In this document: piece after piece, positions 1 to 64,000 of the stretch | Layout: every line of letters begins with the position of its first letter | How positions within the stretch are numbered: position 1 is the first letter of the stretch | Assembly: GCA_964497805.1 (NCBI GenBank) | Contig: CAZCFB010000006.1 | Coordinates: 1,251 to 65,250 of the forward strand | Reading direction: 5' to 3' | Source of the DNA: an uncultured Kofleriaceae bacterium | Lineage (GTDB): Bacteria; Myxococcota_A; Polyangia; GCA-2747355; CAZCFB01 | DNA length: 64,000 nucleotides | Notes under the pieces: model-generated | Told to the model about the DNA's origin: nothing | The model's input: only the letters and a program-made list of their open reading frames with translations | Databases searched by the model: none | Program-made: the position numbers and the translations under genes

Positions 1-1
1 G

Positions 2-483
2 GTGGTCTTGCTGGAGTACCAGATGGAGCGGGCGGGCATCACGGTCAAGATGGAGCAGCCCGACGAGGATCTGCCCACGGTGAGCGGGGACGCCGACGGC
101 CTGCAGCAGGTGTTCATCAACCTGGTGCACAACGCGGTCCAGGCCATGCCCGAGGGTGGCGAGCTCAACGTGCGGGTGGGCGTGGAGCACCGGCGCAAGG
201 AGGGGCTGGAGATGGCCCCGCCCGAGGAGTATGTGGTGGTGAGCGTGGCGGATACCGGCGCCGGCATCCCCAAGAAGGTGCGGGAGCAGATCTTCGAGCC
301 CTTCTTCTCCACCAAGGGGCAGGGGGAGGGCACCGGCCTGGGCCTCACCGTGGTCCAGGGCATCGTCAAGGAGCACGACGGCTGGATTGAAGTGGCAGAC
401 GCGGAGCCACGGGGCGCGGAGCTGCGGGTGTACCTCCCCACCGGGGGCGGGGATGACCCTGACCAGACGGACAAGGAAGAGGC

Positions 484-487
<4 letters not shown>
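2..487 (+). CDS. Sensor histidine kinase, C-terminal fragment (GHKL/HATPase_c domain; 5' end lies outside the window)
   Basis: The ORF is open at the window edge. It has the N-box-like FINLVHNAVQAM, G1 DTGAGIP and G2 GTGLGLTVV motifs. Its stop overlaps the next start (ATGA at 484-487). Confidence 0.85.
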
Positions 488-1869
<1,382 letters not shown>

Positions 1870-1871
1870 GA

Positions 1872-1917
1872 GACCGCCTGACATCCGTACTGGTCAAGCC
1901 CGCCGGGCCTGACTGCA
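1872..1917 (+). repeat. 46-bp direct repeat, copy 1 (duplicate of the 5' end of the radical-SAM CDS)
   Basis: gaccgcctgacatccgtactggtcaagcccgccgggcctgactgca matches 2139-2184 at 45 of 46 positions. The single difference (t1910 vs g2177) is synonymous (CCT/CCG Pro) in the shared frame. The offset is 267 nt, a multiple of 3. Confidence 0.95.
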
Positions 1918-1919
1918 TT

Positions 1920-2113
1920 AGCAAGCCAGCCAGGGCGCGAGGCCCCTGCTGGCTTGCTGCGAGCCTTCGGCTCGGCGTGGTTTTTAGCCGGGCGGGGCCC
2001 CGGGGTGGCCGGGCGGGGGGCCCGGCTGCGCCGCCGGGGCCAGGTCTGGCTCGCCTCGTCTTCTCGCCTGGCGGCGCCAGGCTTGGGCCGGGGGCCGCGA
2101 CCGCGCCCCCGGC
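1920..2113 (+). repeat. Structured four-hairpin intergenic repeat module, copy C (expanded version)
   Basis: H1 is agcaagccagc...gctggcttgct (1920-1958). H2 is cgagcc-ttcg-ggctcg (1960-1975), followed by gcgtggttttt. About 80 nt of extra GC-rich hairpin sequence follows. H3 is gcctggcg-g-cgccaggc (2066-2082). H4 is gccggggg-N11-cccccggc (2087-2113). The architecture matches the copies at 26438-26544 and 28815-28923. Confidence 0.8.
1960..1986 (+). terminator. Intrinsic-terminator-like hairpin plus T-run downstream of the two-component operon
   Basis: A 6-bp GC stem with a ttcg loop (cgagcc ttcg ggctcg) is followed within 5 nt by ttttt. A T5 run is rare in this GC-rich DNA. The site lies about 90 nt after the regulator's stop codon. 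Confidence 0.5.
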
Positions 2114-2129
2114 GGGCAGGAGCCTTCTA

Positions 2130-3278
2130 GTGCCGCTCGACCGCCTGACATCCGTACTGGTCAAGCCCGCCGGGCCGGACTGCAACATGTCCTGCGAGTA
2201 CTGCTTCTACCTGGAGAAGGCGGCGCAGTTCGAGGGCGCCGGCCACCGGATGACCGAGGAGGTGCAGCGGGCCATGATCCGCGAGGCCATGCGCGCCGCG
2301 GACGAGCAGGTGATCTTTGTCTGGCAGGGCGGTGAGCCCACGCTCATGGGGCCGGGCTTCTTCGAGCGGGCGGTTGAGCTGCAGATGAAGTTCGGCCGGG
2401 GCAAGACGGTGGGCAACGCCCTGCAGACCAACGGCCTGCTGCTGGATGACCGCTGGGTGCGCCTGTTCAGCCGCTACCAGTTCCTCATCGGCATCTCCAT
2501 CGACGGCCCGAATCGGGTCCACGACCACTACCGCCGGCGCCTGGGCGGGCAGCCGTCTCACGCCCGGGCTGCGGCGGCCACCCGCCGGCTGCTGGGGGAG
2601 GGGGTGGCGGTCAACGCGCTGTCCGTTGTGAACGACCACTCGGTGAAATATCCCCGGGAGATCTACAGCCACCTTCGGGGTCTGGGGCTGGCGCACCTGC
2701 AGTTCATCCCCTGCGTGGAGCCGGCGGCGTTCCGGCCCTCACCCGAGGCGTACGGCGACTTCCTCTGCCAGCTGTTTGATGTCTGGACCCGGGACTTCCG
2801 GGGGGGCGTCCCCGCGGCCACCGTGCGCAACTTCGAGTCCCTGCTCCACCTCTACGCCGGCCTGCCCGCGCCCGAGTGCACGCTCATGGAGAGCTGCGGC
2901 GTGTACCTGGTGGTGGAGCATGACGGGGGCGTCTACCCGTGCGACTTCTATGTGGAGCCGGAGTGGCGGCTGGGGGACGTGAGAAAAGACAGCCTGCTGG
3001 AGCTGCTCAACGGGGAGCGGCAACGCGAGTTCGGCGCGCTAAAGGCCCGGCTGCACCCGCTGTGCGAGGAGTGCTCCTATCTGGGGCGGTGCCTGGGAGG
3101 CTGCACGCGGCACCGGCCGGCGCCGGAGGGGTTGAACCTGTACTGCGAATCCTTCAAGGCGCTCTTTCAGCACGCGGGGGAACGCATGGAGCGCATGGTG
3201 GCGCACATGCGGGAGGATCCTGTTGAGCAGAAGCCAGCGCCGAAGCGGGGGAAACGGAAGCGGCGGAGGAAGAAGTAG
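2130..3278 (+). CDS. Radical SAM/SPASM maturase, anaerobic sulfatase-maturating-enzyme-like
   Basis: The N-terminus LVKPAGPDCNMSCEYCFY carries the CX3CX2C motif, followed by GGEPTL. The C-terminal SPASM-type Cys clusters are CGVYLVVEHDGGVYPCDFYV and CEECSYLGRCLGGC. I place the start at GTG 2130, preceded by caggag 8 nt upstream. The ORF track extends to ATG 1866, but that stretch is the duplicated and inserted segment. Confidence 0.85.
   Translation: MPLDRLTSVLVKPAGPDCNMSCEYCFYLEKAAQFEGAGHRMTEEVQRAMIREAMRAADEQVIFVWQGGEPTLMGPGFFERAVELQMKFGRGKTVGNALQTNGLLLDDRWVRLFSRYQFLIGISIDGPNRVHDHYRRRLGGQPSHARAAAATRRLLGEGVAVNALSVVNDHSVKYPREIYSHLRGLGLAHLQFIPCVEPAAFRPSPEAYGDFLCQLFDVWTRDFRGGVPAATVRNFESLLHLYAGLPAPECTLMESCGVYLVVEHDGGVYPCDFYVEPEWRLGDVRKDSLLELLNGERQREFGALKARLHPLCEECSYLGRCLGGCTRHRPAPEGLNLYCESFKALFQHAGERMERMVAHMREDPVEQKPAPKRGKRKRRRKK
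2139..2184 (+). repeat. 46-bp direct repeat, copy 2 (inside the functional 5' end of the radical-SAM CDS)
   Basis: See copy 1. This copy continues into the intact CNMSCEYC cluster motif. Confidence 0.95.
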
Positions 3279-3301
3279 GGGTCGCTATTGCGGCCCGCTG
3301 G

Positions 3302-4096
3302 CTACCACTTGCTGCAGAGGCAGGTGGCGTGTCTGAAGCCTTTGCTGCAGCTGGCGCCGTTGCTGTAGCTGCACTTGTTCCCCCCGCTGGTGTCCCAGGC
3401 GCCCATGCACGCGTGCTTCTTGCATAGCTTGCTGCAGGAGGCGGAGTTCCAGGCTCCCTCGTCGTGGTAGAAGCGGCACGTGGTGGCCGTCTCGGCGCAC
3501 AGCTTGTAACCCTTGGTGTCGTTCTGGAACAGCTGAGCGCAGGTGGGCAGGGGGAAGATGTCGGGGGGTCCGGGGACCACGTCCGTGGCTGGCTTCAGGT
3601 CCTTGGGCTTCATGTCCGGCCACGCCTTGACGTCGGGCGCGGGCGCGAAGTCGGGGAAGAGGACCGACTTGTCGGGCTTGGCCATGTCCTTGAACGACTT
3701 GTCCACCGCGGGCCACAGGTCCGGGGGGTCCACCCACTGATCCGGCGTCGATGTCTCGGGCCCCACGGCCAGGTCGGTGGGGGGCGCGTCCTGCGAGGGC
3801 AAGTCAGTGGGGCCCTGGTCGTGTACGGGAAGATCGACCACGGGCAGGTCGTGTACGGGCAGGTCGACCACGGGCAGGTCGTGTACGGGCAGGTCGACCA
3901 CGGGCAGGTCGACCACGGGCAGGTCGTGCACGGGCAGATCGATCTTCGGCAGGTCAGAGCCTGTGTCCGGCGAGTCGGTGCCCTGGTCCTCGGGATACCC
4001 CGCGGTGCCGTAGGGCGCGCCGGAGGTGTCAAAGATGCACCCGCCCAGGAGAGCGAGCAGCATGGCGATGAAGATCAAGCGCAGCATCAGGACCAC
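3302..4096 (-). CDS. Lipoprotein with a (D-L-P-V-H/V) pentapeptide tandem array and a 10-Cys C-terminal domain (function unknown)
   Basis: The signal peptide and lipobox are MVLMLRLIFIAMLLALLGGC. About 9 DLPVx repeats follow. The C-terminal ~85 aa contain 10 Cys (CAQLF...CAETATTC...CSKLCKKHAC...CSYSNGASC...CLC). It is the last gene of the minus-strand unit and converges on the rSAM gene with a 23-nt gap. Confidence 0.7.
   Translation of the reverse strand: MVLMLRLIFIAMLLALLGGCIFDTSGAPYGTAGYPEDQGTDSPDTGSDLPKIDLPVHDLPVVDLPVVDLPVHDLPVVDLPVHDLPVVDLPVHDQGPTDLPSQDAPPTDLAVGPETSTPDQWVDPPDLWPAVDKSFKDMAKPDKSVLFPDFAPAPDVKAWPDMKPKDLKPATDVVPGPPDIFPLPTCAQLFQNDTKGYKLCAETATTCRFYHDEGAWNSASCSKLCKKHACMGAWDTSGGNKCSYSNGASCSKGFRHATCLCSKW
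3818..3952. repeat. 15-bp tandem repeat, 9 units (encodes the DLPVx array)
   Basis: The units alternate gtcgtgtacgggcag and gtcgaccacgggcag, read directly from the sequence. Confidence 0.95.
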
Positions 4097-4097
4097 A

Positions 4098-5126
4098 CTA
4101 TCCTAAATGAAGAGTCGATTTTTTGTAATCTTGGGCGGTCCCGACGTGGCGGATGCGGGGCGGGTGGCGCAGCCGGGGCGGGCCAACCGGGAGGCCGACC
4201 AGGCGCCTGGTCAGACCCCAGGCCGAGCCCAGGCCGTAGCCCAGGTGGATGGTGGGGAAGATGAGGAGCAGGTGCGCGAGGGCCAGGGCCGGCCGGCGCA
4301 TGCGGGGGGCGGTGAACAGGGCGGCGCCCAGGCCGGTGGTGGCGTACAGCACCAGCGGGATCAGGGTGAGCAGCCCGGGCCACATCAGGGCCGCTGCCAC
4401 CAGGAGCAGCAGCGCCAGGGGGGCGAGCAGCATGTACTCCTCGGCGGCGGCGCGCGGGGAGAAGTGGGCCATGCGGCTGGCGCCATAGCGGAAGTTCTGG
4501 GCGAAGAGCCGGGGCAAGGAGCGGCGCTGGCTGCGCCGTGCGGTCATGAGCGGGTGGTAGGCGCAGGTGAGCCCGCCCGCGCGCAGGCGCTTGATCAGCT
4601 CGGTCTCCTCGTTGGGGTAGAGGGTCTCGTCGAAGCCGCCCACCCGCTCCATGGCCTCCCGCGTGATCACCAGGTTGGCTGAGAGCAGCTCCTGCTCGCT
4701 GGTGAGCCTCACGGGGCCATACGGCACGAAGCGGTTGCGCACCGGACCGAGGCCGAACACCGAGGCCATGGCCGCGCCCACCGCGCGCTGGAAAGGCCCA
4801 TCGCCTTTTGAGGTGAGCACCGGGCCGCCTACACAGCAGACTCCGGGCTCGGGGCAACCGTCGCGCAGACACTCCAGGGCGCGCACCAGGGCCCAGGGAT
4901 CCAGCTCGGTGTCGTCGTCGATGAAGTAGAGCACCTCGCCCGTGGCCGAGGCCATGGCCGCGTTGCGCTGGGCCGAGGGGTTCTCCCCCTCCACCACGAG
5001 CACCTCCAGCCGGTCGGGCGGGTAGCGCAGGCTCGGGACGCCGTTGAGCGCGGGGGGCGGAGGGTTGCCCGGGCGCACCGGGATGATGATGCTCACCGAG
5101 GGGTAGCGCTGTCGCTCCTGGCTCAC
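4098..5126 (-). CDS. Glycosyltransferase family 2 with C-terminal membrane helices
   Basis: SVSIIIPVRPGN, the acidic motif YFIDDDTEL and a hydrophobic C-terminal third. The start overlaps the stop of the upstream gene (5123-5126). Confidence 0.8.
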   Translation of the reverse strand: MSQERQRYPSVSIIIPVRPGNPPPPALNGVPSLRYPPDRLEVLVVEGENPSAQRNAAMASATGEVLYFIDDDTELDPWALVRALECLRDGCPEPGVCCVGGPVLTSKGDGPFQRAVGAAMASVFGLGPVRNRFVPYGPVRLTSEQELLSANLVITREAMERVGGFDETLYPNEETELIKRLRAGGLTCAYHPLMTARRSQRRSLPRLFAQNFRYGASRMAHFSPRAAAEEYMLLAPLALLLLVAAALMWPGLLTLIPLVLYATTGLGAALFTAPRMRRPALALAHLLLIFPTIHLGYGLGSAWGLTRRLVGLPVGPPRLRHPPRIRHVGTAQDYKKSTLHLG

Positions 5127-6193
5127 GCGGGCCTCACCTGGCGGGGACCGAAGAGCAGCTGGCGCAGCAGCGCCACGTTGGCATCCTTTTCCCGGGAGAG
5201 GGAGAAGCGGTACACCTCGGAGCGGCTGGCAAGGGCGGCGGCGGCCGCGGCGCGAGAGGCGGCCAGGGCGGCCTTGCGTACCAGGTCGCGGGCCTCCAGG
5301 CGGAGGAAGTACTCCACCAGCTGGGGCAGGCCGAGCCCCACCACCATCTCCCTGGCCAGGTGAGGCAGGGCGGCCCTGGCCGGGGCCCGCTCCAGCGATG
5401 GGGGACCGGCGAGCAGGCGGCGGCCAACCAGCAGCAGGTCCGGGCGGGCGCGGGTGTGGGCCGGGGCCACGCGGTCGCCCAGGGTGTCCAGGTCAAGCAG
5501 CCACTTGGTCCCGTGCTCCCTGCGGCGCATGCGGCGGAGCTTGCCGGGGTCCACGCCGGGCGGCGGGCTGGAGAAGCCAAGGCGCAGGGGGAAGGGCAGG
5601 ACCTGGCCCCGGCGGTCAACCAGGGCCATGTCGTCACCCATCAGGCGCACGCCGGGCTGGCGCAGGGCGCCCACGCCGAGGGTGGTCTTGCCCCCGCCCG
5701 AGGGGAGCAGACAGAGCGTCGCCCGCCCCTGCACTTCCAGAGCCAGGGCGTGCACCCGGTGCAGGCCGCGGCGGTCCAGCAGCTCGCCGGCGCGGGAGAG
5801 GGTGAGCAGATAGAGCAGCTCGTGCAGCAGGTCCGGGTCCTCGCTCCACACGCCCCCGGCCTCGTGGTCGAAGTCCCAGCGGGCCAGGGCCTTGCCCTGG
5901 TAATCGACCCAGCGAATGTGGCCGCGCTGGTAGGCGCAGAAGCCGGGCTGCTCCAGCACGCTGGGCCAGGCCGGCAGGTCGCCCCACGGCGGGCGGCGCA
6001 GGCTCCCCTGGATCTCCACGTCCATGCCGGATGTCGGGGCGGGACCTGCGCCCGCCTGCGCAAAATATGAAAAATCCCGCCCCAGCGCCCCCGCGATGTC
6101 AGGCGCATCGCAGGTGACCTGAACGCCCACGCCGTGGAAGTCCAGGGCCAGGGGATCGGAGATGGTCAGGCGCTGTGGCGCGGGGGAACTCAT
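5123..6193 (-). CDS. HPr kinase/phosphorylase-like P-loop protein (HprK-related kinase)
   Basis: LLPSGGGKTTLGVGALRQPGVRLMGDDMALV matches the HprK C-terminal pattern, which is a P-loop followed by h-h-[AG]-DD. There is no HPr or PTS context. Confidence 0.6.
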   Translation of the reverse strand: MSSPAPQRLTISDPLALDFHGVGVQVTCDAPDIAGALGRDFSYFAQAGAGPAPTSGMDVEIQGSLRRPPWGDLPAWPSVLEQPGFCAYQRGHIRWVDYQGKALARWDFDHEAGGVWSEDPDLLHELLYLLTLSRAGELLDRRGLHRVHALALEVQGRATLCLLPSGGGKTTLGVGALRQPGVRLMGDDMALVDRRGQVLPFPLRLGFSSPPPGVDPGKLRRMRRREHGTKWLLDLDTLGDRVAPAHTRARPDLLLVGRRLLAGPPSLERAPARAALPHLAREMVVGLGLPQLVEYFLRLEARDLVRKAALAASRAAAAAALASRSEVYRFSLSREKDANVALLRQLLFGPRQVRPA

Positions 6194-6218
6194 CGCACCC
6201 CCATGATCACCGATGTGC

Positions 6219-7802
6219 TCACTCCAGGTCCATCCCCTTGGAGTGGACCGTCACGCGGGCGCCCCTGGCCAGCTTGACCACCTTCATCAGGGGGTGGCGA
6301 AGGCCCAGGAGCTCGAGGGCCTCGGAGGAGCCCCGGGTGGGGCGGAAGGGGATGTCGAACAGGACCAGGTGCCGGGTGCCGGGGTGGATCACCTCGGGGC
6401 TGCCCACGTTAACCATCACCTTGGCGCTGCCCTGGTGGTGGCGCACCACCTCCTTGATGCGCCGGGGCTTGAGGAGGTCGAACCGGGGCGGGCTGTACAC
6501 CTCCCACTCGGGCAGGTGATAGGAGATCACCCGCGCGGCGCGGGCGATGATGGCCGTGTCCCCGGGTGAAAGATGGCGCAGGCGTTGGAGGCGGAGCGTG
6601 AGGTCCCGGCGCTCCAGGTCCAGGGCAGCGGCCCTGTGGCGCAGGTGCGGTCGGCCCAGGGGGAGGGGGAGCTCGGTACAGAAACCCAACGCATGGTGCA
6701 GGGCCAGCCCAAGGGCCAGGGCGGGGCCGAGCCAGCGGGCGGGGCTGCCGAGCCGCCAGAGCCAGGCCGTGGCCAGACCCATGGTCAGGAACACGGGCGG
6801 GGTGATGAGCAGCACGGTGGACTGGCTGCCCTGCTTGACCAGCAGGAAGAAGGCCCAGGCGGGGAGGGCCCAGAGCAGGAGAAGCCGGGCAGCCCTGCCA
6901 TGGCGCGCCAGGCGGCGCATGAGCAGGGCGGCGCCGGCCAGGAAGAGGGGCAGGCCCGCCAGCCCGGCGGTGCCGCCGCCGTAGCCCATGAACAGGGTGA
7001 ACAGACGGTAGAGCCTGCTGGCGCGCACCTGGCCGCCCGGGGCGAGGCTCCCACCGGGGGAGGGGGCCATGCGGGCCAGGGACTCGCCGTAGCTTTGCAG
7101 GCCGCCCGAGGAGAGGAGGGGGGGCAGGAGCAGGGCCAGGCCAGTGAGCAGCCCGGCTGTGGCCAGCCCTACCACCCAGCTTCGAAGGGGCTTCGCCCAC
7201 AGGGCGTGCAGGAGCAGTGGCCCGAGGATGACCGCGTTCTGCTGGCGCAGCAGGGCGGCCAGGCCGAGGGTCGCCCCGGCGAGCAGGGCGGCCTTCACGT
7301 CGTGGCGGTCAGCCAGGGCGGCCCGGTGGCAGGCCCAGCCGGTCAGGAGGGAAAAGAAGAGATCCGTGGCGTAGGGCAGCGGGGCCGTTCCCTGGGCCCA
7401 GACAAAGGGAGATGTGCTCAGGAGCAGCGCGGTGGCCAGCCCTGCGGCGCGGCCCCCCATGGCCCGGCCCATGAGATAGGCGACGCCAGCGGCCAGGCCG
7501 CTCATCACCGCGCTCAGCCCCACCAGGGCCAGGCGCGCGTCGCCGGCGGTGATCAGGAGCGCGGCCCTGGCGAGCAGGATGTAGAGGGGGTAGCCGGGGG
7601 GCTGGGGCTGGTGCAGGCCAACGTCGTAGTTGACCAGGGCGAAGGCGTAGTTGGCCGCGTCGTGGCTGTCGATGAGAGGCGAGAGGAAGGGGAGGCGGGA
7701 GAGGAAACCGGCGAGGGTGAAGAAGAGGAGGGCGGCGGTGTCGGCGGGGCGCCAGTGGGCAGGGGGGGTCACTGTTTTGGATGGTAACATCCGGAGAATC
7801 AT
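6219..7802 (-). CDS. Polytopic GT-C-fold glycosyltransferase (ArnT/PMT-like) with a soluble C-terminal domain
   Basis: Many predicted TM helices. The first loop carries DSHDAANYAFALVNYDVGLHQPQPPGYPLYILLAR, which resembles GT39/GT83-type enzymes. I place the start at ATG 7802 (MILRML). The ORF-track extension to 8159 is antisense to the GT4 gene and has low-complexity composition. Confidence 0.6.
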   Translation of the reverse strand: MILRMLPSKTVTPPAHWRPADTAALLFFTLAGFLSRLPFLSPLIDSHDAANYAFALVNYDVGLHQPQPPGYPLYILLARAALLITAGDARLALVGLSAVMSGLAAGVAYLMGRAMGGRAAGLATALLLSTSPFVWAQGTAPLPYATDLFFSLLTGWACHRAALADRHDVKAALLAGATLGLAALLRQQNAVILGPLLLHALWAKPLRSWVVGLATAGLLTGLALLLPPLLSSGGLQSYGESLARMAPSPGGSLAPGGQVRASRLYRLFTLFMGYGGGTAGLAGLPLFLAGAALLMRRLARHGRAARLLLLWALPAWAFFLLVKQGSQSTVLLITPPVFLTMGLATAWLWRLGSPARWLGPALALGLALHHALGFCTELPLPLGRPHLRHRAAALDLERRDLTLRLQRLRHLSPGDTAIIARAARVISYHLPEWEVYSPPRFDLLKPRRIKEVVRHHQGSAKVMVNVGSPEVIHPGTRHLVLFDIPFRPTRGSSEALELLGLRHPLMKVVKLARGARVTVHSKGMDLE

Positions 7803-9006
7803 GACCGACCTCCAGGGCCTCAAGACCCTCCTCGTCACCACCGAGTACCCGCCTGATCCGGGAGGGGTGGGGGTTTCCAGCCAGCGCATCGCGCGGCTTC
7901 TGGCGGGCCTGGGCATGGAGGTTTCCGTGGCCCATGTGCGGGTAGCGGATGGGCCGGTGCTGCTGGACGAGGCGGTGACCACGGAGCGGGATGGGGAGGT
8001 GGAGGTGTTGCGGCTGGACCAGTCGCTCCAACCCGGGCTGGGGGATCCCATGTTCGACCGGGCCCACCAGGTCATGCGCGGGCGGCAGGAGCTGTTCCAG
8101 CTGTTGCTGCGCCTGCAGCGGGAGCGGCGCTTCGACGTGCTCAACGGGCTCTTCCTCACGGGGGTGGGCCGGGAGGTTTGCGCCGTGGCTCACCTCACCG
8201 GGGCCCGGGCCATGGTCTCCATCCGGGGCAACGATGTGGGCAAGCACTTCTTCCGCGATGAGCTGGTCGGGGTGCTGCGCTACGTGCTGGAGCGCGCCCA
8301 CCTGGTCACCTCGGTGGGGCGGGACCTGCTGGAGCTGGCGGGCACCATCTGCTCCCTGGAGGGCAAGGGCCTGGTGATCCCGAACAGCGTGGACCCGACC
8401 CTGGCGCCCGCCGCGGCGGAGCCCGTTCCTGACGGCCCGCTCCTGCTGGGATCCCACGGCATCTTCCGCTTCAAGAAGGGGATCCCGTACCTGTTCAAGG
8501 CCGCCGCCGGGCTGCGGGAACGGGGTATGGATCCGCGCCTGTTGCTGGTAGGCGGGACCAGGGACGCGCGGGAGGACGAGGTGCACCGAGGGTTCATGTC
8601 CCGGTTCGGCTTCAATGAAGCGTCCGTGGAGACTACGGGCCCGTTGCCCAGGCGGGAGGCGGTGGCGAGGCTGGGGCGGGGAACCAGCGTGGCGGTCTAT
8701 CCGTCCCTGTTCGGCGAGGGGTGCCCCTCCACGGTGCTGGAGGCCATGCTCCTGGGGCTCCCGGTCGTGGCCAGCGAGGTGGGTGGGATCCCCGAGCTGA
8801 TCCGCCACGGTGAAACCGGGATCCTGGTTCCTCCGGGCGACGGGCAAGCCCTGGAGCGAGCCCTGGCAAAGCTGGCCGGGGATCCAGTTCTGCGCCGGGC
8901 AATGGGGGACGCCGCCCGCCGCGCGGCCCTGGATCGTGGCCCGGAGGTTGAAGCCGCCGCCTGGTCCGACGCCTACCGCCGGGTGATGGCAGGTCATGCA
9001 GCCTGA
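7801..9006 (+). CDS. Glycosyltransferase family 4 (GT-B)
   Basis: N-terminus MTDLQGLKTLLVTTEYPPDPGGVG. The C-terminal EGCPSTVLEAMLLGLPVVASEVGGIPELI is the E-x7-E region. The ATG at 7801 overlaps the divergent start at 7802. Confidence 0.85.
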   Translation: MTDLQGLKTLLVTTEYPPDPGGVGVSSQRIARLLAGLGMEVSVAHVRVADGPVLLDEAVTTERDGEVEVLRLDQSLQPGLGDPMFDRAHQVMRGRQELFQLLLRLQRERRFDVLNGLFLTGVGREVCAVAHLTGARAMVSIRGNDVGKHFFRDELVGVLRYVLERAHLVTSVGRDLLELAGTICSLEGKGLVIPNSVDPTLAPAAAEPVPDGPLLLGSHGIFRFKKGIPYLFKAAAGLRERGMDPRLLLVGGTRDAREDEVHRGFMSRFGFNEASVETTGPLPRREAVARLGRGTSVAVYPSLFGEGCPSTVLEAMLLGLPVVASEVGGIPELIRHGETGILVPPGDGQALERALAKLAGDPVLRRAMGDAARRAALDRGPEVEAAAWSDAYRRVMAGHAA

Positions 9007-12000
9007 CAACCAGGGCGCTCTCCTGCTGGTGGCCGACGTGCAGCGGTTCTGCACCCATGACGGGCCGGGCCTGCGCACGGTGGTCTTCCTCAAGGGGTGC
9101 CCCCTGAGCTGCCGCTGGTGCCAGAACCCCGAGACCATCTCCCCCCGACCGGAGATCGCCTTTTACGCCCACCGGTGCGCCGGCTGCCAGAGGTGCGTGG
9201 ACGTGTGCGAGGCGGGGGCGCTCTCACCCCGGAGCTTCCCGTTGCAGCGTGACCGGTGCCGGGCGTGCGGCGCCTGCGCGCGCGTGTGCCCCCACGAGGC
9301 GCGGAGGCTGGTTGGGGAGCGCGTGAGCGCGGAGCGGCTGGCGAAACAGGTCCTGGCGGATCAGGCGTTCTTCCAGGCCTCGGGGGGCGGGCTCACCCTC
9401 TCGGGCGGAGAGCCGCTGGTCCAGCACCGCGCCGCAGCCAGGCTGCTCCAGCTGTGCAAGGACGTTGGAATCCACACGGTGATCGAGACCAGCGGCGCGG
9501 TGAGCTGGGCCGCGTTCCAGGCTGTGCTGCCCCACACCGACCAGTTCTTCCTCGACATCAAGGCGGGCGGGCCCGGCCTCCACGGGGAGCTCACCGGCAG
9601 CGACGGGCAGCAGGTGCGCGCCAACGCGCTCCGGCTGTTGGAGGCCGGCGCCGAGGTCACCTTCCGTATGCCGGTGGTGCCGGGGCACAACGACAGCGAG
9701 CGGAGCGTGGCCTCGGTGGCCCAGTTTCTCCTGGAGCTGGGCCGGCGGGAGGTGCGCCTGCTGCGCTACCACGCTGGGGGCCAGGCCAAGGCGGCGGCGA
9801 TCGAGAGCGAGCTGCCCGGTCTGGAGATCAACGCGGAAGAGGCCGACCGCGCGCTCGCCCGGGTGGCCAGGCTGATGTCAGCCCACGGGGTGGAGGCGCG
9901 AGTGGAGGGGGAGGCGCGGCCAGTGGAGCAGGCGCCGGCCTCCGAAGATCCGTTCACCCCTCGGGTGCGGCGGCTGCGGGACACGGTGCAGGCCACCAGG
10001 CCGGGGGTCTGCGCCGAGCGGGCCCGCATCGTCACCGGCTACCACAAGGATCGCGTCAACCGGAACAAGCCGGCGGTCATCCAGCGGGCCGAGGCCCTGT
10101 GCCAGGTGCTCCGCCGGCGCACCGCGAAGATCTATCCGGACGAGCTGCTCGTGGGCAACTTCAGCTCGCGGCGGGTGGGCGGCTCGATCTTTCCCGAGCT
10201 GCACGGCGTGGCCCAGCTGCTGGACCTGCACAAGCTACAGACCCGTGAGGTGAACCCGCTGGAGATTCGCCCGGAGGATCGCGCCGCCCTGGTCCGCGAG
10301 GTGCTCCCCTTCTGGGCCACCCGCCACCTGGCCGCCCGCGCCTTCCCCCTCCACCAGGCGCCCGGCTTCTACAGGGAGTCTCTCGACTCCCAGAAGTACC
10401 TGATCAACGAGGCCAGCGGCATCTCTCACTTCGTGCCCGACTACGAATTGCTGCTGCGCGAAGGGACCAGGGGCATCGCGCGGCAAGCGGCTCGGCGACG
10501 GGAGCGCGCGGCGGATCAGGCCTCGCGTGATTTCTATCTCGCCGTACAGATCGTGTGCAGGGGCGTGGAGGCCATGGCCGCCAACCTGGCGCGGGAGGCT
10601 CGGGACATGGCCCCGCGGGAAGGCGACGCGGCGCGGAGGTCCGAGCTGGAGGAGATCGCCCGGACCTGCCAGCGGGTCCCGGCCCAACCCGCCGCGACCC
10701 TGCGCCAGGCGCTCCAGTCGTTGCTGCTGGTTCAGATCGCCCTGAACCAGGAGAGCCTGGACAACAGCGTCTGCCCGGGGCGGCTGGACCAGCTGCTCTG
10801 GCCCTACTACCAGGCCGACCTGGATCGCGGCGAATTGACGCGCCGGGACGCGGCCGAGCTCATCGGCTGCTTCACCGTCAAGATGAGCGAGATCATCCCG
10901 GTCTTCTCCAGCTACGTCACCCGGTTCCACGGCGGCATGTTCAACGGCCAGGTGGTGGTGGTTGGCGGCCAGGACCGGGACGGGAAAGACGCGGAGAACG
11001 AGCTGACCCACATCTTCCTCGACGTCATGGAGCGGCTGCGGATGCGGCAGCCCAACTTCCACGCGCGCCTGCACCGGGGGAGCACCGACGGCTACGTGCG
11101 GCGGGTGGCCGCCGTGCTGCGTGGCGGGAGCGGCGCCCCCTCGCTCATGAACGACGAGGTGGTGGTGCCCATGCTGCGCTCCCGGGGCATGACCCGCGGC
11201 GACGCCCTGGACTACAGCCCGGTGGGGTGCGTGGAGCCGGTCTCGTGCGGCCGAACCTTCGGGTCCACCGACGCCGCGCTCACCAACGTTGCCCGCTGCC
11301 TGGAGTGGGCCCTGGGCACACGGCGGGGCGGCGCGCGCACCCCTGCTCCCGGCGAGCTCTCCTCGGCGGACGCCCTGTTCAGCGCGTTCGAGGCGCAGGT
11401 GGAGCACCTGGTGGCGAGGCTCATGCGGCACCTCCAGCCCATCGAGTTGGCCAACGCCCGGTTCCACCCCACGCCGCTGACCTCTGCCCTGCTGCAGGGC
11501 TGCCTTCAGGCGGGGCGCGACGCATCGGCCGGCGGCGCGCGCTACAACGCCAGCGGGGTCCAGGCCGTGGGGCTGGTGGATGTGGCCGACTCCCTGGCGG
11601 CGGTGGCCGAGGTGGTCTTCCAGGCCAGGCTGTGCAGCATGGCCACCCTGATCCGGGCGCTGAAGAGGAACTTCGCCGGGTACGGCTGGCTCCAGGGGCA
11701 CCTGGCGCGGGCGCCCAAGTTCGGCAACGACGAGCTCGTGGTGGATGGCTGGGCCGACGCGGTGATGGGGGCCTTCGCCGGCGCCCTGTCCCGGTACGAG
11801 AACACCCGGGGCGGGCCCTACCTGGCCGGTTTCTATTCGGTGACCAGCCACGCGGCCTTCGGCGAGCATGTGGGCGCGCTCCCCTCGGGGCGGCCGGCGG
11901 GGGCGCCCCTGGCCAACGGCCTGTCTCCGGCCGACGGCATGGATCGGCAGGGCCCCACGGCGGCGCTCAGCTCGGTGGCCCGCCTGGACCTGGTGGGCAA

Positions 12001-12295
12001 GGCGAAGAACGGGATCACCGTCAACCTGAAGCTGGATCCCACGGCCCTGCCGGGGGGGGAGGAGGGCGTGGACGCGGTGTCCTCTCTGATCCGCGGTTAC
12101 GCCGGGGCGGGGGGGATGCAGGTCCAGCTCAACGTGATGGATCCCGCTGTGCTGCAGGAGGCGAAGGAGCACCCGGAGCGGCACCCCTGGCTGCTGGTGC
12201 GGGTCTCGGGCTACAGCGCCTACTTCGCGGACCTGGCGCCGGGGGTGCAGCAGGAGCTCATCGATCGGACCTGCCACAGGGGCGCGCTGAGCTGA
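8996..12295 (+). CDS. Fusion protein: glycyl-radical-enzyme activating enzyme (aa 1-~300) joined to a PFL2-class glycyl radical enzyme (aa ~320-1099)
   Basis: The activase part has GCPLSCRWCQNPE (CX3CX2C at C35/C39/C42), two ferredoxin-like motifs (CAGCQRCVDVC, CRACGACARVC) and GGEPL. An Ala/Glu/Pro linker spans about aa 301-319. The GRE part has the catalytic loop VGCVEP (Cys745, codon 11228-11230) and the glycyl radical motif RVSGYSAYF (Gly1072, codon 12209-12211). It is one uninterrupted 1099-codon frame. Confidence 0.85.
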   Translation: MQPDNQGALLLVADVQRFCTHDGPGLRTVVFLKGCPLSCRWCQNPETISPRPEIAFYAHRCAGCQRCVDVCEAGALSPRSFPLQRDRCRACGACARVCPHEARRLVGERVSAERLAKQVLADQAFFQASGGGLTLSGGEPLVQHRAAARLLQLCKDVGIHTVIETSGAVSWAAFQAVLPHTDQFFLDIKAGGPGLHGELTGSDGQQVRANALRLLEAGAEVTFRMPVVPGHNDSERSVASVAQFLLELGRREVRLLRYHAGGQAKAAAIESELPGLEINAEEADRALARVARLMSAHGVEARVEGEARPVEQAPASEDPFTPRVRRLRDTVQATRPGVCAERARIVTGYHKDRVNRNKPAVIQRAEALCQVLRRRTAKIYPDELLVGNFSSRRVGGSIFPELHGVAQLLDLHKLQTREVNPLEIRPEDRAALVREVLPFWATRHLAARAFPLHQAPGFYRESLDSQKYLINEASGISHFVPDYELLLREGTRGIARQAARRRERAADQASRDFYLAVQIVCRGVEAMAANLAREARDMAPREGDAARRSELEEIARTCQRVPAQPAATLRQALQSLLLVQIALNQESLDNSVCPGRLDQLLWPYYQADLDRGELTRRDAAELIGCFTVKMSEIIPVFSSYVTRFHGGMFNGQVVVVGGQDRDGKDAENELTHIFLDVMERLRMRQPNFHARLHRGSTDGYVRRVAAVLRGGSGAPSLMNDEVVVPMLRSRGMTRGDALDYSPVGCVEPVSCGRTFGSTDAALTNVARCLEWALGTRRGGARTPAPGELSSADALFSAFEAQVEHLVARLMRHLQPIELANARFHPTPLTSALLQGCLQAGRDASAGGARYNASGVQAVGLVDVADSLAAVAEVVFQARLCSMATLIRALKRNFAGYGWLQGHLARAPKFGNDELVVDGWADAVMGAFAGALSRYENTRGGPYLAGFYSVTSHAAFGEHVGALPSGRPAGAPLANGLSPADGMDRQGPTAALSSVARLDLVGKAKNGITVNLKLDPTALPGGEEGVDAVSSLIRGYAGAGGMQVQLNVMDPAVLQEAKEHPERHPWLLVRVSGYSAYFADLAPGVQQELIDRTCHRGALS

Positions 12296-12301
12296 GGGCC
12301 A

Positions 12302-14038
12302 TCAGGTGGGGCCAGCTTCCCACATCTCCTTGTAGCGCGGGCATGACGCCAGCAGCTCCTGGTGGGAGCCGGAGGCCAGGACCTTGCCCTGGTCCAGCAC
12401 CAGGATCTTGGGGTAGTCGCTCACTGCCGCCAGGTGGTGGGTGGCCGCCACCACGGTGCGCCCCTCGGAGAGGTTCTTGATGGCGCGCTGCACCGCCTGC
12501 TCGCTGGCCGGATCGATGGCCGCGGTGGCCTCGTCCAGCAGCACCAGGGGCGGGGCCTTGAGCAGGGCGCGGGCCAGGCAGATGCGCTGGAGTTGGCCCA
12601 CCGACAGCTCCCGTCCGCCCGGGCCGATGGGGGTGTCGTAGCCCCGGGGCAGGGCCTCCACCTCGTCGTGGACCAGGCAGCGTTCAGCCGCGGCCCGGAT
12701 CTCTTCCCGCGTGGCCTGGGGCCGGCCGTAGGCGATGTTGTCCGCCACCGAGGCCGCGAAGACGAAGGGGGTCTGGGTGACGTAGGCCATCATGCTGCGT
12801 ACGTCGTCCAGGCAGAGCCGGCGCAGGTCGGCGCCGTCGACCAGGACCTCCCCCGCGTCGGGATCAACCAGCCGGGCCAGCAGGTTGAGGGTGGTGGTCT
12901 TGCCCGCGCCGGAGGGGCCCACAAGGGCCAGGCGCTCGCCCTTGCGGATGGAGAATGAGACGCCATCCAGGGCCGGCTGGTCGCCCAGGGTGACGCTCAC
13001 GTTTCGCACCTGAACCTCCTCGGGGGAGGCCTCGACGGGCAGCGCGTCCGGCTGGTCTGTGATGGCCGGTTCCTGGGCAAGCAGCTCGTCCAGGCGCCGC
13101 AGCGAGGGGAGGCTCGAGCCCACGAAGACCCAGCGCTGGTTCATGATGTCCAGGGGGCGGTGGATGGAGCGGAGGGCCACCAGGAAGGCCACCAACGTGG
13201 GCGCGTCCAGGGCGCCGCGGCTGACCTGGTAGCCGCCCAGCGCGATTGCCAGCACCACGGAGAGCCCGCCCAACGCCTCGAAGATGCTCGAGGCCAGGGC
13301 GCGGTCACGAAGCACCGCGTGCTGGTCATCCTGCCAGCGCCTGGCCGACGCAAGGCCCAGCTCCACGGCGCGCTCCTTGGCGCCGTACCCCTCGATGGTG
13401 CGGATGCCGCCCAGCAGCTCCATGAGGGTGTCGATGAGGCGAAAGCGGCTCGCCCGGGCCTCCTGGGCCGTGGCCAGCAGGCGCCGGCCGAGCAGCACGG
13501 TGGGCAGGGCCGCGGCGGGCAGCACCAGCAGGCACCAGAGGGTCAAGCCCGGGCTCAGGCGCACCAGGGCCAGCAGCACCCCGGCGGCCAGGACCCCCTC
13601 GGTGAGGGCCTGGATCCCGGCCAGCACCACGCCCCGGGCGGCGATGATGTCGGTGCGCACCGCGTCCACCAGGTCACCGCGGGAGTGGGCCTGGATATAG
13701 GGCAAGGAGAGGTGGAGCAGGTGGGTCATCACCCGGGTGAGCAGCCCGCGCTCCACCTGCTTGGCCGCGGCGTGCTGTGCCCGCGTGGCGGCGTAGGCCA
13801 TGGCGCTGGCCGCCAGGTAGAGCAGCAGGGTGGCGCCGGCGATGAGGGGCAATCCCCTGAACGGGTCCCCTGTCTCCCCGGTGGCCTCCAGCGCCCCGGT
13901 CAGCAGGTCCCGGATCAAGAAGAGCACAGTGACCCAGCATGCGGCGCGGCCAACGGCCAACAGTATGGCCCCCGCCACCAGGGGCCAGCGTCGGGTGAGC
14001 TCCTGGCGGGTCAGGGTGGCTACAGCAGCGCGCGGCAT
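12302..14038 (-). CDS. ABC exporter, fused permease + ATPase (MsbA-like type I exporter)
   Basis: The N-terminal half is a ~6-TM domain. It has Walker A GPSGAGKTT, signature LSVGQLQR and Walker B LVLLDEAT. Its start overlaps the upstream gene. Confidence 0.9.
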   Translation of the reverse strand: MPRAAVATLTRQELTRRWPLVAGAILLAVGRAACWVTVLFLIRDLLTGALEATGETGDPFRGLPLIAGATLLLYLAASAMAYAATRAQHAAAKQVERGLLTRVMTHLLHLSLPYIQAHSRGDLVDAVRTDIIAARGVVLAGIQALTEGVLAAGVLLALVRLSPGLTLWCLLVLPAAALPTVLLGRRLLATAQEARASRFRLIDTLMELLGGIRTIEGYGAKERAVELGLASARRWQDDQHAVLRDRALASSIFEALGGLSVVLAIALGGYQVSRGALDAPTLVAFLVALRSIHRPLDIMNQRWVFVGSSLPSLRRLDELLAQEPAITDQPDALPVEASPEEVQVRNVSVTLGDQPALDGVSFSIRKGERLALVGPSGAGKTTTLNLLARLVDPDAGEVLVDGADLRRLCLDDVRSMMAYVTQTPFVFAASVADNIAYGRPQATREEIRAAAERCLVHDEVEALPRGYDTPIGPGGRELSVGQLQRICLARALLKAPPLVLLDEATAAIDPASEQAVQRAIKNLSEGRTVVAATHHLAAVSDYPKILVLDQGKVLASGSHQELLASCPRYKEMWEAGPT

Positions 14039-15558
14039 CGGTCCAGCATATCAAGGGAAGCGCCCCGGTACGCCTCCAACAGGGAGCGGTTGGTTGGGGC
14101 GGCCGGGGAGGTGCGGGCGAGGCTGCTCAGCGCGCGGGTCATGTCGTCGTCGGGGAAGGCGTCCCGGTGAGCCTCCAGGATCTCCGAGCCCACTGTCACC
14201 GGCCCGCCGCCAGCCAGGTACACCCTGTAGGACGCGAGGCTGAGGAGCGGGTTGAGGCAGGCGGCGAAGGGGCGCCCGAGGTGGTGGTCCAGGCTGGCGC
14301 GCAACACATGGCAGCGCTCCACCGTGAGGCGGCGGTCCATGGCCAGGCGGATGATCCCGGGCGGAGGTGGCCCCGGGGCTGGTGGGGCGGGGCAAGCCCC
14401 CACGGGCAGGTGGGTGCGGCGGAGGTGAAAGCTCTCCAGGGCGTAGTTGGCGCCGCACAGGCCCATGAGCGCGGCCCAGGTGTGCGGCCCCATGATCCGG
14501 GGCTGCACCCTGGCCCGGGTGCGGTTGAGCAGACCGCCGGCCGCGGCCATGGTCCGCGCATACTCACCGGGGTCCTCCTCCGTGAGCACCAGGCAGAGCC
14601 CCAGGGCCGGATCGTCGTGGACCGGGCCAGCGGGCCCGAGCAGGTGGGAGCGTGGGTAGAGCAGGGCGGCCACCCGTTGGGGGAGCCTCCGGGCCAGCTC
14701 GTGGGCCAGGCTGGTGGCCAGCGCAGGGGGCGCCGCCCGGCCAGGCAGCAGGGGCTCGGCGCAGTGGAGATCAACCAGGCGCGCGTTGTACCTGTCCAGG
14801 GCCCAGAGCAGGTGGTAGCCCAGGCGCGCGCGCAGGTCCGCGGCCTCCTCGGCAGCGGCAAACCCATCGGTCCGGTCCAGGCGGTCCAGGAGGCGCCGCA
14901 GACCGTGGTCAGGATCTAGCGACTCCATCCCTGGCGCGCCTTGCAGGTGGCACAGGCAGCGGACCATCTTGTGGGCCAGACGCAGCTCCGAGCCGAGGTA
15001 GCCAGCCGGGGCCTTGGCGTCACGCCACAGCTTCGGGTGCAGGTGCTTGTCCAGCAGGCCGTGGAGGTCCGGGGAGGCGGGCGCCCGCCTGGGCGGCGAC
15101 GGCTCCCAGCTGCGGATCAGGTGGCGCACCTCCTCGCCGAACACCAGGGTCCAGCGCCGCGGCGGCGCGTTGGGGTGCAGGGCGATGGCCCGCCAGCCAA
15201 GGTCAGGCAGGGCCAGATCCTCCTCGGTGAACACCGGCACTGTGCCGGGGCTGGTGGAGAGGAAGGGGAACACCCGGCCCAGCGCCTTCAGCTCCCGCCA
15301 GAAGGATTCCAGCGAGCGGGCCTGCAGCTGGGGAGGATCGCCGTGCAGCACGAGGAGGAGGTCCAGGTCGCTGCTCCCCGGCATCCACTGCCGGGCGTGG
15401 TAGTCCCGCGGGATGTAGAGGGAACGCACCGACGGGATGCGGGCGCACACCCTGGAGAGGGCGGCCAGACAGGCGTCGTAGGGCAGGGCCGTGAGCCGGC
15501 GCATGCCGGGGTTGCGGTTGAGGCGCAGGGTGGCGTTGATGAGCCCCCGCCGGATCAT
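14020..15558 (-). CDS. Nucleotidyltransferase-fold protein (hypothetical, 512 aa)
   Basis: GSSDLDLLLVLHG fits the G[SG]...D[IL]D motif of polymerase-beta-type nucleotidyltransferases. The rest has no motif I recognise. Confidence 0.45.
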   Translation of the reverse strand: MIRRGLINATLRLNRNPGMRRLTALPYDACLAALSRVCARIPSVRSLYIPRDYHARQWMPGSSDLDLLLVLHGDPPQLQARSLESFWRELKALGRVFPFLSTSPGTVPVFTEEDLALPDLGWRAIALHPNAPPRRWTLVFGEEVRHLIRSWEPSPPRRAPASPDLHGLLDKHLHPKLWRDAKAPAGYLGSELRLAHKMVRCLCHLQGAPGMESLDPDHGLRRLLDRLDRTDGFAAAEEAADLRARLGYHLLWALDRYNARLVDLHCAEPLLPGRAAPPALATSLAHELARRLPQRVAALLYPRSHLLGPAGPVHDDPALGLCLVLTEEDPGEYARTMAAAGGLLNRTRARVQPRIMGPHTWAALMGLCGANYALESFHLRRTHLPVGACPAPPAPGPPPPGIIRLAMDRRLTVERCHVLRASLDHHLGRPFAACLNPLLSLASYRVYLAGGGPVTVGSEILEAHRDAFPDDDMTRALSSLARTSPAAPTNRSLLEAYRGASLDMLDRCRALL

Positions 15559-16364
15559 CGGGGCACCTCTCCTCGGCGGGCCAGGTCCGCGAACCGGTGC
15601 TGGCGCAGGGCCGCGGGCAGCCGCTCAAGGTCCACGCGCTCGGTGCGAGGCCACCGATCAGGCTCCTTGTGGAACAGCCGCGTGGTGTCCGGGGTCCAGC
15701 CCAGCCACTTGTCCTGGTACCAACCCTGGCTCACCTCGGCGCTGTGGCCGAAGGTGTTGATCTTCTCCCACATGCGCGCGTCGGTCTGCACATAGCCGGC
15801 GTGCCAGTAGCGCAGGTCGTCGGGCAGGTCCACCCGGGATCCCGTGGGCACGCGCCAGGCCACGAACCTGCTCTCATCTGTGATGTGGAGCGCCACCGGG
15901 AGCCGGGTCTCCCGCCCCCCCGCCACCCGCCTGTCCAGGCCGCGGAACAGGTGGTTGGCCCGGCCCCAGTACACCCGGTCTCTGGAGGGGGCGGCCCCGG
16001 CGATGGCCCGAACGCGCCCCAGGGCGCCGGCAGGGTAGAACTCATCCGCGTCCACGATGAGGCAGAGCCCGGCGCCCAGCTCCCGCGCCAGATCCAGGCC
16101 CGCGTCGCGCATGGGCTCCTCCGCCTCCCAGCGCCCACGCACCACGCTCAGCCCGGGCATCCGCGCCGCCGCTCGGGCCAGGATCTCCGCGGTCCCATCC
16201 GGCGCGCCGAATTGCTGGCGGGCCTCGGGGTTGTAGGCGGAGAAGGGCGCGTCCGAATAGACCACCACCATGTGCTCCACCTCGGGGGCCAGCGCCTCAA
16301 GGCAGGGGCCAAGGTACTCCTCCTGGTTGTAGGCCAGCACCAGGGCCGCGGCGGTCAGGGACAT
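15555..16364 (-). CDS. Glycosyltransferase family 2-like protein
   Basis: ALVLAYNQEEYLGPCLEAL at the N-terminus and an LIVDADEFY DxD-type motif. It has a 4-nt overlap with the downstream gene. Confidence 0.55.
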   Translation of the reverse strand: MSLTAAALVLAYNQEEYLGPCLEALAPEVEHMVVVYSDAPFSAYNPEARQQFGAPDGTAEILARAAARMPGLSVVRGRWEAEEPMRDAGLDLARELGAGLCLIVDADEFYPAGALGRVRAIAGAAPSRDRVYWGRANHLFRGLDRRVAGGRETRLPVALHITDESRFVAWRVPTGSRVDLPDDLRYWHAGYVQTDARMWEKINTFGHSAEVSQGWYQDKWLGWTPDTTRLFHKEPDRWPRTERVDLERLPAALRQHRFADLARRGEVPR

Positions 16365-16416
16365 TCAGCCAGCGTACCCCAAACTCAGCGGCTAGGGAGG
16401 AACAGGGCGGTGATGT

Positions 16417-18045
16417 TCAGCGCGCTGACAGGATCGCCTTGAGGTTCAAGACATCCACATCCTCAGGAGCGGCGCGGGCCGCCATGTCCACCTGACGGAT
16501 GGCGTCATCCCTGTTCCGCTCGCGCAACGCGACAAGACCGAGGGTATAGCGGATGGAGCCCGCAGCTGCCCCCTCCTTCATGGCCTGATCGTACTGGGCC
16601 CGAGCTTTATCCCAGTTGTGCCCGGCGAACTCTTCATGGCCCTTACATGAATGAATGGCGGCATCATCCGAGAAGCCGCCGCACTTGAGTTCCCTGTTCC
16701 TTGGCGGCTGGTTCGTGAAGAACAGCCCGGGCCAACGATCCAGCCTGTGCGGATCCCCCTCCCGTAGAGGGACGGATTTGAACACCCGCGCCATGCTCTC
16801 CTCGGCGACCTTGATCAAACCAGCCCTGGCCAAACAGCGGGTGAAGATCTGGCCCAGGAGCTGGTGCCCCCGGGGGTTCGGGTGGCACCAGTCGAAGAAG
16901 AGATCCTGACCAGCCACTCCGTACTCGCCGTGGGCGTTGAGCAGGACCGCCGCGTCACACAGGGGCGCCTCCTCCTCCGCGGCCACCTGACGCACCATGT
17001 CCCGCAACAGCCGGTTGGACCGCTGGGGCGTTGGATCCAAGTACTCGGCCTCCAGCAGGGCCTCCGTGCCGATTTCCTTGAATCCCGCCCTTACCGCCAG
17101 CCTCCCCAGCATATGGAAGAAGTAGTTATCGTCCTCGCGGCGTCGCCCTTCCTCCAACATCTGGGCGATGCCCGCCCGGTCTTTTTCTCTGATCAGCTTG
17201 AGCAGCTTCTCCATGTGTGCGCGGTTTCGCGGAAACCCGTTGTGGCCCGGCGGCGATCCCAGGTAGAGCAGGTCGTCTGCCACGGTGGCCAGTAGAACAG
17301 GTACCCCCACGCGTTTCCCATACCGGACGATTTCACGGAGATCCCGCCGGTACAGGTCCGCGGCCAGCTGCCGGTCCGACTCGTTCATGATGGATGGCTT
17401 GTCATCGGGCCCACCGGGAGGCGGTCCCGTATGGTGCTCGGAAGAGGACTCCTCCTCGATCAGGGTCTTCCTCAGGAGGCGGTAGAGGCTCAGCCGCCAA
17501 AGCTGGTGACGCACCCGCTCCGAGGCCGCGCTGTAGCCTGGGTTGAGCTTCTTTCGAGCTGCCGGCTCCCAGAACTCGTTATTGCCGGAGAACATGATGA
17601 TCACGTCCGGCTTGAGCGAGGGCAACTGGAGGGGGAGTTGCCAGCGAATATGCCTGATGGCCTGACCGGCGGCGCCGTAGTTAAGCACCTCCACCGGCTT
17701 ACCAGGTAAGAGCCGAACCAGGTAGCGCTCCAGCCAGGCAGGAAAGGCCGTTTGCAAGCCGTAGGGCAGGCCCTCAACTGCAGATCCGCCATAGACGGCG
17801 ATGCGCAGCCCCGCCTTCTTGCTCCGGCATGGCCGCGGCGATCCTGTACCGCAGCCGGTCAGCCAGGCGGAGTCCTTTGCGGGGAGGGTCGCGGGCAGGT
17901 GATCGTAATGGCCGCCGAAGGGGGATGGGAGCAGGGTGACAGGGAGAGCGCTGGTGGCCTGGAGCGTCAACTCCACTGCCACGAACAGCAGGGCCGCCAC
18001 CATGAATCCCAGGCCGAGGCGGGTCACAAGCTCCTCTGCGCGCAT
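16417..18045 (-). CDS. SGNH/GDSL-family hydrolase (esterase/acyl-modifying) with a C-terminal TPR-like region
   Basis: N-terminal TM anchor. Block I is IAVYGGSAVEG, block III is MFSGNNEF and block V is FFDWCHPNPRGH (DxxH). The helical-repeat-like C-terminus contains KARAQYDQAMKEG...LGLVALRERNRDDAI. Confidence 0.7.
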   Translation of the reverse strand: MRAEELVTRLGLGFMVAALLFVAVELTLQATSALPVTLLPSPFGGHYDHLPATLPAKDSAWLTGCGTGSPRPCRSKKAGLRIAVYGGSAVEGLPYGLQTAFPAWLERYLVRLLPGKPVEVLNYGAAGQAIRHIRWQLPLQLPSLKPDVIIMFSGNNEFWEPAARKKLNPGYSAASERVRHQLWRLSLYRLLRKTLIEEESSSEHHTGPPPGGPDDKPSIMNESDRQLAADLYRRDLREIVRYGKRVGVPVLLATVADDLLYLGSPPGHNGFPRNRAHMEKLLKLIREKDRAGIAQMLEEGRRREDDNYFFHMLGRLAVRAGFKEIGTEALLEAEYLDPTPQRSNRLLRDMVRQVAAEEEAPLCDAAVLLNAHGEYGVAGQDLFFDWCHPNPRGHQLLGQIFTRCLARAGLIKVAEESMARVFKSVPLREGDPHRLDRWPGLFFTNQPPRNRELKCGGFSDDAAIHSCKGHEEFAGHNWDKARAQYDQAMKEGAAAGSIRYTLGLVALRERNRDDAIRQVDMAARAAPEDVDVLNLKAILSAR

Positions 18046-18097
18046 GATTCAGCCACACTAGAGCAGCGTCGGGAATGATGTCCAGATCGCATCATGG

Positions 18098-20194
18098 TCA
18101 CCCCCTGTCAGGGCAAGGGATCCAGAGTGGGTGCCCCTTGTGACCGGCCAGGGCCGGCTTGTCGCGTAGGCAAATGAGGCAGCCTGTCAGGTCCGTGCCC
18201 TCCACGTCCACCTGCTCCAACACTGTTCCCGCCAGGTTCGCCCCGGCCAGGCGCGCCCTGCCCAGGCGCAGGTGCTTCAGCGTCGCCCCGCCCAGGTCCG
18301 CCCCGCGAAGGTCCACCTCCCTGATGATCGGCCTGGAGAGCAGCGCATCCCGGAGGTCGGCTCCGCGAAGATCCACCTTTTCCATGTGAATGCCCGTGAG
18401 CTGGATCCCGCGCAGGTTCGCGCCGCGCAGATCGCTGCTCAGCAGCCGGCCATTCCTCACCATGGCCCCGGCGAGAGAGATCCCCTTGGCATGGCAGTCC
18501 AGAAGCTCCACCTCGTCCAGGTTGGCGCCTTTCATGTCCACCCTTGAGAGGTCCGAGTCGCGGATCATGCTCACGGAGAGTTCGGCCCCGCGCATGTCAG
18601 CCCCGCGGAGCACCACCTGCGTCAGCAGGGCTCCTTGCAGGCGGGCTCCTTGCAGGCTGGCCCGGGTCAGATCGAGCGCCCTCAGTTGGGCCAGGCCCAG
18701 GCGGATCTTTTCCATCCTGGCGCCCGAGAGGTCGCTGTGCTCGATGTGGCTCAACCCCGCGCACACCCCATCCATCCGGGCCCCGGGCATGGAGAGCCCA
18801 TCCAGCCGGGCCCGCACCAGGCGGCTGCCCGTCAGGTCCAGGCCGGGGAGCTGGGAGTTGTGGAGCTTCATGTCTGCCAGGTTTTTGCAGCGTCCATCCT
18901 GGAGCAGCCCCCCTGAATTGATGTCGCCCCCGGAGCCCAGTGATTCGCACCTGGTGAGGCGGCAGGAGTCCAGCGCATGCACTTCGCCACGCAGGAGCCG
19001 GCCGATCCCTCTTTGCCACAGGTCCTCGTTCTGGTGCATGAGCAGGATGGGCGCCAGCCAGAGCAGCGGGGCCAAATAGGGGAGGAATCGCCGCACAACC
19101 TTGAGGCGCCCGGCGATCACCATCACCGTCGCGGCCAGGACCCCGGCCAGAATATAGAACCCCGCCATGCCATAGAAGGAGCGCATGACCCGATCGAAAC
19201 CGGCGCCAGCCAGGAGAGGGAAAAAGCTGCTCAGGTGCCAGGCCAGGCCAAAGAGGAACACCGCTGCCAGCACGCCTGCCCGCTTCGCCGCGGACAGGAC
19301 CAGGCCCGCCGCCCCCAGGGAGAAGAGGATCCAAAGCGGCCACTCCATGCCAAGAAACAGCATGCGCTGCTCCAGGCGATTGTTTCCCATGGGGAGCTGA
19401 GCCAGGTGGAGATTCAGGTGGGTGGCGAAGCCCTGGAACCACTCCGATGGGGGCGGCATGGGCAAGCCGTGCTCTCCCAGTTGCCCTGCCGCTTCTTTCA
19501 ATACTGGCACCGCCAGCGACAGGAGCAGCGCGTAGCGCAACACCATGCCCCAGCTCAGCATCCGCCTGCCTGTTTGCCGCCGCCAGATCAACTCCATGGC
19601 CAGCAGCACACCGGGGAAGAGGAGGGCGAAGGAGTGAGTGAAGACCCCGGCCAGGTGGAATGCCATGGCCAGCAGCCAGAAGTACCAGCCCCCGCGCAGG
19701 AGGTAGAGCAGGCCGGCGCACAGGGTGGCCAGGGCCGCGCAGGTCTGGAGGGGATATGAGGAGAGGGCCAGATCATAGTTGAAGCTGTTGTCGAAGGCGC
19801 TCATGAGCAGGGCGGCCACGCCGGCGCCAGCCAGAGCGGCGCCCCGGGTTGCAGGGCCGGCGGGCCGAAAGAGCAGCACCAGCAGCGCGCAGGCCAGACC
19901 AGTGAGGCAGGCGTTGACCAGGTGAAGCGCCCAGTGGAGCAGGAAGTAGAGGTTCCAGGCATCGCCGAACAGCTTCGCCCCCACGCGGTAGAGGTACAGA
20001 TGCTGACCCAGGCGGGTCTTGTAGTGGATGCCCCCCTGGAGCCAGACCGAGGTGTCGGCGGTGTGGGAGAAGATCGGGTTCACCTCGCCGCCGTCGGTGG
20101 TCTCCGTCAGCACGCCGCCCTGGACCACACCGCAGGCCGCCACCAGCAAGAGCGCCAGGGCAAGGATCCAGAGCTTCTCCCGGCGGCTGATCAC
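18098..20194 (-). CDS. Polytopic membrane protein fused to a C-terminal pentapeptide-repeat domain
   Basis: About 400 aa of hydrophobic helices are followed by about 230 aa of A(D/N)LxX-type repeats (LSGARMEKIRLGLAQLRALDLTRASLQGARLQGALL...GADLRGADLGGATL...). Confidence 0.7.
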   Translation of the reverse strand: MISRREKLWILALALLLVAACGVVQGGVLTETTDGGEVNPIFSHTADTSVWLQGGIHYKTRLGQHLYLYRVGAKLFGDAWNLYFLLHWALHLVNACLTGLACALLVLLFRPAGPATRGAALAGAGVAALLMSAFDNSFNYDLALSSYPLQTCAALATLCAGLLYLLRGGWYFWLLAMAFHLAGVFTHSFALLFPGVLLAMELIWRRQTGRRMLSWGMVLRYALLLSLAVPVLKEAAGQLGEHGLPMPPPSEWFQGFATHLNLHLAQLPMGNNRLEQRMLFLGMEWPLWILFSLGAAGLVLSAAKRAGVLAAVFLFGLAWHLSSFFPLLAGAGFDRVMRSFYGMAGFYILAGVLAATVMVIAGRLKVVRRFLPYLAPLLWLAPILLMHQNEDLWQRGIGRLLRGEVHALDSCRLTRCESLGSGGDINSGGLLQDGRCKNLADMKLHNSQLPGLDLTGSRLVRARLDGLSMPGARMDGVCAGLSHIEHSDLSGARMEKIRLGLAQLRALDLTRASLQGARLQGALLTQVVLRGADMRGAELSVSMIRDSDLSRVDMKGANLDEVELLDCHAKGISLAGAMVRNGRLLSSDLRGANLRGIQLTGIHMEKVDLRGADLRDALLSRPIIREVDLRGADLGGATLKHLRLGRARLAGANLAGTVLEQVDVEGTDLTGCLICLRDKPALAGHKGHPLWIPCPDRG

Positions 20195-21102
20195 CTGGCT
20201 TGCCCTCTCACCGCCCCGTGAAGGTACCCCAACTCCTCCATGAGCTCGCCGGCCACGGCCAGGAAGGCATCACGGTCGCCAGGGGAGAGCTGGGCCGCCT
20301 GCAGCCTGTCCACATCGGGCTGCAAGAAGCGGGGCAGGGCGCTGAGGCTCATCCACTCCTTCTCACCCTCGGTCCCGGAGCTGCCGCGCACTCCCGGGGC
20401 GGTGTAGTGGGTGCGCGCCTTGAGCCGCACGGGCTGGTCCGGCGAGAGGTCCAGCCCCGCCGCCCTGTACACCCGCGCCGCGAAGCGCCGGGGTTGGGCC
20501 AGCAGCTCCTCGAAGCGCACCAGGGTATGGCGGGGCAGGTCGCGGCTGCTCTGCTGCATGCGGCGGGTGAGGGTGACGTACCGCCGGGCGAAGGCATGGG
20601 CTGAGGTCGCGGTGCCCCGGCGCAGGGCGCTCTCACACAGGGCCAGGCCGTTGCGCAGGATCCCGACGAAGCAGGCGTCGGGAAACACCCGGGCCAGGGC
20701 GGGGGCCGCCTGCACCAGGCCGTCCAGGTTCTTGGCCGCCAGCCGGGCCGCCCGCACCTGGCCCGGGGAGTAGCGCTGGCCCGGCGCCCGGTACACGTTG
20801 TCCTCCTGGCACAGCGTGCGCAGCTTGCCCCGGAAGAGGCACAGATCCAGGTGCGCCGCGGCTGCCCGGGGCAAGGGGGCGCGTCCGGCAGGATCAGGCC
20901 GGGCCATGTAACCGGGCCGCGCCCCGAACAGGGTGAAGAGCGCGCCGTCGAGCTTGCCCGCCAGGCCCCGCTGGAACAGCTCGTGGGTCTCCCACACGGG
21001 TGAGCAGACGCCGGGGTGGCTCTGCAAGATGTTCCAGAGCAGGTTGCTGCCCGAGCCGGCCAGGGCTTCGATGAAGATGGGCTGCCGGTTGAGCCGGTTC
21101 AC
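20191..21102 (-). CDS. Sulfotransferase-family protein
   Basis: The N-terminal PAPS-binding-loop-like motif is IFIEALAGSGSNLLWNILQSHP, and RFEELL...GL lies in the C-terminal half. It has 4-nt overlaps with both neighbours. Confidence 0.6.
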   Translation of the reverse strand: MNRLNRQPIFIEALAGSGSNLLWNILQSHPGVCSPVWETHELFQRGLAGKLDGALFTLFGARPGYMARPDPAGRAPLPRAAAAHLDLCLFRGKLRTLCQEDNVYRAPGQRYSPGQVRAARLAAKNLDGLVQAAPALARVFPDACFVGILRNGLALCESALRRGTATSAHAFARRYVTLTRRMQQSSRDLPRHTLVRFEELLAQPRRFAARVYRAAGLDLSPDQPVRLKARTHYTAPGVRGSSGTEGEKEWMSLSALPRFLQPDVDRLQAAQLSPGDRDAFLAVAGELMEELGYLHGAVRGQAR

Positions 21103-22301
21103 GCCGGCTCCCCGAGGATGAGCCTGGCGGCCAGGGCGGCGCCGTCCACCATCACCCTGGGCCGCCGGCGCCGGCGGGCATTCTCCAACCGCGAGCGCAT
21201 GGCCGCGGCCAGGGCGGCGGGGGTGAGTTGGTTCGGCTCCAGCACGGAGAGGCTCCGCACCCGCGCCGCCAGGGCGGTGGCCCGCATGAGCTGCTCCTGC
21301 TCCCAGCTCGTGCGCGGCACGATGACGCCGGGCGTGCCCGTGAGCAACAGCTCGGCGCAGGTGTTGTACCCGCCCATGCTCACCGAGAGGTCAGCGGCGT
21401 TGAGCAGCTGGGCCAGGTCAGGCGTGTGGCGCTCCACCTGCAGCCATGATCCTGCCGCGGCCCTGGCTGCCAGCCACGCGTGATCCGCCTCCGGCAGGAA
21501 CGGCCCGCCGCGCATCAGGATCCGGCAGGGCAGCCCCTCTTTCCGGAGCAGGGCCCCGGCCCGCGCCGCCACCCGCAGCAGGGGCGCCCCGTCCGCGCCG
21601 CCCCCCGCGCTCACAATGATGAGCGGCTCCTTCCCAAGGTCCAGAGAAGCCCGCACCCGGTCCCGCCGGCGCAGGCCGTCGCGGCCCACGCCCGTGACAT
21701 AGCCGGTGTAAGCCAGGCGCTCCCGGGCCCCGGGGGAGAGGCCCAGCTCCTCATCCACTGTGAGCAGCTCCGGATCGCCGTGCACCAGCACAGTATCCAC
21801 CAGGTTCATCAGGTCTCGACCGGCCTGCCGGGCAGTGGCCGCGTCATACACCGCGGGCCCCTGACCCAGCAGGTCGCGCATGGAGCAGAAGACCCGGGCC
21901 CCGGGGCGCTGCCGCCGCACCAGCCGGCACAGGGGCCGCAGCTCCCCGGCCAGGAAGCGCCGGCCGAAGGGGAACAGGTCCATCACCAGGGCGTGGGGGC
22001 GCAGGCGCCGGCCCAGGGCCATGAGCAGCTCCCGGCGCAGGCGGAGCACCTCGTCCAGGGGCAGGGAGAGGTTGGCCGGGCGCAGGGTGAAGGTGGGCTC
22101 GGCCGAGGAGGTGAGCGCTGGGAGCTGGAGCCACTCCACGCCATCCGGCGGCTCCACGCCCCGGGTGGGCGCGCCCCCCGCGGCCACCACCACATCGCTC
22201 CGAGGGGCCCTGGCCTTGACCGCCGCCGCCAGGGCCATGATCCGGTGGCCGTGGCCCAGGCTGCCCGCGTGGTAGTAGTGGAACAGGACCCGCTTGCTCA
22301 T
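21099..22301 (-). CDS. GT-B glycosyltransferase (GT28/GT1, MurG-like C-terminal domain)
   Basis: MSKRVLFHYYHAGSLGHGHR, then IIVSAGGGADG, then SMGGYNTCAELLLTGTPGVIVP. I place the start at ATG 22301, which overlaps the upstream stop. The ORF-track extension is Gly/Arg-rich. Confidence 0.7.
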   Translation of the reverse strand: MSKRVLFHYYHAGSLGHGHRIMALAAAVKARAPRSDVVVAAGGAPTRGVEPPDGVEWLQLPALTSSAEPTFTLRPANLSLPLDEVLRLRRELLMALGRRLRPHALVMDLFPFGRRFLAGELRPLCRLVRRQRPGARVFCSMRDLLGQGPAVYDAATARQAGRDLMNLVDTVLVHGDPELLTVDEELGLSPGARERLAYTGYVTGVGRDGLRRRDRVRASLDLGKEPLIIVSAGGGADGAPLLRVAARAGALLRKEGLPCRILMRGGPFLPEADHAWLAARAAAGSWLQVERHTPDLAQLLNAADLSVSMGGYNTCAELLLTGTPGVIVPRTSWEQEQLMRATALAARVRSLSVLEPNQLTPAALAAAMRSRLENARRRRRPRVMVDGAALAARLILGEPA

Positions 22302-22837
22302 GATCGCCCCCCGAGGAGATCCAGAATCCCGTCCACCTCTTCGATGATCTCCTGCTCCGGGTGAGCGCCGATGTATTCCGCCTCGTAGGCCGAGCGCAGC
22401 AGCAGCGCCCTGACCCCCACGGCCCGGGCTGGCTCGGTGTCCCACATGTGACGGTCCCCCACCATGATCGCCTCCCTCGGGGAGAGGCGCCGGCGGTCCA
22501 GGATCGTAGTGATCAGCTCGCCCTTGGCCGCGTGGCGCTCGGCCGTTGCGTGGAGCTCTCCCAGCAACCCGCCCAGGCCCAGGCGGGACACGCGCCGGCG
22601 GAGCACCTGGTCCGCGTGCCGGCGGGGGTGAGGGCTGGTGGAGAGCAGCGCGGTGACGATCCCGCGCCCGCGCAGCGTCTGGAGGGTGGCCCTGGCCGAG
22701 GGGGTCAGCGCCAGCCTCGCGTCAGGGTCCCTGGCCGCCTCCGGGTTCCTGTAAATCCAGACCGGGTTCTCGTCCCGGCCGGTCTGTCGCGGGTACCAGA
22801 GGGTGCCGCACCCGTCGAAGAAGACGATCTTGATCAC
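22298..22837 (-). CDS. HAD-superfamily hydrolase (phosphatase-like) with atypical motif I
   Basis: Motif I is IVFFDGCGTL, which reads DxCxT instead of DxDxT. Motif II is LLSTS. Motif IV is MVGDRHMWD. Confidence 0.65.
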   Translation of the reverse strand: MIKIVFFDGCGTLWYPRQTGRDENPVWIYRNPEAARDPDARLALTPSARATLQTLRGRGIVTALLSTSPHPRRHADQVLRRRVSRLGLGGLLGELHATAERHAAKGELITTILDRRRLSPREAIMVGDRHMWDTEPARAVGVRALLLRSAYEAEYIGAHPEQEIIEEVDGILDLLGGRS

Positions 22838-23925
22838 CGGCCCAGGCTCCCCTCGATGGCCCCGCCCAGGGCGTCCACCAGGCCCTGTACCGTACGCTCC
22901 AGGGTGCGCTCCCGGGCCATGAAGTCCGGGCCGAGCGTGGCCATGCGCGCCATGTCTTCACCCCGCGCGTCGGCGCCATGCAGCGCCCGGGCGAGGCTGG
23001 CAGCGTCCCCGGGCGTGAACAGATCGCCCGCCCCGGAGGCGCGAATGTCCCCGGCCAGGCCCGGGATGTCCGCGGCCAGCACCGGGATCCCGGCGGCCAT
23101 GGCCTCCAGCATGGTGTTGCAGTGCCCCTCGGCTCGGGAGGGGCGCACCAGGGCGAAGGCCCGCGTCACCGACGACCAGGGGGCGGGCCCGCCGGCCGAG
23201 ATCACCACCTGGTGCTCGTCCAGCCAGCCTGGATCCTCAAGGCGGCGGAACGGGCGCCCCGGCTTCTCCGGGCCGATGATCCGCAGGCCCCGCGCGCCCC
23301 CCGACGCCCGGTAAGCGCCCCACGCATCCAGGAGCAGGTCAATGCCCTTGCTGGGGCTGCGCCGCCCGAGGAAGAGGAAGGGGCCGTCCGGAGCGAAGCG
23401 CCCCGGCTTTAGCTCCCCCGGGGCGAGGCCGTTGCGCTGGCGGACCACGGCCGCCCCGGGCACATGGCGCCGCACCTCATGCACCTGTTCCTCGTTGAGC
23501 ACCACGAACCCGGCCACGCTCTCCAGGTGGCGCCCGGGCTCCAGGTGCTCCACCTGGTCCAGGTCCCCCACCGTGGTGACCCTGATGAGGGTGGGCACCG
23601 ACGGCGCCAGCCGGGCCAGGGCCCTGAGCTGGGCCTCCGGATCCCCCTCGAAGAGGCGCTGCACGTACATGGCGTCGTAGGGCGGTCCCAGGGGCGCGCT
23701 CATCACCGGGTAGATGTCGCCCACGCGCTCCAGGTGCAGGTGCTCGAAGCCGTGCTCCGGTCCGCGGTCAAAGGAGAGGGCGCCGCTGCTGTCCATTGAG
23801 CCCACCGTCACCTGGTGCCCCCGCCGGAGCAGCTCCCGGATCTGTCGCTGCAGAGCCACCTGGGCCCCGCCCACGGCGAAGAAGGCCTCGCACCAGAAGA
23901 AGAGGCGCAACGGTATCTCCGTCAT
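22834..23925 (-). CDS. Glycosyltransferase family 4 (GT-B)
   Basis: RAEGHCNTMLEAMAAGIPVLAADIPGLAGDI is the E-x7-E region. I place the start at ATG 23925, which overlaps the upstream stop. Confidence 0.8.
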   Translation of the reverse strand: MTEIPLRLFFWCEAFFAVGGAQVALQRQIRELLRRGHQVTVGSMDSSGALSFDRGPEHGFEHLHLERVGDIYPVMSAPLGPPYDAMYVQRLFEGDPEAQLRALARLAPSVPTLIRVTTVGDLDQVEHLEPGRHLESVAGFVVLNEEQVHEVRRHVPGAAVVRQRNGLAPGELKPGRFAPDGPFLFLGRRSPSKGIDLLLDAWGAYRASGGARGLRIIGPEKPGRPFRRLEDPGWLDEHQVVISAGGPAPWSSVTRAFALVRPSRAEGHCNTMLEAMAAGIPVLAADIPGLAGDIRASGAGDLFTPGDAASLARALHGADARGEDMARMATLGPDFMARERTLERTVQGLVDALGGAIEGSLGR

Positions 23926-24881
23926 GGGCGCGCGAACCTCCGGGACACGGCCGCGCCGATCATGCTCTTCCAGGCCAGCACTGGCCGGCGCGAGTGGAGC
24001 CGCCACCGCTCCCGGCGGGTCCGGATCCGGTGGGCCAGGGTGCGCGGGATCATCAGGTCATGGCCGAAGCAGGGGCAGCTGGCCACGCTGCACGGGGCGG
24101 GTCCGTCCAGCAGGGAGAAGCCGTCCCGCGCGTTCCCCAGCCCTGCGTGATCACCCACACACCGCCGCGCCTCCCCGTCCTCCTCAATTCGCACAAACGC
24201 GTGCCCCGCGGCGCAGGGCAAGGCCCGCGAGGCGAAGGGGTAGAAGCGCAGGAAGGGCCGGCGGCGCAGCAGGGTGGCCAGGTCCGAGTGGCTGTACGAG
24301 CGTGGGTATTCCCGGCCCTCGTGCGCCCCTTTGAACGGCTTGGGTAAAAGATCCACGCCCATGGGAAGCAGGAGGCGCCGCGCCTGCCGGTACCGCTCCG
24401 GGTGGGCCGGGTGGAGCACCGCCACGGCCATCACCTCCACGCCCCGCCCGCGCAGGAGCGCGACGTTACGCCCGAACCGCTCCGCGCCCTCGGGCCAGGG
24501 CAGGGAGCCGGGGTGCAGGGTGGCGTGCACCTCAGCCCCGTGCTCGGCGTATTCCAGGGCGCCGGCCAGGGCCTCCACCCGCGCGCTGTCGTTGAGGTTG
24601 CTGTCCAGGATCAGGGGGAAGGACCGGCCCAGCTCCGCGCAGATCTCCTCCAGCCCGGGGTGCATCAGGGGTTCGCCGCCGGTGAGCCCCACCACCCACC
24701 TCCGCCCGTGGCTGAGCAGGGCCGCGGCCACCTGCGCCGCCGAGGGAGGAGCCGCCGGGCTCTCGGCGGCCTCGACCCGGCAGTAAGAGCACGCCAGATC
24801 ACAGCGAGAGGTGACGCTCCAGCTGGCCTGCCGCCACCCCCGGCGGAGCCGCTCGACGCGTGAAGGGAGGGGAGCATTCAT
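23922..24881 (-). CDS. Radical SAM protein with a C-terminal Cys-rich region
   Basis: SVTSRCDLACSYC is the CX3CX2C motif, followed by GLTGGEPLMHP. The C-terminus is CAAGHAFVRIEEDGEARRC...CSVASCPC. Confidence 0.8.
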   Translation of the reverse strand: MNAPLPSRVERLRRGWRQASWSVTSRCDLACSYCRVEAAESPAAPPSAAQVAAALLSHGRRWVVGLTGGEPLMHPGLEEICAELGRSFPLILDSNLNDSARVEALAGALEYAEHGAEVHATLHPGSLPWPEGAERFGRNVALLRGRGVEVMAVAVLHPAHPERYRQARRLLLPMGVDLLPKPFKGAHEGREYPRSYSHSDLATLLRRRPFLRFYPFASRALPCAAGHAFVRIEEDGEARRCVGDHAGLGNARDGFSLLDGPAPCSVASCPCFGHDLMIPRTLAHRIRTRRERWRLHSRRPVLAWKSMIGAAVSRRFARP

Positions 24882-24898
24882 GGGCCGGAGAGCTTACC

Positions 24899-26395
24899 TC
24901 AGTGGATGCGCTTGTAAGGGGAGTAACCGCCCGCGTCCCGGCGGATGCGGGGCCGGAACACCCGGGCCGTGCGGGGGGGGACCTTCAGGTGCAGGGTGCC
25001 TGCGCGCACCCGGGTCCGGGATCGGCTCAGGGCGTCGTGCAGCACCTCGTCGTTCATCAGCCGCGCCTCGGGCATGGGGATGACCTCGCTCACCGTTGAG
25101 GCGCCTGCGTTGACAACCACCAGCACCAGCTCATCCAGGCGGTCCGTGGCGCGGATGAAGCAGAGCAGCTCCCCGGCGGGCACTACACGCAGCTCACCCA
25201 CGCGCAAGGCGCGGGCGTCGGCGCGCAGCCGCAGCAGCCGCCGGGTCCAGGCCAGCTCCTCGTTCTCCCTGTTGACCAGGTCCCACCGCATGGGCGCGCG
25301 CATCTCCGGGTCGTCCCCCCCCTCCATGCCCAGCTCGCTGCCGTAGTAGATGCACGGCGATCCGGGCAGGGTGAGCTGCAGCAGCCGCGCCATCCGACGC
25401 TGCCAGGGCCGGCGCAGCACGGTGTTGATCCGCGGGGTGTCGTGGTTGTCCAGCACGATCCAGCTGCGCAGCAGCGGTGCGAGGCCCGCGTCCGCCCGCG
25501 CCGAGGCCAGCATTCGCCCGGCCTGATCACCGCCCATATCCCGCCGCAGCAGGTGCAGGATGATCTGGCGAAAGTGGAAGTTGAGCAGGCCGTCCAGGGG
25601 CGCGCTCCGCTCCCCCTCCCTCTGGCACCAGGCGTCCGGGTAGCTCCAGATCTCACCCAGCACCAGGCTGCTCGGCTTCTCCTCGTGGGCCGCCTCGGTG
25701 ATGCGGCGCAGGTTGCTCGCGCCCAGCTCATAGGCCACGTCCAGGCGCCAGCCGTCCACGCCATCCTCCCGCAGGTAGCGGCGCACCACCGAGCCGGGGC
25801 CGCCGCAGATATTGGCCCGCACCGCGGGATCTTCCCACTTGAGCTCGGGCAGGTTGGCCACGTCGGCCCAGCAAAGCACCCCGCCGGGAGATTCCGGTTC
25901 CGGGGTGAACATGGACGGCGCCTCCTGGACCCAGGGGTGGCGGCGGCTCACATGGTTGAACACGCCGTCCAGCACCAGGCGCAGGCCCGCCTCGTGGCAC
26001 CGCCCGGCCAGGTCCCCCAGGTCCTCCCGCCCGCCAAACTCCGGGGCCACGTTCAGGTAGTCGGTGGTGTCGTACTTGTGGTTGGTCAGCGCGTCAAAGA
26101 TCGGGTTCAGGTAGAGCACCGTGGCGCCCAGGTCGCGCAGATGACCCAGCCGCCCGGCCAGGCTGGCCAGGTCTCCGCCCCAGAACTCCAGCTCGTGGCT
26201 CCAGACCCCCTCCGCCTCCAGGTAGCGGCCGCGCCGGGGCTGCTCCTCCCACCTGCGCAGCCGCCTGGGCGGAGCGTACAGGTGCCGCTTGATCTCCAGG
26301 TCCGCCGCGGGGGCGAAACGATCCACCATCACCTGGTAGACGACCGCGCCGGCCCGCCAGTCAGCTTCAAGTTCGTCGAAGGTGTTGGTTCCCAT
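24899..26395 (-). CDS. GH13 alpha-amylase-family glycoside hydrolase
   Basis: DGVFNHV, the nucleophile region DGWRLDVAYE, the acid/base region VLGEIWS, and VLDNHDTPR. I chose the start at ATG 26395 (MGTNTF...). The longer ORF-track form would overlap the upstream kinase gene. Confidence 0.85.
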   Translation of the reverse strand: MGTNTFDELEADWRAGAVVYQVMVDRFAPAADLEIKRHLYAPPRRLRRWEEQPRRGRYLEAEGVWSHELEFWGGDLASLAGRLGHLRDLGATVLYLNPIFDALTNHKYDTTDYLNVAPEFGGREDLGDLAGRCHEAGLRLVLDGVFNHVSRRHPWVQEAPSMFTPEPESPGGVLCWADVANLPELKWEDPAVRANICGGPGSVVRRYLREDGVDGWRLDVAYELGASNLRRITEAAHEEKPSSLVLGEIWSYPDAWCQREGERSAPLDGLLNFHFRQIILHLLRRDMGGDQAGRMLASARADAGLAPLLRSWIVLDNHDTPRINTVLRRPWQRRMARLLQLTLPGSPCIYYGSELGMEGGDDPEMRAPMRWDLVNRENEELAWTRRLLRLRADARALRVGELRVVPAGELLCFIRATDRLDELVLVVVNAGASTVSEVIPMPEARLMNDEVLHDALSRSRTRVRAGTLHLKVPPRTARVFRPRIRRDAGGYSPYKRIH

Positions 26396-26437
26396 GCCGG
26401 CTATTGTATCAGCCGTGAGATCGGGGCGAATGGAACA

Positions 26438-26544
26438 GCCGGGCATTCGGTGCCCGGCCACAGCCTGGCGAAGCCAGGCGAAAGGACAAGGAGCCGAAGG
26501 CTCAGAGCTGAGGCGGCAGGGCGAAGGCCCTGGCGTCTCAGCTC
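26438..26544 (-). repeat. Structured four-hairpin intergenic repeat module, copy A (compact, 107 nt)
   Basis: Read on the minus strand. H1 is gagctgag-acgc-cagggc-cttc-gccctg-ccgc-ctcagctc. H2 is gagcc-ttcg-gctc followed by ttgtccttt. H3 is gcctggc-ttc-gccaggc, then the spacer tgt. H4 is gccgggca-ccgaa-tgcccggc. H1 overlaps the stop codon of the upstream kinase gene. Confidence 0.85.
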
Positions 26545-27191
26545 TTCGTGGGCGACCAGGACGCCTCGCGCAGGAAGCTCTCGTTGAGGTACGCCTTCTC
26601 GATGACCTGGGCCATCTCCTCCGCGTCGCGGAAGTTGTCCCAGTCCACACGGATGGTGGGGATGGTCCTGGAGATGTCCCGGATGAAGATCTCGTACTGG
26701 TCGTACAGAGCCTTGAGGTATTCCAGGGTGAGGCCGCCCTCCACGTCCCGTTGGCGCTTGAGCACCCGCTCCATGGAGACCTCGGGCTTCACGTCGAGGT
26801 AGATGATCACGTTGGGCCGGCACATGAAGTTGCTCATGTGGCGGAACAGGTCCACGTAGGTGCGGTAGTCCCGCTCGTCCATCAGCTCCAACTTGACCAG
26901 CATGCGGGCGAACACCGCGTCCTCATAGATGGTGCGGTCCTGTACCCCGCCCTCGCCCTTCCAGATCACCTCCTGGTGCTGCTGGAAGCGGCGGTTGAGC
27001 AGGTAGATCTGAGTCGCGAAGCTGTAGCGCGCCGTGTCCCGGTAAAAGTCAGCCAGGTACTCGTTGTCCGCCACCGGTTCGTAGTAGACCGGCAGGTCCA
27101 GGTGGCTGCCCAGGGCCGTGGCCAGTGTGCTCTTGCCAGCGCCGATGATCCCGGCGATGCCGATGAACATTTTCGAGAGGGTCGATTCCAT
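26538..27191 (-). CDS. Deoxynucleoside kinase (dCK/dGK family)
   Basis: P-loop IGIAGIIGAGKST, YYEPVADNEYLADFY and the ERS-like region DRTIYEDAVFA. Confidence 0.85.
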   Translation of the reverse strand: MESTLSKMFIGIAGIIGAGKSTLATALGSHLDLPVYYEPVADNEYLADFYRDTARYSFATQIYLLNRRFQQHQEVIWKGEGGVQDRTIYEDAVFARMLVKLELMDERDYRTYVDLFRHMSNFMCRPNVIIYLDVKPEVSMERVLKRQRDVEGGLTLEYLKALYDQYEIFIRDISRTIPTIRVDWDNFRDAEEMAQVIEKAYLNESFLREASWSPTKS

Positions 27192-27236
27192 GGGGGGATG
27201 ATAATGAGTTGAGAGCCGAGAGTCGAGAGGCGACAG

Positions 27237-27274
27237 GCTGAAGCTGAAGCTGGAGCTGGAGCTTCAGCTTCAGC
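27237..27274 (-). terminator. Perfect 15-bp-stem hairpin 2 nt after the stop of the upstream (minus-strand) gene
   Basis: gctgaagctgaagct - ggagctgg - agcttcagcttcagc. There is no clear U-tract, so this could be a terminator or an RNA-stabilising hairpin. Confidence 0.5.
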
Positions 27275-27276
27275 TG

Positions 27277-28038
27277 TTACTGGTGCTGCGGCTGAGGCCG
27301 CGGCTTGGGCTTGCGCTTTTGCTGTTGCAGACGCTGCTGCTCAAGCTGCTGCTGCTTTCGGCGCTGGAGTTCAAGCAGCCGCTTCCGCTTCAGCTGGAGC
27401 TGCCTCAACTTCTCCTTCCGCTTCTTTTCGCGCGCCTTTCGCTCCTTCTCCTTCTTCTTGGCCGCCAGGCGCGATGCCTTGATGCGCTTCGATACCTTGC
27501 TGCTCACACCCAGGCGCCCCCGCTTGTAGACCCAGGAGTTGCGTACCTGCTTGTTGGCGCGCGACACATAGTGTCCGAACCCGGCCGTGTTATTGAACGG
27601 GCCAGCCGCCGCCACCGCGGCCGCCTGTCTGCCCCTGCCGAACCAGGACCGTTTCAGGGCCAGCATCCTGAAGCGAGCCCGCTTCCACATGCGCCGCCAG
27701 TAGTTGCGCTGGTTGTTCTCGCGCCGCTCCATCTGCTTCAGCTTCTGGCGCCGCGCCTTCTGCATGGACAGGTGCTGTTTCACCGTGGCGGTGAAGCGCT
27801 TGGCGCCGGAGTACTTGCCTCGCTTGGAGAGCTTGCCGAAGTAGAAGCTGGCCCGGCGGCACATGGGGATGTCCGGGGTGCGCTTGCACAGCTGGATGAA
27901 CTGCTTGAAGGTCTTGATCTTCTTGCCCCAGGTGTTCTCCGATGTGGCCCGCGCCTGGGCGGATCCCTCCGCCAGGATGAAGGCGCCTGCCAGGGCAACG
28001 CAGACGATCACGGCGCGGAGTTGCGACTTCAAGACCAT
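27277..28038 (-). CDS. Secreted, extremely Lys/Arg/Gln-rich hypothetical protein
   Basis: The signal peptide is MVLKSQLRAVIVCVALAGAFILAEGSAQA. The C-terminal third is a charged, coiled-coil-like tract (KKKEKERKAREKKRKEKLRQLQLKRKRLLELQRRKQQQLEQQRLQQQKRKPKPRPQPQ). Confidence 0.55.
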   Translation of the reverse strand: MVLKSQLRAVIVCVALAGAFILAEGSAQARATSENTWGKKIKTFKQFIQLCKRTPDIPMCRRASFYFGKLSKRGKYSGAKRFTATVKQHLSMQKARRQKLKQMERRENNQRNYWRRMWKRARFRMLALKRSWFGRGRQAAAVAAAGPFNNTAGFGHYVSRANKQVRNSWVYKRGRLGVSSKVSKRIKASRLAAKKKEKERKAREKKRKEKLRQLQLKRKRLLELQRRKQQQLEQQRLQQQKRKPKPRPQPQHQ

Positions 28039-28077
28039 ATCCTCTCATACCTCTTAATGGCGCCCAGAATCAAGGGC

Positions 28078-28794
28078 TCACCTCAGCGACAGCCCCCCGT
28101 CCACGGTCAAGATGGAGCCGGTCTGGTACGCCTCTCCGGCCAGGAAGCACACCGCCCGCGCCACATCTCCAGGCTCGCCGCGCCGCCCCATTGGCACCCG
28201 GGACTCCAGCCGCCGAACCTGCTCCGGGTCCATGTCCTCGGCAGGCAGCACCAGCCCCGGCGTCACCCCGCACACCCGCACCCTCGGCGCCAGCTCCAGG
28301 GCAAGGCAGCGGGTCAGCATCTCCAGGCCGGCCTTGGCCACGCAGTGGTGCGCGTACCCCCGCCACGGCTTGCGCGCCGCCAGGTCCAGCACGTTGATGA
28401 TGGCCCCGCCCTCCGCCATCCCCGGGGCGATCCGCCTGGCCAGGGCCGCCGGAGAGAGCAGCACCAGCTGCACGGTCTGTTGCCAGAGCGCCTCGTCCGC
28501 CTCCAGGAAGCCCTGCCGGGTAAAGGCCGCCGCGCTGTTGACCCACACCGCCACCGGGCCGCCCTCCAGGGAGAGCACCTCACGGGCCAGGGCCTCGGCC
28601 CCCTCCGGGCGGGAAAGATCCGCGGCCACGGCCACCGCCCGCCGGTCCCCCCGGCACAGCTCACGCGCCTGCTCCTCCGAGCGGTGGTAGTGCACCACCA
28701 CCCTGGCGCCCCGGGCCTGCAGCTCCTCCACGATGGCCCGGCCCAGGCGGCGCGCGCCCCCGGTCACCACGGCTAGCTTGTCTTTGAGGTCCAC
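28078..28794 (-). CDS. Short-chain dehydrogenase/reductase (SDR); possibly pteridine-related given the divergent folE
   Basis: The cofactor motif is VTGGARRLGRAI, and NSAA and CVAKAGLEML regions are present. The pteridine link is inferred from context only. Confidence 0.75.
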   Translation of the reverse strand: MDLKDKLAVVTGGARRLGRAIVEELQARGARVVVHYHRSEEQARELCRGDRRAVAVAADLSRPEGAEALAREVLSLEGGPVAVWVNSAAAFTRQGFLEADEALWQQTVQLVLLSPAALARRIAPGMAEGGAIINVLDLAARKPWRGYAHHCVAKAGLEMLTRCLALELAPRVRVCGVTPGLVLPAEDMDPEQVRRLESRVPMGRRGEPGDVARAVCFLAGEAYQTGSILTVDGGLSLR

Positions 28795-28814
28795 GGTGGG
28801 CAGAATACCACGAT

Positions 28815-28923
28815 CAGTGAAGCCCCCGAGGCAGGAGCCCCGGCCGCTTCACTGCGGGCCTTCGGCCCGAATCGTTGTTTCGCCTGGCGCCGCCAGGCTG
28901 TGGCCGGGCGCCGAACGCCCGGC
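28815..28923 (+). repeat. Structured four-hairpin intergenic repeat module, copy B (compact, 109 nt)
   Basis: H1 is cagtgaagc...gcttcactg (9-bp perfect stem). H2 is cgggcc-ttc-ggcccg followed by aatcgttgttt. H3 is gcctggcg-c-cgccaggc, then the spacer tgt. H4 is gccgggcg-ccgaa-cgcccggc. The module ends 40 nt upstream of the folE ATG. Confidence 0.85.
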
Positions 28924-28963
28924 AGATCATTGGAGTTCGCAAGCCACTTGGAGGAGTAGCACC

Positions 28964-29533
28964 ATGCTCGACAAAGCAGCCATCGCCCAGGCAGTGGAGC
29001 GCCTCCTCACCGCCATGGAGCTGAACCCCGAAAGCGCGGACTTTGCCGAGACCCCGGCCCGGGTGGCCGAGCTCTGGACGGCCGAGTTCCTCTCCGGATA
29101 CGACATGGATCCCAAGGAGATCCTGGCCAACCCCATCGAGGGCGAGGCCGATCCGGACGCGGTGTTTGTCACGGATCTCACCTTCCACTCCATGTGCCCC
29201 CACCACCTGCTGCCATCCCGGGGCCGGGCCCACGTGGCCTACATCCCGGACGGGCGCCTGGTGGGCTTCGGGCGCGTGGCCAAGCTGGTGGCCTGCTACA
29301 CACAGCGGTTCACCCTGCAGGAGCGGGCCACCCACCAGGTGGCCAACGCCCTGATGACCTTCCTCTCCGCGCGGGGGGCCGGGTGCGTCATGGAGTCCGA
29401 GCAGCTCTGCCTGGCCATCCCCGGTGACAAGCACCAGAGCAGCCGCGTGCTGACCAGCGCCTTCGCGGGCGAGTTCCGCGAGCGGGAGGACCTGCGGGCC
29501 AGGCTAATGGCAGCCGCGGGCCGCTCCGGATAA
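28964..29533 (+). CDS. folE: GTP cyclohydrolase I (FolE type 1)
   Basis: TPARVAELW, FHSMCPHHLLP (Zn-binding CxHH region), FTLQERAT. I place the start at ATG 28964, preceded by ggagga. Confidence 0.9.
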   Translation: MLDKAAIAQAVERLLTAMELNPESADFAETPARVAELWTAEFLSGYDMDPKEILANPIEGEADPDAVFVTDLTFHSMCPHHLLPSRGRAHVAYIPDGRLVGFGRVAKLVACYTQRFTLQERATHQVANALMTFLSARGAGCVMESEQLCLAIPGDKHQSSRVLTSAFAGEFREREDLRARLMAAAGRSG

Positions 29534-29535
29534 GC

Positions 29536-30174
29536 ATGGACAAGGACGCCCTCACCACGCTGTACCTGGTGCGTCACGGCGAGGTGGACTCGGACGGCTG
29601 CTTCTACGGCCACATGGACGTGCAGCTGTCGGAGCGCGGCCGCCGCCAGGCCGAGAACGTGGCGCGCACCCTGGCCACCGTGCCCCTGCGCGCCATCCAG
29701 GCCAGCGATCTAACCCGCGCCTCCGAGGGCGCCCGCCTCATCGCGGAGCGGCATGGCCTCACCCCGAGCACGGATCCCGCCTACCGTGAGATGAGCCTCG
29801 GCCTGATGGAGGGGGTTCCCTATGACGAGGCGCGCCGCCGCCACCCGGAGCTGGCCACCAAGCGGTACAGCGACATGTACGCCTACCGCTTCCCGGGCGG
29901 CGGGGAGAACATGGCCGACGTGGAGGCGCGGGCCATGCCGGCCCTGGACCGCCTGCTGCGCGCCCACCCTGGCCAGGCGGTGGCCCTGGTGGCCCACAAC
30001 AGCGTCAACCGCGTCATCGTTGGCCGCGCCCTGGGCCTGGAGCTGGCGGGTGTGTTCGATTTCGTCCAGGATTTCTGTTGCGTGAACATTATCACCTACA
30101 AGTTGTCAGAAGATGGAGAGCTGACGCCGCGGGTGGAGCTGATGAACTGGACGCCGGAGGCTATTACTGGGTAA
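29536..30174 (+). CDS. Histidine phosphatase family protein (phosphoglycerate-mutase-like)
   Basis: The LYLVRHGE (RHG) motif and the second catalytic His region ALVAHNSV. Confidence 0.8.
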   Translation: MDKDALTTLYLVRHGEVDSDGCFYGHMDVQLSERGRRQAENVARTLATVPLRAIQASDLTRASEGARLIAERHGLTPSTDPAYREMSLGLMEGVPYDEARRRHPELATKRYSDMYAYRFPGGGENMADVEARAMPALDRLLRAHPGQAVALVAHNSVNRVIVGRALGLELAGVFDFVQDFCCVNIITYKLSEDGELTPRVELMNWTPEAITG

Positions 30175-30205
30175 AAGGCCCCGGTGGATTACCTAACGGT
30201 GATGA

Positions 30206-30433
30206 ATGCCCATATACGAATACATATGTAGTGGCTGCGACAACGAGTTCGAGGAGCTCGTCTTCAAGATGGACGAGAAGATCGACTGTCCCGAGTGTGG
30301 GTCGGCCAAGGTTGAGCGCGCCATGAGCGTGTTCAGCTACTCCAGCGGCGGCTCATACTCCTCGTCGCACGGCAGCTCCTGCGATGACTGTAACTCTGGC
30401 AACTGCGGCAATTGCGGCTGCGGCGGACACTGA
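30206..30433 (+). CDS. FmdB-family zinc-ribbon protein
   Basis: MPIYEYICSGCDNEFEELV...CPECGS is the CxxC...CxxC ribbon. The tail is Gly/Cys-rich (NCGNCGCGGH). Confidence 0.85.
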   Translation: MPIYEYICSGCDNEFEELVFKMDEKIDCPECGSAKVERAMSVFSYSSGGSYSSSHGSSCDDCNSGNCGNCGCGGH

Positions 30434-30434
30434 C

Positions 30435-30941
30435 ATGCCCATCAGACCCCTTGTTATTTATCCCGACCCGAGGCTCCGCGAGGAGAGCGTGAAGGTGGAG
30501 GACCCCACCAGCGTCAAGCAGCTGGTGGATGACATGGCCCAGACCATGTACGCCAACGACGGCGCCGGCCTGGCCGCCATCCAGGTTGGGGTGCCCCAGC
30601 AGATCTTCATGGTGGACTCGCCCATCGCCGGCGGCTCCGAGAAGGACCCGCCCATGGTGTTCATCAACCCGGAGGTGGTGGAGCTGAGCGAGGAGACGGA
30701 GACCGCGGATGAGGGGTGCCTCTCGTTCCCCGACATCTTCGTCCCGATCACGCGCTCCCTGCGCGCCAAGTTCCGCGCCACCGACCTCAACGGCGAGCGG
30801 TTCGAGGCCGAGGGGGATGGCCTGTTCGCCCGGGCCATGCAGCACGAGTTCGATCACCTCAACGGCAAGCTCATCGCCGACTTCGTGGGGCGCATCAAGC
30901 GCCAGCTGATCCAGCGCAAGCTGGCCAGGTCCCAGGGCTGA
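30435..30941 (+). CDS. def: Peptide deformylase
   Basis: The three motifs are GAGLAAIQVG, EGCLSFP and HEFDHLNG. I chose the start at ATG 30435 (MPIRPLVIYPDP). Confidence 0.92.
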   Translation: MPIRPLVIYPDPRLREESVKVEDPTSVKQLVDDMAQTMYANDGAGLAAIQVGVPQQIFMVDSPIAGGSEKDPPMVFINPEVVELSEETETADEGCLSFPDIFVPITRSLRAKFRATDLNGERFEAEGDGLFARAMQHEFDHLNGKLIADFVGRIKRQLIQRKLARSQG

Positions 30942-32089
30942 TGCAGGCCGAGCCGCAGAAGGTGTTCCGCGCCACGCTGGCGGCGGCCCTTCTGCCGGGC
31001 GCCGGGCACTTCCTCCTGGGCCGCCCCCGCGCGGGGGTGCTCTTTGCCCTGGCCGCCGCGGGCGCGCTGGCCGCCGGGCTGACCCACGCCATGGTGGGGC
31101 TGGAGTTCCTGGACGCCACCCTCGGCTCCTTCCTACTCGCCCACCTGCTGCGCAGCGCGGCCCTGCTCCACGCCTTCTCGGTGCTGGATGCCTACCTGTT
31201 GGGGCTGGATCCCCAGGGCGCCTGGACTCCCCGCCGCCGCCGCCTCGCCGTGGTCCTTAACGTGCTCGTGCCGGGGCTCGGCTACCTCTACATCCGGGCC
31301 TGGATCCGGACGCTCACCGGCCTCGCCCTGGTGGTGGTGTTCCTCTACTTCGCCCAGGCTGGCCACCACCCGTACCTGGACCCAATCTTCGTGGCCATGC
31401 AGGCTCTGATGGCGGTGGCCGTGTACCGTCAGGTCAGGATCCAGGAGACCGGCGGGGGCGGCGACATGATGGCCGCGGCCGAGCGCAAACCCCGCGCGGC
31501 TGTGCCCGCGCCGGTGCAGGTTCAGTCGGCGCAGGTGGTGATCCTGGTGGTGGGGGTGCTGGCCTTGCTGACCCTGGGCCTGGTGGTGCAGGAGCGTCTG
31601 CTCCCCTCGGGCGTCATGGGGCTGAATGAGGAAGACATTCGCCACGCGGAGACTGCGGAGGGGGTGCGGTTTCAGGTGGCGCCCCTGGGCTTTTCCATGA
31701 CCGCCGTTGGCAAGGGGTGGTCCGTGATGCCCCAGGGCGCTGGCTCCCTTTTCCGCGCGGTCAACGAGCGGGAGGGTGAGCTGAAGGTGGGGATCCAGCT
31801 GATCCCGGCCTTCATGCGGGCCGAGCGGTTCATGGGCAAGCTGGTCAAGCTGGGCCAGGATCAGGGCTACACCCTGGCCAAGAGGTCAGACCTGGAGCTG
31901 GGGGGGAACAACGCGATCCAGCTCCGCTTCACCGGCAAGTTTTCCCACAGCGAGCAGGACTTTTGGATCGTGGCCGTGCCCCGTGGGCGCCTGGCCTTCG
32001 TGATCATGATGAAGTGCCGCAAGGCCTCCTGCGCTGCCCTGGCGCCAGATCTGGAGAAATCAAGGGACAGCTTCAATATCTCATACTAA
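30941..32089 (+). CDS. Membrane protein of unknown function (N-terminal multi-TM, C-terminal soluble domain)
   Basis: Hydrophobic helices span about aa 10-190. The start ATG 30941 overlaps the def stop (TGATG). No motif recognised. Confidence 0.5.
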   Translation: MQAEPQKVFRATLAAALLPGAGHFLLGRPRAGVLFALAAAGALAAGLTHAMVGLEFLDATLGSFLLAHLLRSAALLHAFSVLDAYLLGLDPQGAWTPRRRRLAVVLNVLVPGLGYLYIRAWIRTLTGLALVVVFLYFAQAGHHPYLDPIFVAMQALMAVAVYRQVRIQETGGGGDMMAAAERKPRAAVPAPVQVQSAQVVILVVGVLALLTLGLVVQERLLPSGVMGLNEEDIRHAETAEGVRFQVAPLGFSMTAVGKGWSVMPQGAGSLFRAVNEREGELKVGIQLIPAFMRAERFMGKLVKLGQDQGYTLAKRSDLELGGNNAIQLRFTGKFSHSEQDFWIVAVPRGRLAFVIMMKCRKASCAALAPDLEKSRDSFNISY

Positions 32090-32104
32090 TCGAAGCGTTG
32101 CGCC

Positions 32105-32977
32105 CTAATTGCTAATGTCGATTCTGTAGATGTCGCCGGCAGTGACCGCCCGCTGTAGCGCCGTGATCAACAGCCGGTGGCTGCCGCGCTCCAGGCGCAC
32201 CCGGGCCAGCAGGGGCGCGCTGCCGAGCAGGGCCAGATCCCCCATGGCGTCCAGCACCTTGTGCCGCACCGGCTCCTGCATCAGGCGGGTGCCGCCCGGA
32301 TTGATTACCCGTCCCTGGGGGGTCAAGGCCAGCACGTTGCGCATGCTCGCCCCCCGGGCCAGTCCCGAGGCGCGCAGGCGTGGGGCGTCCGCCGCGAAGC
32401 CGAAGGTGCGGGCGGGCGCGATGCGGGCCATGAAGTGGGCTGGATCCCCGGGCTCGAATGTCAGGCGTTGCCACTCCGGGCCGTGCCTCGCCGGCAACTC
32501 CACGGCCGCCTTCACCTCCGTGCGCTGGGACGGTGTGATCCAGCACAGGCCCTGGCCCAGGCGCTGGCATATGCTCCGCCGCACCCGCCACACCTCCCTT
32601 GCTGAGGTCCACGGGGGCGAGGATTCACTGCACGCCATCAGGGTCCGGGCAAAGGGCAGGGCGCTGCCGTCCAGGGCAGGCACCTCGGGGCCCTCCAGGA
32701 GCAGCTCGGCGTCCTGGATTCCGACCCCGGAGAGGGCGGCCAGCAGGTGCTCCGGGGTGGAGACGGCGGCATCACCCTCGCGCAGGACAGTGCGCCGCGC
32801 AGTGGGGAGGGCCCTGTCAATGAGCGCCGGGATCCTGGGGGCCCCGGGCAGGTCCTTGCGCACGAACCAGCGCCCGCTCCCCGGGGGTAGCGGACGGATC
32901 TCCAGGCAGGCCTGTTGACCGGAGTGGATACCAGAACCCTGCATGGGTGGACATGATCTGATCAGCTGACGGGGCAC
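32105..32977 (-). CDS. lpxC: UDP-3-O-acyl-N-acetylglucosamine deacetylase
   Basis: GSGIHSG, TPEHLLAALSGVGIQDAELLLEGPEVPALDGSALPF, and HKVLDAMGDLALLG. Confidence 0.9.
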   Translation of the reverse strand: MPRQLIRSCPPMQGSGIHSGQQACLEIRPLPPGSGRWFVRKDLPGAPRIPALIDRALPTARRTVLREGDAAVSTPEHLLAALSGVGIQDAELLLEGPEVPALDGSALPFARTLMACSESSPPWTSAREVWRVRRSICQRLGQGLCWITPSQRTEVKAAVELPARHGPEWQRLTFEPGDPAHFMARIAPARTFGFAADAPRLRASGLARGASMRNVLALTPQGRVINPGGTRLMQEPVRHKVLDAMGDLALLGSAPLLARVRLERGSHRLLITALQRAVTAGDIYRIDISN

Positions 32978-33061
32978 GGTGGATCATAGTACCCCAGGGG
33001 CGGATCAAGCACGGCGCTGAATGGTCGGGACTAACTCGGGGGTGGGCGGGGGTGGCGGGGA

Positions 33062-33256
33062 TCAGTCCTTGGCCTGGTAGAAGAGGGTGACGGTCAGGCA
33101 GTGGAACTCGCTATCAGAGCTCTGGGTCACGATCTTGTCGGTGATCTCCAGCTCGGGGTGCTTTCGCATCCAGCGGGTGATCGTTTCGCCCAGTTCCTCC
33201 CGCTCCCTGGCCTTTGTGGCCGAGAATACCTTGGCGCCGCTAAAAATCATGCCCAT
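33062..33256 (-). CDS. Small hypothetical protein (64 aa)
   Basis: The ORF has normal, non-low-complexity composition and is divergent from the next gene. No motif recognised. Confidence 0.35.
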   Translation of the reverse strand: MGMIFSGAKVFSATKAREREELGETITRWMRKHPELEITDKIVTQSSDSEFHCLTVTLFYQAKD

Positions 33257-33335
33257 CTCCTTTCAACATAGCTGGAAAATTCAATGCCATTTCGACTCGG
33301 GATTCGGTCTAGCATGTGGGACATCACCTGTCCAG

Positions 33336-34304
33336 ATGGCAAGGAGGCCGAGGGTGAGGCGGGTCAACGAGCTGGGTCCCAACATGCGGCGACGGTACGG
33401 CGGGCCGGTGCGGAAGGTTTGCCTGCGGCCGGGGACCACATGTCCCAACCGGGACGGAACGCTGGCCAGAGGAGGGTGCCTTTTCTGCGCCGAGCCAGAG
33501 CTGCTCCCCCCCGCGCCGGTGCCCCTTCAGCTGAAGCGGTCCCTGGCCCGGCTGGACCCGGCCATCCCGGTCATCGCCTACCTCCAGGACCACACCGCCA
33601 CCTACCTCCCGGCCCACAAGCTGGATGAGCTGCTCACCCTGCTGTGGCGTCACGAGCGTGTGGTGGGGATCTCTCTGGGCACGCGGCCGGACTGTCTCCC
33701 GCCGCCAGTGCTTGAGGTGTTGGCGAGGCACGCCCGGCCCCCCGCGGACCCGGGGGAGCGGCTGCTGGTGGAGCTCGGCTTGCAGACCGCCCACGATGAG
33801 ACCCTGTCCCTGCTCAACCGGCAGCACACGGTGGCTGACTTTGACGTCGCGGTGGCCGCCCTGCGCCAGGCGGGCGCCGCGGTGTGCGCCCATGTGGTGC
33901 TCGGCCTGCCCACCCCGGCCGCGCGCCCCGGGGAGGGCCTCGGCCGGGAGGGTGTGGACCACGCCCGGCGCACCGCCCTGCATTTGGGCGCGGTGGGCGT
34001 GCACGCCGTGAAGCTGCACAACTGCCATGTGCTGCGCCACACACCGCTGGAGCGCCTCCACGCGGAGGGGCGCTACGAGCCGCCGGATCTGGCCAGCTAC
34101 CTGGACCTGCTCGCGCACTTCCTGGAGCACCTGCCCGCGGAGGTGGAGATCCACCGCCTGGTGGGGGAGTCTCCGGCCGCCCGCCTGGTGGCGCCCGCGT
34201 TCACCGCGCAAAAAGCCACCACGTTACAGAAGCTGCGCGAGGAGCTGGACAGGCGCGGGCTGGTGCAGGGGAGCCGATGGCCCGGGCAGCCTCCCCGACG
34301 TTGA
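33336..34304 (+). CDS. Radical SAM protein, TIGR01212 (YhcC-like) family
   Basis: The characteristic unusual cluster motif is TTCPNRDGTLARGGCLFC. The TIM-barrel core follows. The start is uncertain (ATG 33336 or 33384). Confidence 0.8.
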   Translation: MARRPRVRRVNELGPNMRRRYGGPVRKVCLRPGTTCPNRDGTLARGGCLFCAEPELLPPAPVPLQLKRSLARLDPAIPVIAYLQDHTATYLPAHKLDELLTLLWRHERVVGISLGTRPDCLPPPVLEVLARHARPPADPGERLLVELGLQTAHDETLSLLNRQHTVADFDVAVAALRQAGAAVCAHVVLGLPTPAARPGEGLGREGVDHARRTALHLGAVGVHAVKLHNCHVLRHTPLERLHAEGRYEPPDLASYLDLLAHFLEHLPAEVEIHRLVGESPAARLVAPAFTAQKATTLQKLREELDRRGLVQGSRWPGQPPRR

Positions 34305-34334
34305 CAGGGATTCAGCCGAACCCTATAAATACCT

Positions 34335-35249
34335 GTGCTCGTGGAAGAACTCGCTCAAATCCGCTTCAGCGTACCCTCCGAAGCCATCGAACCGTTGGTA
34401 AACCTGCTCACCGAGGAAGGTGGCGGGGTTGAACAGCGTGACTCGGAGACCCTCAGCAAAGCCGCCGCCGGCAGGAGCGAAGTCCTGGTCTGGCTGGACA
34501 AGGACAAGGTGGACGCTCGTATCCGCCAGGTGGAGGTTCTGTTCGAATCCCTCAAGGAGATGGGCCTGGAGGTCGATCCCTGGGAATGGGACAAGTCCGA
34601 GGCCAAGGAGGAGGCCTGGAGCGAGGCGTACAAGGAGTTCTTCCCGGTCATCCACATGGGCCGCTTCCTGGTGATCAAGCCCACCTGGAAGGAGTACAAG
34701 GCCGCCTCTCACGAGCATGTCATCGAGATGGATCCGGGGCAGGCCTTCGGCACTGGCCTGCACGCCAGCACCACCCTGATGGTGCGCGCGCTGGATCGGC
34801 TGGCCCGTCGCGGTTCCCCCCCCGCCAGCGTGGTGGACGTGGGCACCGGCACCGGCATCCTGGCCATGGCCGCATGCAAGCTCTGGCCCGAGGCAGAGGT
34901 GCTGGCCATGGACAACGACCCGGTGGCGGTGGAGGTGTGCAAGGCGAACCTGGAGGCCAACAAGCTCGGCGACCGGGTGGAGCTCAGGGGCGGTTCGGCC
35001 AAAGAGCTCGAGCTGCCCGAGGGGAGCCAGTCCCTGGTCATGGCCAACCTCACCCGCGAGCTGCTGCTCAACCTGCAGACCAGGCTGGAGCGCCCCCTGG
35101 AGGAGTTTGGCCACCTGGTGGTGAGCGGGCTGCTCAACCATGAAGCGGCGGAGGTGTGCCGGGTGTTCAGCCAGAACCTCACCATCGAGCCGGAGGTGAC
35201 CATGGAGCAGGACGGCTGGACCTCCATCATCTTCCGGGCGCGTTCCTGA
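34335..35249 (+). CDS. prmA: Ribosomal protein L11 methyltransferase
   Basis: FPVIHMGRFLVIKPTW, IEMDPGQAFGTGLHASTT, and the SAM motif VVDVGTGTGILAMAA. Confidence 0.88.
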   Translation: MLVEELAQIRFSVPSEAIEPLVNLLTEEGGGVEQRDSETLSKAAAGRSEVLVWLDKDKVDARIRQVEVLFESLKEMGLEVDPWEWDKSEAKEEAWSEAYKEFFPVIHMGRFLVIKPTWKEYKAASHEHVIEMDPGQAFGTGLHASTTLMVRALDRLARRGSPPASVVDVGTGTGILAMAACKLWPEAEVLAMDNDPVAVEVCKANLEANKLGDRVELRGGSAKELELPEGSQSLVMANLTRELLLNLQTRLERPLEEFGHLVVSGLLNHEAAEVCRVFSQNLTIEPEVTMEQDGWTSIIFRARS

Positions 35250-35261
35250 TCCGCTGATTCC

Positions 35262-36035
35262 ATGACCCGTCGACTTGTCCTGCCTGAGGGCCACCTCGGT
35301 GAGGGAGAGATCCATGTGTCCGGGCCACCGCTGCATTACCTGTCGCGGGTGCTGCGGCTGCGCGCTGGCGAACAGGTGGAGCTGCTGGACGGCACCGGGC
35401 GCCGCTGCCTGGCCACGCTGGAGAGCATCGCCAGGGACCGGGCCGTGCTACGGGTGACGGCGGAGCTCCCGGGGGAGCCCGCGCCGGACAGGGAGCTGCG
35501 GCTGGTGTACGGCCTCTCCCGTGGGCGGCGTACGGACTGGGTGCTGCAGAAGGCCACCGAGCTGGGCGTGGACTCGGTGTCCCTGGCCACCTGCCATCGC
35601 TCGGTGAAGCGCCCTGATCAGGCGCCGGAGAAGCTGGAGCGCTGGCGGGAGATCATGGCCCAGGCGGCCCGGCAGTGCGGGCGCGCGCGGTTCCCTGTCC
35701 TGCACCCGATCCGCGCCCTGGACCGTGCCCTGGAGCCTGTGCCTCCGGGGGGGATCGGCCTGGTGGCGCACCCGGGCGGCGAGGACCTGGACGGGCTGAC
35801 CGGGGCCGCGAGGGCGGGCTCGGGGCCGCTGATTGTGGCAGTGGGGCCGGAGGGCGGCTTCACCGAGGAGGAGGCAGACCTGGCTCGGGAGCGGGGATAC
35901 CGTCAGTTGAGCCTGGGGCCAAACACCTTACGCACCGAAACCGCCGCCGTGGTTTTGCTCGGCCTCGCCGGCTTCATGATGGGCAGAATGTCCGGCGCCC
36001 CGGTGCGCGAAAAAGGTGACGTTTCGAGTCTCTGA
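35262..36035 (+). CDS. rsmE: 16S rRNA (uracil1498-N3)-methyltransferase
   Basis: HYLSRVLRLRAGEQVELLDG (PUA-like N-terminus) and GPEGGFTEEE...LGPNTLRTETAA (SPOUT knot). Confidence 0.88.
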   Translation: MTRRLVLPEGHLGEGEIHVSGPPLHYLSRVLRLRAGEQVELLDGTGRRCLATLESIARDRAVLRVTAELPGEPAPDRELRLVYGLSRGRRTDWVLQKATELGVDSVSLATCHRSVKRPDQAPEKLERWREIMAQAARQCGRARFPVLHPIRALDRALEPVPPGGIGLVAHPGGEDLDGLTGAARAGSGPLIVAVGPEGGFTEEEADLARERGYRQLSLGPNTLRTETAAVVLLGLAGFMMGRMSGAPVREKGDVSSL

Positions 36036-36050
36036 CACTATAGTGTCCCC

Positions 36051-36584
36051 ATGCCTGACACTGGCCTTTCGTCAGTCAAACGCCCTGGATCTGCGCAGGA
36101 ACGCGGTGGCCCGGAGGTGGTCGTGGCCGGCTTCTGGCGCCGGTCGCTGGCCGCTTTGCTGGACCTTGTGATCATTGCGCCGGTGCTGTTTGGGCTGGCC
36201 TGGTTGGGCAAGCAGCTCACGGGTTACACCCTCCCCACGGCTAACAAGGTCAGGCTGGAGACTTTCCTGGAGATGATCATCGGCGGCGAAGGGATGCTCT
36301 ACAGCATGGTGGCCATGGTGATGGTCCTGGTGTTGCTCTACCTGGCCCTCTTCCTGCTCATCTCAGGGGCGACGCCTGGCTTGAAGATGTTGAAGTTGCG
36401 CGTGATCAATGTGTACGGGCAGACGCCTGAGTTGTGGCGGGTTGCGTTACGTTGCCTCGGATTTGTACTAAGCTGCGGCCTCATGGGGCTCGGCTTCTTC
36501 TGGATCGGCTTTGATCGGGAGAAGCGTGGGCTCCAGGACTGGGTGGCAGGCACATATGTCATCCACCAGGGGTCCGGGACTTGA
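36051..36584 (+). CDS. RDD-family membrane protein
   Basis: AGFWRRSLAALLDLVII, three TM segments, and GLQDWVAGTYV at the C-terminus. Confidence 0.75.
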   Translation: MPDTGLSSVKRPGSAQERGGPEVVVAGFWRRSLAALLDLVIIAPVLFGLAWLGKQLTGYTLPTANKVRLETFLEMIIGGEGMLYSMVAMVMVLVLLYLALFLLISGATPGLKMLKLRVINVYGQTPELWRVALRCLGFVLSCGLMGLGFFWIGFDREKRGLQDWVAGTYVIHQGSGT

Positions 36585-36605
36585 TGAAACCAACGAGAGG
36601 GAACC

Positions 36606-39254
<2,649 letters not shown>

Positions 39255-39416
39255 CCTGACCTACCCGCCTCTTCGTACCTAAATTGCAGGCGAAGTAATT
39301 TCCTGACACCTCCGTGTTTGAAGAACAGCCACGCTCGGCGCGGGCGGCGTATAGGGGGAGAAGTGCCTGGAAGGCCTGACTGTTGAACCACGGATCCCTG
39401 AATACGAGGAGGAACC

Positions 39417-41759
39417 ATGCGAATCACTAATCCGCTCCTGGCCATGTCCCTGGTCATCGCCATGGTGGGGTGCACAAACCTGGATGAAGATTTTTCCAAC
39501 AACACCGATGGAGGGAATGTGACTCCGGACCTGTTCGGCTCCGGAGCGGACGGCGCCCTGGCCTGCACCGACCCCAGCGCCGACGATGACGGGGACGGCA
39601 TCAGCAACGCCCTTGAGGGGTGCCTGACCGGGCGGGACTCGGACCAGGACAAGACCCCGGACTGGCTGGACTTCGACTCTGATGGAGACAAGATCCCGGA
39701 CAGCCTGGAGAAGGGCGCCAAGGACAAGAACGGCAAGTGCGCGGGCTCCAAGAACGGCAAGTACCCCTGTGACACCGACGGCGACGGGGTGCCTGACTAC
39801 CTGGACAAGGACTCCGACGGTGACGGCCTCCAGGACGGGGAAGAGGACAACAACTACGACGGCCTGCTCGGTTGCTGCCTGAAGAAATGCGGGGAGCCAG
39901 ACATCAAGTGGCAGAAGGCCAACTGCATCCTGGAAAAGGACGGCTGCGGCAGCGGCCAGAAATGCGTCAACAAGGTGTGCACCCCGTCGGCCGCGTTCAA
40001 GTGCTCCGAGGGGGAAACCATCCCGCTGAAGAAGGACACCTTCGGCGACGGCAAGCTGGACAACGAGCGCGGCACCTTCATCTGCCGGGACGCCACCGAG
40101 GACAAGCCCGTTGGGCGCAAGCCGGTGCAGCTGCGCCGGGACCAGGACGGTGACTGGTACATCGCCATCGAGAAGTTCGCCAAGTACGGCACCATCACCG
40201 TGGCCGGGGCCAACAAGACCAACAAGCTGGCTGCAGGCTCCATCAACTACGACAAGACCACCGACGAGGTGGCCGGCTTCGTGCTCTCCAAGGCCACCTC
40301 CAACAGCTCCATCCAGACGGAGATGACCGCCCTGATCGCCCTGCTCAAGAGCGCTGGGCTCGGCACCCTCACGGTGCGGGCCTCCGGAATCCAGGGCAAG
40401 AGCCATGACTTCTACGATCAGGTGGAGGGCACCATCGTGGACATCCAGGCCAGCTCCACCGACGTGAGCTCCGCGCGCAACCAGGTGGTGGCGGCCCTGC
40501 TGGGCAAGCAGCTGTCTGACCTGACCAACGTGTCCTCGCCCTTCGGCTCCAGCCACTCCACGCTGGTGCTGCGCTTCACCACTGTGCGCCGCTTCGCCTT
40601 CAAGAAGGACTCAAAGGGCGAGGTGATCAAGGACAGCAAGGGCTACCCCACCGACGACAACGACAGCACCAAGTGGCGCACCGTTATCATGGGCGCCGTG
40701 GCCTCCAAGACCAACTACCAGAACCCGAAGCTGCAGACCGGCTTTTTGGTGAGCGACCTGTCCAACGGGACCGCGGTGGCCATCGCCAAGGACAGGGTGG
40801 TCAACGAGTGCGACGTGGGCACCATCATCCAGCTGCCCATCGCGGACATCATCTGGGTCATCGACGAGTCAGGCTCCATGAGCGACGAGCGCCAGGACGT
40901 GGTGAACAACGCCAACAACTTCTTCTCCCGGGCCCTGGCCTCGGGCCTGGACTTCCGCATGGGCGTGACCAACGTGGTGCACCCGCCCAACACCAAGTGC
41001 ATCGGCAAGTTCTGCTCCAAGATCAGCTCCAACACCTCGGACGACGGCGGGACAGATCGCTTCCTGCTGCCCACCGAGCAGAACATCTTCTCCTCCTGCA
41101 TCAAGAACCCCACCTGCTACGAGGGGGGCAGCGAGTACAGCCTGCTCAACGCCAAGACCGCGGTGACCCGGCACCTGCCCCGGGCCTCCAACGATCCGCT
41201 CAAGATCCGCACCAACGCCACCCTGGTGATCATCGTGGCCACCGACGAGATCGCCAACGGCCTGTCGGGCATCCTCGGTTACTCCTCCAAGCCATGCCCC
41301 CTGGACGCCACCACCAAGACCAAGCTGGACCAGGCGCTGCAGCCCTACCTGAACCTCTTCACCGGCGTTACAGATCCGGAGGCGCGGGCCATGTACCACA
41401 TCATCGGCAACGTTTGCGGCAGCAGCACCTCGCAAGTAAACCACGGCCACATGACCCTGGCCAACAAGCTGGGCGGCCAGTCAGCCTCCATCAAGCAGAA
41501 GAACCTGGGCAACACCCTGCAGGTGATCATCGACGCCATCATCGGCGAGGCCTCGCCCGTGAAGCTGGACTACGTGCCCATCTCCTCCTCCCTGGCAGTG
41601 GCCATGGACGCGGTGGAGGTCAAGCGCAGCCGCACCAACGGCTTCGACTTCAGCACCCAGACCAAGTCGCTGGTCTTCATCAACGTGAAGTACAAGAAGG
41701 GCAGCGAGGTCATCGCCTCCTACAAGCGGTGGCAGCGGCAGTCCAACGAGCCCGGTTAA
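39417..41759 (+). CDS. Lipoprotein with thrombospondin type-3 (Ca-binding) repeats and a von Willebrand factor A domain
   Basis: The lipobox is LVIAMVGCTN. The TSP3-type DxDxDGxxDxxD repeats include DDDGDGISNALE, DSDGDKIPD, DTDGDGVPDYLDKDSDGDGLQDGEED. The VWA MIDAS region is IIWVIDESGSMSDE. Confidence 0.8.
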   Translation: MRITNPLLAMSLVIAMVGCTNLDEDFSNNTDGGNVTPDLFGSGADGALACTDPSADDDGDGISNALEGCLTGRDSDQDKTPDWLDFDSDGDKIPDSLEKGAKDKNGKCAGSKNGKYPCDTDGDGVPDYLDKDSDGDGLQDGEEDNNYDGLLGCCLKKCGEPDIKWQKANCILEKDGCGSGQKCVNKVCTPSAAFKCSEGETIPLKKDTFGDGKLDNERGTFICRDATEDKPVGRKPVQLRRDQDGDWYIAIEKFAKYGTITVAGANKTNKLAAGSINYDKTTDEVAGFVLSKATSNSSIQTEMTALIALLKSAGLGTLTVRASGIQGKSHDFYDQVEGTIVDIQASSTDVSSARNQVVAALLGKQLSDLTNVSSPFGSSHSTLVLRFTTVRRFAFKKDSKGEVIKDSKGYPTDDNDSTKWRTVIMGAVASKTNYQNPKLQTGFLVSDLSNGTAVAIAKDRVVNECDVGTIIQLPIADIIWVIDESGSMSDERQDVVNNANNFFSRALASGLDFRMGVTNVVHPPNTKCIGKFCSKISSNTSDDGGTDRFLLPTEQNIFSSCIKNPTCYEGGSEYSLLNAKTAVTRHLPRASNDPLKIRTNATLVIIVATDEIANGLSGILGYSSKPCPLDATTKTKLDQALQPYLNLFTGVTDPEARAMYHIIGNVCGSSTSQVNHGHMTLANKLGGQSASIKQKNLGNTLQVIIDAIIGEASPVKLDYVPISSSLAVAMDAVEVKRSRTNGFDFSTQTKSLVFINVKYKKGSEVIASYKRWQRQSNEPG

Positions 41760-41883
41760 GAAGCAGGCGGTCCCCTCCGCCACATTCTCTCGGGAACCAA
41801 TTACATCCCCCGGCGTCTAAGCCTCCTGTGACCGCCTGATAGGCGGCTCGACATCCATTCATCGATCACTGCAGGAGGGAGCC

Positions 41884-44799
41884 ATGGGTATCCGCCGCCC
41901 GGGTGGAGTGCTGTTCGTCTGTCTTACCGTCGCCGTTTCAGTGCTGTTCTTGCCGTGGATCGCCCGGGCGACCAGGAAGCCGGAGGTGTCCAGCGGCGGC
42001 TACATGAAGGCGCGGGACAAAAAGGGCAAGACCCTGGTCCTGCCCCTGCGGCACACCGCGGTGGACGCGCAGGTGGCCGGGGCCGTGGCCTCGGTGAAGG
42101 TTACTCAGCACTTCGTGAACCCCTCCAGCGGCCCCATCGAGGCGGTGTACGTCTTCCCGCTGCCTCACCGGGCGGCGGTGTACGGCATGACCATCACCGT
42201 GGGGAACAGGCGCATCCGGGCCGTGGTCAAGGAGCGGCGGAAAGCGCGGGCCGTGTACCTGCGCGCCAGGGCGGCGGGCAAGACGGCTGCCCTTCTGGAG
42301 CAGGAGCGCCCCAACATCTTCACCCAGTCGGTGGCCAACATCATGCCCGGCGAGCAGATCCGGGTGGAGCTCAAGTACGTGGAGGACCTGCTCCCCGACG
42401 GGGCCCGCTATGAGTTCGTGTTCCCCATGGTGGTGGGGCCGCGCTACATGGGCGGCAGCGCGCCGGCGAGGACCTCCAGCGGTGGGAAGGGCTGGGCCAG
42501 GGACAGCAGGCGGGTGCCGGACGCCTCACGCATCTCGCCCAGGCTGCTGCGCAAGGGCAAGCGGCCGGGGCGGGACATCTCCCTTCGCCTGCGCATCGAC
42601 GGCGGGGGTGTGGCGGTGAAGCACCTGCGGGTGATCACCCATGGCGCCAGCGTGAGCGACAACCAGGGCGTGCCCACCGTCACCCTCGACCCGGCGGACA
42701 CCATCCCGAACAAGGACTTCGTGGCGCGCTATCAGCTCTCCGGCGCGCGGCCGGAGGTCGGGGTGCTCACCCACCGTGACGCCCGCGGCGGGCACCTGCT
42801 GCTCATGATCCAGCCCAGGGAGAAGATGCGGCCGGAGCACATCGCCCCGCGTGAGTTCGTCTTCGTGGTGGACAACTCCGGCTCCATGTACGGCTTCCCC
42901 ATGCAGCAGGCGCGGGCGGTGATGCGGCGGTCGCTCAAGAGCCTACGCAACCGGGACACCTTCCAGGTGATCAAGTTCGCCGGGGCGCCGGACCAGCTGG
43001 CGCGGAGGCCGCTGTTCGCCACGCAGGCCAACATCCGCCGGGGCATGAGGTACATCAAACGCATGCAGGGCGGGGGCGGCACCGAGTTTCTGCCCGCCCT
43101 GCAGCGGGCGCTGCGCGCGCCCAAGGACCCCACCCGGGCGCGGGTGGTGCTGTTCATCACCGACGGGTACATCGGCTACGAACATGAGGTGCTGCGCTAC
43201 CTGCGCAAGTACGGCGGCGAGAGCAACATCTTCGCCCTGGGCATCGGCTCCTCGGTGAACCGCTTCCTCATCGACGGAATGGCCCGCATCGGCGGCGGGC
43301 GGCCCTTCTACCTGCTCAACCAGGAGAACGCCTCGGCCAAGGTGGAGAAGATCTTCTCAACCATCTCCCGGCCCTCCATGACCAACATCGACCTGGAGTG
43401 GCGCGGGGTGTCGGTTTCGGACATGAGCCCGCGGGCCATCCCAGATCTGTTCGGGGGGAGGCCTGTGGTGTTGGCCGGGCGCTTCTCCGGCTCGGGGCAG
43501 GGCACGGTGACGGTGCACGGCCGGCTGGCTGGCAAGCCGTTTCGCAAGGAGGTGAAGGTCTCTCTGCCCGCACGGCCCGGCGGGAGCAACGAGGCGGTGG
43601 CTTACCTGTGGGCCAGGCGCCGCATCGCCAACCAGATGGACCGCTACGCCACGGAGCAGGGGGAGCAGAAGGCGATCAAGAAGTCGGTAACCAGCACCGC
43701 GCTGGCCTACAACCTGATGAGCCGCTTCACCAGCCTGGTGGCCGTGGACGAGCGGGTGCGCAACATCACTGGCCAGAGCAAGAGGGCGGATGTGCCGGTG
43801 CCGTTGCCCGCCGGGGTGAGCGAGCGCGCTGCGCCTCCGGGGGCGTATGGCGTCAGGGGGCCAGCCGCCGCCGCCAGCAGGAGCGGCGTGCTGGGGCTGC
43901 TCAAGAGCGGCATGCACAAGGGGGAGGAGGGGAAGATGGCCTTCGCGGAGGGATCGGCCCTGGGCTCCGACGCTGACAAGGCCATCGGCAGCCTCATCGG
44001 CGGTCAGGTGGGCGAGACATACGGGATCGGCGGGCTGGGGCTCAAGGGCACGGGCCGGGGCGGCGGCGGCGGCACCGGGTCTGGCACCATCGGGCTCGGT
44101 ACCCTGGGGACCATCGGAAAGGGCGGCGGCGGTTCGGGCGCGGGGTACGGGCGCGGCGTGGGCCGGCTGCGGGGACGGCGGGCCAGCGCCTCATCGGTGA
44201 GGGCTGGCAACGCCACGGTCCGCGGGGCTCTGTCCAAGGAGATCATCCGACGTGTCATCCGGCGCCACAGTAACGAGGTGCGTTACTGCTACCAGAAGGG
44301 GCTCCAGGGTGATCCGGCCATGGCTGGCCAGGTGAAGGTCGGCTTCACCATCTCGCCCTCGGGGCAGGTGACAGGGGCCAGGGTCTCCGGCTCCAGCCTG
44401 GGCGACGCGGAGGTGGAGGAGTGTGTGACGGAGGCGGTGGGGCGGTGGCAGTTTCCGCAGCCGAAGGGGGGAGGGATGGTGATGGTTAATTATCCGTTCA
44501 GGTTGGGGAAGGAGGCGGATATCAGGGCGAAGGAGGCGGCGGCAAAAAAACCGAAGAAGGCGGTTGAGAAACCCTCGACGTCGCCGGCCGCACCTACGTC
44601 CAAGCCTACGGCCGCACCCGCGCCCACGCCTGCGCCAGCGTCCAAGCCCAAGCATGCGCCCTCGCCCCCGCCCAAGGTCAGGGCGAAGCCGGATCCTCGG
44701 TCGCCTGAGAGTGATGGGGGGTGCAGTTTGGGTGGGGCTTCTCGGGGAGGGTGGTTAATGTTGCTGTTGCTCTTCCTGCGGCTGCGTTTCAGACGCTGA
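41884..44799 (+). CDS. VIT + VWA surface protein with an AgmX/PglI-type (TonB-C-like) domain and a MYXO-CTERM-like sorting tail
   Basis: The VIT region is VASVKVTQHFVNPSSGPIEAVYVFPLP...MTITVGNRRIRAVVKERRKA. The VWA MIDAS region is FVFVVDNSGSMYG. A Gly-rich linker follows. The AgmX/PglI-like block is IIRRVIRRHSNEVRYCYQKGL...VNYPFRL. A Pro/Ala/Lys linker follows. The terminal GGCSLGGASRGGWLMLLLLFLRLRFRR is Gly-Cys, a TM segment and an Arg cluster. Confidence 0.8.
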   Translation: MGIRRPGGVLFVCLTVAVSVLFLPWIARATRKPEVSSGGYMKARDKKGKTLVLPLRHTAVDAQVAGAVASVKVTQHFVNPSSGPIEAVYVFPLPHRAAVYGMTITVGNRRIRAVVKERRKARAVYLRARAAGKTAALLEQERPNIFTQSVANIMPGEQIRVELKYVEDLLPDGARYEFVFPMVVGPRYMGGSAPARTSSGGKGWARDSRRVPDASRISPRLLRKGKRPGRDISLRLRIDGGGVAVKHLRVITHGASVSDNQGVPTVTLDPADTIPNKDFVARYQLSGARPEVGVLTHRDARGGHLLLMIQPREKMRPEHIAPREFVFVVDNSGSMYGFPMQQARAVMRRSLKSLRNRDTFQVIKFAGAPDQLARRPLFATQANIRRGMRYIKRMQGGGGTEFLPALQRALRAPKDPTRARVVLFITDGYIGYEHEVLRYLRKYGGESNIFALGIGSSVNRFLIDGMARIGGGRPFYLLNQENASAKVEKIFSTISRPSMTNIDLEWRGVSVSDMSPRAIPDLFGGRPVVLAGRFSGSGQGTVTVHGRLAGKPFRKEVKVSLPARPGGSNEAVAYLWARRRIANQMDRYATEQGEQKAIKKSVTSTALAYNLMSRFTSLVAVDERVRNITGQSKRADVPVPLPAGVSERAAPPGAYGVRGPAAAASRSGVLGLLKSGMHKGEEGKMAFAEGSALGSDADKAIGSLIGGQVGETYGIGGLGLKGTGRGGGGGTGSGTIGLGTLGTIGKGGGGSGAGYGRGVGRLRGRRASASSVRAGNATVRGALSKEIIRRVIRRHSNEVRYCYQKGLQGDPAMAGQVKVGFTISPSGQVTGARVSGSSLGDAEVEECVTEAVGRWQFPQPKGGGMVMVNYPFRLGKEADIRAKEAAAKKPKKAVEKPSTSPAAPTSKPTAAPAPTPAPASKPKHAPSPPPKVRAKPDPRSPESDGGCSLGGASRGGWLMLLLLFLRLRFRR

Positions 44800-45919
44800 T
44801 GTCCGCCATCCTGGCCACGCCCGCTGCCAGGCGGGTCGCGCCTCCGAGGCCCACGGTTGGGGAGACCGCCACGCGGATGGTGGGGCCGAGGGCCACGGTG
44901 ATGGGGGCGCCGTTGCTCGTTATCACCTCTCCATCCACGGTGTAGATCGGCTCGTTGGTGCGGATCTCGAATCGCTGGGCCGTGGTGTTGATGTAGCGCG
45001 GATCCACGGGAAATGAGTCCTTGCCCAGGTAGGCCAGGGCCAGCCGCTTCCAGGTCGAAACCGGCTCCAGCAGCGCCTTGGCGTCAATGGGGCGGTGGCC
45101 GCGGATGAGCATGGGGAAGAGCAGCGCGAGCTCCCTGCGGCTGATGGCGTAGTTCATGGTGTAGAAGGTCTCGCGCCCCCGGGGGCCAGGGAACGGCTCA
45201 GCGGCGATATGAACCTTGCCGGTGACGTTGCAGAAGGCGCCGGCCCAGCGGTCGTACGGCAGGCGCTCCTCGTCGAGGTAGATGTCGCCGTCCATCTCGG
45301 CCAGCACCGGCTGGAAATCGTCGGGCTTGCCGGTGAAGGCCGAGGTCATGGACTTGCCCGCGATGGCGAGCGCGGCCGGGATACCCTTGGTGCCGTTCTC
45401 ATACTCGTTGAGGATGCGCACCAGCGGGCCCATGCCGAAGGTGAAGCAGTAGTGCAGGTCGTCGCCCTGGCGCACCTCCAGCAGGGGCACCTCCTTGAGC
45501 AGCAGCTCCCCACCCCTGTAGGCCCGGATGATGTCCTGGAAGTTCTGCGCCGGCTTGCCGCTCATGCCGCACCAGCGGGCGGCCACGTTCATGGTGCCGC
45601 CGCCGATGAAGGCGAGCTGGGGCTGCTCCTCCTGCATCTCGGTGAAGAGACGGTTGAGGATGCGCTGGATGGTGCCGTCGCCGCCGTAGATGCAGAGGAG
45701 CTGGGTCTTCTGGCCCAGGTCGCTCAGGGCGGGGCCGATGTCCGAGATCCGGTCGGTGACGATGCGCCGCACATGCTGAGCTTCATCCGAGTCGAAGATG
45801 GCAGCCAGCTTCTTCCAGCGCCCCCCCGCCTGGGGATTGCAGAGGATGACGATGTCCAGGTCGGACGGTACATCGTCCTCGTCGCCCTTCTTATTCTCTT
45901 TCTTTTCGGCCTCGCTCAT
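44789..45919 (-). CDS. Diacylglycerol/lipid kinase family protein (DAGK_cat, YegS-like)
   Basis: IVILCNPQAGG and LLCIYGGDGTIQRILN (GGDGT motif). Its 3' end overlaps the convergent gene by 11 nt. Confidence 0.8.
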   Translation of the reverse strand: MSEAEKKENKKGDEDDVPSDLDIVILCNPQAGGRWKKLAAIFDSDEAQHVRRIVTDRISDIGPALSDLGQKTQLLCIYGGDGTIQRILNRLFTEMQEEQPQLAFIGGGTMNVAARWCGMSGKPAQNFQDIIRAYRGGELLLKEVPLLEVRQGDDLHYCFTFGMGPLVRILNEYENGTKGIPAALAIAGKSMTSAFTGKPDDFQPVLAEMDGDIYLDEERLPYDRWAGAFCNVTGKVHIAAEPFPGPRGRETFYTMNYAISRRELALLFPMLIRGHRPIDAKALLEPVSTWKRLALAYLGKDSFPVDPRYINTTAQRFEIRTNEPIYTVDGEVITSNGAPITVALGPTIRVAVSPTVGLGGATRLAAGVARMADISV

Positions 45920-45952
45920 GCCCCGGATGCTAGGCAGCCAAGGCGCGCCAGG

Positions 45953-48097
45953 TCAAGGCGTAGCGACCCAGATGGGGCTGCTCCAGGCCGATTCCCCGTC
46001 CTCTTGCACCAGGGTTACACGCAAGACGCTGGCCTCCTGGCCCCGAGGGGGGGCCACCGTGTGCCGCAGGATCAGGTTCGGTCCGCCCGCCCCGGAGGCC
46101 ACCACCTCGCCGTCCTGAAGCAGGGCCAGCCGGCTGATGGGCGCGGTGCCGTGGGCGCGCACCACGAGCTCCGCCGGGCCAGGCAGGTCCACCTCGCTGC
46201 CCATGGGCGAGCCCTGGAGATCCATGTGCAGCAGGATTCGGGCGCCGCTGGTTGCGTAGCAGCGGCGGGCGCGCAGACCCGCCAGCAGTGACTCCCGCGT
46301 GTGCTCGCAGAACACGGCGGCCAGGCCGCAGCGGTTGGGGTCAGCCTTGAAGCCCACCCCGTGGTGCCAGCGCAGCCCGTGGGCGTCGGTGCCGCCGATG
46401 AGCCCGAAGCGGAGACCCGCGGTCAAGGCGTCCTGGATGTACTGGCCCGGGAGCAGGACATCGGGCCTGGGCGGCAGGTGGGTGTCGCCGCCGTCCTCAT
46501 AGGAGCCGTGCACCGAGCAGACCTCCCACACGGGCTGCACCGTCGGGTCGTGGCGATCCAGATCCGCGCCGGTCCAGGCGGTGTGGTGGGGCGCGGCCAG
46601 CGAGGGATGCGCGGCCAGCATCTTGTCCAGCTCATCCGGATCGCGGCCGGGGAGCGCCGCCGGCACCTCGTGATCGAAGTAGACGCACTTATGCCCGCGG
46701 CCAGGGAGGCGGCTGCCGGTGAACTCGAACCCGCGCAGGGTGACGAAGCGGCCTGGCTCGTAGAAGGCGTCGGCCAGCTCCACCTGCCGGCGCCAGGTCA
46801 GGGGGCCGATGCAGCCGCCGGCCAGGCCGTCGTGATCCGTGAGCGCGGCGAAGTCATGGCCGTACAGGTCCCGGGCCCGGCGGTACATATCCTCCGCGGT
46901 GCCGAGGCCGTCCGACTCCAGGGAGTGTTGGTGGATGTCGCCGAACAGGGGTCGCTCCCCGGATGCCGGCTCGGGGCCGGGCACCATGGGCTCCGTGGCG
47001 GGCGCCTGTCCGGACGGCGCGGCCTCACCTTCGGGCGCACAGAGCGTGGCCAGGGACATGCCCTTGGGCGTGCCCCGCAGCAGGCGCACCGCTCCGTCCA
47101 GCTCCGCCAGGCAGAGGGTCCGCGATCTGCCGCTCCACCCGGTGCGGCCAAGGTCCAGGCGCGGGGTCCAGCGATCCCCGGACAGGTACTGGGCGCGGAA
47201 GCCCTGGGCCGACCGGCCAGCCAGCCAGGCGCCATCTCCGCGGCAGAGCAGGGCGGGGGCCTCCCAGCCCTGGTCCTCGCCAGCGTCTCCTCGCTCCAGG
47301 TGCATGTCTTCCAGGGGGAGGGGCGGGTCCAGGCGGCGCCACTGGCCGTCTCCCTCCAGCCGGGCCAGCCGGGGCCAGCGCAGCACGCCGTGGGCGCAGG
47401 GGCCCTGCCACGCTGCGTACCAGCCGCCCTCTGCGTCAGCCGCGAGCACCGGCAACTCGGCCCGCGGATCCCGGGCCAGGAGCTCAGCGTCCTCCGGCCC
47501 ATCCGGGCCCAGGCGGGCGCACCACACCTGATGGTCAGACACCCAGATCAGGCGGGCCTCCTCGCCCGCGCTGCCCAGCCCGCACGCCGTGCCAGGGAAG
47601 GAGCGCATGTGCTCAAAGTGCCCGCCGGCGTCGAGCCGCCCCAGCCGCACCTGCCACGCACGTTCGCGCCTGCGGCCGCTCAGATCATGCTCGCACCAGG
47701 CGGCCCATGCCACCTCGGCGCCGCCCGCCAGGCAGGGCCGGTGACCTGGCGCCAGCCCCAGAGTCACGGGCTCGCCGCCGTCAAGCACCATGGTCGGGCG
47801 CAGGTCCGGAGCGCCGAGGAAGAGCAGCAGCAGGCGCCCGCCGAGGTTGGCCAGCCGGGGCTGGATGCCGTCCCAGCCGTCCTCCTCCCGCAGCCGCCCC
47901 CCGAGGTCCACGGTGCCCAGGTGGATCACCTCGCGCCTGGGCGTGGCGTCGGCCCATACGGCGCGCAGGAGCTGCTCGCCTGGCAGGGGCAGGGCGTCCA
48001 CCTCGGTGGCCAGGGAGCGCGGTTCGAGCAGGAGATCATCTGATGGCTGCATCTGCTTCATCCTCGGCGTGTTGCGTTTTGGGCTGGCGTGCGACAT
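45953..48097 (-). CDS. PHP-domain metal-dependent phosphoesterase-like protein with a large N-terminal domain
   Basis: GDIHQHSLESDGLGTAEDMYRRARDLYGHDFAALTDHD is PHP motifs I-II. Later His motifs include HHTAW and GGTDAHG. The N-terminal ~370 aa are unassigned. The start could be an internal Met. Confidence 0.65.
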   Translation of the reverse strand: MSHASPKRNTPRMKQMQPSDDLLLEPRSLATEVDALPLPGEQLLRAVWADATPRREVIHLGTVDLGGRLREEDGWDGIQPRLANLGGRLLLLFLGAPDLRPTMVLDGGEPVTLGLAPGHRPCLAGGAEVAWAAWCEHDLSGRRRERAWQVRLGRLDAGGHFEHMRSFPGTACGLGSAGEEARLIWVSDHQVWCARLGPDGPEDAELLARDPRAELPVLAADAEGGWYAAWQGPCAHGVLRWPRLARLEGDGQWRRLDPPLPLEDMHLERGDAGEDQGWEAPALLCRGDGAWLAGRSAQGFRAQYLSGDRWTPRLDLGRTGWSGRSRTLCLAELDGAVRLLRGTPKGMSLATLCAPEGEAAPSGQAPATEPMVPGPEPASGERPLFGDIHQHSLESDGLGTAEDMYRRARDLYGHDFAALTDHDGLAGGCIGPLTWRRQVELADAFYEPGRFVTLRGFEFTGSRLPGRGHKCVYFDHEVPAALPGRDPDELDKMLAAHPSLAAPHHTAWTGADLDRHDPTVQPVWEVCSVHGSYEDGGDTHLPPRPDVLLPGQYIQDALTAGLRFGLIGGTDAHGLRWHHGVGFKADPNRCGLAAVFCEHTRESLLAGLRARRCYATSGARILLHMDLQGSPMGSEVDLPGPAELVVRAHGTAPISRLALLQDGEVVASGAGGPNLILRHTVAPPRGQEASVLRVTLVQEDGESAWSSPIWVATP

Positions 48098-48121
48098 AAA
48101 CTACGGCAAAACGTCCATCCA

Positions 48122-50371
48122 ATGTCCCTGTCCACCAAATCCCTCCTCGGCTCCTTTCTTTGCCTGACCCTCGCCCTCTCCGGGTGCAAGGGGAGCGAAA
48201 AGAAGAAGGGTAGCGCGCCGACGGTGCGGGCCGCCACCTCCAAGGCCAAGGAGAGCGTGCGGGCGGGGCGCCATGTGGTGCGCTCCCTGCTGGCCGAGGC
48301 CGCCCGGGCCGAGCTGGAGCAGCGCGGGCTTTTCATGCACTTCGGCACGGCTGACCAGCACAAGTACACCCTCGGCGGCTGGAAGACCGGCTGGGCCGAG
48401 ACCGGGGCCCAGGACGGGATCCCGTACGCCAGGATGGAGCGCCGCGCCCGGTTGCGGTTTAGCCTCCGGGGGGCGGGCGCCCAGAAACTTGTGTTCCGGG
48501 GCAGGAGCCCGGGCGCTCCCATCAGGATCAAGCTCAAGGTTGACGGCGAGCACGCGGGCCAGATCAAGCTGGGCAAGGGGTGGGCGGAGCACGCGGTGTT
48601 CCTCAAGGAGCCCCTGGCCGGGGGGCACCACCGCTTGAGCCTGGAGGCGGAGAGGCCCGGCGCCCGGCTGGCCTGGATCTGGTTCCCGGAGGGCCAGAAC
48701 CGGGAGTCGCCCCTTAGCCCGAGGGTGGGCGCCCTCAAGCTGGACCGGCCCATGCGCGCCCTGCTGTCCACGCCGCCCCACCGGCTCACGTACCACCTGG
48801 TGGTGCCCGAGGATGGGGCCCTGGTCTTTGATTATGGATCGCGTAAGCCCACCCGCTTCCGTGTGCTCCTGGCCCGGGATGGGGCCGAGGAGAAGGTCTC
48901 CTTCGAGGGGCTCGGGAAGCCGGCCTGGCAGCAGGCCCAGGTTGACCTCGCCGCCCACGCAGGCCAGGTGGTGCGCCTGACCCTTGAAACCACCGGGGAG
49001 GGAGGCGGCGCTGGCTGGGGCGAGCCGGACCTGGTGCGCCCCGGACCGCGGCCCAGCGTGCCCCTGGTAACCTCCGACGTCCGGGCCAAGAACCTGATCT
49101 ACATCCTCATCGACACCGCCCGCCAGGACGCCTTCTCCGTGTTCAACCGGACCACGCGGGTGAAGACGCCGACCTTCGACAACCTGGTCACCTCGTCGCT
49201 GGTATTCACCGACGCATACAACAACGACAACTGGACCAAGCCCTCGGTGGCCACGATCCTGTCGGGGATGTACCCCTCCACCCACGGCACCACCGGCAAG
49301 TGGAGCGTGCTCCCCAGGGAGGTGACGCTGCTGAGCCAACACCTCCGGGACCAGGGCTTCTCCACCGCCGGCTTCATCGCCAACGGCTACATCTCGGACA
49401 AGTTCGGGTTCAAGAAGGGGTGGGGAACCTACAAGAACTGTATCCGCGAGGAGACGCCGTGCGAGGCGGACAAGGTCTACGGGGACGCCCGCGGCTGGCT
49501 GGACAAGCGCGGGGAGGGGCGCTTCTTCCTCTATATCCAGGCCATCGATCCACACGTGCCGTACGCCGTGCCGCGCAAGTGGCTGGAGCACTATTTCGAG
49601 GGGGAGTACGAGGGCTCCCTGGGGCCTTCCGTGTCCGGCTACGAGACAAAGGCCTGGCGCGACGGCAAGCGCGAGTTCGACAGCGTGGACAAGGCCTACA
49701 TCCGGGCGCTGTACGATGCCGAGCTCACCTACCATGACCACTACATGGGTGAGTTCATGCACTACCTCGAGGAGAAGGGGCTGCTTGAGAACACCCTGGT
49801 GGTGGTGAGCAACGACCACGGCGAGGAGATGTTCGACCACGGCAAGATCGGCCACGGGCACTCCCTCTACGACGAGCTGCTGCGCAACCCGCTGCTCATG
49901 CGCTTCCCGAGCCTCCTGCCGGCCGGGCAGCAGGTGTCCGGGCCGGTGGAGACCGTGGACCTGGCGCCGACCTTGCTGGACCTGCTCAAGGCTGAGCCGC
50001 TCAAGGAGGCGGAGGGGGTCTCCCTGATGCCCACCATCTTCGGCATCCCGCCGCTGGGTGAGAAGTACGCCGTGTCCGAGCAGGAGGAGCGCGGCCGCGC
50101 CATCCGCCTGGGGCCGTACAAGCTCATCGTGCGCAAGGCGGCGGAGCAGCTGTTCAACCTGGACGAGGACCTGGGCGAGGCGCGGAACCTGCTGGCCAGC
50201 CACCCGGTGGCCCGCCGCGCCTGCGAGGTCTACCTGGGAGAGGCCCTGGCCACGCCGGCCAAGTCAGCCCGCCTCGCCGGCACCTCGCTGCGCCGCAAGC
50301 TCAAGGCCGGAGACGCCACCGTGGACGACAAGCTGCGCAAGCAGCTCGAGGCGCTGGGGTATATCGACTGA
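48122..50371 (+). CDS. Sulfatase-domain (alkaline-phosphatase superfamily) lipoprotein with a Thr at the nucleophile position
   Basis: The lipobox is LCLTLALSGCKG, with the start at ATG 48122. The metal site is LIYILIDTARQD. The nucleophile segment is NWTKPSVATILSGMYPSTHG, where Thr replaces the (C/S)xPxR Cys/Ser. SNDHGEEMFDHGKIGHGHSLYDE follows. Confidence 0.8.
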   Translation: MSLSTKSLLGSFLCLTLALSGCKGSEKKKGSAPTVRAATSKAKESVRAGRHVVRSLLAEAARAELEQRGLFMHFGTADQHKYTLGGWKTGWAETGAQDGIPYARMERRARLRFSLRGAGAQKLVFRGRSPGAPIRIKLKVDGEHAGQIKLGKGWAEHAVFLKEPLAGGHHRLSLEAERPGARLAWIWFPEGQNRESPLSPRVGALKLDRPMRALLSTPPHRLTYHLVVPEDGALVFDYGSRKPTRFRVLLARDGAEEKVSFEGLGKPAWQQAQVDLAAHAGQVVRLTLETTGEGGGAGWGEPDLVRPGPRPSVPLVTSDVRAKNLIYILIDTARQDAFSVFNRTTRVKTPTFDNLVTSSLVFTDAYNNDNWTKPSVATILSGMYPSTHGTTGKWSVLPREVTLLSQHLRDQGFSTAGFIANGYISDKFGFKKGWGTYKNCIREETPCEADKVYGDARGWLDKRGEGRFFLYIQAIDPHVPYAVPRKWLEHYFEGEYEGSLGPSVSGYETKAWRDGKREFDSVDKAYIRALYDAELTYHDHYMGEFMHYLEEKGLLENTLVVVSNDHGEEMFDHGKIGHGHSLYDELLRNPLLMRFPSLLPAGQQVSGPVETVDLAPTLLDLLKAEPLKEAEGVSLMPTIFGIPPLGEKYAVSEQEERGRAIRLGPYKLIVRKAAEQLFNLDEDLGEARNLLASHPVARRACEVYLGEALATPAKSARLAGTSLRRKLKAGDATVDDKLRKQLEALGYID

Positions 50372-50383
50372 GCGCCGCCTGAA

Positions 50384-51730
50384 TCAGCTGAGCGCGACCT
50401 TGATGGTGTCTGACCTTGCGCTCCCCTTGGACGCCAGCCCCTGGACCTCGATCTTGCACGAGGAGGCGTACGGCGTGATGAACTCGGCCCGGTAATAGTC
50501 GGCGACCTTGGTCATGGGGTACCAGGGCCCGGCGTCGATGCGGTAGCGGACGCTCAGGATCGGGGTCGGGGCGAAGACGCCCGCGTGCAGGACATGCCCC
50601 TTTGTGTTCTTGGTCAGCGGAACGGCCCACGGGTTGGTGGCCGTGCTCGTGATCTTCTTGCCGAGGTTGAGATCCGCCGGCCTGGTGATGACCACCTGTG
50701 GCCACTTGGCCGAGATGTTGGTCTTGTTGCCCGAGAACCAGGCGACCCTGGCCACCGGCCCCTGATCCAGCGCGAATATGTTGAACCCCGGGACCGTGGC
50801 GCCGGGGATGCCTTCACTGGGGTTCCCGAGGCTCGGGGCCTGGGCCATGAGGGTCTTGCCTTCCCAGTTGGTGAAGTACATGTGCATGTGCCCGTGCAGG
50901 TAGGCCGCGGCGGAGGTGGCCTTGAGCAACCTCCGCAGGTGTTTGTCAGTCCCCAGCAAGGCCAGGCCCATGGGCGCGGTGGGGGGGTGGTGCCCGAGCA
51001 CGATGGTGGAGTGGACCTTCACCGGGTCGGCGGCGATCTGCTTGAGCAGCCCGTCCACCTGAGAGCTCTGCAGGTAGCCCGTTGAGTCCTTGAGCACGTT
51101 GCCGCCGCTGCATGTGTTCAGGGCGATGATCCGGATCCTGCGCCCCTGGTGCGTCCGGTGGTACAGCCCGAACTTGCCGTGGCCGTTGCGGCCCGCCAGG
51201 GTGTACTTGACGTAGTTGGTCAGCTTGCCGTCCAGGAAGGCGTCGTGGTTGCCCGGGACCTCAATGTAGTCGTCGGGCTTCAGGCCGGCGCCGTCCACGG
51301 CCTTCTTGTAGTCCGCCCAGTCCTTGACGTCGTTGCCGGTCTCGTTGAGATCGCCGGTGGCGACCACCGGGATGGAGGGGAAGGAGGGCAGCACCGTGTT
51401 CAGCCCGTACTTGAAGGCGGGCATGGCCAGGCTCCCCGAGCCGATATGGATGTCAGTGAAGTGCACAAAGAAGATGGGGCCGGGCAGGGTCTTGGCGACG
51501 GCGCTGTCCGGTTGCTGCTGATCCGGTTGCAAGAGATCGGGAGAGGGGGCCGTGTCCGCGCCCATGTCCACGCCCGTATCCACACCCCCGTCGGGCAGGG
51601 CGGCGGCGTCGGCGGGAGAGTCCCCGGTGGGCTCGTCCGCGCACCCAATGACGCCCCCGACCATGGTCCCGCCGGCGAGCTTGAGTAAGGTTCGGCGCGA
51701 GAGCCTCCGGGGATCGGAAGGGTAAGGCAT
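50384..51730 (-). CDS. Tat-exported calcineurin-like metallophosphoesterase
   Basis: The twin-arginine signal is RRLSRRTLLKLAGG. The motifs are FTDIHIG, GDLNETGN, GNHD, GHHPP and GHMH. Confidence 0.85.
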   Translation of the reverse strand: MPYPSDPRRLSRRTLLKLAGGTMVGGVIGCADEPTGDSPADAAALPDGGVDTGVDMGADTAPSPDLLQPDQQQPDSAVAKTLPGPIFFVHFTDIHIGSGSLAMPAFKYGLNTVLPSFPSIPVVATGDLNETGNDVKDWADYKKAVDGAGLKPDDYIEVPGNHDAFLDGKLTNYVKYTLAGRNGHGKFGLYHRTHQGRRIRIIALNTCSGGNVLKDSTGYLQSSQVDGLLKQIAADPVKVHSTIVLGHHPPTAPMGLALLGTDKHLRRLLKATSAAAYLHGHMHMYFTNWEGKTLMAQAPSLGNPSEGIPGATVPGFNIFALDQGPVARVAWFSGNKTNISAKWPQVVITRPADLNLGKKITSTATNPWAVPLTKNTKGHVLHAGVFAPTPILSVRYRIDAGPWYPMTKVADYYRAEFITPYASSCKIEVQGLASKGSARSDTIKVALS

Positions 51731-51818
51731 CAGTTCCTCCTTGCTGGGGAGGGTATCACTGAACAGGGGAGCGCCACACGGCGCCAGGGCTGGTCAACTG
51801 ACCGGCGAGCCGCTATGA

Positions 51819-52571
51819 ATGAGAGACACGCAAGCGGGAAAGCCAAGGAGGGCTAGCGAGGTGACAGTCAAAGACTACCCCCCGTCGGACAAGCCCACCT
51901 GGCGCCTGGTGTCCGAGGAGCTGCTCGCCGCGGCCGCGGCTGGCCTGCTCATTCCGCTTGGCCTGGGCCAGGACCGGCGGCGTACCCCGCGCAAGGAGAT
52001 CCAGCGTACGGTGGTGCTGGTGCACGGCTACCTGGCCAAGCGCTCCACCCTGCTGCCCCTGGCCACTTACCTGCGCGCCCGCGGCCTCAAGCAGCAGCTC
52101 TACTTCAGCTACCGCTCCGGCGACGGCGTGGAGCCCGCGGCCCGGGCCCTGCGCGAGCACCTGCGCCGCAACGTGGGGGGCGGCCGCATCGACCTGGTGT
52201 GCCACAGCATGGGGGGGCTCGTTGCCAGGGTCTACCTGCAGGAGCTGGGCGGCCACCGACGGGTGGACAACTGCATCACCATCAGCACGCCCCACCGCGG
52301 CACCTACAACTCCTACTGGGTCCCCTCCCGGGTGGGGCGGGAGCTCCGGCCAGACTCCCCCCTGCTGGAGCGCCTCAACGGCTCCATGGACAGCGCCGGC
52401 GAGGTGCGCTTCCTCTCCATCACCGGAGGCACGGACAACATCGTCGTGCCGCGCGTCTTCGCCAGCCACGAGGACGAGGTCCACCTGCCCGACCTGGGCC
52501 ACCTGGGCGTGCTCTTTTCGCCGACGGTGTTCAAGGCTGTTGGGGACCGGCTGCTTTCAGGGGCGGGATAG
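51819..52571 (+). CDS. Alpha/beta hydrolase (lipase/PGAP1-like)
   Basis: VVLVHGYLAKRS and the nucleophile elbow LVCHSMGGLVAR (GxSxG variant HSMGG). The start is uncertain. Confidence 0.75.
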   Translation: MRDTQAGKPRRASEVTVKDYPPSDKPTWRLVSEELLAAAAAGLLIPLGLGQDRRRTPRKEIQRTVVLVHGYLAKRSTLLPLATYLRARGLKQQLYFSYRSGDGVEPAARALREHLRRNVGGGRIDLVCHSMGGLVARVYLQELGGHRRVDNCITISTPHRGTYNSYWVPSRVGRELRPDSPLLERLNGSMDSAGEVRFLSITGGTDNIVVPRVFASHEDEVHLPDLGHLGVLFSPTVFKAVGDRLLSGAG

Positions 52572-52577
52572 ACGTAC

Positions 52578-53492
52578 TCAGGTGGCCCGCACGGGCCGAC
52601 CCTCGATGTACCCGCGGTAGCCGGTGGGCTCCAGCTGGAAGCGCGGGGCGTCGTCGTCGGCCCACTGGTAGCCGATGAGGGCGGGGTCGTAGCTGTTCAT
52701 CACATCCCAGAGTGACTCGATGGCCTGCTCGAACTTCTCGTCCTCGAAGGGCGGCCCCTGGAAGACAAGCAGCCTGGCCGCGGGCAGGTCGATGATCTCA
52801 AACCCCTCGGGGATGTCCCCGGCATGGTCGGCCGGCACCTCCACCCCCTGGGCATAGACCGAGGTGCCGTCGGTGCGGAACCGGTCGGGCAGCCACATGC
52901 CCATGGGCTCGTGCAGGGCCCCCTCCACCCGGGTCAACACCTCCCACACCTCGCACCCAACCTCCTCGCAGTAGGCAAAGTAGTGGGCGGCCTCGCGTCC
53001 CCGCTTGAGGATAAGCCGGCGCTCCGGGCGCTCGATGATCTGGACGAACACCACCTCTGGCTTCTTCTTTTTGGACTCCTCCGTCATGGTCTCCTCTCCT
53101 GCCTGCTTGTTCGTGTAGTGGTCGCGCACGCGCCCGGGCGAAAAGAGCGGCACCTCTGCCCGCGTCCGTCGGTACTCGGACGGGGTCATGCCGAACTGCC
53201 GGGCGAAGGCCCGCGTGAAGCCCTCGTGTGAGTCAAAGACGAAGTCGAAGGCCACATCAGTGATCCGGACCTTCTCCTCGGCGAGGACCCGCGCGGCGGC
53301 GGACATGCGCATGAGGCGGATGTACCTGAACGGGCTCTGGCCCGTGAGCTCCTTGAACATCCGCGCTGCATGGTACGGCGAGTAGCGCGCCGCCCTGGCC
53401 AGGGCATGCAGGGTGATCTGTTCCTGGAGGTGGGCGTCGATGAAGTCCTGCATCCGCTCAACGGCCTTCACCTTTTCCCAGCGGACAACCAT
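52578..53492 (-). CDS. AraC-family transcriptional regulator with a GyrI-like effector domain
   Basis: The HTH pair is LHALARAARYSPYHAARMFKELTGQSPFRYIRLMRM...DVAFDFVFDSHEGFTRAFARQFGMTPSEYRR. The C-terminal ~170 aa are an effector domain. Confidence 0.85.
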   Translation of the reverse strand: MVVRWEKVKAVERMQDFIDAHLQEQITLHALARAARYSPYHAARMFKELTGQSPFRYIRLMRMSAAARVLAEEKVRITDVAFDFVFDSHEGFTRAFARQFGMTPSEYRRTRAEVPLFSPGRVRDHYTNKQAGEETMTEESKKKKPEVVFVQIIERPERRLILKRGREAAHYFAYCEEVGCEVWEVLTRVEGALHEPMGMWLPDRFRTDGTSVYAQGVEVPADHAGDIPEGFEIIDLPAARLLVFQGPPFEDEKFEQAIESLWDVMNSYDPALIGYQWADDDAPRFQLEPTGYRGYIEGRPVRAT

Positions 53493-53569
53493 GGCGTCTC
53501 CTGATGCTGATGGTTCGAAGATACCCGGCCCGGAGAGGGGTTGCTTGACCGTGCTTGCGAAAGTTCCTG

Positions 53570-56041
53570 TTAGTCCAGGTCGATGTCGTATCTCTCCACT
53601 TTCCAGATATCCCGGACGTAATCCCGTATGGTCCTGTCCGAGGAGAATTGGCCTGTGTTGGCGATGTTGGCCAGGGCCATGCGGCGCCAGCGGCCCTGGT
53701 CCTGGTAGGCGTCGTCCACGCGCTGGTGGGCGTCGCGGTAGGAGGCGAAGTCGGCCAGGTGTAGGTAGTGATCGTTCTCCAGCAGGTCCTGCACCAGGGG
53801 CATGTGGCGGTCGGGCTCCTCGGGGGAGAAGTGGCCGCCGGCGATGAGGTCAAGGGCGCCGCGCAGGTCGGCGTCCTGCTCGTAGTGGTCGCGGGGGCGG
53901 TAGCCGCCACGGCGCAGGTCCGCCACCTGGTTCACGTCCAGCCCGAAGATGAAGATGTTGTCCTGCCCTACCTCCCGGGCGATCTCCACGTTGGCCCCGT
54001 CCATGGTGCCCAGGGTGAGGGCGCCGTTCATGGCGAACTTCATGTTGCCCGTGCCGGAGGCCTCGAACCCGGCGGTTGAGATCTGCTCCGAGATGTCAGC
54101 TGCGGGGAAGAGGCGCTCGGCCAAGGAGACGTTGTAGTTGGGCACGAAGTGCACGCGCAACTTCTGCGATACCTCCGGGTGGGCGTTGACCCTGGCGGCC
54201 ACGTCGCAAGTCAGCTTGATCACCGCCTTGGCCACGTGGTAGCCCGGCGCCGCCTTGCCGCCGAAGATGAAGGCCCGCGGCGTGGCGATGGCCTGGGGAT
54301 CGCGCTGCAGGCTGCGGTACAGGTGCACGATGTGCAACAGGTTGAGCAGCTGCCGCTTGTACTCGTGGATCCGCTTGATCTGGATGTCGAAGAGGAAGTC
54401 CGGGTTGAGGTCGATGCCGTGCCAGGCGCGCAGGTGGTCCGCGAGCCGCGCCTTGGCCGCGCGCTTGGCCCAGGCCATGGTGTCCAGGAAGGCGGCGTTG
54501 TCCGCCATGGGCTCCAGCTCACGCAGCTGCTCCAGGTAGGTGATCCAACCGTCGCCGATGGTGTCGGTGATCAGCCCGGCCAGGTCGGGGTTGCAGCACC
54601 GGAGCCAGCGGCGCTGGGTTACGCCGTTGGTCTTGTTGTTGAGCTTGTCAGGCCAGATCTGGTGGAAGTCCTTGAGCACCCGGGTGCGCAGCAGCTCGGT
54701 GTGCAGCTCGGCCACCCCGTTGACCGAGAACGAGCCCACCACGGCCAGGTTGGCCATGCGCACCTGCTTGGGCGGCCCCTCGTCGAAGATGGAGACCCGC
54801 CGCACCAGCCCCCCGTCCCCGGGGAAGCCCGCGCGAACTCTCTCCAGGAAGCGGTGGTTGATCTCCCCCACGATCTGCAGGTGGCGGGGCAGCAGCTCGC
54901 CCAGCAGGTCCACCCGCCACCGCTCCAGCGCCTCGGGCAGCAGGGTGTGGTTGGTGTAGGCCAGGGACTTGCCGGTGATCTCCCAGGCGTCGTCCCAGGT
55001 GTAGCCCCGCTCGTCCACCAGCACGCGCATGAGCTCGGGCACGGCCAGGGCGGGGTGGGTGTCGTTGAGCTGGAAGACCGCCTTCTCGTGCAGGTTGTCC
55101 AGGCTCTTGTGGTTCACCAGGTGGCGGCGGATGGCGTCCTGGAGGGTGGCGGCCACCAGCAGGTACTGCTGCTTGAGGCGAAGCACCTTGCCCAGGTGGA
55201 TGTTGTCATTGGGGTAGAGCACGCGGGTGAGGTTCTCGCTCATCACCCGGTCCTCCACCGCGCCCACGTAGTCGCCCCGGTTGAAGTCCGAGAAGTCGAA
55301 GGCCTCGCTCGGCACCGCCCGCCACAGGCGCAGGGTGTTGACCGTGTTCACCCCGTAGCCTGGGATCGGCGTGTCGTACGGCATGGCCAACACGGCCTCG
55401 GCCGGCCGCCAGGTGGCGCCACCGTCGCCGCCGCGCTCCACCTCTCCGCCGAAGCCCACGGGCAGCAGGTACTCTGGCCGCGGGTACTCCCAGGGGTAGG
55501 GCAGGCGCAGCCAGTCGTCGGCCTCCTCCACCTGGCGGCCGTCCTCCAGGCGCTGGGCGAAGATGCCGTAGTCGTAGCGCAGGCCGTAGCCGTAGGCGGG
55601 CAGGCCCATGGTGGCCATGGAGTCGATGAAGCAGGCGGCCAGGCGCCCGAGGCCGCCGTTGCCCAGGCCTGCGTCCGGCTCCAGCCGCTCCAGGTCGGCC
55701 AGCTCGATGCCCTCCTCCTTGAGGGCGGCGCGGCACACCTCCACCATGTCGAGGTTGACCAGCGCGTTATGCAGGGCGCGGCCCATCAGGTACTCCATGG
55801 AGAGGTAGTAAACCCGGCGGGCGTCCTTCTGGTAGTAGGTCTGCTGGGTGTTGACCCAGCGGTCCACGAGGCGGTCGCGCACAGAGAAACAGAGGGCGTA
55901 GTAGTGATCCAGGGTGGTGGACGAGTACTCGTCCTTGGCCAGGGAGCTCTGCAGGTGCCGGGCCATGGCCTGGCGGATGGATTCGACGGTGGCGGGACCT
56001 TCCAGCTGGCGCCAGATGGCCGCTCTACGCTTGCGGGGCAC
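53570..56041 (-). CDS. glgP: Glycogen/maltodextrin phosphorylase
   Basis: The PLP-site motif is EASGTGNMKFAMNGALTLGTMDGANVE, and the family sequence is typical throughout (823 aa). It has a GTG start at 56041, preceded by aggag. Confidence 0.93.
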   Translation of the reverse strand: MPRKRRAAIWRQLEGPATVESIRQAMARHLQSSLAKDEYSSTTLDHYYALCFSVRDRLVDRWVNTQQTYYQKDARRVYYLSMEYLMGRALHNALVNLDMVEVCRAALKEEGIELADLERLEPDAGLGNGGLGRLAACFIDSMATMGLPAYGYGLRYDYGIFAQRLEDGRQVEEADDWLRLPYPWEYPRPEYLLPVGFGGEVERGGDGGATWRPAEAVLAMPYDTPIPGYGVNTVNTLRLWRAVPSEAFDFSDFNRGDYVGAVEDRVMSENLTRVLYPNDNIHLGKVLRLKQQYLLVAATLQDAIRRHLVNHKSLDNLHEKAVFQLNDTHPALAVPELMRVLVDERGYTWDDAWEITGKSLAYTNHTLLPEALERWRVDLLGELLPRHLQIVGEINHRFLERVRAGFPGDGGLVRRVSIFDEGPPKQVRMANLAVVGSFSVNGVAELHTELLRTRVLKDFHQIWPDKLNNKTNGVTQRRWLRCCNPDLAGLITDTIGDGWITYLEQLRELEPMADNAAFLDTMAWAKRAAKARLADHLRAWHGIDLNPDFLFDIQIKRIHEYKRQLLNLLHIVHLYRSLQRDPQAIATPRAFIFGGKAAPGYHVAKAVIKLTCDVAARVNAHPEVSQKLRVHFVPNYNVSLAERLFPAADISEQISTAGFEASGTGNMKFAMNGALTLGTMDGANVEIAREVGQDNIFIFGLDVNQVADLRRGGYRPRDHYEQDADLRGALDLIAGGHFSPEEPDRHMPLVQDLLENDHYLHLADFASYRDAHQRVDDAYQDQGRWRRMALANIANTGQFSSDRTIRDYVRDIWKVERYDIDLD

Positions 56042-56171
56042 GGGGATCTCCTAAGGGTGAACGAGTGGTTACGCAGTGAGCTACGTGGGGAAGCTTAGCA
56101 GAAGGGGAAAGGGAGTGTAGGGCAAGGAGGGCAAGCGCAAGCGCGAGCGCGAGCGCAAAGGTGGGACGCTC

Positions 56172-56801
56172 TTAACTCTTAAGGATGTCGAAGATGCCCT
56201 TCTGGACGTCCTCCAGGGAACCCTCGCCCGGGGCGCGGCGCAGCAGGCCGGCAGCCTCGTAGAACGGGATCAGCGGGGCGGTCTTCTCGTGGTACTCGCC
56301 CAGGCGATCGGTGAGGACTTCCTCGGTGTCGTCGGCGCGCTGGATCAGGCGGTCGGCGATGTCCGCGGGGGGCGGGTCGAACTTGATGTGGTAGACATGG
56401 CCGGTTTCGGGATCGCTGCGGCGGCCGCAGATGCGCTCCACCAGCACGGCGTCGTCCACCACCAGCAGGAGCACATGGTCCAGCTTGGTGCCCAGGTTCT
56501 TGAGCATCACGTCCAGGGCCTCGGCCTGGACCACGGTGCGGGGGAAACCGTCAAGCAGGAAGCCGGGCTTGCAGTCGTCCTGGCTCAGCCGGTCCTCAAC
56601 CATGCGGTTGACCAGCTCGTCCGGCACCAGCTTGCCAGCGTCGGTGTAGCTCTTGAACTCCTTGCCCAGCTCGGTCCCGCCACGGATGGCGGCCCGGATA
56701 ATGTCACCGGTGGAGATCTGCGGAATGTTGTACTCGTTGACAATGGCCTTGGCCTGGGTGCCTTTACCTGCTCCGGGAGGGCCGAGAAAGATCAAGTTCA
56801 T
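56172..56801 (-). CDS. adk: Adenylate kinase
   Basis: MNLIFLGPPGAGKGTQA, ISTGDIIRA, GFLLDGFPRT, and RADD in the lid. Confidence 0.93.
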   Translation of the reverse strand: MNLIFLGPPGAGKGTQAKAIVNEYNIPQISTGDIIRAAIRGGTELGKEFKSYTDAGKLVPDELVNRMVEDRLSQDDCKPGFLLDGFPRTVVQAEALDVMLKNLGTKLDHVLLLVVDDAVLVERICGRRSDPETGHVYHIKFDPPPADIADRLIQRADDTEEVLTDRLGEYHEKTAPLIPFYEAAGLLRRAPGEGSLEDVQKGIFDILKS

Positions 56802-56871
56802 GGGTCGTCTCCTATCAGTTGGGGGCGTTTTATCGCAGAAGGAGGGCCCCTTACAAGGGGCAAGGGGGCTG

Positions 56872-58347
56872 CTACTTGATCAGCACCCCGTCAAGGTCCC
56901 GCAGCTGCGCCTTGCCGTGGGCGGCTTCCAGCGGCTCTCGGATCTTTGCCAGGTCCCCGGCCACGGCGATGGTGGCCTTGCCCGCTCGAACCAGGCGGCG
57001 GGCGGCGGCGGTGACCCTGGCCGCGGTGAGGGCGCTCACCTCCCCTGCCAGGCTGTCCAGGCGGCTGAGGGGGAGGCCGTTGAGGGCCAGGTCGGCATGG
57101 GCCTCCACCAGGCCAGCCACGGTTTCGGCCCGTGCTGGCTGCTCCTCCACGAGCAGGCGCTTTGCCTTGGTGAGCTCGGCGCTGGTGAGCGGGCGGGAGA
57201 CGGCGCCCTCCAGCTCCTTGAGGATCTCAACCAGCGCGGCGGCGGTGTCCTCCGTCTCCACCGATGTGGAGGTGATGAACATGCCGCCCGCGCGTCGGGT
57301 CAGGAACATGGAGCGGACGCCGTAGGTGAAGCCGTGCTCCTCGCGCAGGTTTTGGTTCAGGCGGCTAGTGAAGCTGCCGCCCAGGACGGTGTTGAGCGCC
57401 TCCATGGCCGCGTACATCTTGGTGCCTCTGGCCGGGCCCAGGTGGCCCACCCTGATGACGGACTGGGTGGCGCCGGGCCGGTCGACCAGCACCAGGCGGG
57501 GGCCGCCGGCAGGAGGATTGGCTGGTTTAGGTGGGGCAGGGGGCTTCCCCTGCCAGCCCGTGAGGCGCTGCTCCAGCAGGGCACGCAGCTCTGCCGCCGT
57601 GATGTCCCCGGCCGCGATGACCATGGCCCCCTCCGGACGGTATCGCTCCTGGTGGAACTGCTTCACCCGCGCCGGGGTGATGGCCGCGAGCCAGGCCAGA
57701 TGGGGCAGCACGGGCCGGCCGTACGGGTGGTCGCCGAACACGGCGGACTTCAGGGCCAGGTGGGCGATCTGGGCTGGCTTTGCCCTGCGCTGGGTCACCC
57801 GCCCGCGGAGTTGCCGCTTGAGCCGGTCCAGCTCTCCGCCGGTGAGCCGTGGCCGCAGCAGGGTGTCGGCCAGCAGCTCCATGGCGGTTTCAAGGTTCCG
57901 GCGCAGGGTGGCCAGCTCCAGCTGCGCGTGGTCCTGATCCACCCAGGAGACCAGGGTGGCGCCAAGATCCTGCAGCGCCCCGGAGAAGGCCAGAGCTGAA
58001 CGCTTCCCCGCGCCCCGCTCAAGCATGTTGGCCGTGATATGAGCCAGGCCCGGAACCTTGGCCGGGTCCGCGCCGGAGCCGCCGTCGAAGGCCACGCGGA
58101 TGCGCACCAGGGGCAGGTCCGGCCGCGGGATCAGGATCACCCGGACGCCGCTTTTCAGGCGGAACCGTTCTGCCCGGGGGAACTTGAACGTGGCGGGGGG
58201 GCCCAGGCGGGGTTGCTTGTTCATGAAAGCGGGGATTGGGGTGGGCTTGGGGGTCACGGTTGTACTCCTCTGGGGCAAGGGTCGAGGGGTGCAGGCAAGG
58301 AGGGCCAGGGCCGGGGCCAGGGCCAGGGCCAGGGTTTTACTTCCCAC
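56872..58347 (-). CDS. M16-family peptidase-like lipoprotein, probably the non-catalytic partner
   Basis: The lipobox is ALALLAC. The sequence is M16-like, but the zinc-motif position reads HITANMLERG, so there is no HxxEH. It overlaps the upstream M16 gene by 11 nt. Confidence 0.7.
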   Translation of the reverse strand: MGSKTLALALAPALALLACTPRPLPQRSTTVTPKPTPIPAFMNKQPRLGPPATFKFPRAERFRLKSGVRVILIPRPDLPLVRIRVAFDGGSGADPAKVPGLAHITANMLERGAGKRSALAFSGALQDLGATLVSWVDQDHAQLELATLRRNLETAMELLADTLLRPRLTGGELDRLKRQLRGRVTQRRAKPAQIAHLALKSAVFGDHPYGRPVLPHLAWLAAITPARVKQFHQERYRPEGAMVIAAGDITAAELRALLEQRLTGWQGKPPAPPKPANPPAGGPRLVLVDRPGATQSVIRVGHLGPARGTKMYAAMEALNTVLGGSFTSRLNQNLREEHGFTYGVRSMFLTRRAGGMFITSTSVETEDTAAALVEILKELEGAVSRPLTSAELTKAKRLLVEEQPARAETVAGLVEAHADLALNGLPLSRLDSLAGEVSALTAARVTAAARRLVRAGKATIAVAGDLAKIREPLEAAHGKAQLRDLDGVLIK

Positions 58348-59677
58348 TGGGGACGACCCTCAGGATCACAGCCTTGCTTGGGGCCAGGGTGGTCTTGGCC
58401 AGGTCGTGCAGGCCCTGGCGGGTCACGGCGCGGTAGCGGGCCAGGTCCTGCTCCACATGGTCGGGCTCGCCGGTGCGGTTGAAGTAGGTGTTGAGCAGCT
58501 CGGCGCGGTTGCGGAGCCGCTCAAGCCGGCGCACGAACTGCACCTCGAAGATGTTGCGGGCCCGGGCCAGCTCCTGCTCGGAGGGGGGCTCGGCGCGGAA
58601 GTCGGCCAGCACCTTTGCCACGGCCTTCTCCAGGGCGTCCAGGGTGACGCCCTCAATTGCGGTGGCCCTGACCACAAACTGTGATCCCAGCGCCCGGGAC
58701 TCCTGGTACGCCACCGCGTCCAGGGCGACCTTCTGCTCATAGACGAGCGCCTTGTACAGACGGGATTGCTTGCCCTCGCACAGCACCTCGGCGGCCAGGT
58801 CCATCTCCGCGTCCCCGGGGGACATGTGGGCGGGGGTGCGCCAAACCATGTACAGCCGGGGCAGCTTCACCCGGTCCTTGATGGTGCGCCGAACCGCGAC
58901 CGCTCGCGCCCTGGCGGAGGGGGCCACCTTGGGGGCGCGGGCCCTGCGCGGAGCCGGCCTGGACGGGATCCAGCCGAAGTACTTCTCCACCAGCCGCCGT
59001 GTACGGGCCATGTCCAGCTTGCCGGCCACCACCAGCGAGGCGTTGCGCGGCGAATAGTAGCGGGCAAAGAGCCGCTGCAGATGGGGCACCTTCACCTTCG
59101 CCAGGTCCTCCAGGGTGCCTATGACCGGGCGGCCGTACGGGTGGTCGTCTCCCCAAACAAGGCCGGGCATGGTGAGCCCCGCCTTTCCATAAGGGGCGTT
59201 CTCGTAGCTCTGACGGTACTCGTTGACCACCACATCCCGCTGAAGGTCGAGCTTCTTGTCGGTGAGCGCGCCGGCCAGGGTGGCCATTCGGTCCGCCTCG
59301 ATCCAGAGCAGGGTCTGGAGCAGGCGCGCGGGCCCCACGTCGTAGTAAACGGTCTGGTCCTGGCTGGTGTAGGCGTTATTCCATCCGCCCGCGCCCTCCA
59401 TGATCCGGTCGATCTTGCCCTCGGGTACGCGATCGGTGCCCATGAACATCAGGTGCTCGAACAGGTGGGCGACCCCCGACTGGCCAGCCGGATCGTCCCG
59501 GCCGCCGATGCGGTAGAGCAGGTTCACGGCGACCTGTGGCAGGCGCTGATCTTGGTGGAGGATGACCGTGAGGCCGTTGTTCAGGACAAACTTCTCGTGC
59601 GGGATCTTCAAGGGGGCACCCTGGGCGCTGGGGGTAAGGAACAGCAGCGTGGCGGTGAGCCAGGCGAGGCGAGTCAT
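58337..59677 (-). CDS. M16-family zinc peptidase (insulinase/pitrilysin-like), catalytic subunit
   Basis: The signal peptide is followed by GVAHLFEHLMFMGT, the inverted zinc motif HxxEH. Confidence 0.85.
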   Translation of the reverse strand: MTRLAWLTATLLFLTPSAQGAPLKIPHEKFVLNNGLTVILHQDQRLPQVAVNLLYRIGGRDDPAGQSGVAHLFEHLMFMGTDRVPEGKIDRIMEGAGGWNNAYTSQDQTVYYDVGPARLLQTLLWIEADRMATLAGALTDKKLDLQRDVVVNEYRQSYENAPYGKAGLTMPGLVWGDDHPYGRPVIGTLEDLAKVKVPHLQRLFARYYSPRNASLVVAGKLDMARTRRLVEKYFGWIPSRPAPRRARAPKVAPSARARAVAVRRTIKDRVKLPRLYMVWRTPAHMSPGDAEMDLAAEVLCEGKQSRLYKALVYEQKVALDAVAYQESRALGSQFVVRATAIEGVTLDALEKAVAKVLADFRAEPPSEQELARARNIFEVQFVRRLERLRNRAELLNTYFNRTGEPDHVEQDLARYRAVTRQGLHDLAKTTLAPSKAVILRVVPSGK

Positions 59678-59737
59678 GATGGGGGAGTGTTAGCAGATGT
59701 GGCTTGATGGGTCAGGGGAAAAGGGGGGAGCGCCAGG

Positions 59738-60979
59738 TTACTGATATTCAAGCCAGGTGGAATTCAGTGTGCTCTGCCCACGGGCCCATAGTGGGATGCC
59801 CGCAAAAATCGCAACGCCCGTTAGCAATGAGCCTGATATGCCCATTGCCATCCCGGCTTTTGCGCCCCCCACATTTTTGTTTCCGTCGTAGAAATTCCAG
59901 CCGAATCCCGCCAGTGCAGGCCCCAAGATTCCGCCAACGAAGACGAGAACCATTCCTGCGGTCCGAAGACGCTTACCTTTGTGGTAACTGGGATCTTGCA
60001 GGTATGTCCCATGCCCGGCCTCGTCGGTTGACCTGTTGAGAACTTCCTCACCAAGAGGGCGTCGGAGGCGTGTTTCGACGACCTCATTGCTTAGTCCTTC
60101 GACTTCGCTGATCGGTCTCCACTCCGTTTCTCCGGAGCACAATACCCTGTCGCTCGGCGTGAGTATGCTCTTGCGGAGCAGGCGCTTGAGCGCATCAGTA
60201 GTCAATGGTCCAACCGTCTCCTGGTCTCTCACAGTGAACCAGGTCACAAGCACTGCAAACTCTGGAACGTCCCACAGAGGCGTCCACTTCTTCTTACCTT
60301 TGCGCCAGACCTTCGTCCTGCCCGTGAGTTTTTTTTGCCTGTACAAGACGCGTACCCTCTCCACAGATATGGGGCCTTGCTTCTTGTCACTTTCCAGGTA
60401 GTACCAATCGGCTTGCTCCAAGCCAGCCAGAGACTGTGGAAGATCTTCCAGTGAAGGTGAAGGGGAGCTCTTCAGGGCAGGGAATACTTTGAATAGAACA
60501 TGCTCCACTGCACCGTTGAGCTGTTCCATGTCGCAGGCACTTTCCTCGGCCGCTTGAGCCTCGACATATGCCATCGAGATGTCGTGTTGCTCCACGGAGG
60601 TCGTGCACTTTCCTTTGCCCTTCTCCACAATCCTCAGAATGAGTGCCTTTTTGGCTCCCAGGTTGCTGGCTACTTTCAACACGCAGGATGTATCAACACA
60701 GCCTGGCGGCAGGATTGCGTCCTTTTTATTGCCTTTGGAGCCCGCACTCCCCATGAAGGCGACGGAATATCTCTGCTCCCTGGAAAGTAGATCCTGTGCT
60801 CTTTCCATCAGCTCTTGGGTGGCCGTCCTGTCTCTCTGGTGGAGCGCCCCCATTATGGGGATAACCGCCATGACAGGTTTGCTCTCTTCGGCAATGGAAA
60901 GGGTGGGCGAGAAGACGCTCGAAAAGGCAAAAACCGTCGCCACGGCACAGCGCCATGAAGTGGCCCCGCAAGGATCCAT
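59738..60979 (-). CDS. Secreted/membrane-anchored protein with two GYF_2 (DUF4339)-like domains; low-GC gene
   Basis: The signal-like N-terminus is MDPCGATSWRCAVATVFAFSSVFS (an alternative start is at 61030). The two GYF-like units are DWYYLESDKKQGPISVERVRVLYRQKKLTGRTKVWRKGKKKWTPLWDVPEF and WFTVRDQETVGPLTTDALKRLLRKSILTPSDRVLCSGETEWRPISEV. There are two C-terminal TM helices. GC content is visibly lower than in the flanks. Confidence 0.6.
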   Translation of the reverse strand: MDPCGATSWRCAVATVFAFSSVFSPTLSIAEESKPVMAVIPIMGALHQRDRTATQELMERAQDLLSREQRYSVAFMGSAGSKGNKKDAILPPGCVDTSCVLKVASNLGAKKALILRIVEKGKGKCTTSVEQHDISMAYVEAQAAEESACDMEQLNGAVEHVLFKVFPALKSSPSPSLEDLPQSLAGLEQADWYYLESDKKQGPISVERVRVLYRQKKLTGRTKVWRKGKKKWTPLWDVPEFAVLVTWFTVRDQETVGPLTTDALKRLLRKSILTPSDRVLCSGETEWRPISEVEGLSNEVVETRLRRPLGEEVLNRSTDEAGHGTYLQDPSYHKGKRLRTAGMVLVFVGGILGPALAGFGWNFYDGNKNVGGAKAGMAMGISGSLLTGVAIFAGIPLWARGQSTLNSTWLEYQ

Positions 60980-61239
60980 TCGACACCTCATTTCTGAGAA
61001 AGTTGAACGCCTGAAGTCGCTTATGAGCACATTTTAAGGTGGACCAGCACAAATACCAATACTGACGCTCCCCGGTGAGCACCTACATAAAAAGCAAAAT
61101 GTTGGCAGAGATGGCTGCTTTGGACTTCATCGGAGGTCTGAAGTATCGGTGGAGCTGACCCAGCACCAGGATTGTTCTGGGGGGAGCGCCAGGAAGGCAC
61201 AGGGGGAGGAGGGGGAGGGCTAGTACTGGAGCTTCGCTC

Positions 61240-62469
61240 CTAGTACTCCACGCCGATCTTTTTACCCTGCTCCTTCAGCGCGGCCTCGATGGTGTCGTCG
61301 AAGGAGGTGCCCTTGCTGGCGGCGGGGCGCTTGGCCTTGATGTAGGCCGACCGCGACGCGGACAGCTTCTTGATCTTGCGCTTCAGCTTGGCCCGCTTCT
61401 GGGCCACCTTGGCCACGTACCCCTTGCGCTCGGCCCTGGGCATGGCCGCCACCGGGGCGGGGAGCTCCTCCTCCGAGAAGGCGTCCAGGTCCTTGCCCTT
61501 GGCCATGCCGGCCAGCAGGTCGGTGCTGTCCAGCTTGCCCGAGGCCGCGCGGTACTTGGCGCTCTCGGCCTGCACCTCGGCCTTCATGGCCATGTTCATG
61601 GTGGCCCGGCGGCGGGCGGCGCGCTTGGCCACCTTGTCGCCGGTGGGCAGGATGGTGGCGGAGAGCTCCATGTTCAGCTCCTTGAGGCGCTCGTCCACCG
61701 GGGTCTTGATGGCCACCATGCCGCCGTCCTGGCGGATGGAGGCGTACATGCCGCCGCTCATCTTGGCGATGCGCTTCCAGGCCGAGGCCGTGGCCCCGCT
61801 GCGGCCGCAGCGCACGGCGTTGAGGGCGATGCCCTTCTTGACCGCCATGCGCGCCAGGGAGCGGGAGTAGAGCCCGTCGCGGCCCTCATGGGGCGGGGCG
61901 TCGCCCACCAGGAAGACCAGGCGCAGAACGTCCTGGCCCTGGCGCCAGCTCATCTTGTTCATGGCGTCGTACAGGGCGCGGTTCACATGCTCGGGGGTGT
62001 CCCCGCCGCCCTGGGCGCGGAAGCGCTGCAGGCTCTCGTAAATGTCGTCGATGTCCTCGGTGAGCTGGTAGCGCCGGGTGACATAGGCGTCTCCCTTGTC
62101 CCGGTAACCCACCAGGCCGATGCGCACGTCCGGCCGGGGCTGGCCGCTGACGATCTGGTTCGCGATGGACCAGATCTTCTTCTTGGCGCCGGCGATGAGC
62201 CCGCCCATGCTGCCGGTGGTGTCCAGGACGAACACCACGTCCACCTTGGGGGGCTCCTTGACCTTGCGCTCGATGATCTGCACCGGCTTCTTCACCACCT
62301 TGACCACCTTGACCGGAGGCTCACCAGGGCTGGGGATCGAGACCTTCACCTTGGGGCCCGAGGCCGCCGCGTTGCGCTGCTGGGCGGCAAGACCCAGAGC
62401 CAGGACCAGGGCGCAACCAGCCGCCACCAACATGGTTGCCGTGACCTTCTTCTTTCCCGAGCTAGACAT
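61240..62469 (-). CDS. von Willebrand factor A domain protein (membrane-anchored)
   Basis: N-terminal TM anchor. The MIDAS region is VVFVLDTTGSMGG. GGGDTPE and FLVGDAPPH follow. I place the start at ATG 62469. Confidence 0.8.
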   Translation of the reverse strand: MSSSGKKKVTATMLVAAGCALVLALGLAAQQRNAAASGPKVKVSIPSPGEPPVKVVKVVKKPVQIIERKVKEPPKVDVVFVLDTTGSMGGLIAGAKKKIWSIANQIVSGQPRPDVRIGLVGYRDKGDAYVTRRYQLTEDIDDIYESLQRFRAQGGGDTPEHVNRALYDAMNKMSWRQGQDVLRLVFLVGDAPPHEGRDGLYSRSLARMAVKKGIALNAVRCGRSGATASAWKRIAKMSGGMYASIRQDGGMVAIKTPVDERLKELNMELSATILPTGDKVAKRAARRRATMNMAMKAEVQAESAKYRAASGKLDSTDLLAGMAKGKDLDAFSEEELPAPVAAMPRAERKGYVAKVAQKRAKLKRKIKKLSASRSAYIKAKRPAASKGTSFDDTIEAALKEQGKKIGVEY

Positions 62470-62584
62470 TGACGCCTCCTTGACGTGGGGTTTTTCGCTG
62501 ATGGCCCTGTAACAACGCACCGGATCCGGGGAGGGTCTAAGCAAAGTTTCAACCGGCCTTCCACGTATTAAATGACGTGCTAAA

Positions 62585-63604
<1,020 letters not shown>

Positions 63605-63617
63605 ACGGCGCCGCCCC

Positions 63618-64000
63618 ATGTCCCGGCTCAAAAAACTGCTCAAGCCGCCGCGGCGGTTGAAGTTCACCCGCGAGGGCAAGTACTTCGTGGCGCTCACTCT
63701 GGGCATCGGCTTCGCGGCCATCAACACCGGCAACAACCTGCTCTACCTGCTGCTCGGCATGATGATGTCTCTGATCCTGGGCAGCGGCGTCCTCTCCGAG
63801 TTCTCTCTGGGCGGGCTCACCGTGCGGCGCATGCCGCCGGATCGCGTCTTCGCGGGCAGCCCCTTCCTCATGGGCATCGCCCTGCGCAACCCCCGGCGGT
63901 GGCTCCCCTCATTTTCCATCGAGGTGGAGGACATGCTGCTCGGCAAGGCCCTGGAGCGGCGCTGCTACTTCCTCAAGACGCCGGCCGGGCGCACCCAGCG
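63618..64000 (+). CDS. DUF58-family protein, N-terminal fragment (runs off the window end)
   Basis: I translated this myself, since it is not in the ORF track: [61 protein letters not shown]... The LTREG...[13 protein letters not shown] motif and two TM helices are typical of DUF58 partners of MoxR. Confidence 0.75.

Follow-up and report, generated by a model that had tools for sequence, protein, structure and literature searches.

The junction between a sigma-54-dependent response regulator gene and the anaerobic sulfatase maturase gene that follows it carries a 46-nt direct repeat. We examined this junction in a 64,000-nucleotide stretch of DNA (hereafter the window). The favored explanation, to which we assign a probability of roughly 55%, holds that the junction underwent a lineage-specific duplicative rearrangement, which left the first repeat copy behind as a relic. 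The rearrangement is real, but it is local and fairly ordinary. It involves no new protein domain, no new kind of mobile element and no classical transposon footprint.

Copy 1 of the repeat lies at positions 1872–1917 and copy 2 at positions 2139–2184, both on the forward strand. The copies are identical at 45 of 46 bases, and the sole mismatch (T1910 versus G2177) is a synonymous CCT/CCG difference that leaves the translation DRLTSVLVKPAGPDC unchanged. Comparison of the repeats and of their translations thus reproduces the near-perfect repeat described in the first-pass annotation. The window contains exactly two occurrences of a 38-mer common to both copies, against an expectation of none (100 shuffles). 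Identity between the copies drops abruptly at both edges, and the junctions showed no informative microhomology. A single AGA codon separates copy 1 from an ATG at 1866. Copy 1 extends one base beyond the codon for the first Cys in the radical-SAM motif CNMSCEYC, and copy 2 runs on into the intact motif. The start-to-start spacing is 267 nt (3 × 89) in the window, which leaves a 470-codon frame open there.

The maturase gene itself (2130–3278, forward strand) encodes a 382-aa protein with radical SAM and SPASM domains. This protein scores 372.3 bits against TIGR03942, for which the curated cutoff is 349.45, and 55.7 against the SPASM model TIGR04085 (cutoff 27), and its CX3CX2C motif is present in the sequence. 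It is therefore an ordinary member of the anSME family without unusual features, and the rearrangement is confined to its 5′ flank. An AGGAG at 2118–2122 precedes GTG 2130–2132 by a 7-nt spacer, and position 2 of the TIGR03942 profile falls on residue 97 in the alignment with the 470-aa frame. The maturase is called as 382 aa in L014–L016, and a collection of 15 billion proteins holds the 382-aa form and lacks the 470-aa form. Three close orthologues are 379–393 aa long and begin M-x(4-5)-LTSVLVKP. Profile alignment, gene calls and orthologue lengths concur, and on this sequence evidence GTG 2130, preceded by its own AGGAG, is the working start of the maturase. Conservation of the N-terminal peptide LTSVLVKPAGPDCN extends even to unrelated phyla. 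A metagenome DNA scan with a degenerate pattern for the peptide of the 46-mer, in a set from which the organism itself is absent, likewise revealed LTSVLVKPAGPDC as a widely conserved anSME N-terminus.

The DNA between the repeats, 142–221 nt depending on the assembly, is composite: A unique hairpin is followed by a three-hairpin module (with partial extras in the window) and then by a unique tail that carries the ribosome-binding site and start. The unique hairpin (hairpin 0; 1920–1958, forward strand) has 17-nt arms that are 88% complementary. It lies outside the repeat family and is single in the window. Hairpin 1 of the module (CGAGCCTTCGGCTCG) and a T run occupy 1960–1985 on the same strand and resemble an intrinsic terminator, which agrees with the earlier description of a terminator-like hairpin and T run after copy 1 (the hairpin is at 1960–1974). 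The core of the ∼78-nt three-hairpin intergenic repeat is found at 2048–2113 on the forward strand (nhmmer E=2e-10), where hairpin 2 spans 2066–2082 and the arms of hairpin 3 span 2087–2095 and 2105–2113. The leader tail (2114–2138, forward strand) contains the AGGAG, the GTG start and the codons CCG CTC (Pro-Leu), as well as a TAG at 2128–2130 that ends an upstream open reading frame (ORF) in a shorter allele described below. The repeat-family module thus makes up ∼78 nt of the insert, flanked by 42 nt of unique sequence on the left (which includes hairpin 0) and 25 nt on the right.

The insert has a folding z of −3.2 and a G+C content of 78%. The three-hairpin repeat is present in three copies in the 64 kb, all of them intergenic, and its consensus across these copies has 21 pairs, three of which are compensatory. 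The second copy (26427–26503, reverse strand) and the third (28854–28927, forward strand) have no flanking direct repeat. The short contigs available for relatives contained none. A search of the whole window against Rfam at the gathering threshold returned nothing, and a search of the insert at E≤1 returned a chance miRNA match alone. Scans of the insert for sigma-70 and sigma-54 consensus sequences revealed no promoter. A retron or CRISPR-like reading was rejected, since both a reverse transcriptase gene and a repeat-spacer array are absent. Simple tandem duplication was also rejected because the intervening 142–221 nt occur only once.

Upstream of the repeat, the regulator gene (484–1869, forward strand) is in the ORF list as a 461-aa protein with NCBIfam NtrC/AtoC-type matches. 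Its start overlaps the stop of the upstream histidine kinase gene (ATGA 484–487). At its other end, the regulator TGA (1867–1869) is overlapped by ATG 1866–1868 on the forward strand, a probable relic start that opens an upstream ORF. The surrounding GCATGA (1864–1869) is identical to the GCATGA at the kinase-regulator junction, and copy 1 is in frame with the ATG. The third-position A required for GCA-TGA is found in 2% of codons here.

The gene order kinase-regulator-maturase-convergent gene is conserved. In four of five relatives, the regulator and the maturase overlap, abut or lie 41 nt apart; in the fifth, two genes stand between them. The ATGA overlap is found in one related lineage (L042/L043/L038), stop and start abut as TAA–ATG in L041/L037, and a 41-nt microsatellite spacer is present in L035/L036. 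Neither the hairpin insert nor the 46-nt duplication occurs in any of the five. Two other sources were uninformative on the junction: a regulator orthologue (L045) with no maturase downstream and a scan of a genome collection, in which relatives had ≤53% identity and belonged to other phyla. Judged from these comparisons, the insert and the duplication are lineage-specific, and the regulator and maturase appear to have been translationally coupled, or nearly so, in the ancestor. ATG 1866 and copy 1 are then most likely the relic of a formerly coupled maturase start. The first-pass annotation had proposed this origin for ATG 1866 and had pointed to orthologous loci as the place to look for an uninterrupted, coupled version. 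Such a version does exist in L042/L043/L038, and the rare third-position A and the GCATGA of the kinase-regulator junction also bear the proposal out.

The polarity of the event, meaning which copy is the original, is tentative, as the codons GTG CCG CTC and the lack of a good Shine-Dalgarno sequence before the ATG of copy 1 would fit copy 2 as the original start. The opposite polarity is unlikely, although it is the most probable of the alternatives. In that case, the hairpin leader with AGGAG-GTG-CCG-CTC would be older and would represent a spacer that has grown, copy 1 would have been added later by dispersed duplication, and a contig with an empty site would reflect secondary deletion between the repeats. 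The leader has Pro at position 2 and a start at −5 relative to LTS, as in L035, L041 and L044. Pro-Leu also occurs in L042, and GTG CCG CTC (M-P-L-D) fits the orthologue pattern MPxD better than does the M-R-D of copy 1. Because of this fit, the GTG tail may be genuine maturase 5′ sequence. The claim in the first-pass annotation that GTG 2130 uses a Shine-Dalgarno sequence supplied by inserted DNA therefore stands with regard to the start itself, but its attribution of the tail to the insert may not.

Three other observations would also suit the opposite polarity. The 25-nt tail and the 42-nt segment of hairpin 0 are unique local sequence outside the repeat family. ATG 1866 has no good Shine-Dalgarno sequence of the kind that precedes the starts of coupled orthologues, which carry AGGGAG or GGAGAGGA. 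Finally, the closest relative (L035, with 95% regulator identity) already has a spacer, 41 nt long, that begins TGAGAG like that of the window. However, GCA-TGA and the frame of copy 1 would then have to coincide by chance, at odds of roughly 1 in 100 or less, and no simple one-step mechanism puts a 46-nt copy 221 nt upstream. Moreover, CCN codons amount to ∼13% in this composition, and so the Pro match is weak evidence.

It is also conceivable, if doubtful, that two genuine maturase 5′ ends have been joined. A leader-GTG-CCG-CTC-46-mer from a related strain or paralogue could have been integrated by homology-facilitated illegitimate recombination, or the insert could be the remnant of a shrunken integrative element whose attachment site copied the 5′ end of the gene. 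Either scenario would account at once for an in-frame, ATGA-coupled copy 1 and for the orthologue-like MPL before copy 2, and the T/G difference would be a polymorphism between donor and recipient. However, when the window was searched for a source of the insert, no second maturase gene, hairpin 0, leader tail or 79-nt segment (see below) was found. The repeats enclose neither an integrase nor any other gene, the contigs include no allele that has the leader and lacks copy 1, and more assumptions are needed than for the other readings.

Further evidence comes from other assemblies of the same organism. An exact look-up of the 382-aa maturase in the contig index gave no match, although the protein is present in the cluster table, and contigs were then reached via the regulator and the downstream gene. 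The regulator protein is identical on six metagenome contigs. L014, L015 and L016/L039 carry both repeat copies with the same T/G difference, and the partial contigs L017, L018, L034 and L040 reach the repeat region from either side. These repeat-bearing contigs come from several samples and from both JGI and ENA assembly sets; the samples that gave L014–L019 and L034 are SAMN10231913/14/894 and JGI 3300007510, 3300007511, 3300009008 and 3300009128. Since both copies and the T/G difference recur, the duplication is not peculiar to one assembly; it is real and has been recovered independently in several metagenome assemblies of the organism.

The spacing of the copies does vary. L015 and L016/L039, which span both copies, have a spacing of 188 nt, which is not a multiple of three, and the four partial contigs are consistent with this value. 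The contigs with the 188-nt spacing belong to the same organism, as their flanks are 100% identical across ∼8 kb. Only the assembly of the window has the 267-nt spacing and the in-frame fusion. The earlier description of an in-frame 267-bp insertion therefore holds for that assembly, but most assemblies have a 188-nt repeat period that is out of frame. In the 188-nt allele, ATG 1866 opens an ORF of 61 codons, whose TAG overlaps the GTG of the maturase (cTAGTG). In the window, the same ORF is fused in frame to the maturase, and the frame is open because of a 79-nt segment (1975–2053, forward strand) that is found in this assembly alone. This segment is bounded by 6-nt GGCTCG repeats (1969–1974 and 2048–2053). 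Within it are a tandem pair of 21 nt and a partial hairpin 2/3 module in inverted orientation.

One 1.5-kb contig (L019) has a single 46-mer and a precise "empty site" junction. This contig is short, probably of low coverage, and stops 14 nt after the repeat. It may represent a true allele, or the assembler could have collapsed the sequence through the 38-nt exact repeat. The full-length protein that an empty site would encode (381 aa, MRDRLTS...) is absent from the protein collection. If L019 were a real minority allele, the 46-nt repeats and the hairpin cassette might form an unstable, excisable unit, whose precise deletion between the repeats would shift the maturase in environmental cells from an insulated state to one ATGA-coupled to its sigma-54 regulator, or the hairpins might be an element with very long and variable target duplications. 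We consider both of these possibilities improbable.

Also very unlikely is the proposal that the structured repeat is a non-autonomous mobile element of the MITE or REP type whose insertion produced a 46-bp target-site duplication. Direct repeats do flank the insert, an apparent empty site exists, and the insert partly consists of a dispersed hairpin family. However, the family module takes up no more than ∼78 nt in the middle of the insert and has unique sequence on both sides. No terminal inverted repeats join the two ends of the insert, where the only pairings are internal hairpins. To our knowledge, 46 bp far exceeds the target-site duplications made by bacterial transposases. REP-type elements have themselves been described as lacking MITE signatures (PMC3184786). 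The first-pass annotation had favored insertion of the structured element with duplication of its target and had suggested that other copies be inspected for flanking duplications. The other two copies in the window, near 26.4 kb and 28.9 kb, have none, which makes a transposase target-site duplication unlikely, and the insertion claim is not supported.

The three-hairpin repeat does resemble the REP/BIME elements of Enterobacteria, Pseudomonas and Stenotrophomonas. Those elements are short, G+C-rich imperfect palindromes that fold into stem-loops, as is the case here. They are dispersed intergenically, singly or in clusters whose composition varies among strains, and often lie between operon genes, where they affect transcript stability or termination. 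The repeat described here has three hairpins in each ∼78-nt module, compensatory changes in its stems, and a module content that varies between assemblies, although assembly error could contribute to this variation. Unlike a described REP/BIME family, it has no sequence relation to any such family and no Rfam match. In addition, a flanking duplication of 46 nt of coding sequence is not known at REP/BIME sites, and here it is found at one of three copies.

Comparison with MITEs such as Correia, ERIC and RPE gives a similar mixture. A small, structured, non-coding insert between direct repeats is a shared feature, and the insert in the window shares an open frame with a gene, a state that is also possible for Rickettsia palindromic elements. 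In contrast to MITEs, the insert has no terminal inverted repeats, its flanking repeat is 46 nt rather than 2–10 nt, the other family copies lack a target-site duplication, and the in-frame state is not conserved. Integrative elements that rebuild a gene end, such as e14 and phage 21 in icd and islands that target tRNA genes, also generate direct repeats that represent a duplicated gene end, with a functional copy adjoining the intact gene and a stub at the other side. However, the insert here is 142–221 nt of hairpins and leader, with no integrase or cargo; the 5′ end of the gene is interrupted; and the insert is partly a dispersed chromosomal repeat.

It is highly improbable that the genome has only one 46-mer and that the duplication arose by misjoining at repeats. 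The insert is indeed hard to assemble. It has been assembled in three ways (the window form, the L015 type and L014 with a scaffold gap), contigs break at hairpin 1 or hairpin 3, and L019 has a single copy. The exact sequence of the insert in any one genome is consequently uncertain. However, the junctions of regulator, copy 1 and hairpin 0 and of tail, copy 2 and maturase recur identically across samples and pipelines, each would need reads crossing the 46-mer, and the one-base difference between the copies is consistent across assemblies.

Translation of the whole 470-codon frame as a maturase with an 89-aa N-terminal extension, which the first-pass annotation had offered as an alternative because the frame is open in the window, is refuted as a conserved feature and is the least probable reading of all: the ATG 1866 frame of L015, L016 and L039 (188-nt period) hits a TAG before the maturase, no extension is present in orthologues (379–393 aa for the close ones), the added residues are a low-complexity translation of G+C-rich hairpins, and neither the protein collection nor the family profile, which begins at residue 97, includes them.

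Under the favored explanation of a lineage-specific duplicative rearrangement, 142–221 nt of hairpin-rich non-coding DNA would have come between the formerly coupled regulator and maturase genes. This DNA would comprise the unique hairpin, the REP/BIME-like three-hairpin modules and the tail with the ribosome-binding site and GTG, and ∼15 maturase codons (codons 3–18) would have been duplicated along with its arrival. A single illegitimate event may have sufficed, either a replication template switch or the one-sided, homology-anchored integration of maturase-5′-leader DNA. Copy 1, behind the ATG that overlaps the regulator stop, would be what is left of the old coupled start and would now head a short upstream ORF. 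Copy 2, behind AGGAG and GTG 2130, would provide the working 5′ end of the normal 382-aa enzyme.

Several consequences for expression can be proposed. The terminator-like hairpins may reduce read-through from the regulator operon or insulate the maturase from it, and the maturase would be translated from its own ribosome-binding site. Because the TAG of the upstream ORF overlaps the GTG in the 188-nt allele, some ribosome hand-over could persist at cTAGTG. Through its 46-nt repeats, the insert would also be liable to precise deletion, and a coupled gene would then be restored.

For annotation, the region carries a warning: The 470-codon frame that is open in this assembly does not represent the protein, and the region is inconsistently assembled. 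A further outcome is a previously undescribed three-hairpin repeat of REP-like character in a lineage that is uncultured and probably myxobacterial. The coupled junction has been remodeled differently in almost every related lineage, by overlap, abutment, a microsatellite spacer, inserted genes or, here, a hairpin cassette together with a duplicated start of the gene, and the locus in the window illustrates cleanly how a tightly coupled operon junction can be pulled apart in nature.

The sigma-54 response regulator gene (484-1869, plus strand) ends in a TGA that is overlapped by an ATG at 1866. A single codon, AGA, lies between this ATG and the first copy of a 46-nt repeat (copy 1, 1872-1917), which is translated as DRLTSVLVKPAGPDC and ends one base beyond the first Cys codon of the radical-SAM motif. 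The second copy (copy 2, 2139-2184) runs on into CNMSCEYC and has a single mismatch (T1910 versus G2177), a synonymous CCT/CCG difference. The 38-mer common to both copies occurs exactly twice in 64 kb (none expected, 100 shuffles), and sequence likeness breaks off sharply on either side of the copies. Because the copy spacing in the window is 267 nt, a 470-codon frame is open there. The first-pass annotation had described the repeat, its synonymous difference, the ATG/TGA overlap and the open frame, and all of these statements hold.

The gene downstream of the regulator is an ordinary anaerobic sulfatase maturase. In a profile search it scores 372 bits for TIGR03942 (cutoff 349), and the match starts at residue 97 of the 470-codon frame, within copy 2. 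A ribosome-binding site, AGGAG (2118-2122, plus strand), lies 7 nt ahead of GTG 2130, where gene callers place the start of a 382-aa maturase in assemblies of the same organism. These observations agree with the earlier proposal that the maturase starts at GTG 2130 with its own Shine-Dalgarno sequence. A collection of 15 billion proteins contains the 382-aa protein but neither the product of the 470-codon frame nor a hypothetical "uninterrupted" maturase of 381 aa. The peptide LTSVLVKPAGPDCN is kept at the N-termini of anaerobic sulfatase maturases from organisms of 32-60% G+C (contigs L020-L033), where M-x(4-7)-(K/R)-P usually precedes it. One ENA contig (L034:~750-880; window ~2807) has a 1-nt indel that splits the maturase call into 264 aa and 130 aa, for which misassembly or a rare frameshift allele is the probable cause.

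Contigs carrying the same locus were recovered via the identical regulator protein (six), the downstream gene (more) and a maturase fragment (one). Outside the hairpin-rich insert between the copies they match the window at 100% identity for ∼8 kb, and the insert varies between them. L015 and L016/L039 carry both 46-mers with just 142 nt between them. L017 and L018 reach into the insert from the regulator and end in hairpin 3, L034 and L040 reach in from the maturase, and L014 has a scaffold gap plus 45 unrelated bases in the insert. Different samples and pipelines reproduce the duplication. The in-frame 267-bp insertion reported earlier is a true spacing in the window, but it is confined to this assembly, as L015 and L016/L039 have a period of 188 nt, which is not a multiple of three. 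With this 188-nt spacing, ATG 1866 opens an ORF of 61 codons whose TAG overlaps the GTG start (cTAGTG), and therefore the suggested 89-aa N-terminal extension is refuted as a real feature.

The additional 79 nt in the window (1975-2053), found in this assembly alone, are flanked by 6-nt GGCTCG repeats and hold a 21-nt tandem pair and a partial inverted copy of the adjacent hairpin module. Five substitutions clustered at 2057-2085 accompany this segment, and none occur in 8 kb of flanks. The segment represents a REPIN-like doublet variant, or else a fold-back or chimeric assembly. The 1.5-kb contig L019 contains one 46-mer only, read straight through. Its junction, ...GCATGAGA + 46-mer (G variant) + AACATGTCCTGCGAG, exactly matches an empty or deleted site. 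L019 stops 14 nt beyond the repeat, and its coverage is probably low. The contig may represent a genuine minority allele, or the assembly may have collapsed through the exact repeat of 38 nt.

The insert includes a three-hairpin module of ∼78 nt, with its core at 2048-2113 (plus strand), that recurs in the window at 26427-26503 (minus strand) and 28854-28927 (plus strand). The module consists of a GAGCCTTCGGCTC hairpin, a T-rich tract, GCCTGGC-N3-GCCAGGC and GGCCGGG...CCCGGC, in that order, with compensatory changes at three stem pairs among the copies. All three copies are intergenic. Each sits 17-40 nt upstream of the start of the next gene and is co-oriented with it, these genes being GH13-like (26427-26503), FolE-like (28854-28927) and the maturase (2048-2113). 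The 28.9-kb copy is in a divergent region, which rules it out as a terminator of a co-directional gene upstream. At the maturase, the module has a strong hairpin of unique sequence to its left (1920-1958) and a unique 25-nt tail with AGGAG and GTG CCG CTC to its right. Nothing in Rfam matches. The module agrees with how REP/BIME-type elements are described, as short stem-loops rich in G+C that occur alone or in clusters and lack MITE signatures (PMC3184786). Transposon-style insertion of a structured element with a 46-bp target duplication is unsupported, because unique sequence flanks the module, the other two copies in the window have no flanking direct repeats, and the insert lacks terminal inverted repeats.

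Maturase and regulator searches followed by contig look-ups recovered five related lineages. The hairpin insert and the duplication are absent from the loci of all five and are therefore specific to the window's lineage. The gene order of histidine kinase, regulator, maturase and convergent small gene is kept in four of them. An uninterrupted, ATGA-coupled junction, which the first-pass annotation had suggested seeking, is present in L042/L043/L038 (regulator 91%, maturase 72% identity; N-terminus MTPLEPLTS). In L041/L037 (93% and 73%; MPPDLLTS) a TAA abuts the ATG, and in L035/L036 (95% and 87%; MPRDRLTS) there is a 41-nt spacer, (GAGAGTT)x6. Two genes separate regulator and maturase in L044 (regulator 87%; maturase N-terminus MPPLSAVLV), and L045 (regulator 86%), with no maturase downstream, is uninformative about the junction. 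These forms indicate that the regulator-maturase junction is ancestrally tight yet evolutionarily plastic. The organism is uncultured, and its top named regulator homologues, from Myxococcota MAGs (60-69% identity), give no more than a hint of its affiliation.

The closest relative separates the same gene pair differently, by the (GAGAGTT)x6 microsatellite (L035:2190-2230; L036:87-127). The L044 gap (4384-6425) holds genes for a 539-aa LVIVD-repeat protein and a 99-aa AhpC-like protein. The convergent 261-aa protein (3302-4087, minus strand) has a signal-like N-terminus, a Cys-rich C-terminus and no NCBIfam match; a 15-nt tandem repeat of ∼9 units at 3787-3966 encodes DLPV(V/H)-type repeats. 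A 256-261-aa counterpart downstream of the maturase is conserved in four related lineages (L035, L041, L042/L043; partial in L037).

Two non-random sets of features conflict, one favoring copy 1 as ancestral and the other copy 2. The last codon of the regulator ends in A, which creates an ATG with the TGA, and third-position A has a frequency of 2% in these genes. Copy 1 matches the frame of ATG 1866, the kinase-regulator junction has the same GCATGA, and one relative retains the ATGA overlap. Reverse polarity, with copy 2 original, is unlikely. It would fit the codons ahead of copy 2, which read M-P-L-D in agreement with the MPxD of orthologues, and the copy 2 leader, which is unique in sequence and has a good ribosome-binding site; the copy 1 ATG is without one, and coupled orthologues have AGGGAG or GGAGAGGA. 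However, a CCN codon has a chance of ∼13%, versus <∼1% for the copy 1 set, so the copy 2 features are weighted lower and copy 1 is favored as a relic of a coupled start, with ATG 1866 as the ancestral maturase start that had been proposed. Less probable still is a recombination of two genuine maturase 5' ends, which would account for both feature sets together. The DNA between the copies occurs just once, which excludes a simple tandem duplication.

The most economical origin would be one illegitimate event, for example a template switch or one-sided homology-anchored integration, by which the spacer was inserted or enlarged and 46 nt were duplicated. Read-through from the regulator operon should be lowered or insulated by the terminator-like hairpin, with its T run, together with the other stem-loops; these structures should also stabilize the 3' end of the operon, as REPs do (PMC3184786). 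The maturase would be translated from its own ribosome-binding site, and the upstream ORF of the 188-nt allele could still carry ribosomes over from the ATGA overlap to the TAG/GTG overlap. With 142-221 nt between them, 46-nt direct repeats are expected to undergo deletion at measurable frequency, and such a deletion would restore a coupled gene identical to L019. The hairpin insert with its duplicated maturase head is real and specific to one lineage, and is neither a new class of element nor a new protein feature. It is moderately instructive, and its repeat represents an undescribed REP-like family in the unusual context of a duplicated gene head.

What the first reader, a model, noticed from the sequence alone, without database searches (positions are those of the whole stretch)
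8996..12295. Natural single-polypeptide fusion of a glycyl-radical-enzyme activase to its glycyl radical enzyme, inside a glycosyltransferase operon
One uninterrupted 1099-codon frame encodes two enzymes. The first is a complete GRE-activating radical-SAM domain, with CPLSCRWC plus two ferredoxin-type CxxCxxCxxxC motifs typical of PFL2-class activases. A ~20-aa Ala/Glu/Pro linker follows. The second is a complete PFL2-class glycyl radical enzyme, with the catalytic loop VGCVEP and the radical motif RVSGYSAYF. In characterised systems (PFL/PflA, choline TMA-lyase CutC/CutD, glycerol and hydroxyproline dehydratases) the activase is a separate protein that acts catalytically. I am not aware of a characterised activase-GRE fusion. 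The Cys-x-Glu (GCVE) loop is the arrangement seen in the 1,2-eliminase/dehydratase subgroup, which hints at radical dehydration or C-X cleavage of a polyol- or sugar-like substrate. The gene's start overlaps the stop of a GT4 glycosyltransferase (8996 vs 9006), and it is surrounded by glycan-building genes rather than catabolic or microcompartment genes. That is an unusual setting for a GRE.
Basis: partly seen in the sequence, partly recalled or inferred. Interest (0 to 1): 0.85.

Follow-up and report, generated by a model that had tools for sequence, protein, structure and literature searches.

The report
Activase fused to glycyl radical enzyme
One 1099-residue protein joins a radical-generating activase to the oxygen-sensitive glycyl radical enzyme it switches on; the fusion is real, conserved in many uncultured anaerobes and apparently unstudied, but its link to sugar-chain genes is specific to this lineage.

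Summary
Window 8996-12295 (+) is one uninterrupted 1099-codon ORF. It encodes a complete PFL2-class activase (aa 12-291) with CX3CX2C and two CX2CX2CX3C motifs. A 20-aa unconserved linker follows, then a complete PFL2-type glycyl radical enzyme (aa 321-1095) with GCVEP and RVSGY.

The fusion is not an artefact. Three separate metagenome assemblies are nucleotide-identical over the gene. 95 of the 120 best database clusters are fused, and every catalytic residue of both halves is invariant.

It is also not a one-off. A GRE-domain tree shows two large all-fused clades that arose independently from adjacent split AE->GRE gene pairs. The fusion occurs in more than 10 phyla, an Asgard archaeon MAG and the eukaryote Anaeramoeba.

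No searchable paper describes it, including a 2026 GRE review. The only precedent found is the eukaryotic NrdDG fusion, which has the reverse domain order.

The active site matches C-O-cleaving dehydratases (Cys-x-Glu plus the His164, Asp447 and Tyr640 equivalents of glycerol dehydratase). No equivalog cut-off is met, so the substrate is unknown.

The "glycosyltransferase operon" is only GT4 plus the fusion. That pairing holds in the 82% relative and is gone at 75%. Neighbours across 16 related loci share no family.

Verdict: an undescribed fused variant of a known system, of moderate interest.

The parts
8996..12295 (+). Whole fused activase-GRE ORF (1099 aa plus stop)
   Evidence: identical on three independently assembled contigs
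9029..9868 (+). Activase (radical SAM) domain, aa 12-291
   Evidence: TIGR02494 at 287 bits, above the 174 cut-off; Pfam Radical_SAM and Fer4_12; best solved relatives are PFL-AE 8fo0 and 3c8f
9098..9121 (+). CX3CX2C motif (C35, C39, C42) for the SAM-binding [4Fe-4S] cluster
   Evidence: invariant in 25 fused homologs
9176..9289 (+). Ferredoxin-like insert with two CX2CX2CX3C motifs (C61/64/67/71 and C88/91/94/98)
   Evidence: all eight Cys invariant
9896..9955 (+). Linker, aa 301-320 (ARVEGEARPVEQAPASEDPF)
   Evidence: Lies between the AE and GRE homology regions. It is 17-22 aa long and unconserved in clade A. AF2 pLDDT is below 50 at 309-314. No stop codon in the DNA.
9956..11863 (+). GRE barrel (PFL-like domain), aa 321-956
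   Evidence: Pfam PF02901, E 5.6e-161; Foldseek TM 0.92 to glycerol dehydratase 1r8w and to 2f3o
11225..11239 (+). Cys loop GCVEP (C745 thiyl site, E747 general base)
   Evidence: C745 and E747 invariant in all 204 sequences tallied
11912..12226 (+). Glycyl radical domain, aa 973-1077
   Evidence: Pfam PF01228, E 2e-25
12200..12214 (+). Gly loop RVSGY (G1072 is the radical site)
   Evidence: G1072 conserved in every clade
7801..9006 (+). GT4 glycosyltransferase, translationally coupled upstream gene (11-nt overlap ATGCAGCCTGA)
   Evidence: Pfam Glycos_transf_1 and Glyco_trans_1_4. The 401-aa gene call comes, mapped to window coordinates. Sequence. The C-terminus is 80% identical in the 82% relative L008.
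4098..7790 (-). Divergent block: GT2, a 356-aa unknown and a PMT_2-type glycosyltransferase. Context only; absent from the 75% relative.
12302..24881 (-). Convergent block: ABC exporter, two unknowns, GDSL/TPR, pentapeptide protein, sulfotransferase, GT28-like, HAD, GT4, radical SAM. Context only; absent from the 75% relative.

Best explanation
This is a real, functional single-polypeptide glycyl radical enzyme that carries its own activase.

The N-terminal radical-SAM domain has one SAM-binding [4Fe-4S] cluster and a ferredoxin-like insert for up to two more. Inferred from the family mechanism: it reductively cleaves S-adenosylmethionine, and the resulting 5'-deoxyadenosyl radical abstracts a hydrogen from Gly1072 in the C-terminal glycyl radical domain. 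That happens in the same chain or in the partner chain of the GRE dimer. A flexible tether of about 20 residues links the two halves.

The activated GRE then works like the C-O-cleaving 1,2-eliminases (B12-independent glycerol and propanediol dehydratases). The radical passes to Cys745, the thiyl radical abstracts H from a carbinol carbon, Glu747 deprotonates that hydroxyl, the His478 equivalent protonates the neighbouring leaving group, and water (or another small group) leaves to give an aldehyde. The substrate is probably a small vicinal diol or polyol but is unknown.

The fusion arose by loss of the stop between an adjacent AE->GRE gene pair. It has been kept throughout a clade of at least 69 sequences. 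It makes the system a self-contained one-gene module with no conserved genomic partners. The GT4 and glycan setting in this window is a juxtaposition specific to this lineage.

Shown by the sequence data: ORF integrity, domain completeness, invariance of catalytic residues, clade structure, and lack of a conserved context. Inferred: all the chemistry, self-activation, and cis versus trans geometry.
For: ORF and domains.

Not an artefact: identical on three assemblies, and the P0003 truncation is explained.

Purifying selection on both halves: in 25 fused homologs at 54-82% identity, C35/C39/C42, the eight ferredoxin-type Cys, H478, C745, E747, D759, Y947 and G1072 are invariant, while aa 299-319 are not conserved.

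Recurrence: 95 of 120 top clusters are fused, median length 1094 aa. 36 of 88 loci are fused by explicit ORF check.

Phylogeny: an NJ tree of 205 GRE domains needs only 4 state changes, one of which is the P0003 artefact. The window's clade is all-fused, and its sister group is split AE->GRE pairs at 52-57% identity.

One-step origin: split relatives have AE directly upstream with a 4-20-nt overlap or a short gap. Four loci have both genes in the same frame, separated only by TAA or TAG.

Dehydratase-type site: the alignment to 1r8w places H164, S282, C433, E435, D447 and Y640 on H478, S591, C745, E747, D759 and Y947. These are conserved across clades. The roles of CXE and His164 are taken from PMC13450708.

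Fold: AF2 pLDDT 84.7, pTM 0.86, with low confidence in the linker. Foldseek TM is 0.90-0.92 to GD, PD and 2f3o.

Solo gene: no neighbour cluster is conserved and no Pfam family occurs in more than 2 of 74 neighbours. Synteny with L008 and L009.
Against: - There is no biochemical or expression data.
- The TIGR01774 score (641.8) is just under its cut-off (678.2), and every characterised equivalog model is far below cut-off (464/1000 and lower). Substrate and even reaction type are extrapolated.
- The Ser282 equivalent varies (S 52, A 17) within the clade.
- An eliminase producing an aldehyde usually has adjacent aldehyde-processing genes or a microcompartment. None is conserved here.
- The AF2 Cys loop (743-752) has pLDDT below 50.
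- Cleavage of the linker after translation cannot be excluded.
- The 11-nt overlap with GT4 implies co-expression in this lineage, which a pure 'accidental neighbour' view does not explain.
Confidence: 0.7

Rival explanations
1. Biosynthetic reading. In this lineage the fused GRE works with the co-translated GT4 and the surrounding glycan, sulfotransferase and exporter genes, making or modifying a sugar- or polyol-derived building block of a surface glycoconjugate.
For: ATG/TGA overlap of 11 nt with GT4. The coupling is conserved in the 82% relative L008. The gene is flanked on both sides by GT2, PMT_2, GT4, GT28-like, sulfotransferase, HAD and ABC exporter genes. A split sister-clade locus (L015) also has a divergent PMT_2 and RmlC/RmlD nearby.
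Against: The 75% relative L009 has the fusion directly between orthologs of window 2127-3745 and 24905-26116, with both glycan blocks missing. At 68% and about 57% identity the contexts are ribosomal, acyl-CoA or unrelated. No glycosyltransferase family recurs among 74 neighbours of 16 related loci. The L015 PMT_2 is not orthologous to the window's (no tblastn hit). The active-site signature is the same as in relatives without a glycan context.
Confidence: 0.12
2. The fusion is only genetic. The polypeptide is split into separate activase and GRE proteins, either by internal translation initiation or by proteolysis in the linker, so it behaves like an ordinary two-protein system.
For: In the window an SD-like GGAGG (9910-9914) lies 8 nt before an in-frame GTG at 9923. 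Another GGAGG (9892-9896) precedes the GTG at 9902. A gene caller chose 9923 as a start on the truncated contig. The linker is predicted to be disordered.
Against: The SD-plus-start signal is absent from the other 9 clade-A loci examined and from all 24 clade-B loci. In the window it can be explained by GAG/GGG codons of a Glu/Gly-rich linker. Maintaining one open frame across two large clades would be unnecessary if separate proteins were the functional form. Internal initiation would also still leave full-length fused protein.
Confidence: 0.1
3. The GRE half performs different chemistry from diol dehydration. It could be C-N or C-S elimination, or a reaction on acyl- or hydrocarbon-derived substrates, as has been proposed for the closest solved relative, A. 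fulgidus PFL2/PflD.
For: The best solved match is 2f3o (509 bits), described in the review as 'a GRE of unknown function'. No equivalog cut-off is met. Two clade-A loci (L010, L019) sit beside acyl-CoA dehydrogenase, BKACE, biotin carboxylase and AMP-binding genes. The CXE motif is also present in the solved C-N lyase CutC (alignment).
Against: The full His/Cys/Glu/Asp/Tyr set of glycerol dehydratase is invariant. Per the review, all six known C-O eliminases retain CXE. The acyl-CoA neighbours occur in only 2 of 16 loci.
Confidence: 0.15
4. Sequencing or assembly artefact, or a pseudogene: a lost stop codon or frameshift joined two ordinary adjacent genes.
For: Close split relatives have AE and GRE overlapping or separated by a single stop, so a single error could mimic a fusion.
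Against: 0 nt differences over 3300 nt on three contigs from three samples. 69 clade-A and 64 clade-B sequences from unrelated projects keep the frame open. Catalytic residues of both halves are invariant.
Confidence: 0.01

Closest known systems
B12-independent glycerol dehydratase and 1,2-propanediol dehydratase with their separate activases (C. butyricum GD, 1R8W/1R9D; R. inulinivorans PD, 5I2A; PD, 9RCO)
   Same: Same fold (Foldseek TM 0.90-0.92). Same Cys-x-Glu loop and the same His164, Asp447 and Tyr640 equivalents. The activase is of the same PFL2 class, with a ferredoxin-like insert.
   Different: Only 32-34% identity. Equivalog thresholds are not met. In those systems the activase is a separate, catalytically acting protein and the genes lie in catabolic or microcompartment loci. 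Here the activase is covalently fused at 1:1 and the gene has no conserved partners.
Archaeoglobus fulgidus PFL2 (PDB 2F3O), a GRE of unknown function
   Same: Best sequence match among solved structures (509 bits, aa 20-777 of the GRE half). It has a GCVE loop and the His equivalent.
   Different: It is unfused. The Ser282 equivalent is Ala and the His281 equivalent is Gln. Its function is also unknown, so it gives no functional transfer.
Split AE->GRE orthologs, the sister group of the window's clade (e.g. L015, L022, L024, L088; P0064-P0077)
   Same: 52-57% identity in the GRE domain. Same active-site signature E472/H478/N590/S-or-A591. Same gene order, with AE immediately upstream.
   Different: They are two polypeptides. 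AE stops 4-20 nt inside the GRE start or a few nt before it.
Eukaryotic NrdDG (class III ribonucleotide reductase fused to its activase), Lundin et al. 2010, PMC3019208
   Same: A glycyl-radical enzyme and its radical-SAM activase in one reading frame. That paper proposed the fusion eases horizontal transfer of a two-gene system. The parallel here is the fused clade-B member in the eukaryote Anaeramoeba.
   Different: Opposite domain order (enzyme, then activase). A different GRE family (RNR) with an activase that has no ferredoxin-like domain. Restricted to a few eukaryotes and noted only at sequence level.
Second fused clade ('clade B': P0063 Anaeramoeba, P0084-P0120, L048-L093)
   Same: Same N-terminal-activase architecture and the same Cys/Glu/His/Asp/Tyr/Gly catalytic set.
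   Different: Only 35-44% identity in the GRE domain and an independent fusion event. The linker is shorter (about 15 aa) and semi-conserved. 38 of 40 members lack the CX2CX2CX3C motifs. A GntR-type regulator is often directly upstream.

Membership tests
Glycyl radical enzyme superfamily | PFL-like 10-stranded barrel plus C-terminal glycyl radical domain | tested here: met
   PF02901 E 5.6e-161 and PF01228 E 2e-25; Foldseek TM 0.92 to GD
Glycyl radical enzyme superfamily | Gly-loop fingerprint RVxG[FWY]x6-8[FL]x4Qx2[IV]x2R (PMC13450708) | tested here: inconclusive
   RVSGYSAYFADLAPGVQQELIDR matches except for Leu1088 in place of Ile/Val. The strict regex matches only 9 of 95 fused homologs, so it is too narrow to serve as a test.
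Glycyl radical enzyme superfamily | Catalytic Cys on the Cys loop | tested here: met
   C745 in GCVEP, conserved in every clade
GRE 1,2-eliminases (C-O cleaving dehydratases) | CXE motif on the Cys loop | tested here: met
   C745-V-E747; the motif's definition is from PMC13450708
GRE 1,2-eliminases (C-O cleaving dehydratases) | Equivalent of the GD His164 general acid, plus the Asp447 and Tyr640 hydroxyl-binding residues | tested here: met
   H478, D759 and Y947 align to them and are conserved in the clade
GRE 1,2-eliminases (C-O cleaving dehydratases) | Demonstrated dehydration of a vicinal diol or amino alcohol | not testable with these tools
   Needs an anaerobic enzyme assay
Characterised equivalogs (HpsG, HpfG, CutC, HypD, PflD-type PRK09983, indoleacetate decarboxylase) | NCBIfam equivalog score at or above the curated cut-off | tested here: not met
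   Best are 464/1000 (HpsG), 442/1109, 425/1050 (CutC) and 416/1100 (HypD)
TIGR01774 PFL2-3 subfamily | Score at or above 678.2 bits | tested here: not met
   641.8 bits with full-length coverage 4-785 of 786; a near miss
GRE-activating enzymes (TIGR02494, PFL2-class) | Score at or above the cut-off, and a CX3CX2C motif | tested here: met
   287.3 bits against 174.35; C35/C39/C42
GRE-activating enzymes (TIGR02494, PFL2-class) | [quoted passage not shown] | tested here: met
   Two CX2CX2CX3C motifs at 61 and 88, all eight Cys invariant in clade A
GRE-associated microcompartment (GRM) loci | BMC shell protein genes next to the GRE and AE | tested here: not met
   No BMC-domain hit among the ORFs scanned from about 0.5 to 28 kb or among 74 neighbours of related loci
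NrdDG-type enzyme-activase fusions | Class III RNR catalytic domain followed by a C-terminal NrdG | tested here: not met
   The domain order here is activase then GRE, and the GRE is PFL2-type. NrdG2 scores only 53 bits against a 131 cut-off.

The most novel reading that the evidence does not exclude
In this lineage the self-activating GRE has been recruited into a glycoconjugate pathway. It is co-translated with a GT4 and sits between glycosyltransferase, sulfotransferase and exporter genes. In that role it would perform a radical dehydration or C-X cleavage on a sugar- or polyol-derived precursor. That would be the first glycyl radical enzyme with a biosynthetic role in cell-surface glycan assembly, and its permanently attached activase would keep re-installing the radical.
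Probability: 0.1. Interest if true: 0.85.

Novelty: new variant of a known kind. Interest (0 to 1): 0.55.

Why it matters
GRE activation needs the buried glycyl radical domain to swing out into the activase.

Structural gaps this could address:
- My PDB fold search found no chain that covers both an activase and a GRE.
- The activase half matched only PFL-AE-type structures, which lack the ferredoxin-like insert.
- The 2026 review states that the structure and function of that auxiliary domain are unknown.

A natural, evolutionarily stable, covalently tethered 1:1 AE-GRE could give a stoichiometric, homogeneous sample for cryo-EM or crystallography of the activation complex. It would also allow a clean genetic test of cis versus trans activation.

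In practical terms it is a one-gene, self-activating GRE module, which suits heterologous expression and engineering.

In evolutionary terms, two independent fusions and their spread to many phyla, an Asgard archaeon and a eukaryote show how fusion turns a two-gene system into a transferable unit. The same idea was proposed for NrdDG.

It also points to a large family of dehydratase-like GREs in sediment and low-oxygen-zone bacteria whose substrate is unknown.

Tried and rejected
1. Internal translation start in the linker. An SD-like GGAGG plus in-frame GTG occurs at 9902 and 9923 in the window, but in 0 of 9 other clade-A loci and 0 of 24 clade-B loci. Rejected as a conserved feature.

2. 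Sigma-54 promoter, prompted by the sigma-54 activator encoded at 484-1869. There were 56 matches to TGGCAC-N5-TTGC at up to 2 mismatches, against 81 expected by chance, and none was well placed. There were no sigma-70-like promoters or intrinsic terminators in 7-13 kb.

3. Conserved gene neighbourhood. All-vs-all clustering of 1204 ORFs from 88 loci and a pooled Pfam tally found no partner for the window's clade. A GntR-type regulator recurs only in clade B.

4. I first read the tblastn coverage '10-1094' as meaning fused genes, including in cultured Parahaliea, Thalassolituus and Sphingosinicellaceae. An explicit ORF check showed many of these loci are split, and the cultured ones have the order GRE->AE. 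No cultured organism with the fusion was found among the 80 reference loci.

5. Foreign-DNA signature of the glycan blocks. GC is 0.64-0.74 throughout with no clear break, and there are no tRNA genes. Whether the blocks were inserted here or deleted in L009 is unresolved.

6. Literature searches for a described PFL2-type fusion found nothing beyond NrdDG.

7. Source names for the exact protein: none are given.

8. The strict published Gly-loop regex is too narrow for this family.
Full report
**1. Observation**

Window 8996-12295 (+) is a single ORF of 1099 codons starting with ATG. Pfam finds Radical_SAM (30-236), a Fer4 motif (85-103), PFL-like (321-956, E 5.6e-161) and Gly_radical (973-1077, E 2e-25).

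NCBIfam finds the GRE-activating-protein model TIGR02494 over aa 12-291 (287 bits, cut-off 174). It finds the PFL2/glycerol-dehydratase subfamily model TIGR01774 over aa 322-1095 (641.8 bits, just under the 678.2 cut-off).

The two homology regions are joined by aa 301-320, ARVEGEARPVEQAPASEDPF. The ATG overlaps the TGA stop of the upstream GT4 by 11 nt.

**2. Is the junction real?**

The exact protein is encoded on contigs assembled from different samples. Three of these are nucleotide-identical to the window over all 3300 nt. The sequence is held by NCBI, JGI and ENA.

The one 100%-identical 'GRE-only' entry (P0003, 790 aa) comes from a contig whose first base is window position 9876. The frame is open to the contig edge, and the gene caller simply took the GTG at 9923 as a start.

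In an alignment of 25 fused homologs (54-82% identity), every cluster-ligating Cys of the activase half and the catalytic Cys, Glu and Gly of the GRE half are invariant. Residues 299-319 are not conserved. An AlphaFold2 model is confident for both domains (mean pLDDT 84.7, pTM 0.86) and drops below 50 at 309-314. An artefact or pseudogene explanation is therefore excluded for practical purposes.

**3. How common is it, and how did it arise?**

Of the 120 best 90%-identity clusters, 95 carry both halves, with a median length of 1094 aa. At 50% clustering these collapse into a handful of representatives among about 4,100 GRE-like clusters with E<1e-30. The fusion is thus a minority architecture with deep lineages.

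A scan of one genome per species returned 80 loci. Tblastn coverage of both halves does not prove fusion, so I checked ORF continuity explicitly. Of 88 loci, 36 are fused, 31 have separate adjacent genes (21 AE->GRE, 10 GRE->AE), and 21 have no activase within 1.5 kb upstream. This corrected an early misreading: the cultured Parahaliea, Thalassolituus and Sphingosinicellaceae loci are split.

A neighbour-joining tree of 205 GRE domains needs only four fused/split changes, one of which is the P0003 artefact. The window lies in an all-fused clade A (57-100% GRE-domain identity; 69 sequences) whose sister group consists of split AE->GRE pairs (52-57%). A second all-fused clade B (35-44%; 64 sequences) arose separately. 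Clade B includes Syntrophia, Spirochaetota, Clostridia, Hydrogenedentota, a Promethearchaeota MAG and the eukaryote Anaeramoeba flamelloides.

Split relatives have the activase stop overlapping the GRE start or lying just before it. In four loci the two genes are in the same frame, separated only by TAA or TAG. One substitution there would create a fusion.

Linkers are 17-22 aa and variable in clade A. In clade B they are about 15 aa and semi-conserved. Clade B mostly lacks the ferredoxin-type Cys motifs.

**4. What the enzyme probably does**

The GRE half is closest to A. fulgidus PFL2 (2f3o, 509 bits), then CutC, glycerol dehydratase and propanediol dehydratase. The model superposes on GD, PD and 2f3o with TM 0.90-0.92.

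In the alignment to GD (1r8w), residues H164, S282, C433, E435, D447 and Y640 correspond to H478, S591, C745, E747, D759 and Y947. All but S591 (S or A) are invariant in clade A, and they are conserved in the other clades too. Clade A and its split sister group share the same signature, so the fusion did not accompany a change of active site.

According to the 2026 review (PMC13450708), all six known C-O-cleaving GRE eliminases keep the CXE motif. In GD, Glu435 deprotonates the C1-OH while His164 protonates the leaving C2-OH. I therefore infer a dehydratase-type 1,2-elimination on a small diol or polyol. No equivalog model comes near its cut-off, and the best structural relative is itself of unknown function, so the substrate is open.

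**5. Context**

The window's organism is an uncultured high-GC (68.6%) bacterium. Its glycogen phosphorylase is closest to 'Deltaproteobacteria'/Myxococcales MAGs (62-66%) and Anaeromyxobacter (58%).

Only GT4 (7801-9006) shares a strand and an operon-like arrangement with the fusion. The block GT2 / unknown / PMT_2 is divergent. The block ABC exporter / unknowns / GDSL / pentapeptide / sulfotransferase / GT28-like / HAD / GT4 / radical SAM is convergent.

The 82% relative keeps the GT4 coupling. In the 75% relative the fusion lies directly between orthologs of window 2127-3745 (rSAM/SPASM plus a roughly 270-aa unknown) and 24905-26116 (alpha-amylase family). Both glycan blocks are missing there.

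At 68% identity the neighbours are rplM-rpsI and a pseudouridine synthase. At about 57% they are acyl-CoA genes or unrelated genes.

Clustering 1204 neighbouring ORFs found no conserved partner for clade A. A pooled Pfam tally of 74 neighbours from 16 loci found no family in more than two, and no enrichment of glycosyltransferases. GC content gives no sign that the blocks are foreign. No promoter or terminator signal was informative.

**6. Mechanistic reading of the fusion (inference)**

The review notes that the N-terminal helices of GREs form the dimer interface, while the glycyl radical domain lies on the periphery of the dimer, from where it can flip out to the activase. An activase tethered by about 20 flexible residues to that N-terminus could plausibly reach either its own or the partner's radical domain. 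The tools here give no coordinates, so cis versus trans is undecided.

The consequences of fusion would be:
- obligatory 1:1 stoichiometry, with up to three [4Fe-4S] clusters per chain;
- guaranteed partner specificity;
- immediate local re-activation after radical loss;
- independence from operon structure.

The last point fits the 'solo gene' pattern and the patchy distribution across domains of life.

An alternative is that separate proteins are made from an internal start. The window has SD-like GGAGG before in-frame GTGs at 9902 and 9923, but no other fused locus examined has such a signal.

**7. Comparison with what is known**

Searches of 8 million open papers and preprints for natural activase-GRE fusions found none. 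That includes a 142,000-character GRE review from June 2026 and a 2024 family-wide survey, neither of which contains 'fused' or 'fusion'.

The only precedent found is the eukaryotic class III RNR 'NrdDG' fusion. It has the opposite order and was noted only at sequence level, with the suggestion that fusion aids horizontal transfer.

No PDB chain covers both halves, and no activase with a ferredoxin-like insert appears among solved relatives of the activase half. Database pipelines do already see the dual nature: JGI product names for P0011 and P0039 combine both functions.

**8. Verdict**

This is a real, conserved, apparently uncharacterised fusion of a dehydratase-type GRE to its activase. 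It is widespread rather than unique, it has a precedent in the superfamily, and the glycan-operon setting is specific to this lineage.

I class it as a new variant of a known kind. Interest is moderate (0.55). The value lies mainly in giving the field a natural tethered activation complex and a one-gene self-activating GRE, and in flagging a large family with an unknown substrate.

Noticed in passing
L023 10889-10894; L033 10886-10891; L068 1677-1685; L094 6815-6823: In four split relatives the activase and GRE genes are in the same reading frame, separated only by TAA, TAA-TAA or TAG, with an SD-like GGAGG inside the activase's last codons (e.g. GGAGGA TAA GCC ATG). A single substitution would make a fusion. 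Stop-codon readthrough was not examined.
   Followed up: partly
clade B loci, e.g. L058 9170-9874, L066 9223-9927, L071 9203-9925, L082 3972-4682: The independently fused clade B (33-44% identity) has a GntR/FadR-type regulator 74-275 nt upstream in about 9 loci. Its linker is semi-conserved (AECYDLDxxRHKAVF), and 38 of 40 members lack the CX2CX2CX3C motifs. It appears to be a distinct fused system that may be regulated by a small-molecule effector.
   Followed up: partly
P0063 (Anaeramoeba flamelloides, 458-kb contig); L070 (Promethearchaeota MAG) 10001-13240: Fused clade-B genes occur in a eukaryotic genome scaffold and in an Asgard archaeon MAG. This suggests inter-domain transfer of the one-gene module, parallel to the NrdDG argument.
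   Followed up: no
window 9892-9925: SD-like GGAGG motifs lie 5 and 8 nt upstream of in-frame GTG codons 303 and 310 in the linker. They occur only in this lineage. They could permit some GRE-only translation, but are more likely a by-product of GAG/GGG codons.
   Followed up: yes
window 2130-3278 (+) and 3302-4087 (-): A radical SAM/SPASM protein and an adjacent roughly 261-aa protein with no Pfam hit lie downstream of a HAMP histidine kinase and a sigma-54 response regulator. Both genes are syntenic with the fusion in the 75% relative L009, where the rSAM protein also has a SEC-C motif. Function unknown; possibly a peptide-modifying system.
   Followed up: partly
window 12302-24881 (-): A long same-strand cluster: ABC exporter, two proteins without Pfam hits (512 and 269 aa), GDSL/TPR protein, a 698-aa pentapeptide-repeat protein, sulfotransferase, GT28-like, HAD, GT4 and a short radical SAM protein. 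It looks like a pathway for a sulfated glycoconjugate or glycolipid. It is absent from L009.
   Followed up: partly
window 23922-24881 (-) and 33087-34304 (+): There are two further radical SAM genes in the window, one with a Radical_SAM_C domain. Counting the SPASM protein and the fused activase, that makes four radical SAM domains within 35 kb.
   Followed up: no
L021 9962-13154: One clade-A reference locus (also P0062, 834 aa) has the fused frame broken inside the GRE domain: 834 aa, then a separate 139-aa fragment. This is probably a frameshift, a pseudogene or an assembly error.
   Followed up: no
window 39417-41759 (+): A 780-aa ORF with no Pfam hit and an unusually low first-position GC (0.54, against about 0.7 elsewhere). 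It is followed by a VIT-VWA-TonB_C protein (41884-44799), a DUF3604 protein and a sulfatase with a long N-terminal extension.
   Followed up: no
L010 422-9920 and L019 3017-7293: Two clade-A fused genes sit directly downstream of an acyl-CoA cluster (AMP-binding ligase, carboxyltransferases, biotin carboxylase, BKACE, enoyl-CoA hydratase, acyl-CoA dehydrogenase). It is the only hint of a catabolic context in the clade, and it is seen in just 2 of 16 loci.
   Followed up: partly

Follow-up and report, generated by a model that had tools for sequence, protein, structure and literature searches.

A strand-specific four-hairpin interspersed repeat in an uncultured marine Myxococcota lineage

Our analysis suggests, with a probability of about 0.55, that a four-hairpin module of ~115 nt is a lineage-specific, insertionally polymorphic structured non-coding repeat of the REP/BIME type, which acts as a single-stranded nucleic acid. 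Three copies (A, B and C) lie in the window, i.e. the whole 64-kb stretch of DNA analysed here, and four further copies (D, E, F and G) were found in other public assemblies, giving seven loci from at least four sources. The resemblance among the copies is far beyond chance, and the module takes no part in regulating the adjoining genes. The family would belong to an uncultured marine Myxococcota lineage, and its copies may have been added to spacers and gene ends after the close relatives diverged.

The conserved unit reads 5'-H4'-CACA-H3'-GAAAAAACAAG-H2'-H1'-3' on the selected strand, which is opposite to the one first described. H3' is an invariant palindrome (GCCTGGC-N3-GCCAGGC) in all seven copies. 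Sequence conservation is limited to H3' and the stem base of H4', while H1' and H2' keep only their shape. The initial annotation had placed H1 to H4 at loci A, B and C, and all three were confirmed at the sequence level (Table 1). It also gave the distances from the module to the start codon correctly, i.e. 16 nt for C, 41 nt for A and 40 nt for B, and its ~80 extra nucleotides in copy C were measured as 79 nt, specific to the strain. Copy A lies between the dNK stop codon (TGA 26538-26540) and the GH13 start (ATG 26395-26397), and the stop codon falls inside the outer arm of H1. This arm, AGAGCTGAG (26537-26545), is native gene-end sequence that is also kept in the relatives. Copy B lies between a divergent SDR gene (GTG 28794, minus strand) and folE (ATG 28964, plus strand), hence without a co-oriented upstream gene as had been noticed, and on the selected strand its H1' ends 20 nt ahead of the SDR start.

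Table 1. Module copies and associated features in the window (positions in nt; "strand" of a copy is the selected strand, with the strand of the initial annotation in brackets).
Feature	Position	Strand	Remarks
Copy A	26437-26545	+ (-)	covariance model 98 bits
Copy A, H4'	26437-26457	+	followed by CACA
Copy A, H3'	26462-26479	+	
Copy A, A-rich linker	26480-26489	+	
Copy A, H2'	26490-26502	+	
Copy A, H1'	26503-26545	+	
Copy B	28815-28923	- (+)	covariance model 101 bits
Copy B, H1	28815-28854		
Copy B, H2	28855-28869		
Copy B, T/A-rich linker	28870-28880		
Copy B, H3	28881-28898		
Copy B, H4	28903-28923		
Copy C (expanded)	1920-2113	- (+)	covariance model 74.5 + 47.5 bits
Copy C, H1	1920-1958		
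Copy C, H2	1959-1974		
Copy C, 79-nt insert	1975-2053	-	strain-specific, by alignment with L067-L069
Copy C, linker	2054-2064		
Copy C, H3	2065-2082		
Copy C, H4	2087-2113		
X'	1872-1917	+	extra 46-nt copy of rSAM codons 4-18; 45/46 identical to 2139-2184
Current rSAM start	2114-2184	+	2114-2138: AGGAG, 7 nt, GTG CCG CTC; 2139-2184 = X

A covariance model built from the seven copies scores copies A and B at 98-101 bits (E about 1e-17). It has no match in the 64-kb window besides A, B and C, none in the 17 kb by which the contig exceeds the window (81 kb in total, with three copies), and none in about 56 kb of the relatives' DNA. A scan of metagenomes gave three true copies among at least 60 matched stretches, the remainder being coding or chance matches; since the metagenome matches omit the window's own contig, the collection is no basis for a census. 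The seven loci are likewise too few to derive copies per genome or insertion-site rules. One stretch scoring 35 bits (L018) was rejected as a family member, being a different repeat with long-range inverted arms. There was no Rfam match at gathering thresholds over the 64 kb and nothing credible in E-value mode over 26300-29100, and a group II intron domain 5 or a retron was dismissed as it gave no Rfam signal. The H3-H4 pattern had 0 matches in the viral contigs scanned, and blastn against plasmids gave only one chance match of 50 nt, in Streptomyces. At the protein level, six-frame translations of six copies joined as one query gave 8000 word candidates, none with E <= 1, and the frame-b translation of copy B had 0 matches among 1.84 billion protein representatives.

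The claim that the hairpins are maintained by compensatory change is statistically supported. In the seven-copy alignment 95.7% of the cells pair, against 86.2% in shuffled alignments, and double-sided compensatory changes are found in 17 of 40 base pairs, against 7.7 in the shuffles; in both measures 0 of 500 shuffles reach the observed value. Slid controls on the same alignment show only 29-49% pairing, and the fold z-scores range from -3.8 to -8.7. The covariation is located in H1 (12 of 18 pairs), in H2 and in the closing pairs of H4, with H3 being invariant. Covariation by itself is no proof of a functional RNA, as mobile hairpin repeats covary as well.

The wobble pairs provide an unusually clean signal of the strand of action. 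Read on the reverse complement of the orientation first described, the non-Watson-Crick pairs comprise 14 G.T and 0 A.C, an asymmetry that involves at least 9 different positions and has a binomial p of 1.2e-4. This top strand also folds more stably in all seven copies, by 5.1-8.4 kcal/mol with RNA parameters and by 1.0-5.9 kcal/mol with DNA parameters, e.g. -77.0 kcal/mol for the top strand of copy A against -68.6 for the bottom strand, and -73.6 against -68.0 kcal/mol for the selected and the opposite strand of copy B. The 14:0 wobbles and the better folding together indicate that selection keeps the hairpins on the complement of the strand given in the initial annotation. Strand-biased mutation rather than selection could add to the asymmetry, but the mixed orientation of the copies relative to genes argues against it. 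The selected strand is sense to the flanking genes in B, E, F and G and antisense in A, C and D (four versus three). Because all the wobbles are on one strand while the gene orientation is mixed, we consider the element to be active in single-stranded form, most likely as DNA.

These data bear directly on the regulatory interpretation offered first, in which the module is a cis-acting 5' leader, attenuator or processing element and H2 with its T tract serves as a terminator/anti-terminator switch. In each of the three window copies the module does end 16-41 nt ahead of a start codon with the same orientation, the structure covaries, and a simple terminator scan flags H2 and the T tract at copies A and B, where they pass a loose consensus. 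However the tracts are weak, with 5 T among 8-10 nt, and the selected strand being the opposite one, this "terminator" would be on the strand without selection; on the selected strand an A tract precedes H2 and no U tract follows it. The constant co-orientation with the next gene, reported for the window copies, stands for these three, but outside the window three of the four copies are reversed: the orientation first described is the same as that of the next gene in A-D and opposite in E, F and G. The downstream genes (rSAM, GH13 and folE) are unrelated, their orthologues in the relatives lack the module, and there is no Rfam match. The leader reading is thus already largely refuted by the mixed orientation, the empty sites and the strand selected, and we give it very little probability. 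H3 was also tried as a sigma-54 promoter and rejected, its GG-to-GC spacing being off by one.

A different RNA-based explanation could be that the element works in the sense direction for the host, as an intercistronic mRNA stabiliser, a processing site or a terminator, and has been recruited repeatedly for its usefulness. The hairpins are very stable, the selected strand is sense in four of the seven copies, within or after operons, and the A-rich linker may resemble an (ARN)n Hfq-type motif. Against this, three of the seven copies are antisense, the selected strand has no U tract after H1', and the module is missing in relatives with the same operons. We consider such a host function improbable. 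For a repeat of the REP/BIME type, the hairpins would block 3' exonucleases incidentally, like REPs do, wherever the selected strand is transcribed (B, E, F and G).

The comparison with relatives that share the gene order shows empty sites at A, B and C, with flanking proteins 72-94% identical. Site A is empty in L074, L076, L077 and L082-L084, site B in L074/L075, and site C in L065/L066 (rSAM 87% identical), L089 and L090. The module, being absent from all three sites in these close relatives, is no conserved part of how the genes there are regulated. Two other assemblies of the same population (L068 and L069) have a canonical 121-nt copy at site C (128 bits), so copy C varies between strains, and an assembly break occurs at it. 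The 79-nt insert of the window version is a second, divergent partial unit, which makes copy C a mosaic. On the top strand it consists of a spacer, H4'' (GCCGGGC-CCCCC-GCCCGGC), CACC, H3'' (CCGGGGC-CCC-GCCCGG) and an A-rich linker; copies of the direct repeat GGCTCG, 6 nt long, mark its borders (1969-1974 and 2048-2053), and it includes a tandem repeat at 1987-2041.

Terminal inverted repeats and a short target duplication are both lacking in the module, and the flanks are unrelated between the copies. The bases after H1' in the seven copies are AAT, AAT, AAAT, TAT, GAT, CAC or TCG, and no conserved motif is found directly 5' of H4' in these seven copies, a small sample. The initial annotation had named a REP- or MITE-like unit as its alternative, which points in the right direction, but the defining features of classical REPs and of DDE-type MITEs, the latter being terminal inverted repeats and a fixed-length short target duplication, are not those of the module. 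REP/BIME sequences are mobilised by RAYT, a Y1 HUH transposase. Like them, the module is GC-rich and extragenic, keeps its hairpins through compensatory change, has neither terminal inverted repeats nor a short target duplication, comes in mosaic or tandem units (the partial unit of copy C), breaks assemblies at its copies, and might be a barrier to mRNA 3' exonucleases as a side effect. Unlike the classical REP, a single palindromic hairpin of 20-40 nt that alternates in orientation and occurs in hundreds of copies, the module has four different hairpins in a fixed order and orientation over ~115 nt and no conserved GTAG head in the seven-copy alignment. REPs exceed 100 copies per genome and come with a REP-flanked RAYT. 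The density of the module is three copies in the 81 kb of the contig, on which no RAYT was seen. Flanking repeats of 42-46 nt at two of the copies are a further difference.

Miniature derivatives of IS200/IS605, which are palindrome-associated and move as single-stranded DNA, share with the module the strand-specific subterminal hairpins, the selection on one strand and the lack of terminal inverted repeats. In the seven copies, too few for a firm judgement, no conserved 4-5-nt target motif adjoins either end. There is also no TnpA/TnpB near the module, and IS200/IS605 insertion makes no duplication, whereas C and G have the flanking repeats just mentioned. The Correia/NEMIS, ERIC/IRU and Rickettsia palindromic elements are also structured non-coding repeats of 100-150 nt at gene borders that can alter gene ends. 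The Rickettsia elements insert in frame into genes, and the window version of copy C is likewise in frame with the ORF 1866-3278. All of these are bounded by terminal inverted repeats, by a TA or another short target duplication, or by both, while the module has neither. We propose that an enzyme encoded elsewhere handles the REP/BIME-type element in trans, on the same principle as REP/RAYT and miniature IS200/IS605 derivatives, and that H3'/H4' would be recognised by a protein. This enzyme is hypothetical, as no transposase, RAYT/TnpA, TnpB, reverse transcriptase or integrase was found by Pfam among the genes of the 81-kb contig.

Flanking repeats of at least 12 nt are absent in five of the seven copies and are 42-46 nt long in the other two. 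Copies C and G (the latter in L059) each have a gene's current end on one side and a second, displaced version of that end on the other, in two unrelated genes (the start of rSAM and the end of UDG). The two end versions share an identical core of 46 nt in C and 42 nt in G, and the common layout is gene body, X, terminus version 2, element, AA(TT), X', terminus version 1. In C, with an arrangement that recurs in four independent assemblies, X' adjoins H1 with only TT in between. Directly before X' comes ATGAGA (1866-1871), and its ATG shares bases with the stop codon of the sigma-54 regulator. The segment 1866-1917 (MRDRLTS...) looks like a displaced version of the rSAM gene start; the GCATGA overlap is the native arrangement in the relative L090. 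Gene callers place the start of the rSAM protein (P0001) at GTG 2130, and its N-terminus MPLDRLTS matches the orthologous MPRDRLTS, MPPDLLTS and MTPLEPLTS. In copy G, known from the single 2-kb contig PVBE012631794.1, the end versions differ mostly at synonymous positions (LRALG vs LRELG; empirical p = 4e-4). The junction at H1' is precise (AA or AATT), and the H4' side has 25-41 nt of non-family sequence. These 25-41 nt between H4 and the flanking repeat looked alike by eye in C, G and D, but their homology was rejected: all pairwise local alignments have p > 0.16, with 44% identity in a MAFFT alignment. We also rejected, as a general rule, X' being a 3' guide or antisense segment after a scaffold (as in omega-RNA or crRNA), since on the selected strand it is antisense to the gene in C and sense in G and so has no consistent RNA target.

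The duplicated ends recall integrative elements that carry a surrogate gene end, such as phage 21 and e14 in icd and the islands in tRNA genes. For C and G only, the order of gene body, identical core, element-borne end, element, core and displaced native end is the same, and so is the synonymous difference between end versions (copy G). Those elements are kilobases long, have their own integrase and use a single fixed site, whereas the module is ~115-160 nt, encodes no protein and is found in two unrelated genes. A miniature counterpart could arise by mainly passive spread, with the element marking the ends of recombination tracts: incoming DNA of a related strain would be trimmed back as far as the stable hairpins, its homologous gene segment would anneal to the resident gene, and the hairpin end would be joined illegitimately, leaving the current gene end, the element and the displaced resident gene end. 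The single layout common to C and G would fit this, as would the mainly synonymous differences in G, the resemblance of both C versions to genuine starts (the GCATGA overlap as in L090, and MPL... as in the orthologues) and the 9-10-nt junction homology of copy A on the H1 side. We nevertheless regard it as rather unlikely. It concerns two loci, one of them the single contig of G, leaves the first arrival at the unrelated loci A, B, D, E and F unexplained, and no donor allele was seen; moreover the repeats are of similar length (42 and 46 nt) and the junction position is identical, which would point to a step set by an enzyme and not to accidents.

The same junctions could be explained by retroposition of a structured RNA, in which RNA of the top strand, cut back at its 3' end as far as the foot of H1', is copied into new sites by a reverse transcriptase that is provided in trans. 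Target duplications would then be long and of variable length, and a variable 5' flank would come along from the donor locus, consistent with the sharp-edged repeats of 46 and 42 nt at C and G and with a precise H1' junction facing non-family sequence on the H4' side. It would also agree with G.U-type wobbles confined to one strand, and myxobacteria are rich in retron reverse transcriptases. But no reverse transcriptase gene is nearby, five of the seven copies have no flanking repeat, and three are antisense to local transcription. At C and G the incoming DNA is another version of the end of the gene itself, which points to an exchange between homologous loci and not to random targets. We therefore give retroposition a low probability. 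Another proposal is that the module is the working part of an undescribed miniature mobile DNA, which would enter gene ends as a single strand via the 42-46-nt homology, bring a replacement end and displace the resident end to the H1 side, with the hairpins defining the end of the transferred strand. We offer this as a speculation and consider it unlikely. No known REP, MITE or IS200-type mechanism yields the duplicated-gene-end layout of C and G.

These structured interspersed repeats of marine Myxococcota form a family that had not been described before and is not in Rfam. Had the module been a regulatory RNA, it would have defined a new family of leaders, a reading that we reject. The strand signal and the duplicated gene ends should be useful to those who study bacterial mobile DNA, and in this lineage metagenome assemblies break at the element, which also marks variation between strains.

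The four-hairpin module is a new family, an unusual variant of the known structured interspersed repeats. Its three loci in the window (copies A, B and C) are present with the layout given in the initial annotation, i.e. a long hairpin H1, a short GC hairpin H2, a T-rich tract, the H3 palindrome (CGCCTGGC-N2-3-GCCAGGCG), a TGTG or TTGG spacer and H4, from 5' to 3'. The H3 palindrome is confined to these sites in the 64-kb window. Scanning species-representative genomes for the H3-H4 pattern gave a single true relative, copy D on a MAG contig, and a metagenome scan added copies E, F and G, all in the WGS set PVBE01; the complete module is present in all four. The covariance model built from the seven loci scores them at 98-132 bits and finds no further copy in the window, in the 17 kb of its contig beyond the window or in any of the 54 remaining metagenome loci retrieved. 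A GC-rich repeat in locus L018, with an H3-like palindrome (GCCTGGCGTCGCCAGGC) inside long-range inverted arms (GGCTGTCATCCCGG ... CCGGGATGACAGC), scored 35 bits and was rejected as a different repeat. The Rfam search of the window gave no match at gathering thresholds, and a permissive search over 26300-29100 gave nothing credible.

Repeat copies and other features (window positions unless a locus is named; top strand, reverse complement of the initial orientation; folds with RNA parameters)
Feature	Location	Neighbours or content	Top strand relative to genes	Fold, top vs bottom (kcal/mol)
Copy A	26437-26545 (+)	between dNK and GH13	antisense	-77.0 vs -68.6
Copy B	28815-28923 (-)	upstream of SDR gene	sense	-73.6 vs -68.0
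Copy C	1920-2113 (-)	between regulator and rSAM	antisense	
Copy D	L002	after thiolase-ChsH2 genes	antisense	-83.8 vs -78.7
Copy E	L017	between '+' strand gene and GT4 gene	sense	
Copy F	L057	between EutN and next gene	sense	
Copy G	L059	after UDG-family gene	sense	-79.0 vs -70.8
Direct repeat at C	1872-1917, 2139-2184	46 nt, 45/46 identical		
Insert in C	1975-2053	79 nt, after H2		
Canonical copy at site C	L068 11434-11554	121 nt, 128 bits		
Extended rSAM frame	1866-3278	from upstream ATG		
rSAM/SPASM protein	2130-3278	anaerobic sulfatase-maturase-like		
Tandem repeat	3817-3955	15/30-nt unit, 4-8 copies, 82-91% matches, within overlapping long ORFs		
1099-aa fusion	8996-12295 (+)	radical-SAM activase-like domain + PFL-like glycyl-radical enzyme		
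253-aa protein	27277-28038 (-)	extremely Lys/Arg/Gln-rich, N-terminal signal-like segment		
Short tandem arrays	27237-27263, 37250-37321, 58301-58334; L065 2188-2228			
DUF222/HNH endonuclease gene	L078 246-1556	two genes upstream of dNK		
GC-rich repeat	L018 481-607	rejected		

The compensatory stem changes first noted in three copies are strengthened by the seven-copy alignment, since pairing and double changes both exceed those in 500 shuffles, and pairing also exceeds that in slid alignments. Standard pairs occupy 95.7% of the cells, compared with 86.2% after shuffling and just 29-49% in the slid controls, and both-sided changes occur in 17 of the 40 pairs against 7.7 in shuffles; none of the 500 shuffles was as high in either measure. 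H3 is invariant, and 12 of the 18 pairs of H1 covary. Read in the initial orientation, the non-Watson-Crick pairs are A.C and not G.U. The top strand has 14 G.T pairs and no A.C (binomial p = 1.2e-4), at no fewer than nine distinct positions distributed across all copies, and it pairs in 95.7% of the cells against 90.6% for the bottom strand. It is also the more stable strand in every copy, including canonical C, E and F with DNA parameters. On this selected strand the order is H4'-CACA-H3'-GAAAAAACAAG-H2'-H1', with H1' a single uninterrupted helix of 17-18 bp. The apparent terminator of H2 and T tract therefore reads as a hairpin preceded by an A tract.

The orientation relative to genes is mixed. 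Flanking genes, confirmed by Pfam and translation, are functionally unrelated, and four copies have the selected strand in sense and three in antisense orientation. The initial claim that the module is always co-oriented with the next gene holds for all three window copies but not across the seven (four co-oriented, three opposite); the three-for-three result is what small numbers allow. The data do not fit the proposed leader or attenuator. Because of this mixed orientation, a role as single-stranded DNA seems more likely than one as RNA.

Insertion sites would seem to vary among close relatives. The window matches a contig of 81-99 kb that recurs in assemblies of several marine metagenomes, and homologues sharing about 79% identity with dNK carry the name Myxococcota. 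Relatives sharing the gene order lack the element at all three sites. At site C, L065/L066 (rSAM 87% identical) have a 41-nt (GAGAGTT)n spacer in its place, and in L089 and L090 (72-73%) the regulator's stop is directly adjacent to the rSAM start or overlaps it. At site B, L074/L075 (dNK 89%) have a 67-nt spacer without it. At site A, the flanks AAGAGCTGAG and CCGATCTCACG are conserved in L074, L076 and L077 (89%) and L082-L084 (94%) but enclose different sequence, in part a (GGCTTGA)n array. About 56 kb of these relatives' DNA, scanned with the covariance model, yielded no copy. One of the 94% contigs derives from PVBE01, the metagenome in which copies E, F and G occupy other loci, which suggests differing insertion sites. 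No called gene anywhere on the contig matches a transposase, integrase or reverse transcriptase Pfam.

Intergenic spacers of this lineage often carry short tandem arrays of 6-7-nt units, i.e. (GAGAGTT)n, (GGCTTGA)n, (AGAGCC)n with about 11 copies, (GCTGAA)n and (AGGGCC)n, also found downstream of dNK in L082-L084 and L078. At sites A and C the relatives' arrays fill the spacers that hold the element in the window, and such spacers look like turnover hot spots. L078 (dNK 92% identical) comes from the same metagenomes as the window and differs in gene order, so a second related species co-occurs in these samples. The 253-aa protein has no Pfam match, and in relatives its gene likewise lies between those for SDR and dNK. 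The 3817-3955 tandem repeat possibly encodes part of a repeat-containing protein, and the cluster of the fusion gene includes glycosyltransferases, sulfotransferases and a sulfatase-maturase-like gene.

Site C also varies at the strain level. L068 and L069 both have the canonical 121-nt copy (128 bits). The insert in the window's copy adds another, partial unit of divergent sequence (H4''-CACC-H3''-A-rich linker), with a 6-nt direct repeat at its borders, and the resulting mosaic recalls BIMEs. A third assembly, SUTE22-1 scaffold_447, has an insert of its own together with an N gap in the scaffold, and contig Ga0105013_1011951 terminates within the element. The window, which differs here from JGI contig Ga0105000_1000524, is another strain or assembly of that population. 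Because of the insert, the ATG at 1866 shares the reading frame of the rSAM gene across the whole element, adding 88 codons with no stop; in the canonical version the two lie 185 nt apart, out of frame. The rSAM protein ends in a Lys/Arg-rich tail (…PKRGKRKRRRKK), where its 72-73% relatives and most other homologues have a SEC-C zinc motif (PF02810) instead.

Two copies are flanked by duplicated gene ends. The direct repeat at C, found in four independent assemblies, equals rSAM codons 4-18; at G, a perfect 42-nt repeat of the UDG-family gene's 3' coding end flanks the element. Both loci, read on the top strand, have the order gene body, repeat X, version 2 of the terminus (25-41 nt), element, AA or AATT, repeat X', version 1 and neighbour. 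At G the versions continue as LRALGVEHP* and LRELGIG*, with the same amino acid by different codons at four of five codons (empirical p = 4e-4), and terminator-like hairpins come after version 1. At C each version resembles a real gene start: version 1 is ATG AGA, its ATG overlapping the regulator's stop in GCATGA, the native arrangement in L090; version 2 is AGGAG, 7 nt and GTG CCG CTC, giving MPLDRLTS (MPRDRLTS, MPPDLLTS and MTPLEPLTS in orthologues). The element thus lies between the current end and a displaced, truncated second version. At A the outer H1 arm (AGAGCTGAG) belongs to the native gene end and is conserved in relatives, so the H1-side junction has 9-10 nt of homology, a smaller relative of the same feature. 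No flanking repeat reaching 12 nt is present at the other four copies. Sequences beyond H4 show no significant similarity between copies; therefore the conserved element spans H4' to H1' only.

Taken together, the data fit a structured repeat that is lineage-specific and insertionally polymorphic and acts as a single strand. H3'/H4' are conserved in sequence and H1'/H2' in shape only, which suggests a putative protein-recognition module plus structural hairpins. The initial REP/MITE-like alternative is right in outline. No REP, MITE or IS200/IS605 mechanism explains the duplicated gene ends, which are similar to the surrogate gene ends that integrative elements bring. At the two loci they could have arisen through one-sided homologous recombination and illegitimate joining of the hairpin end; target-primed copying is a weaker alternative. 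If gene-end duplication were a regular outcome of insertion, the significance of this family would rise sharply.
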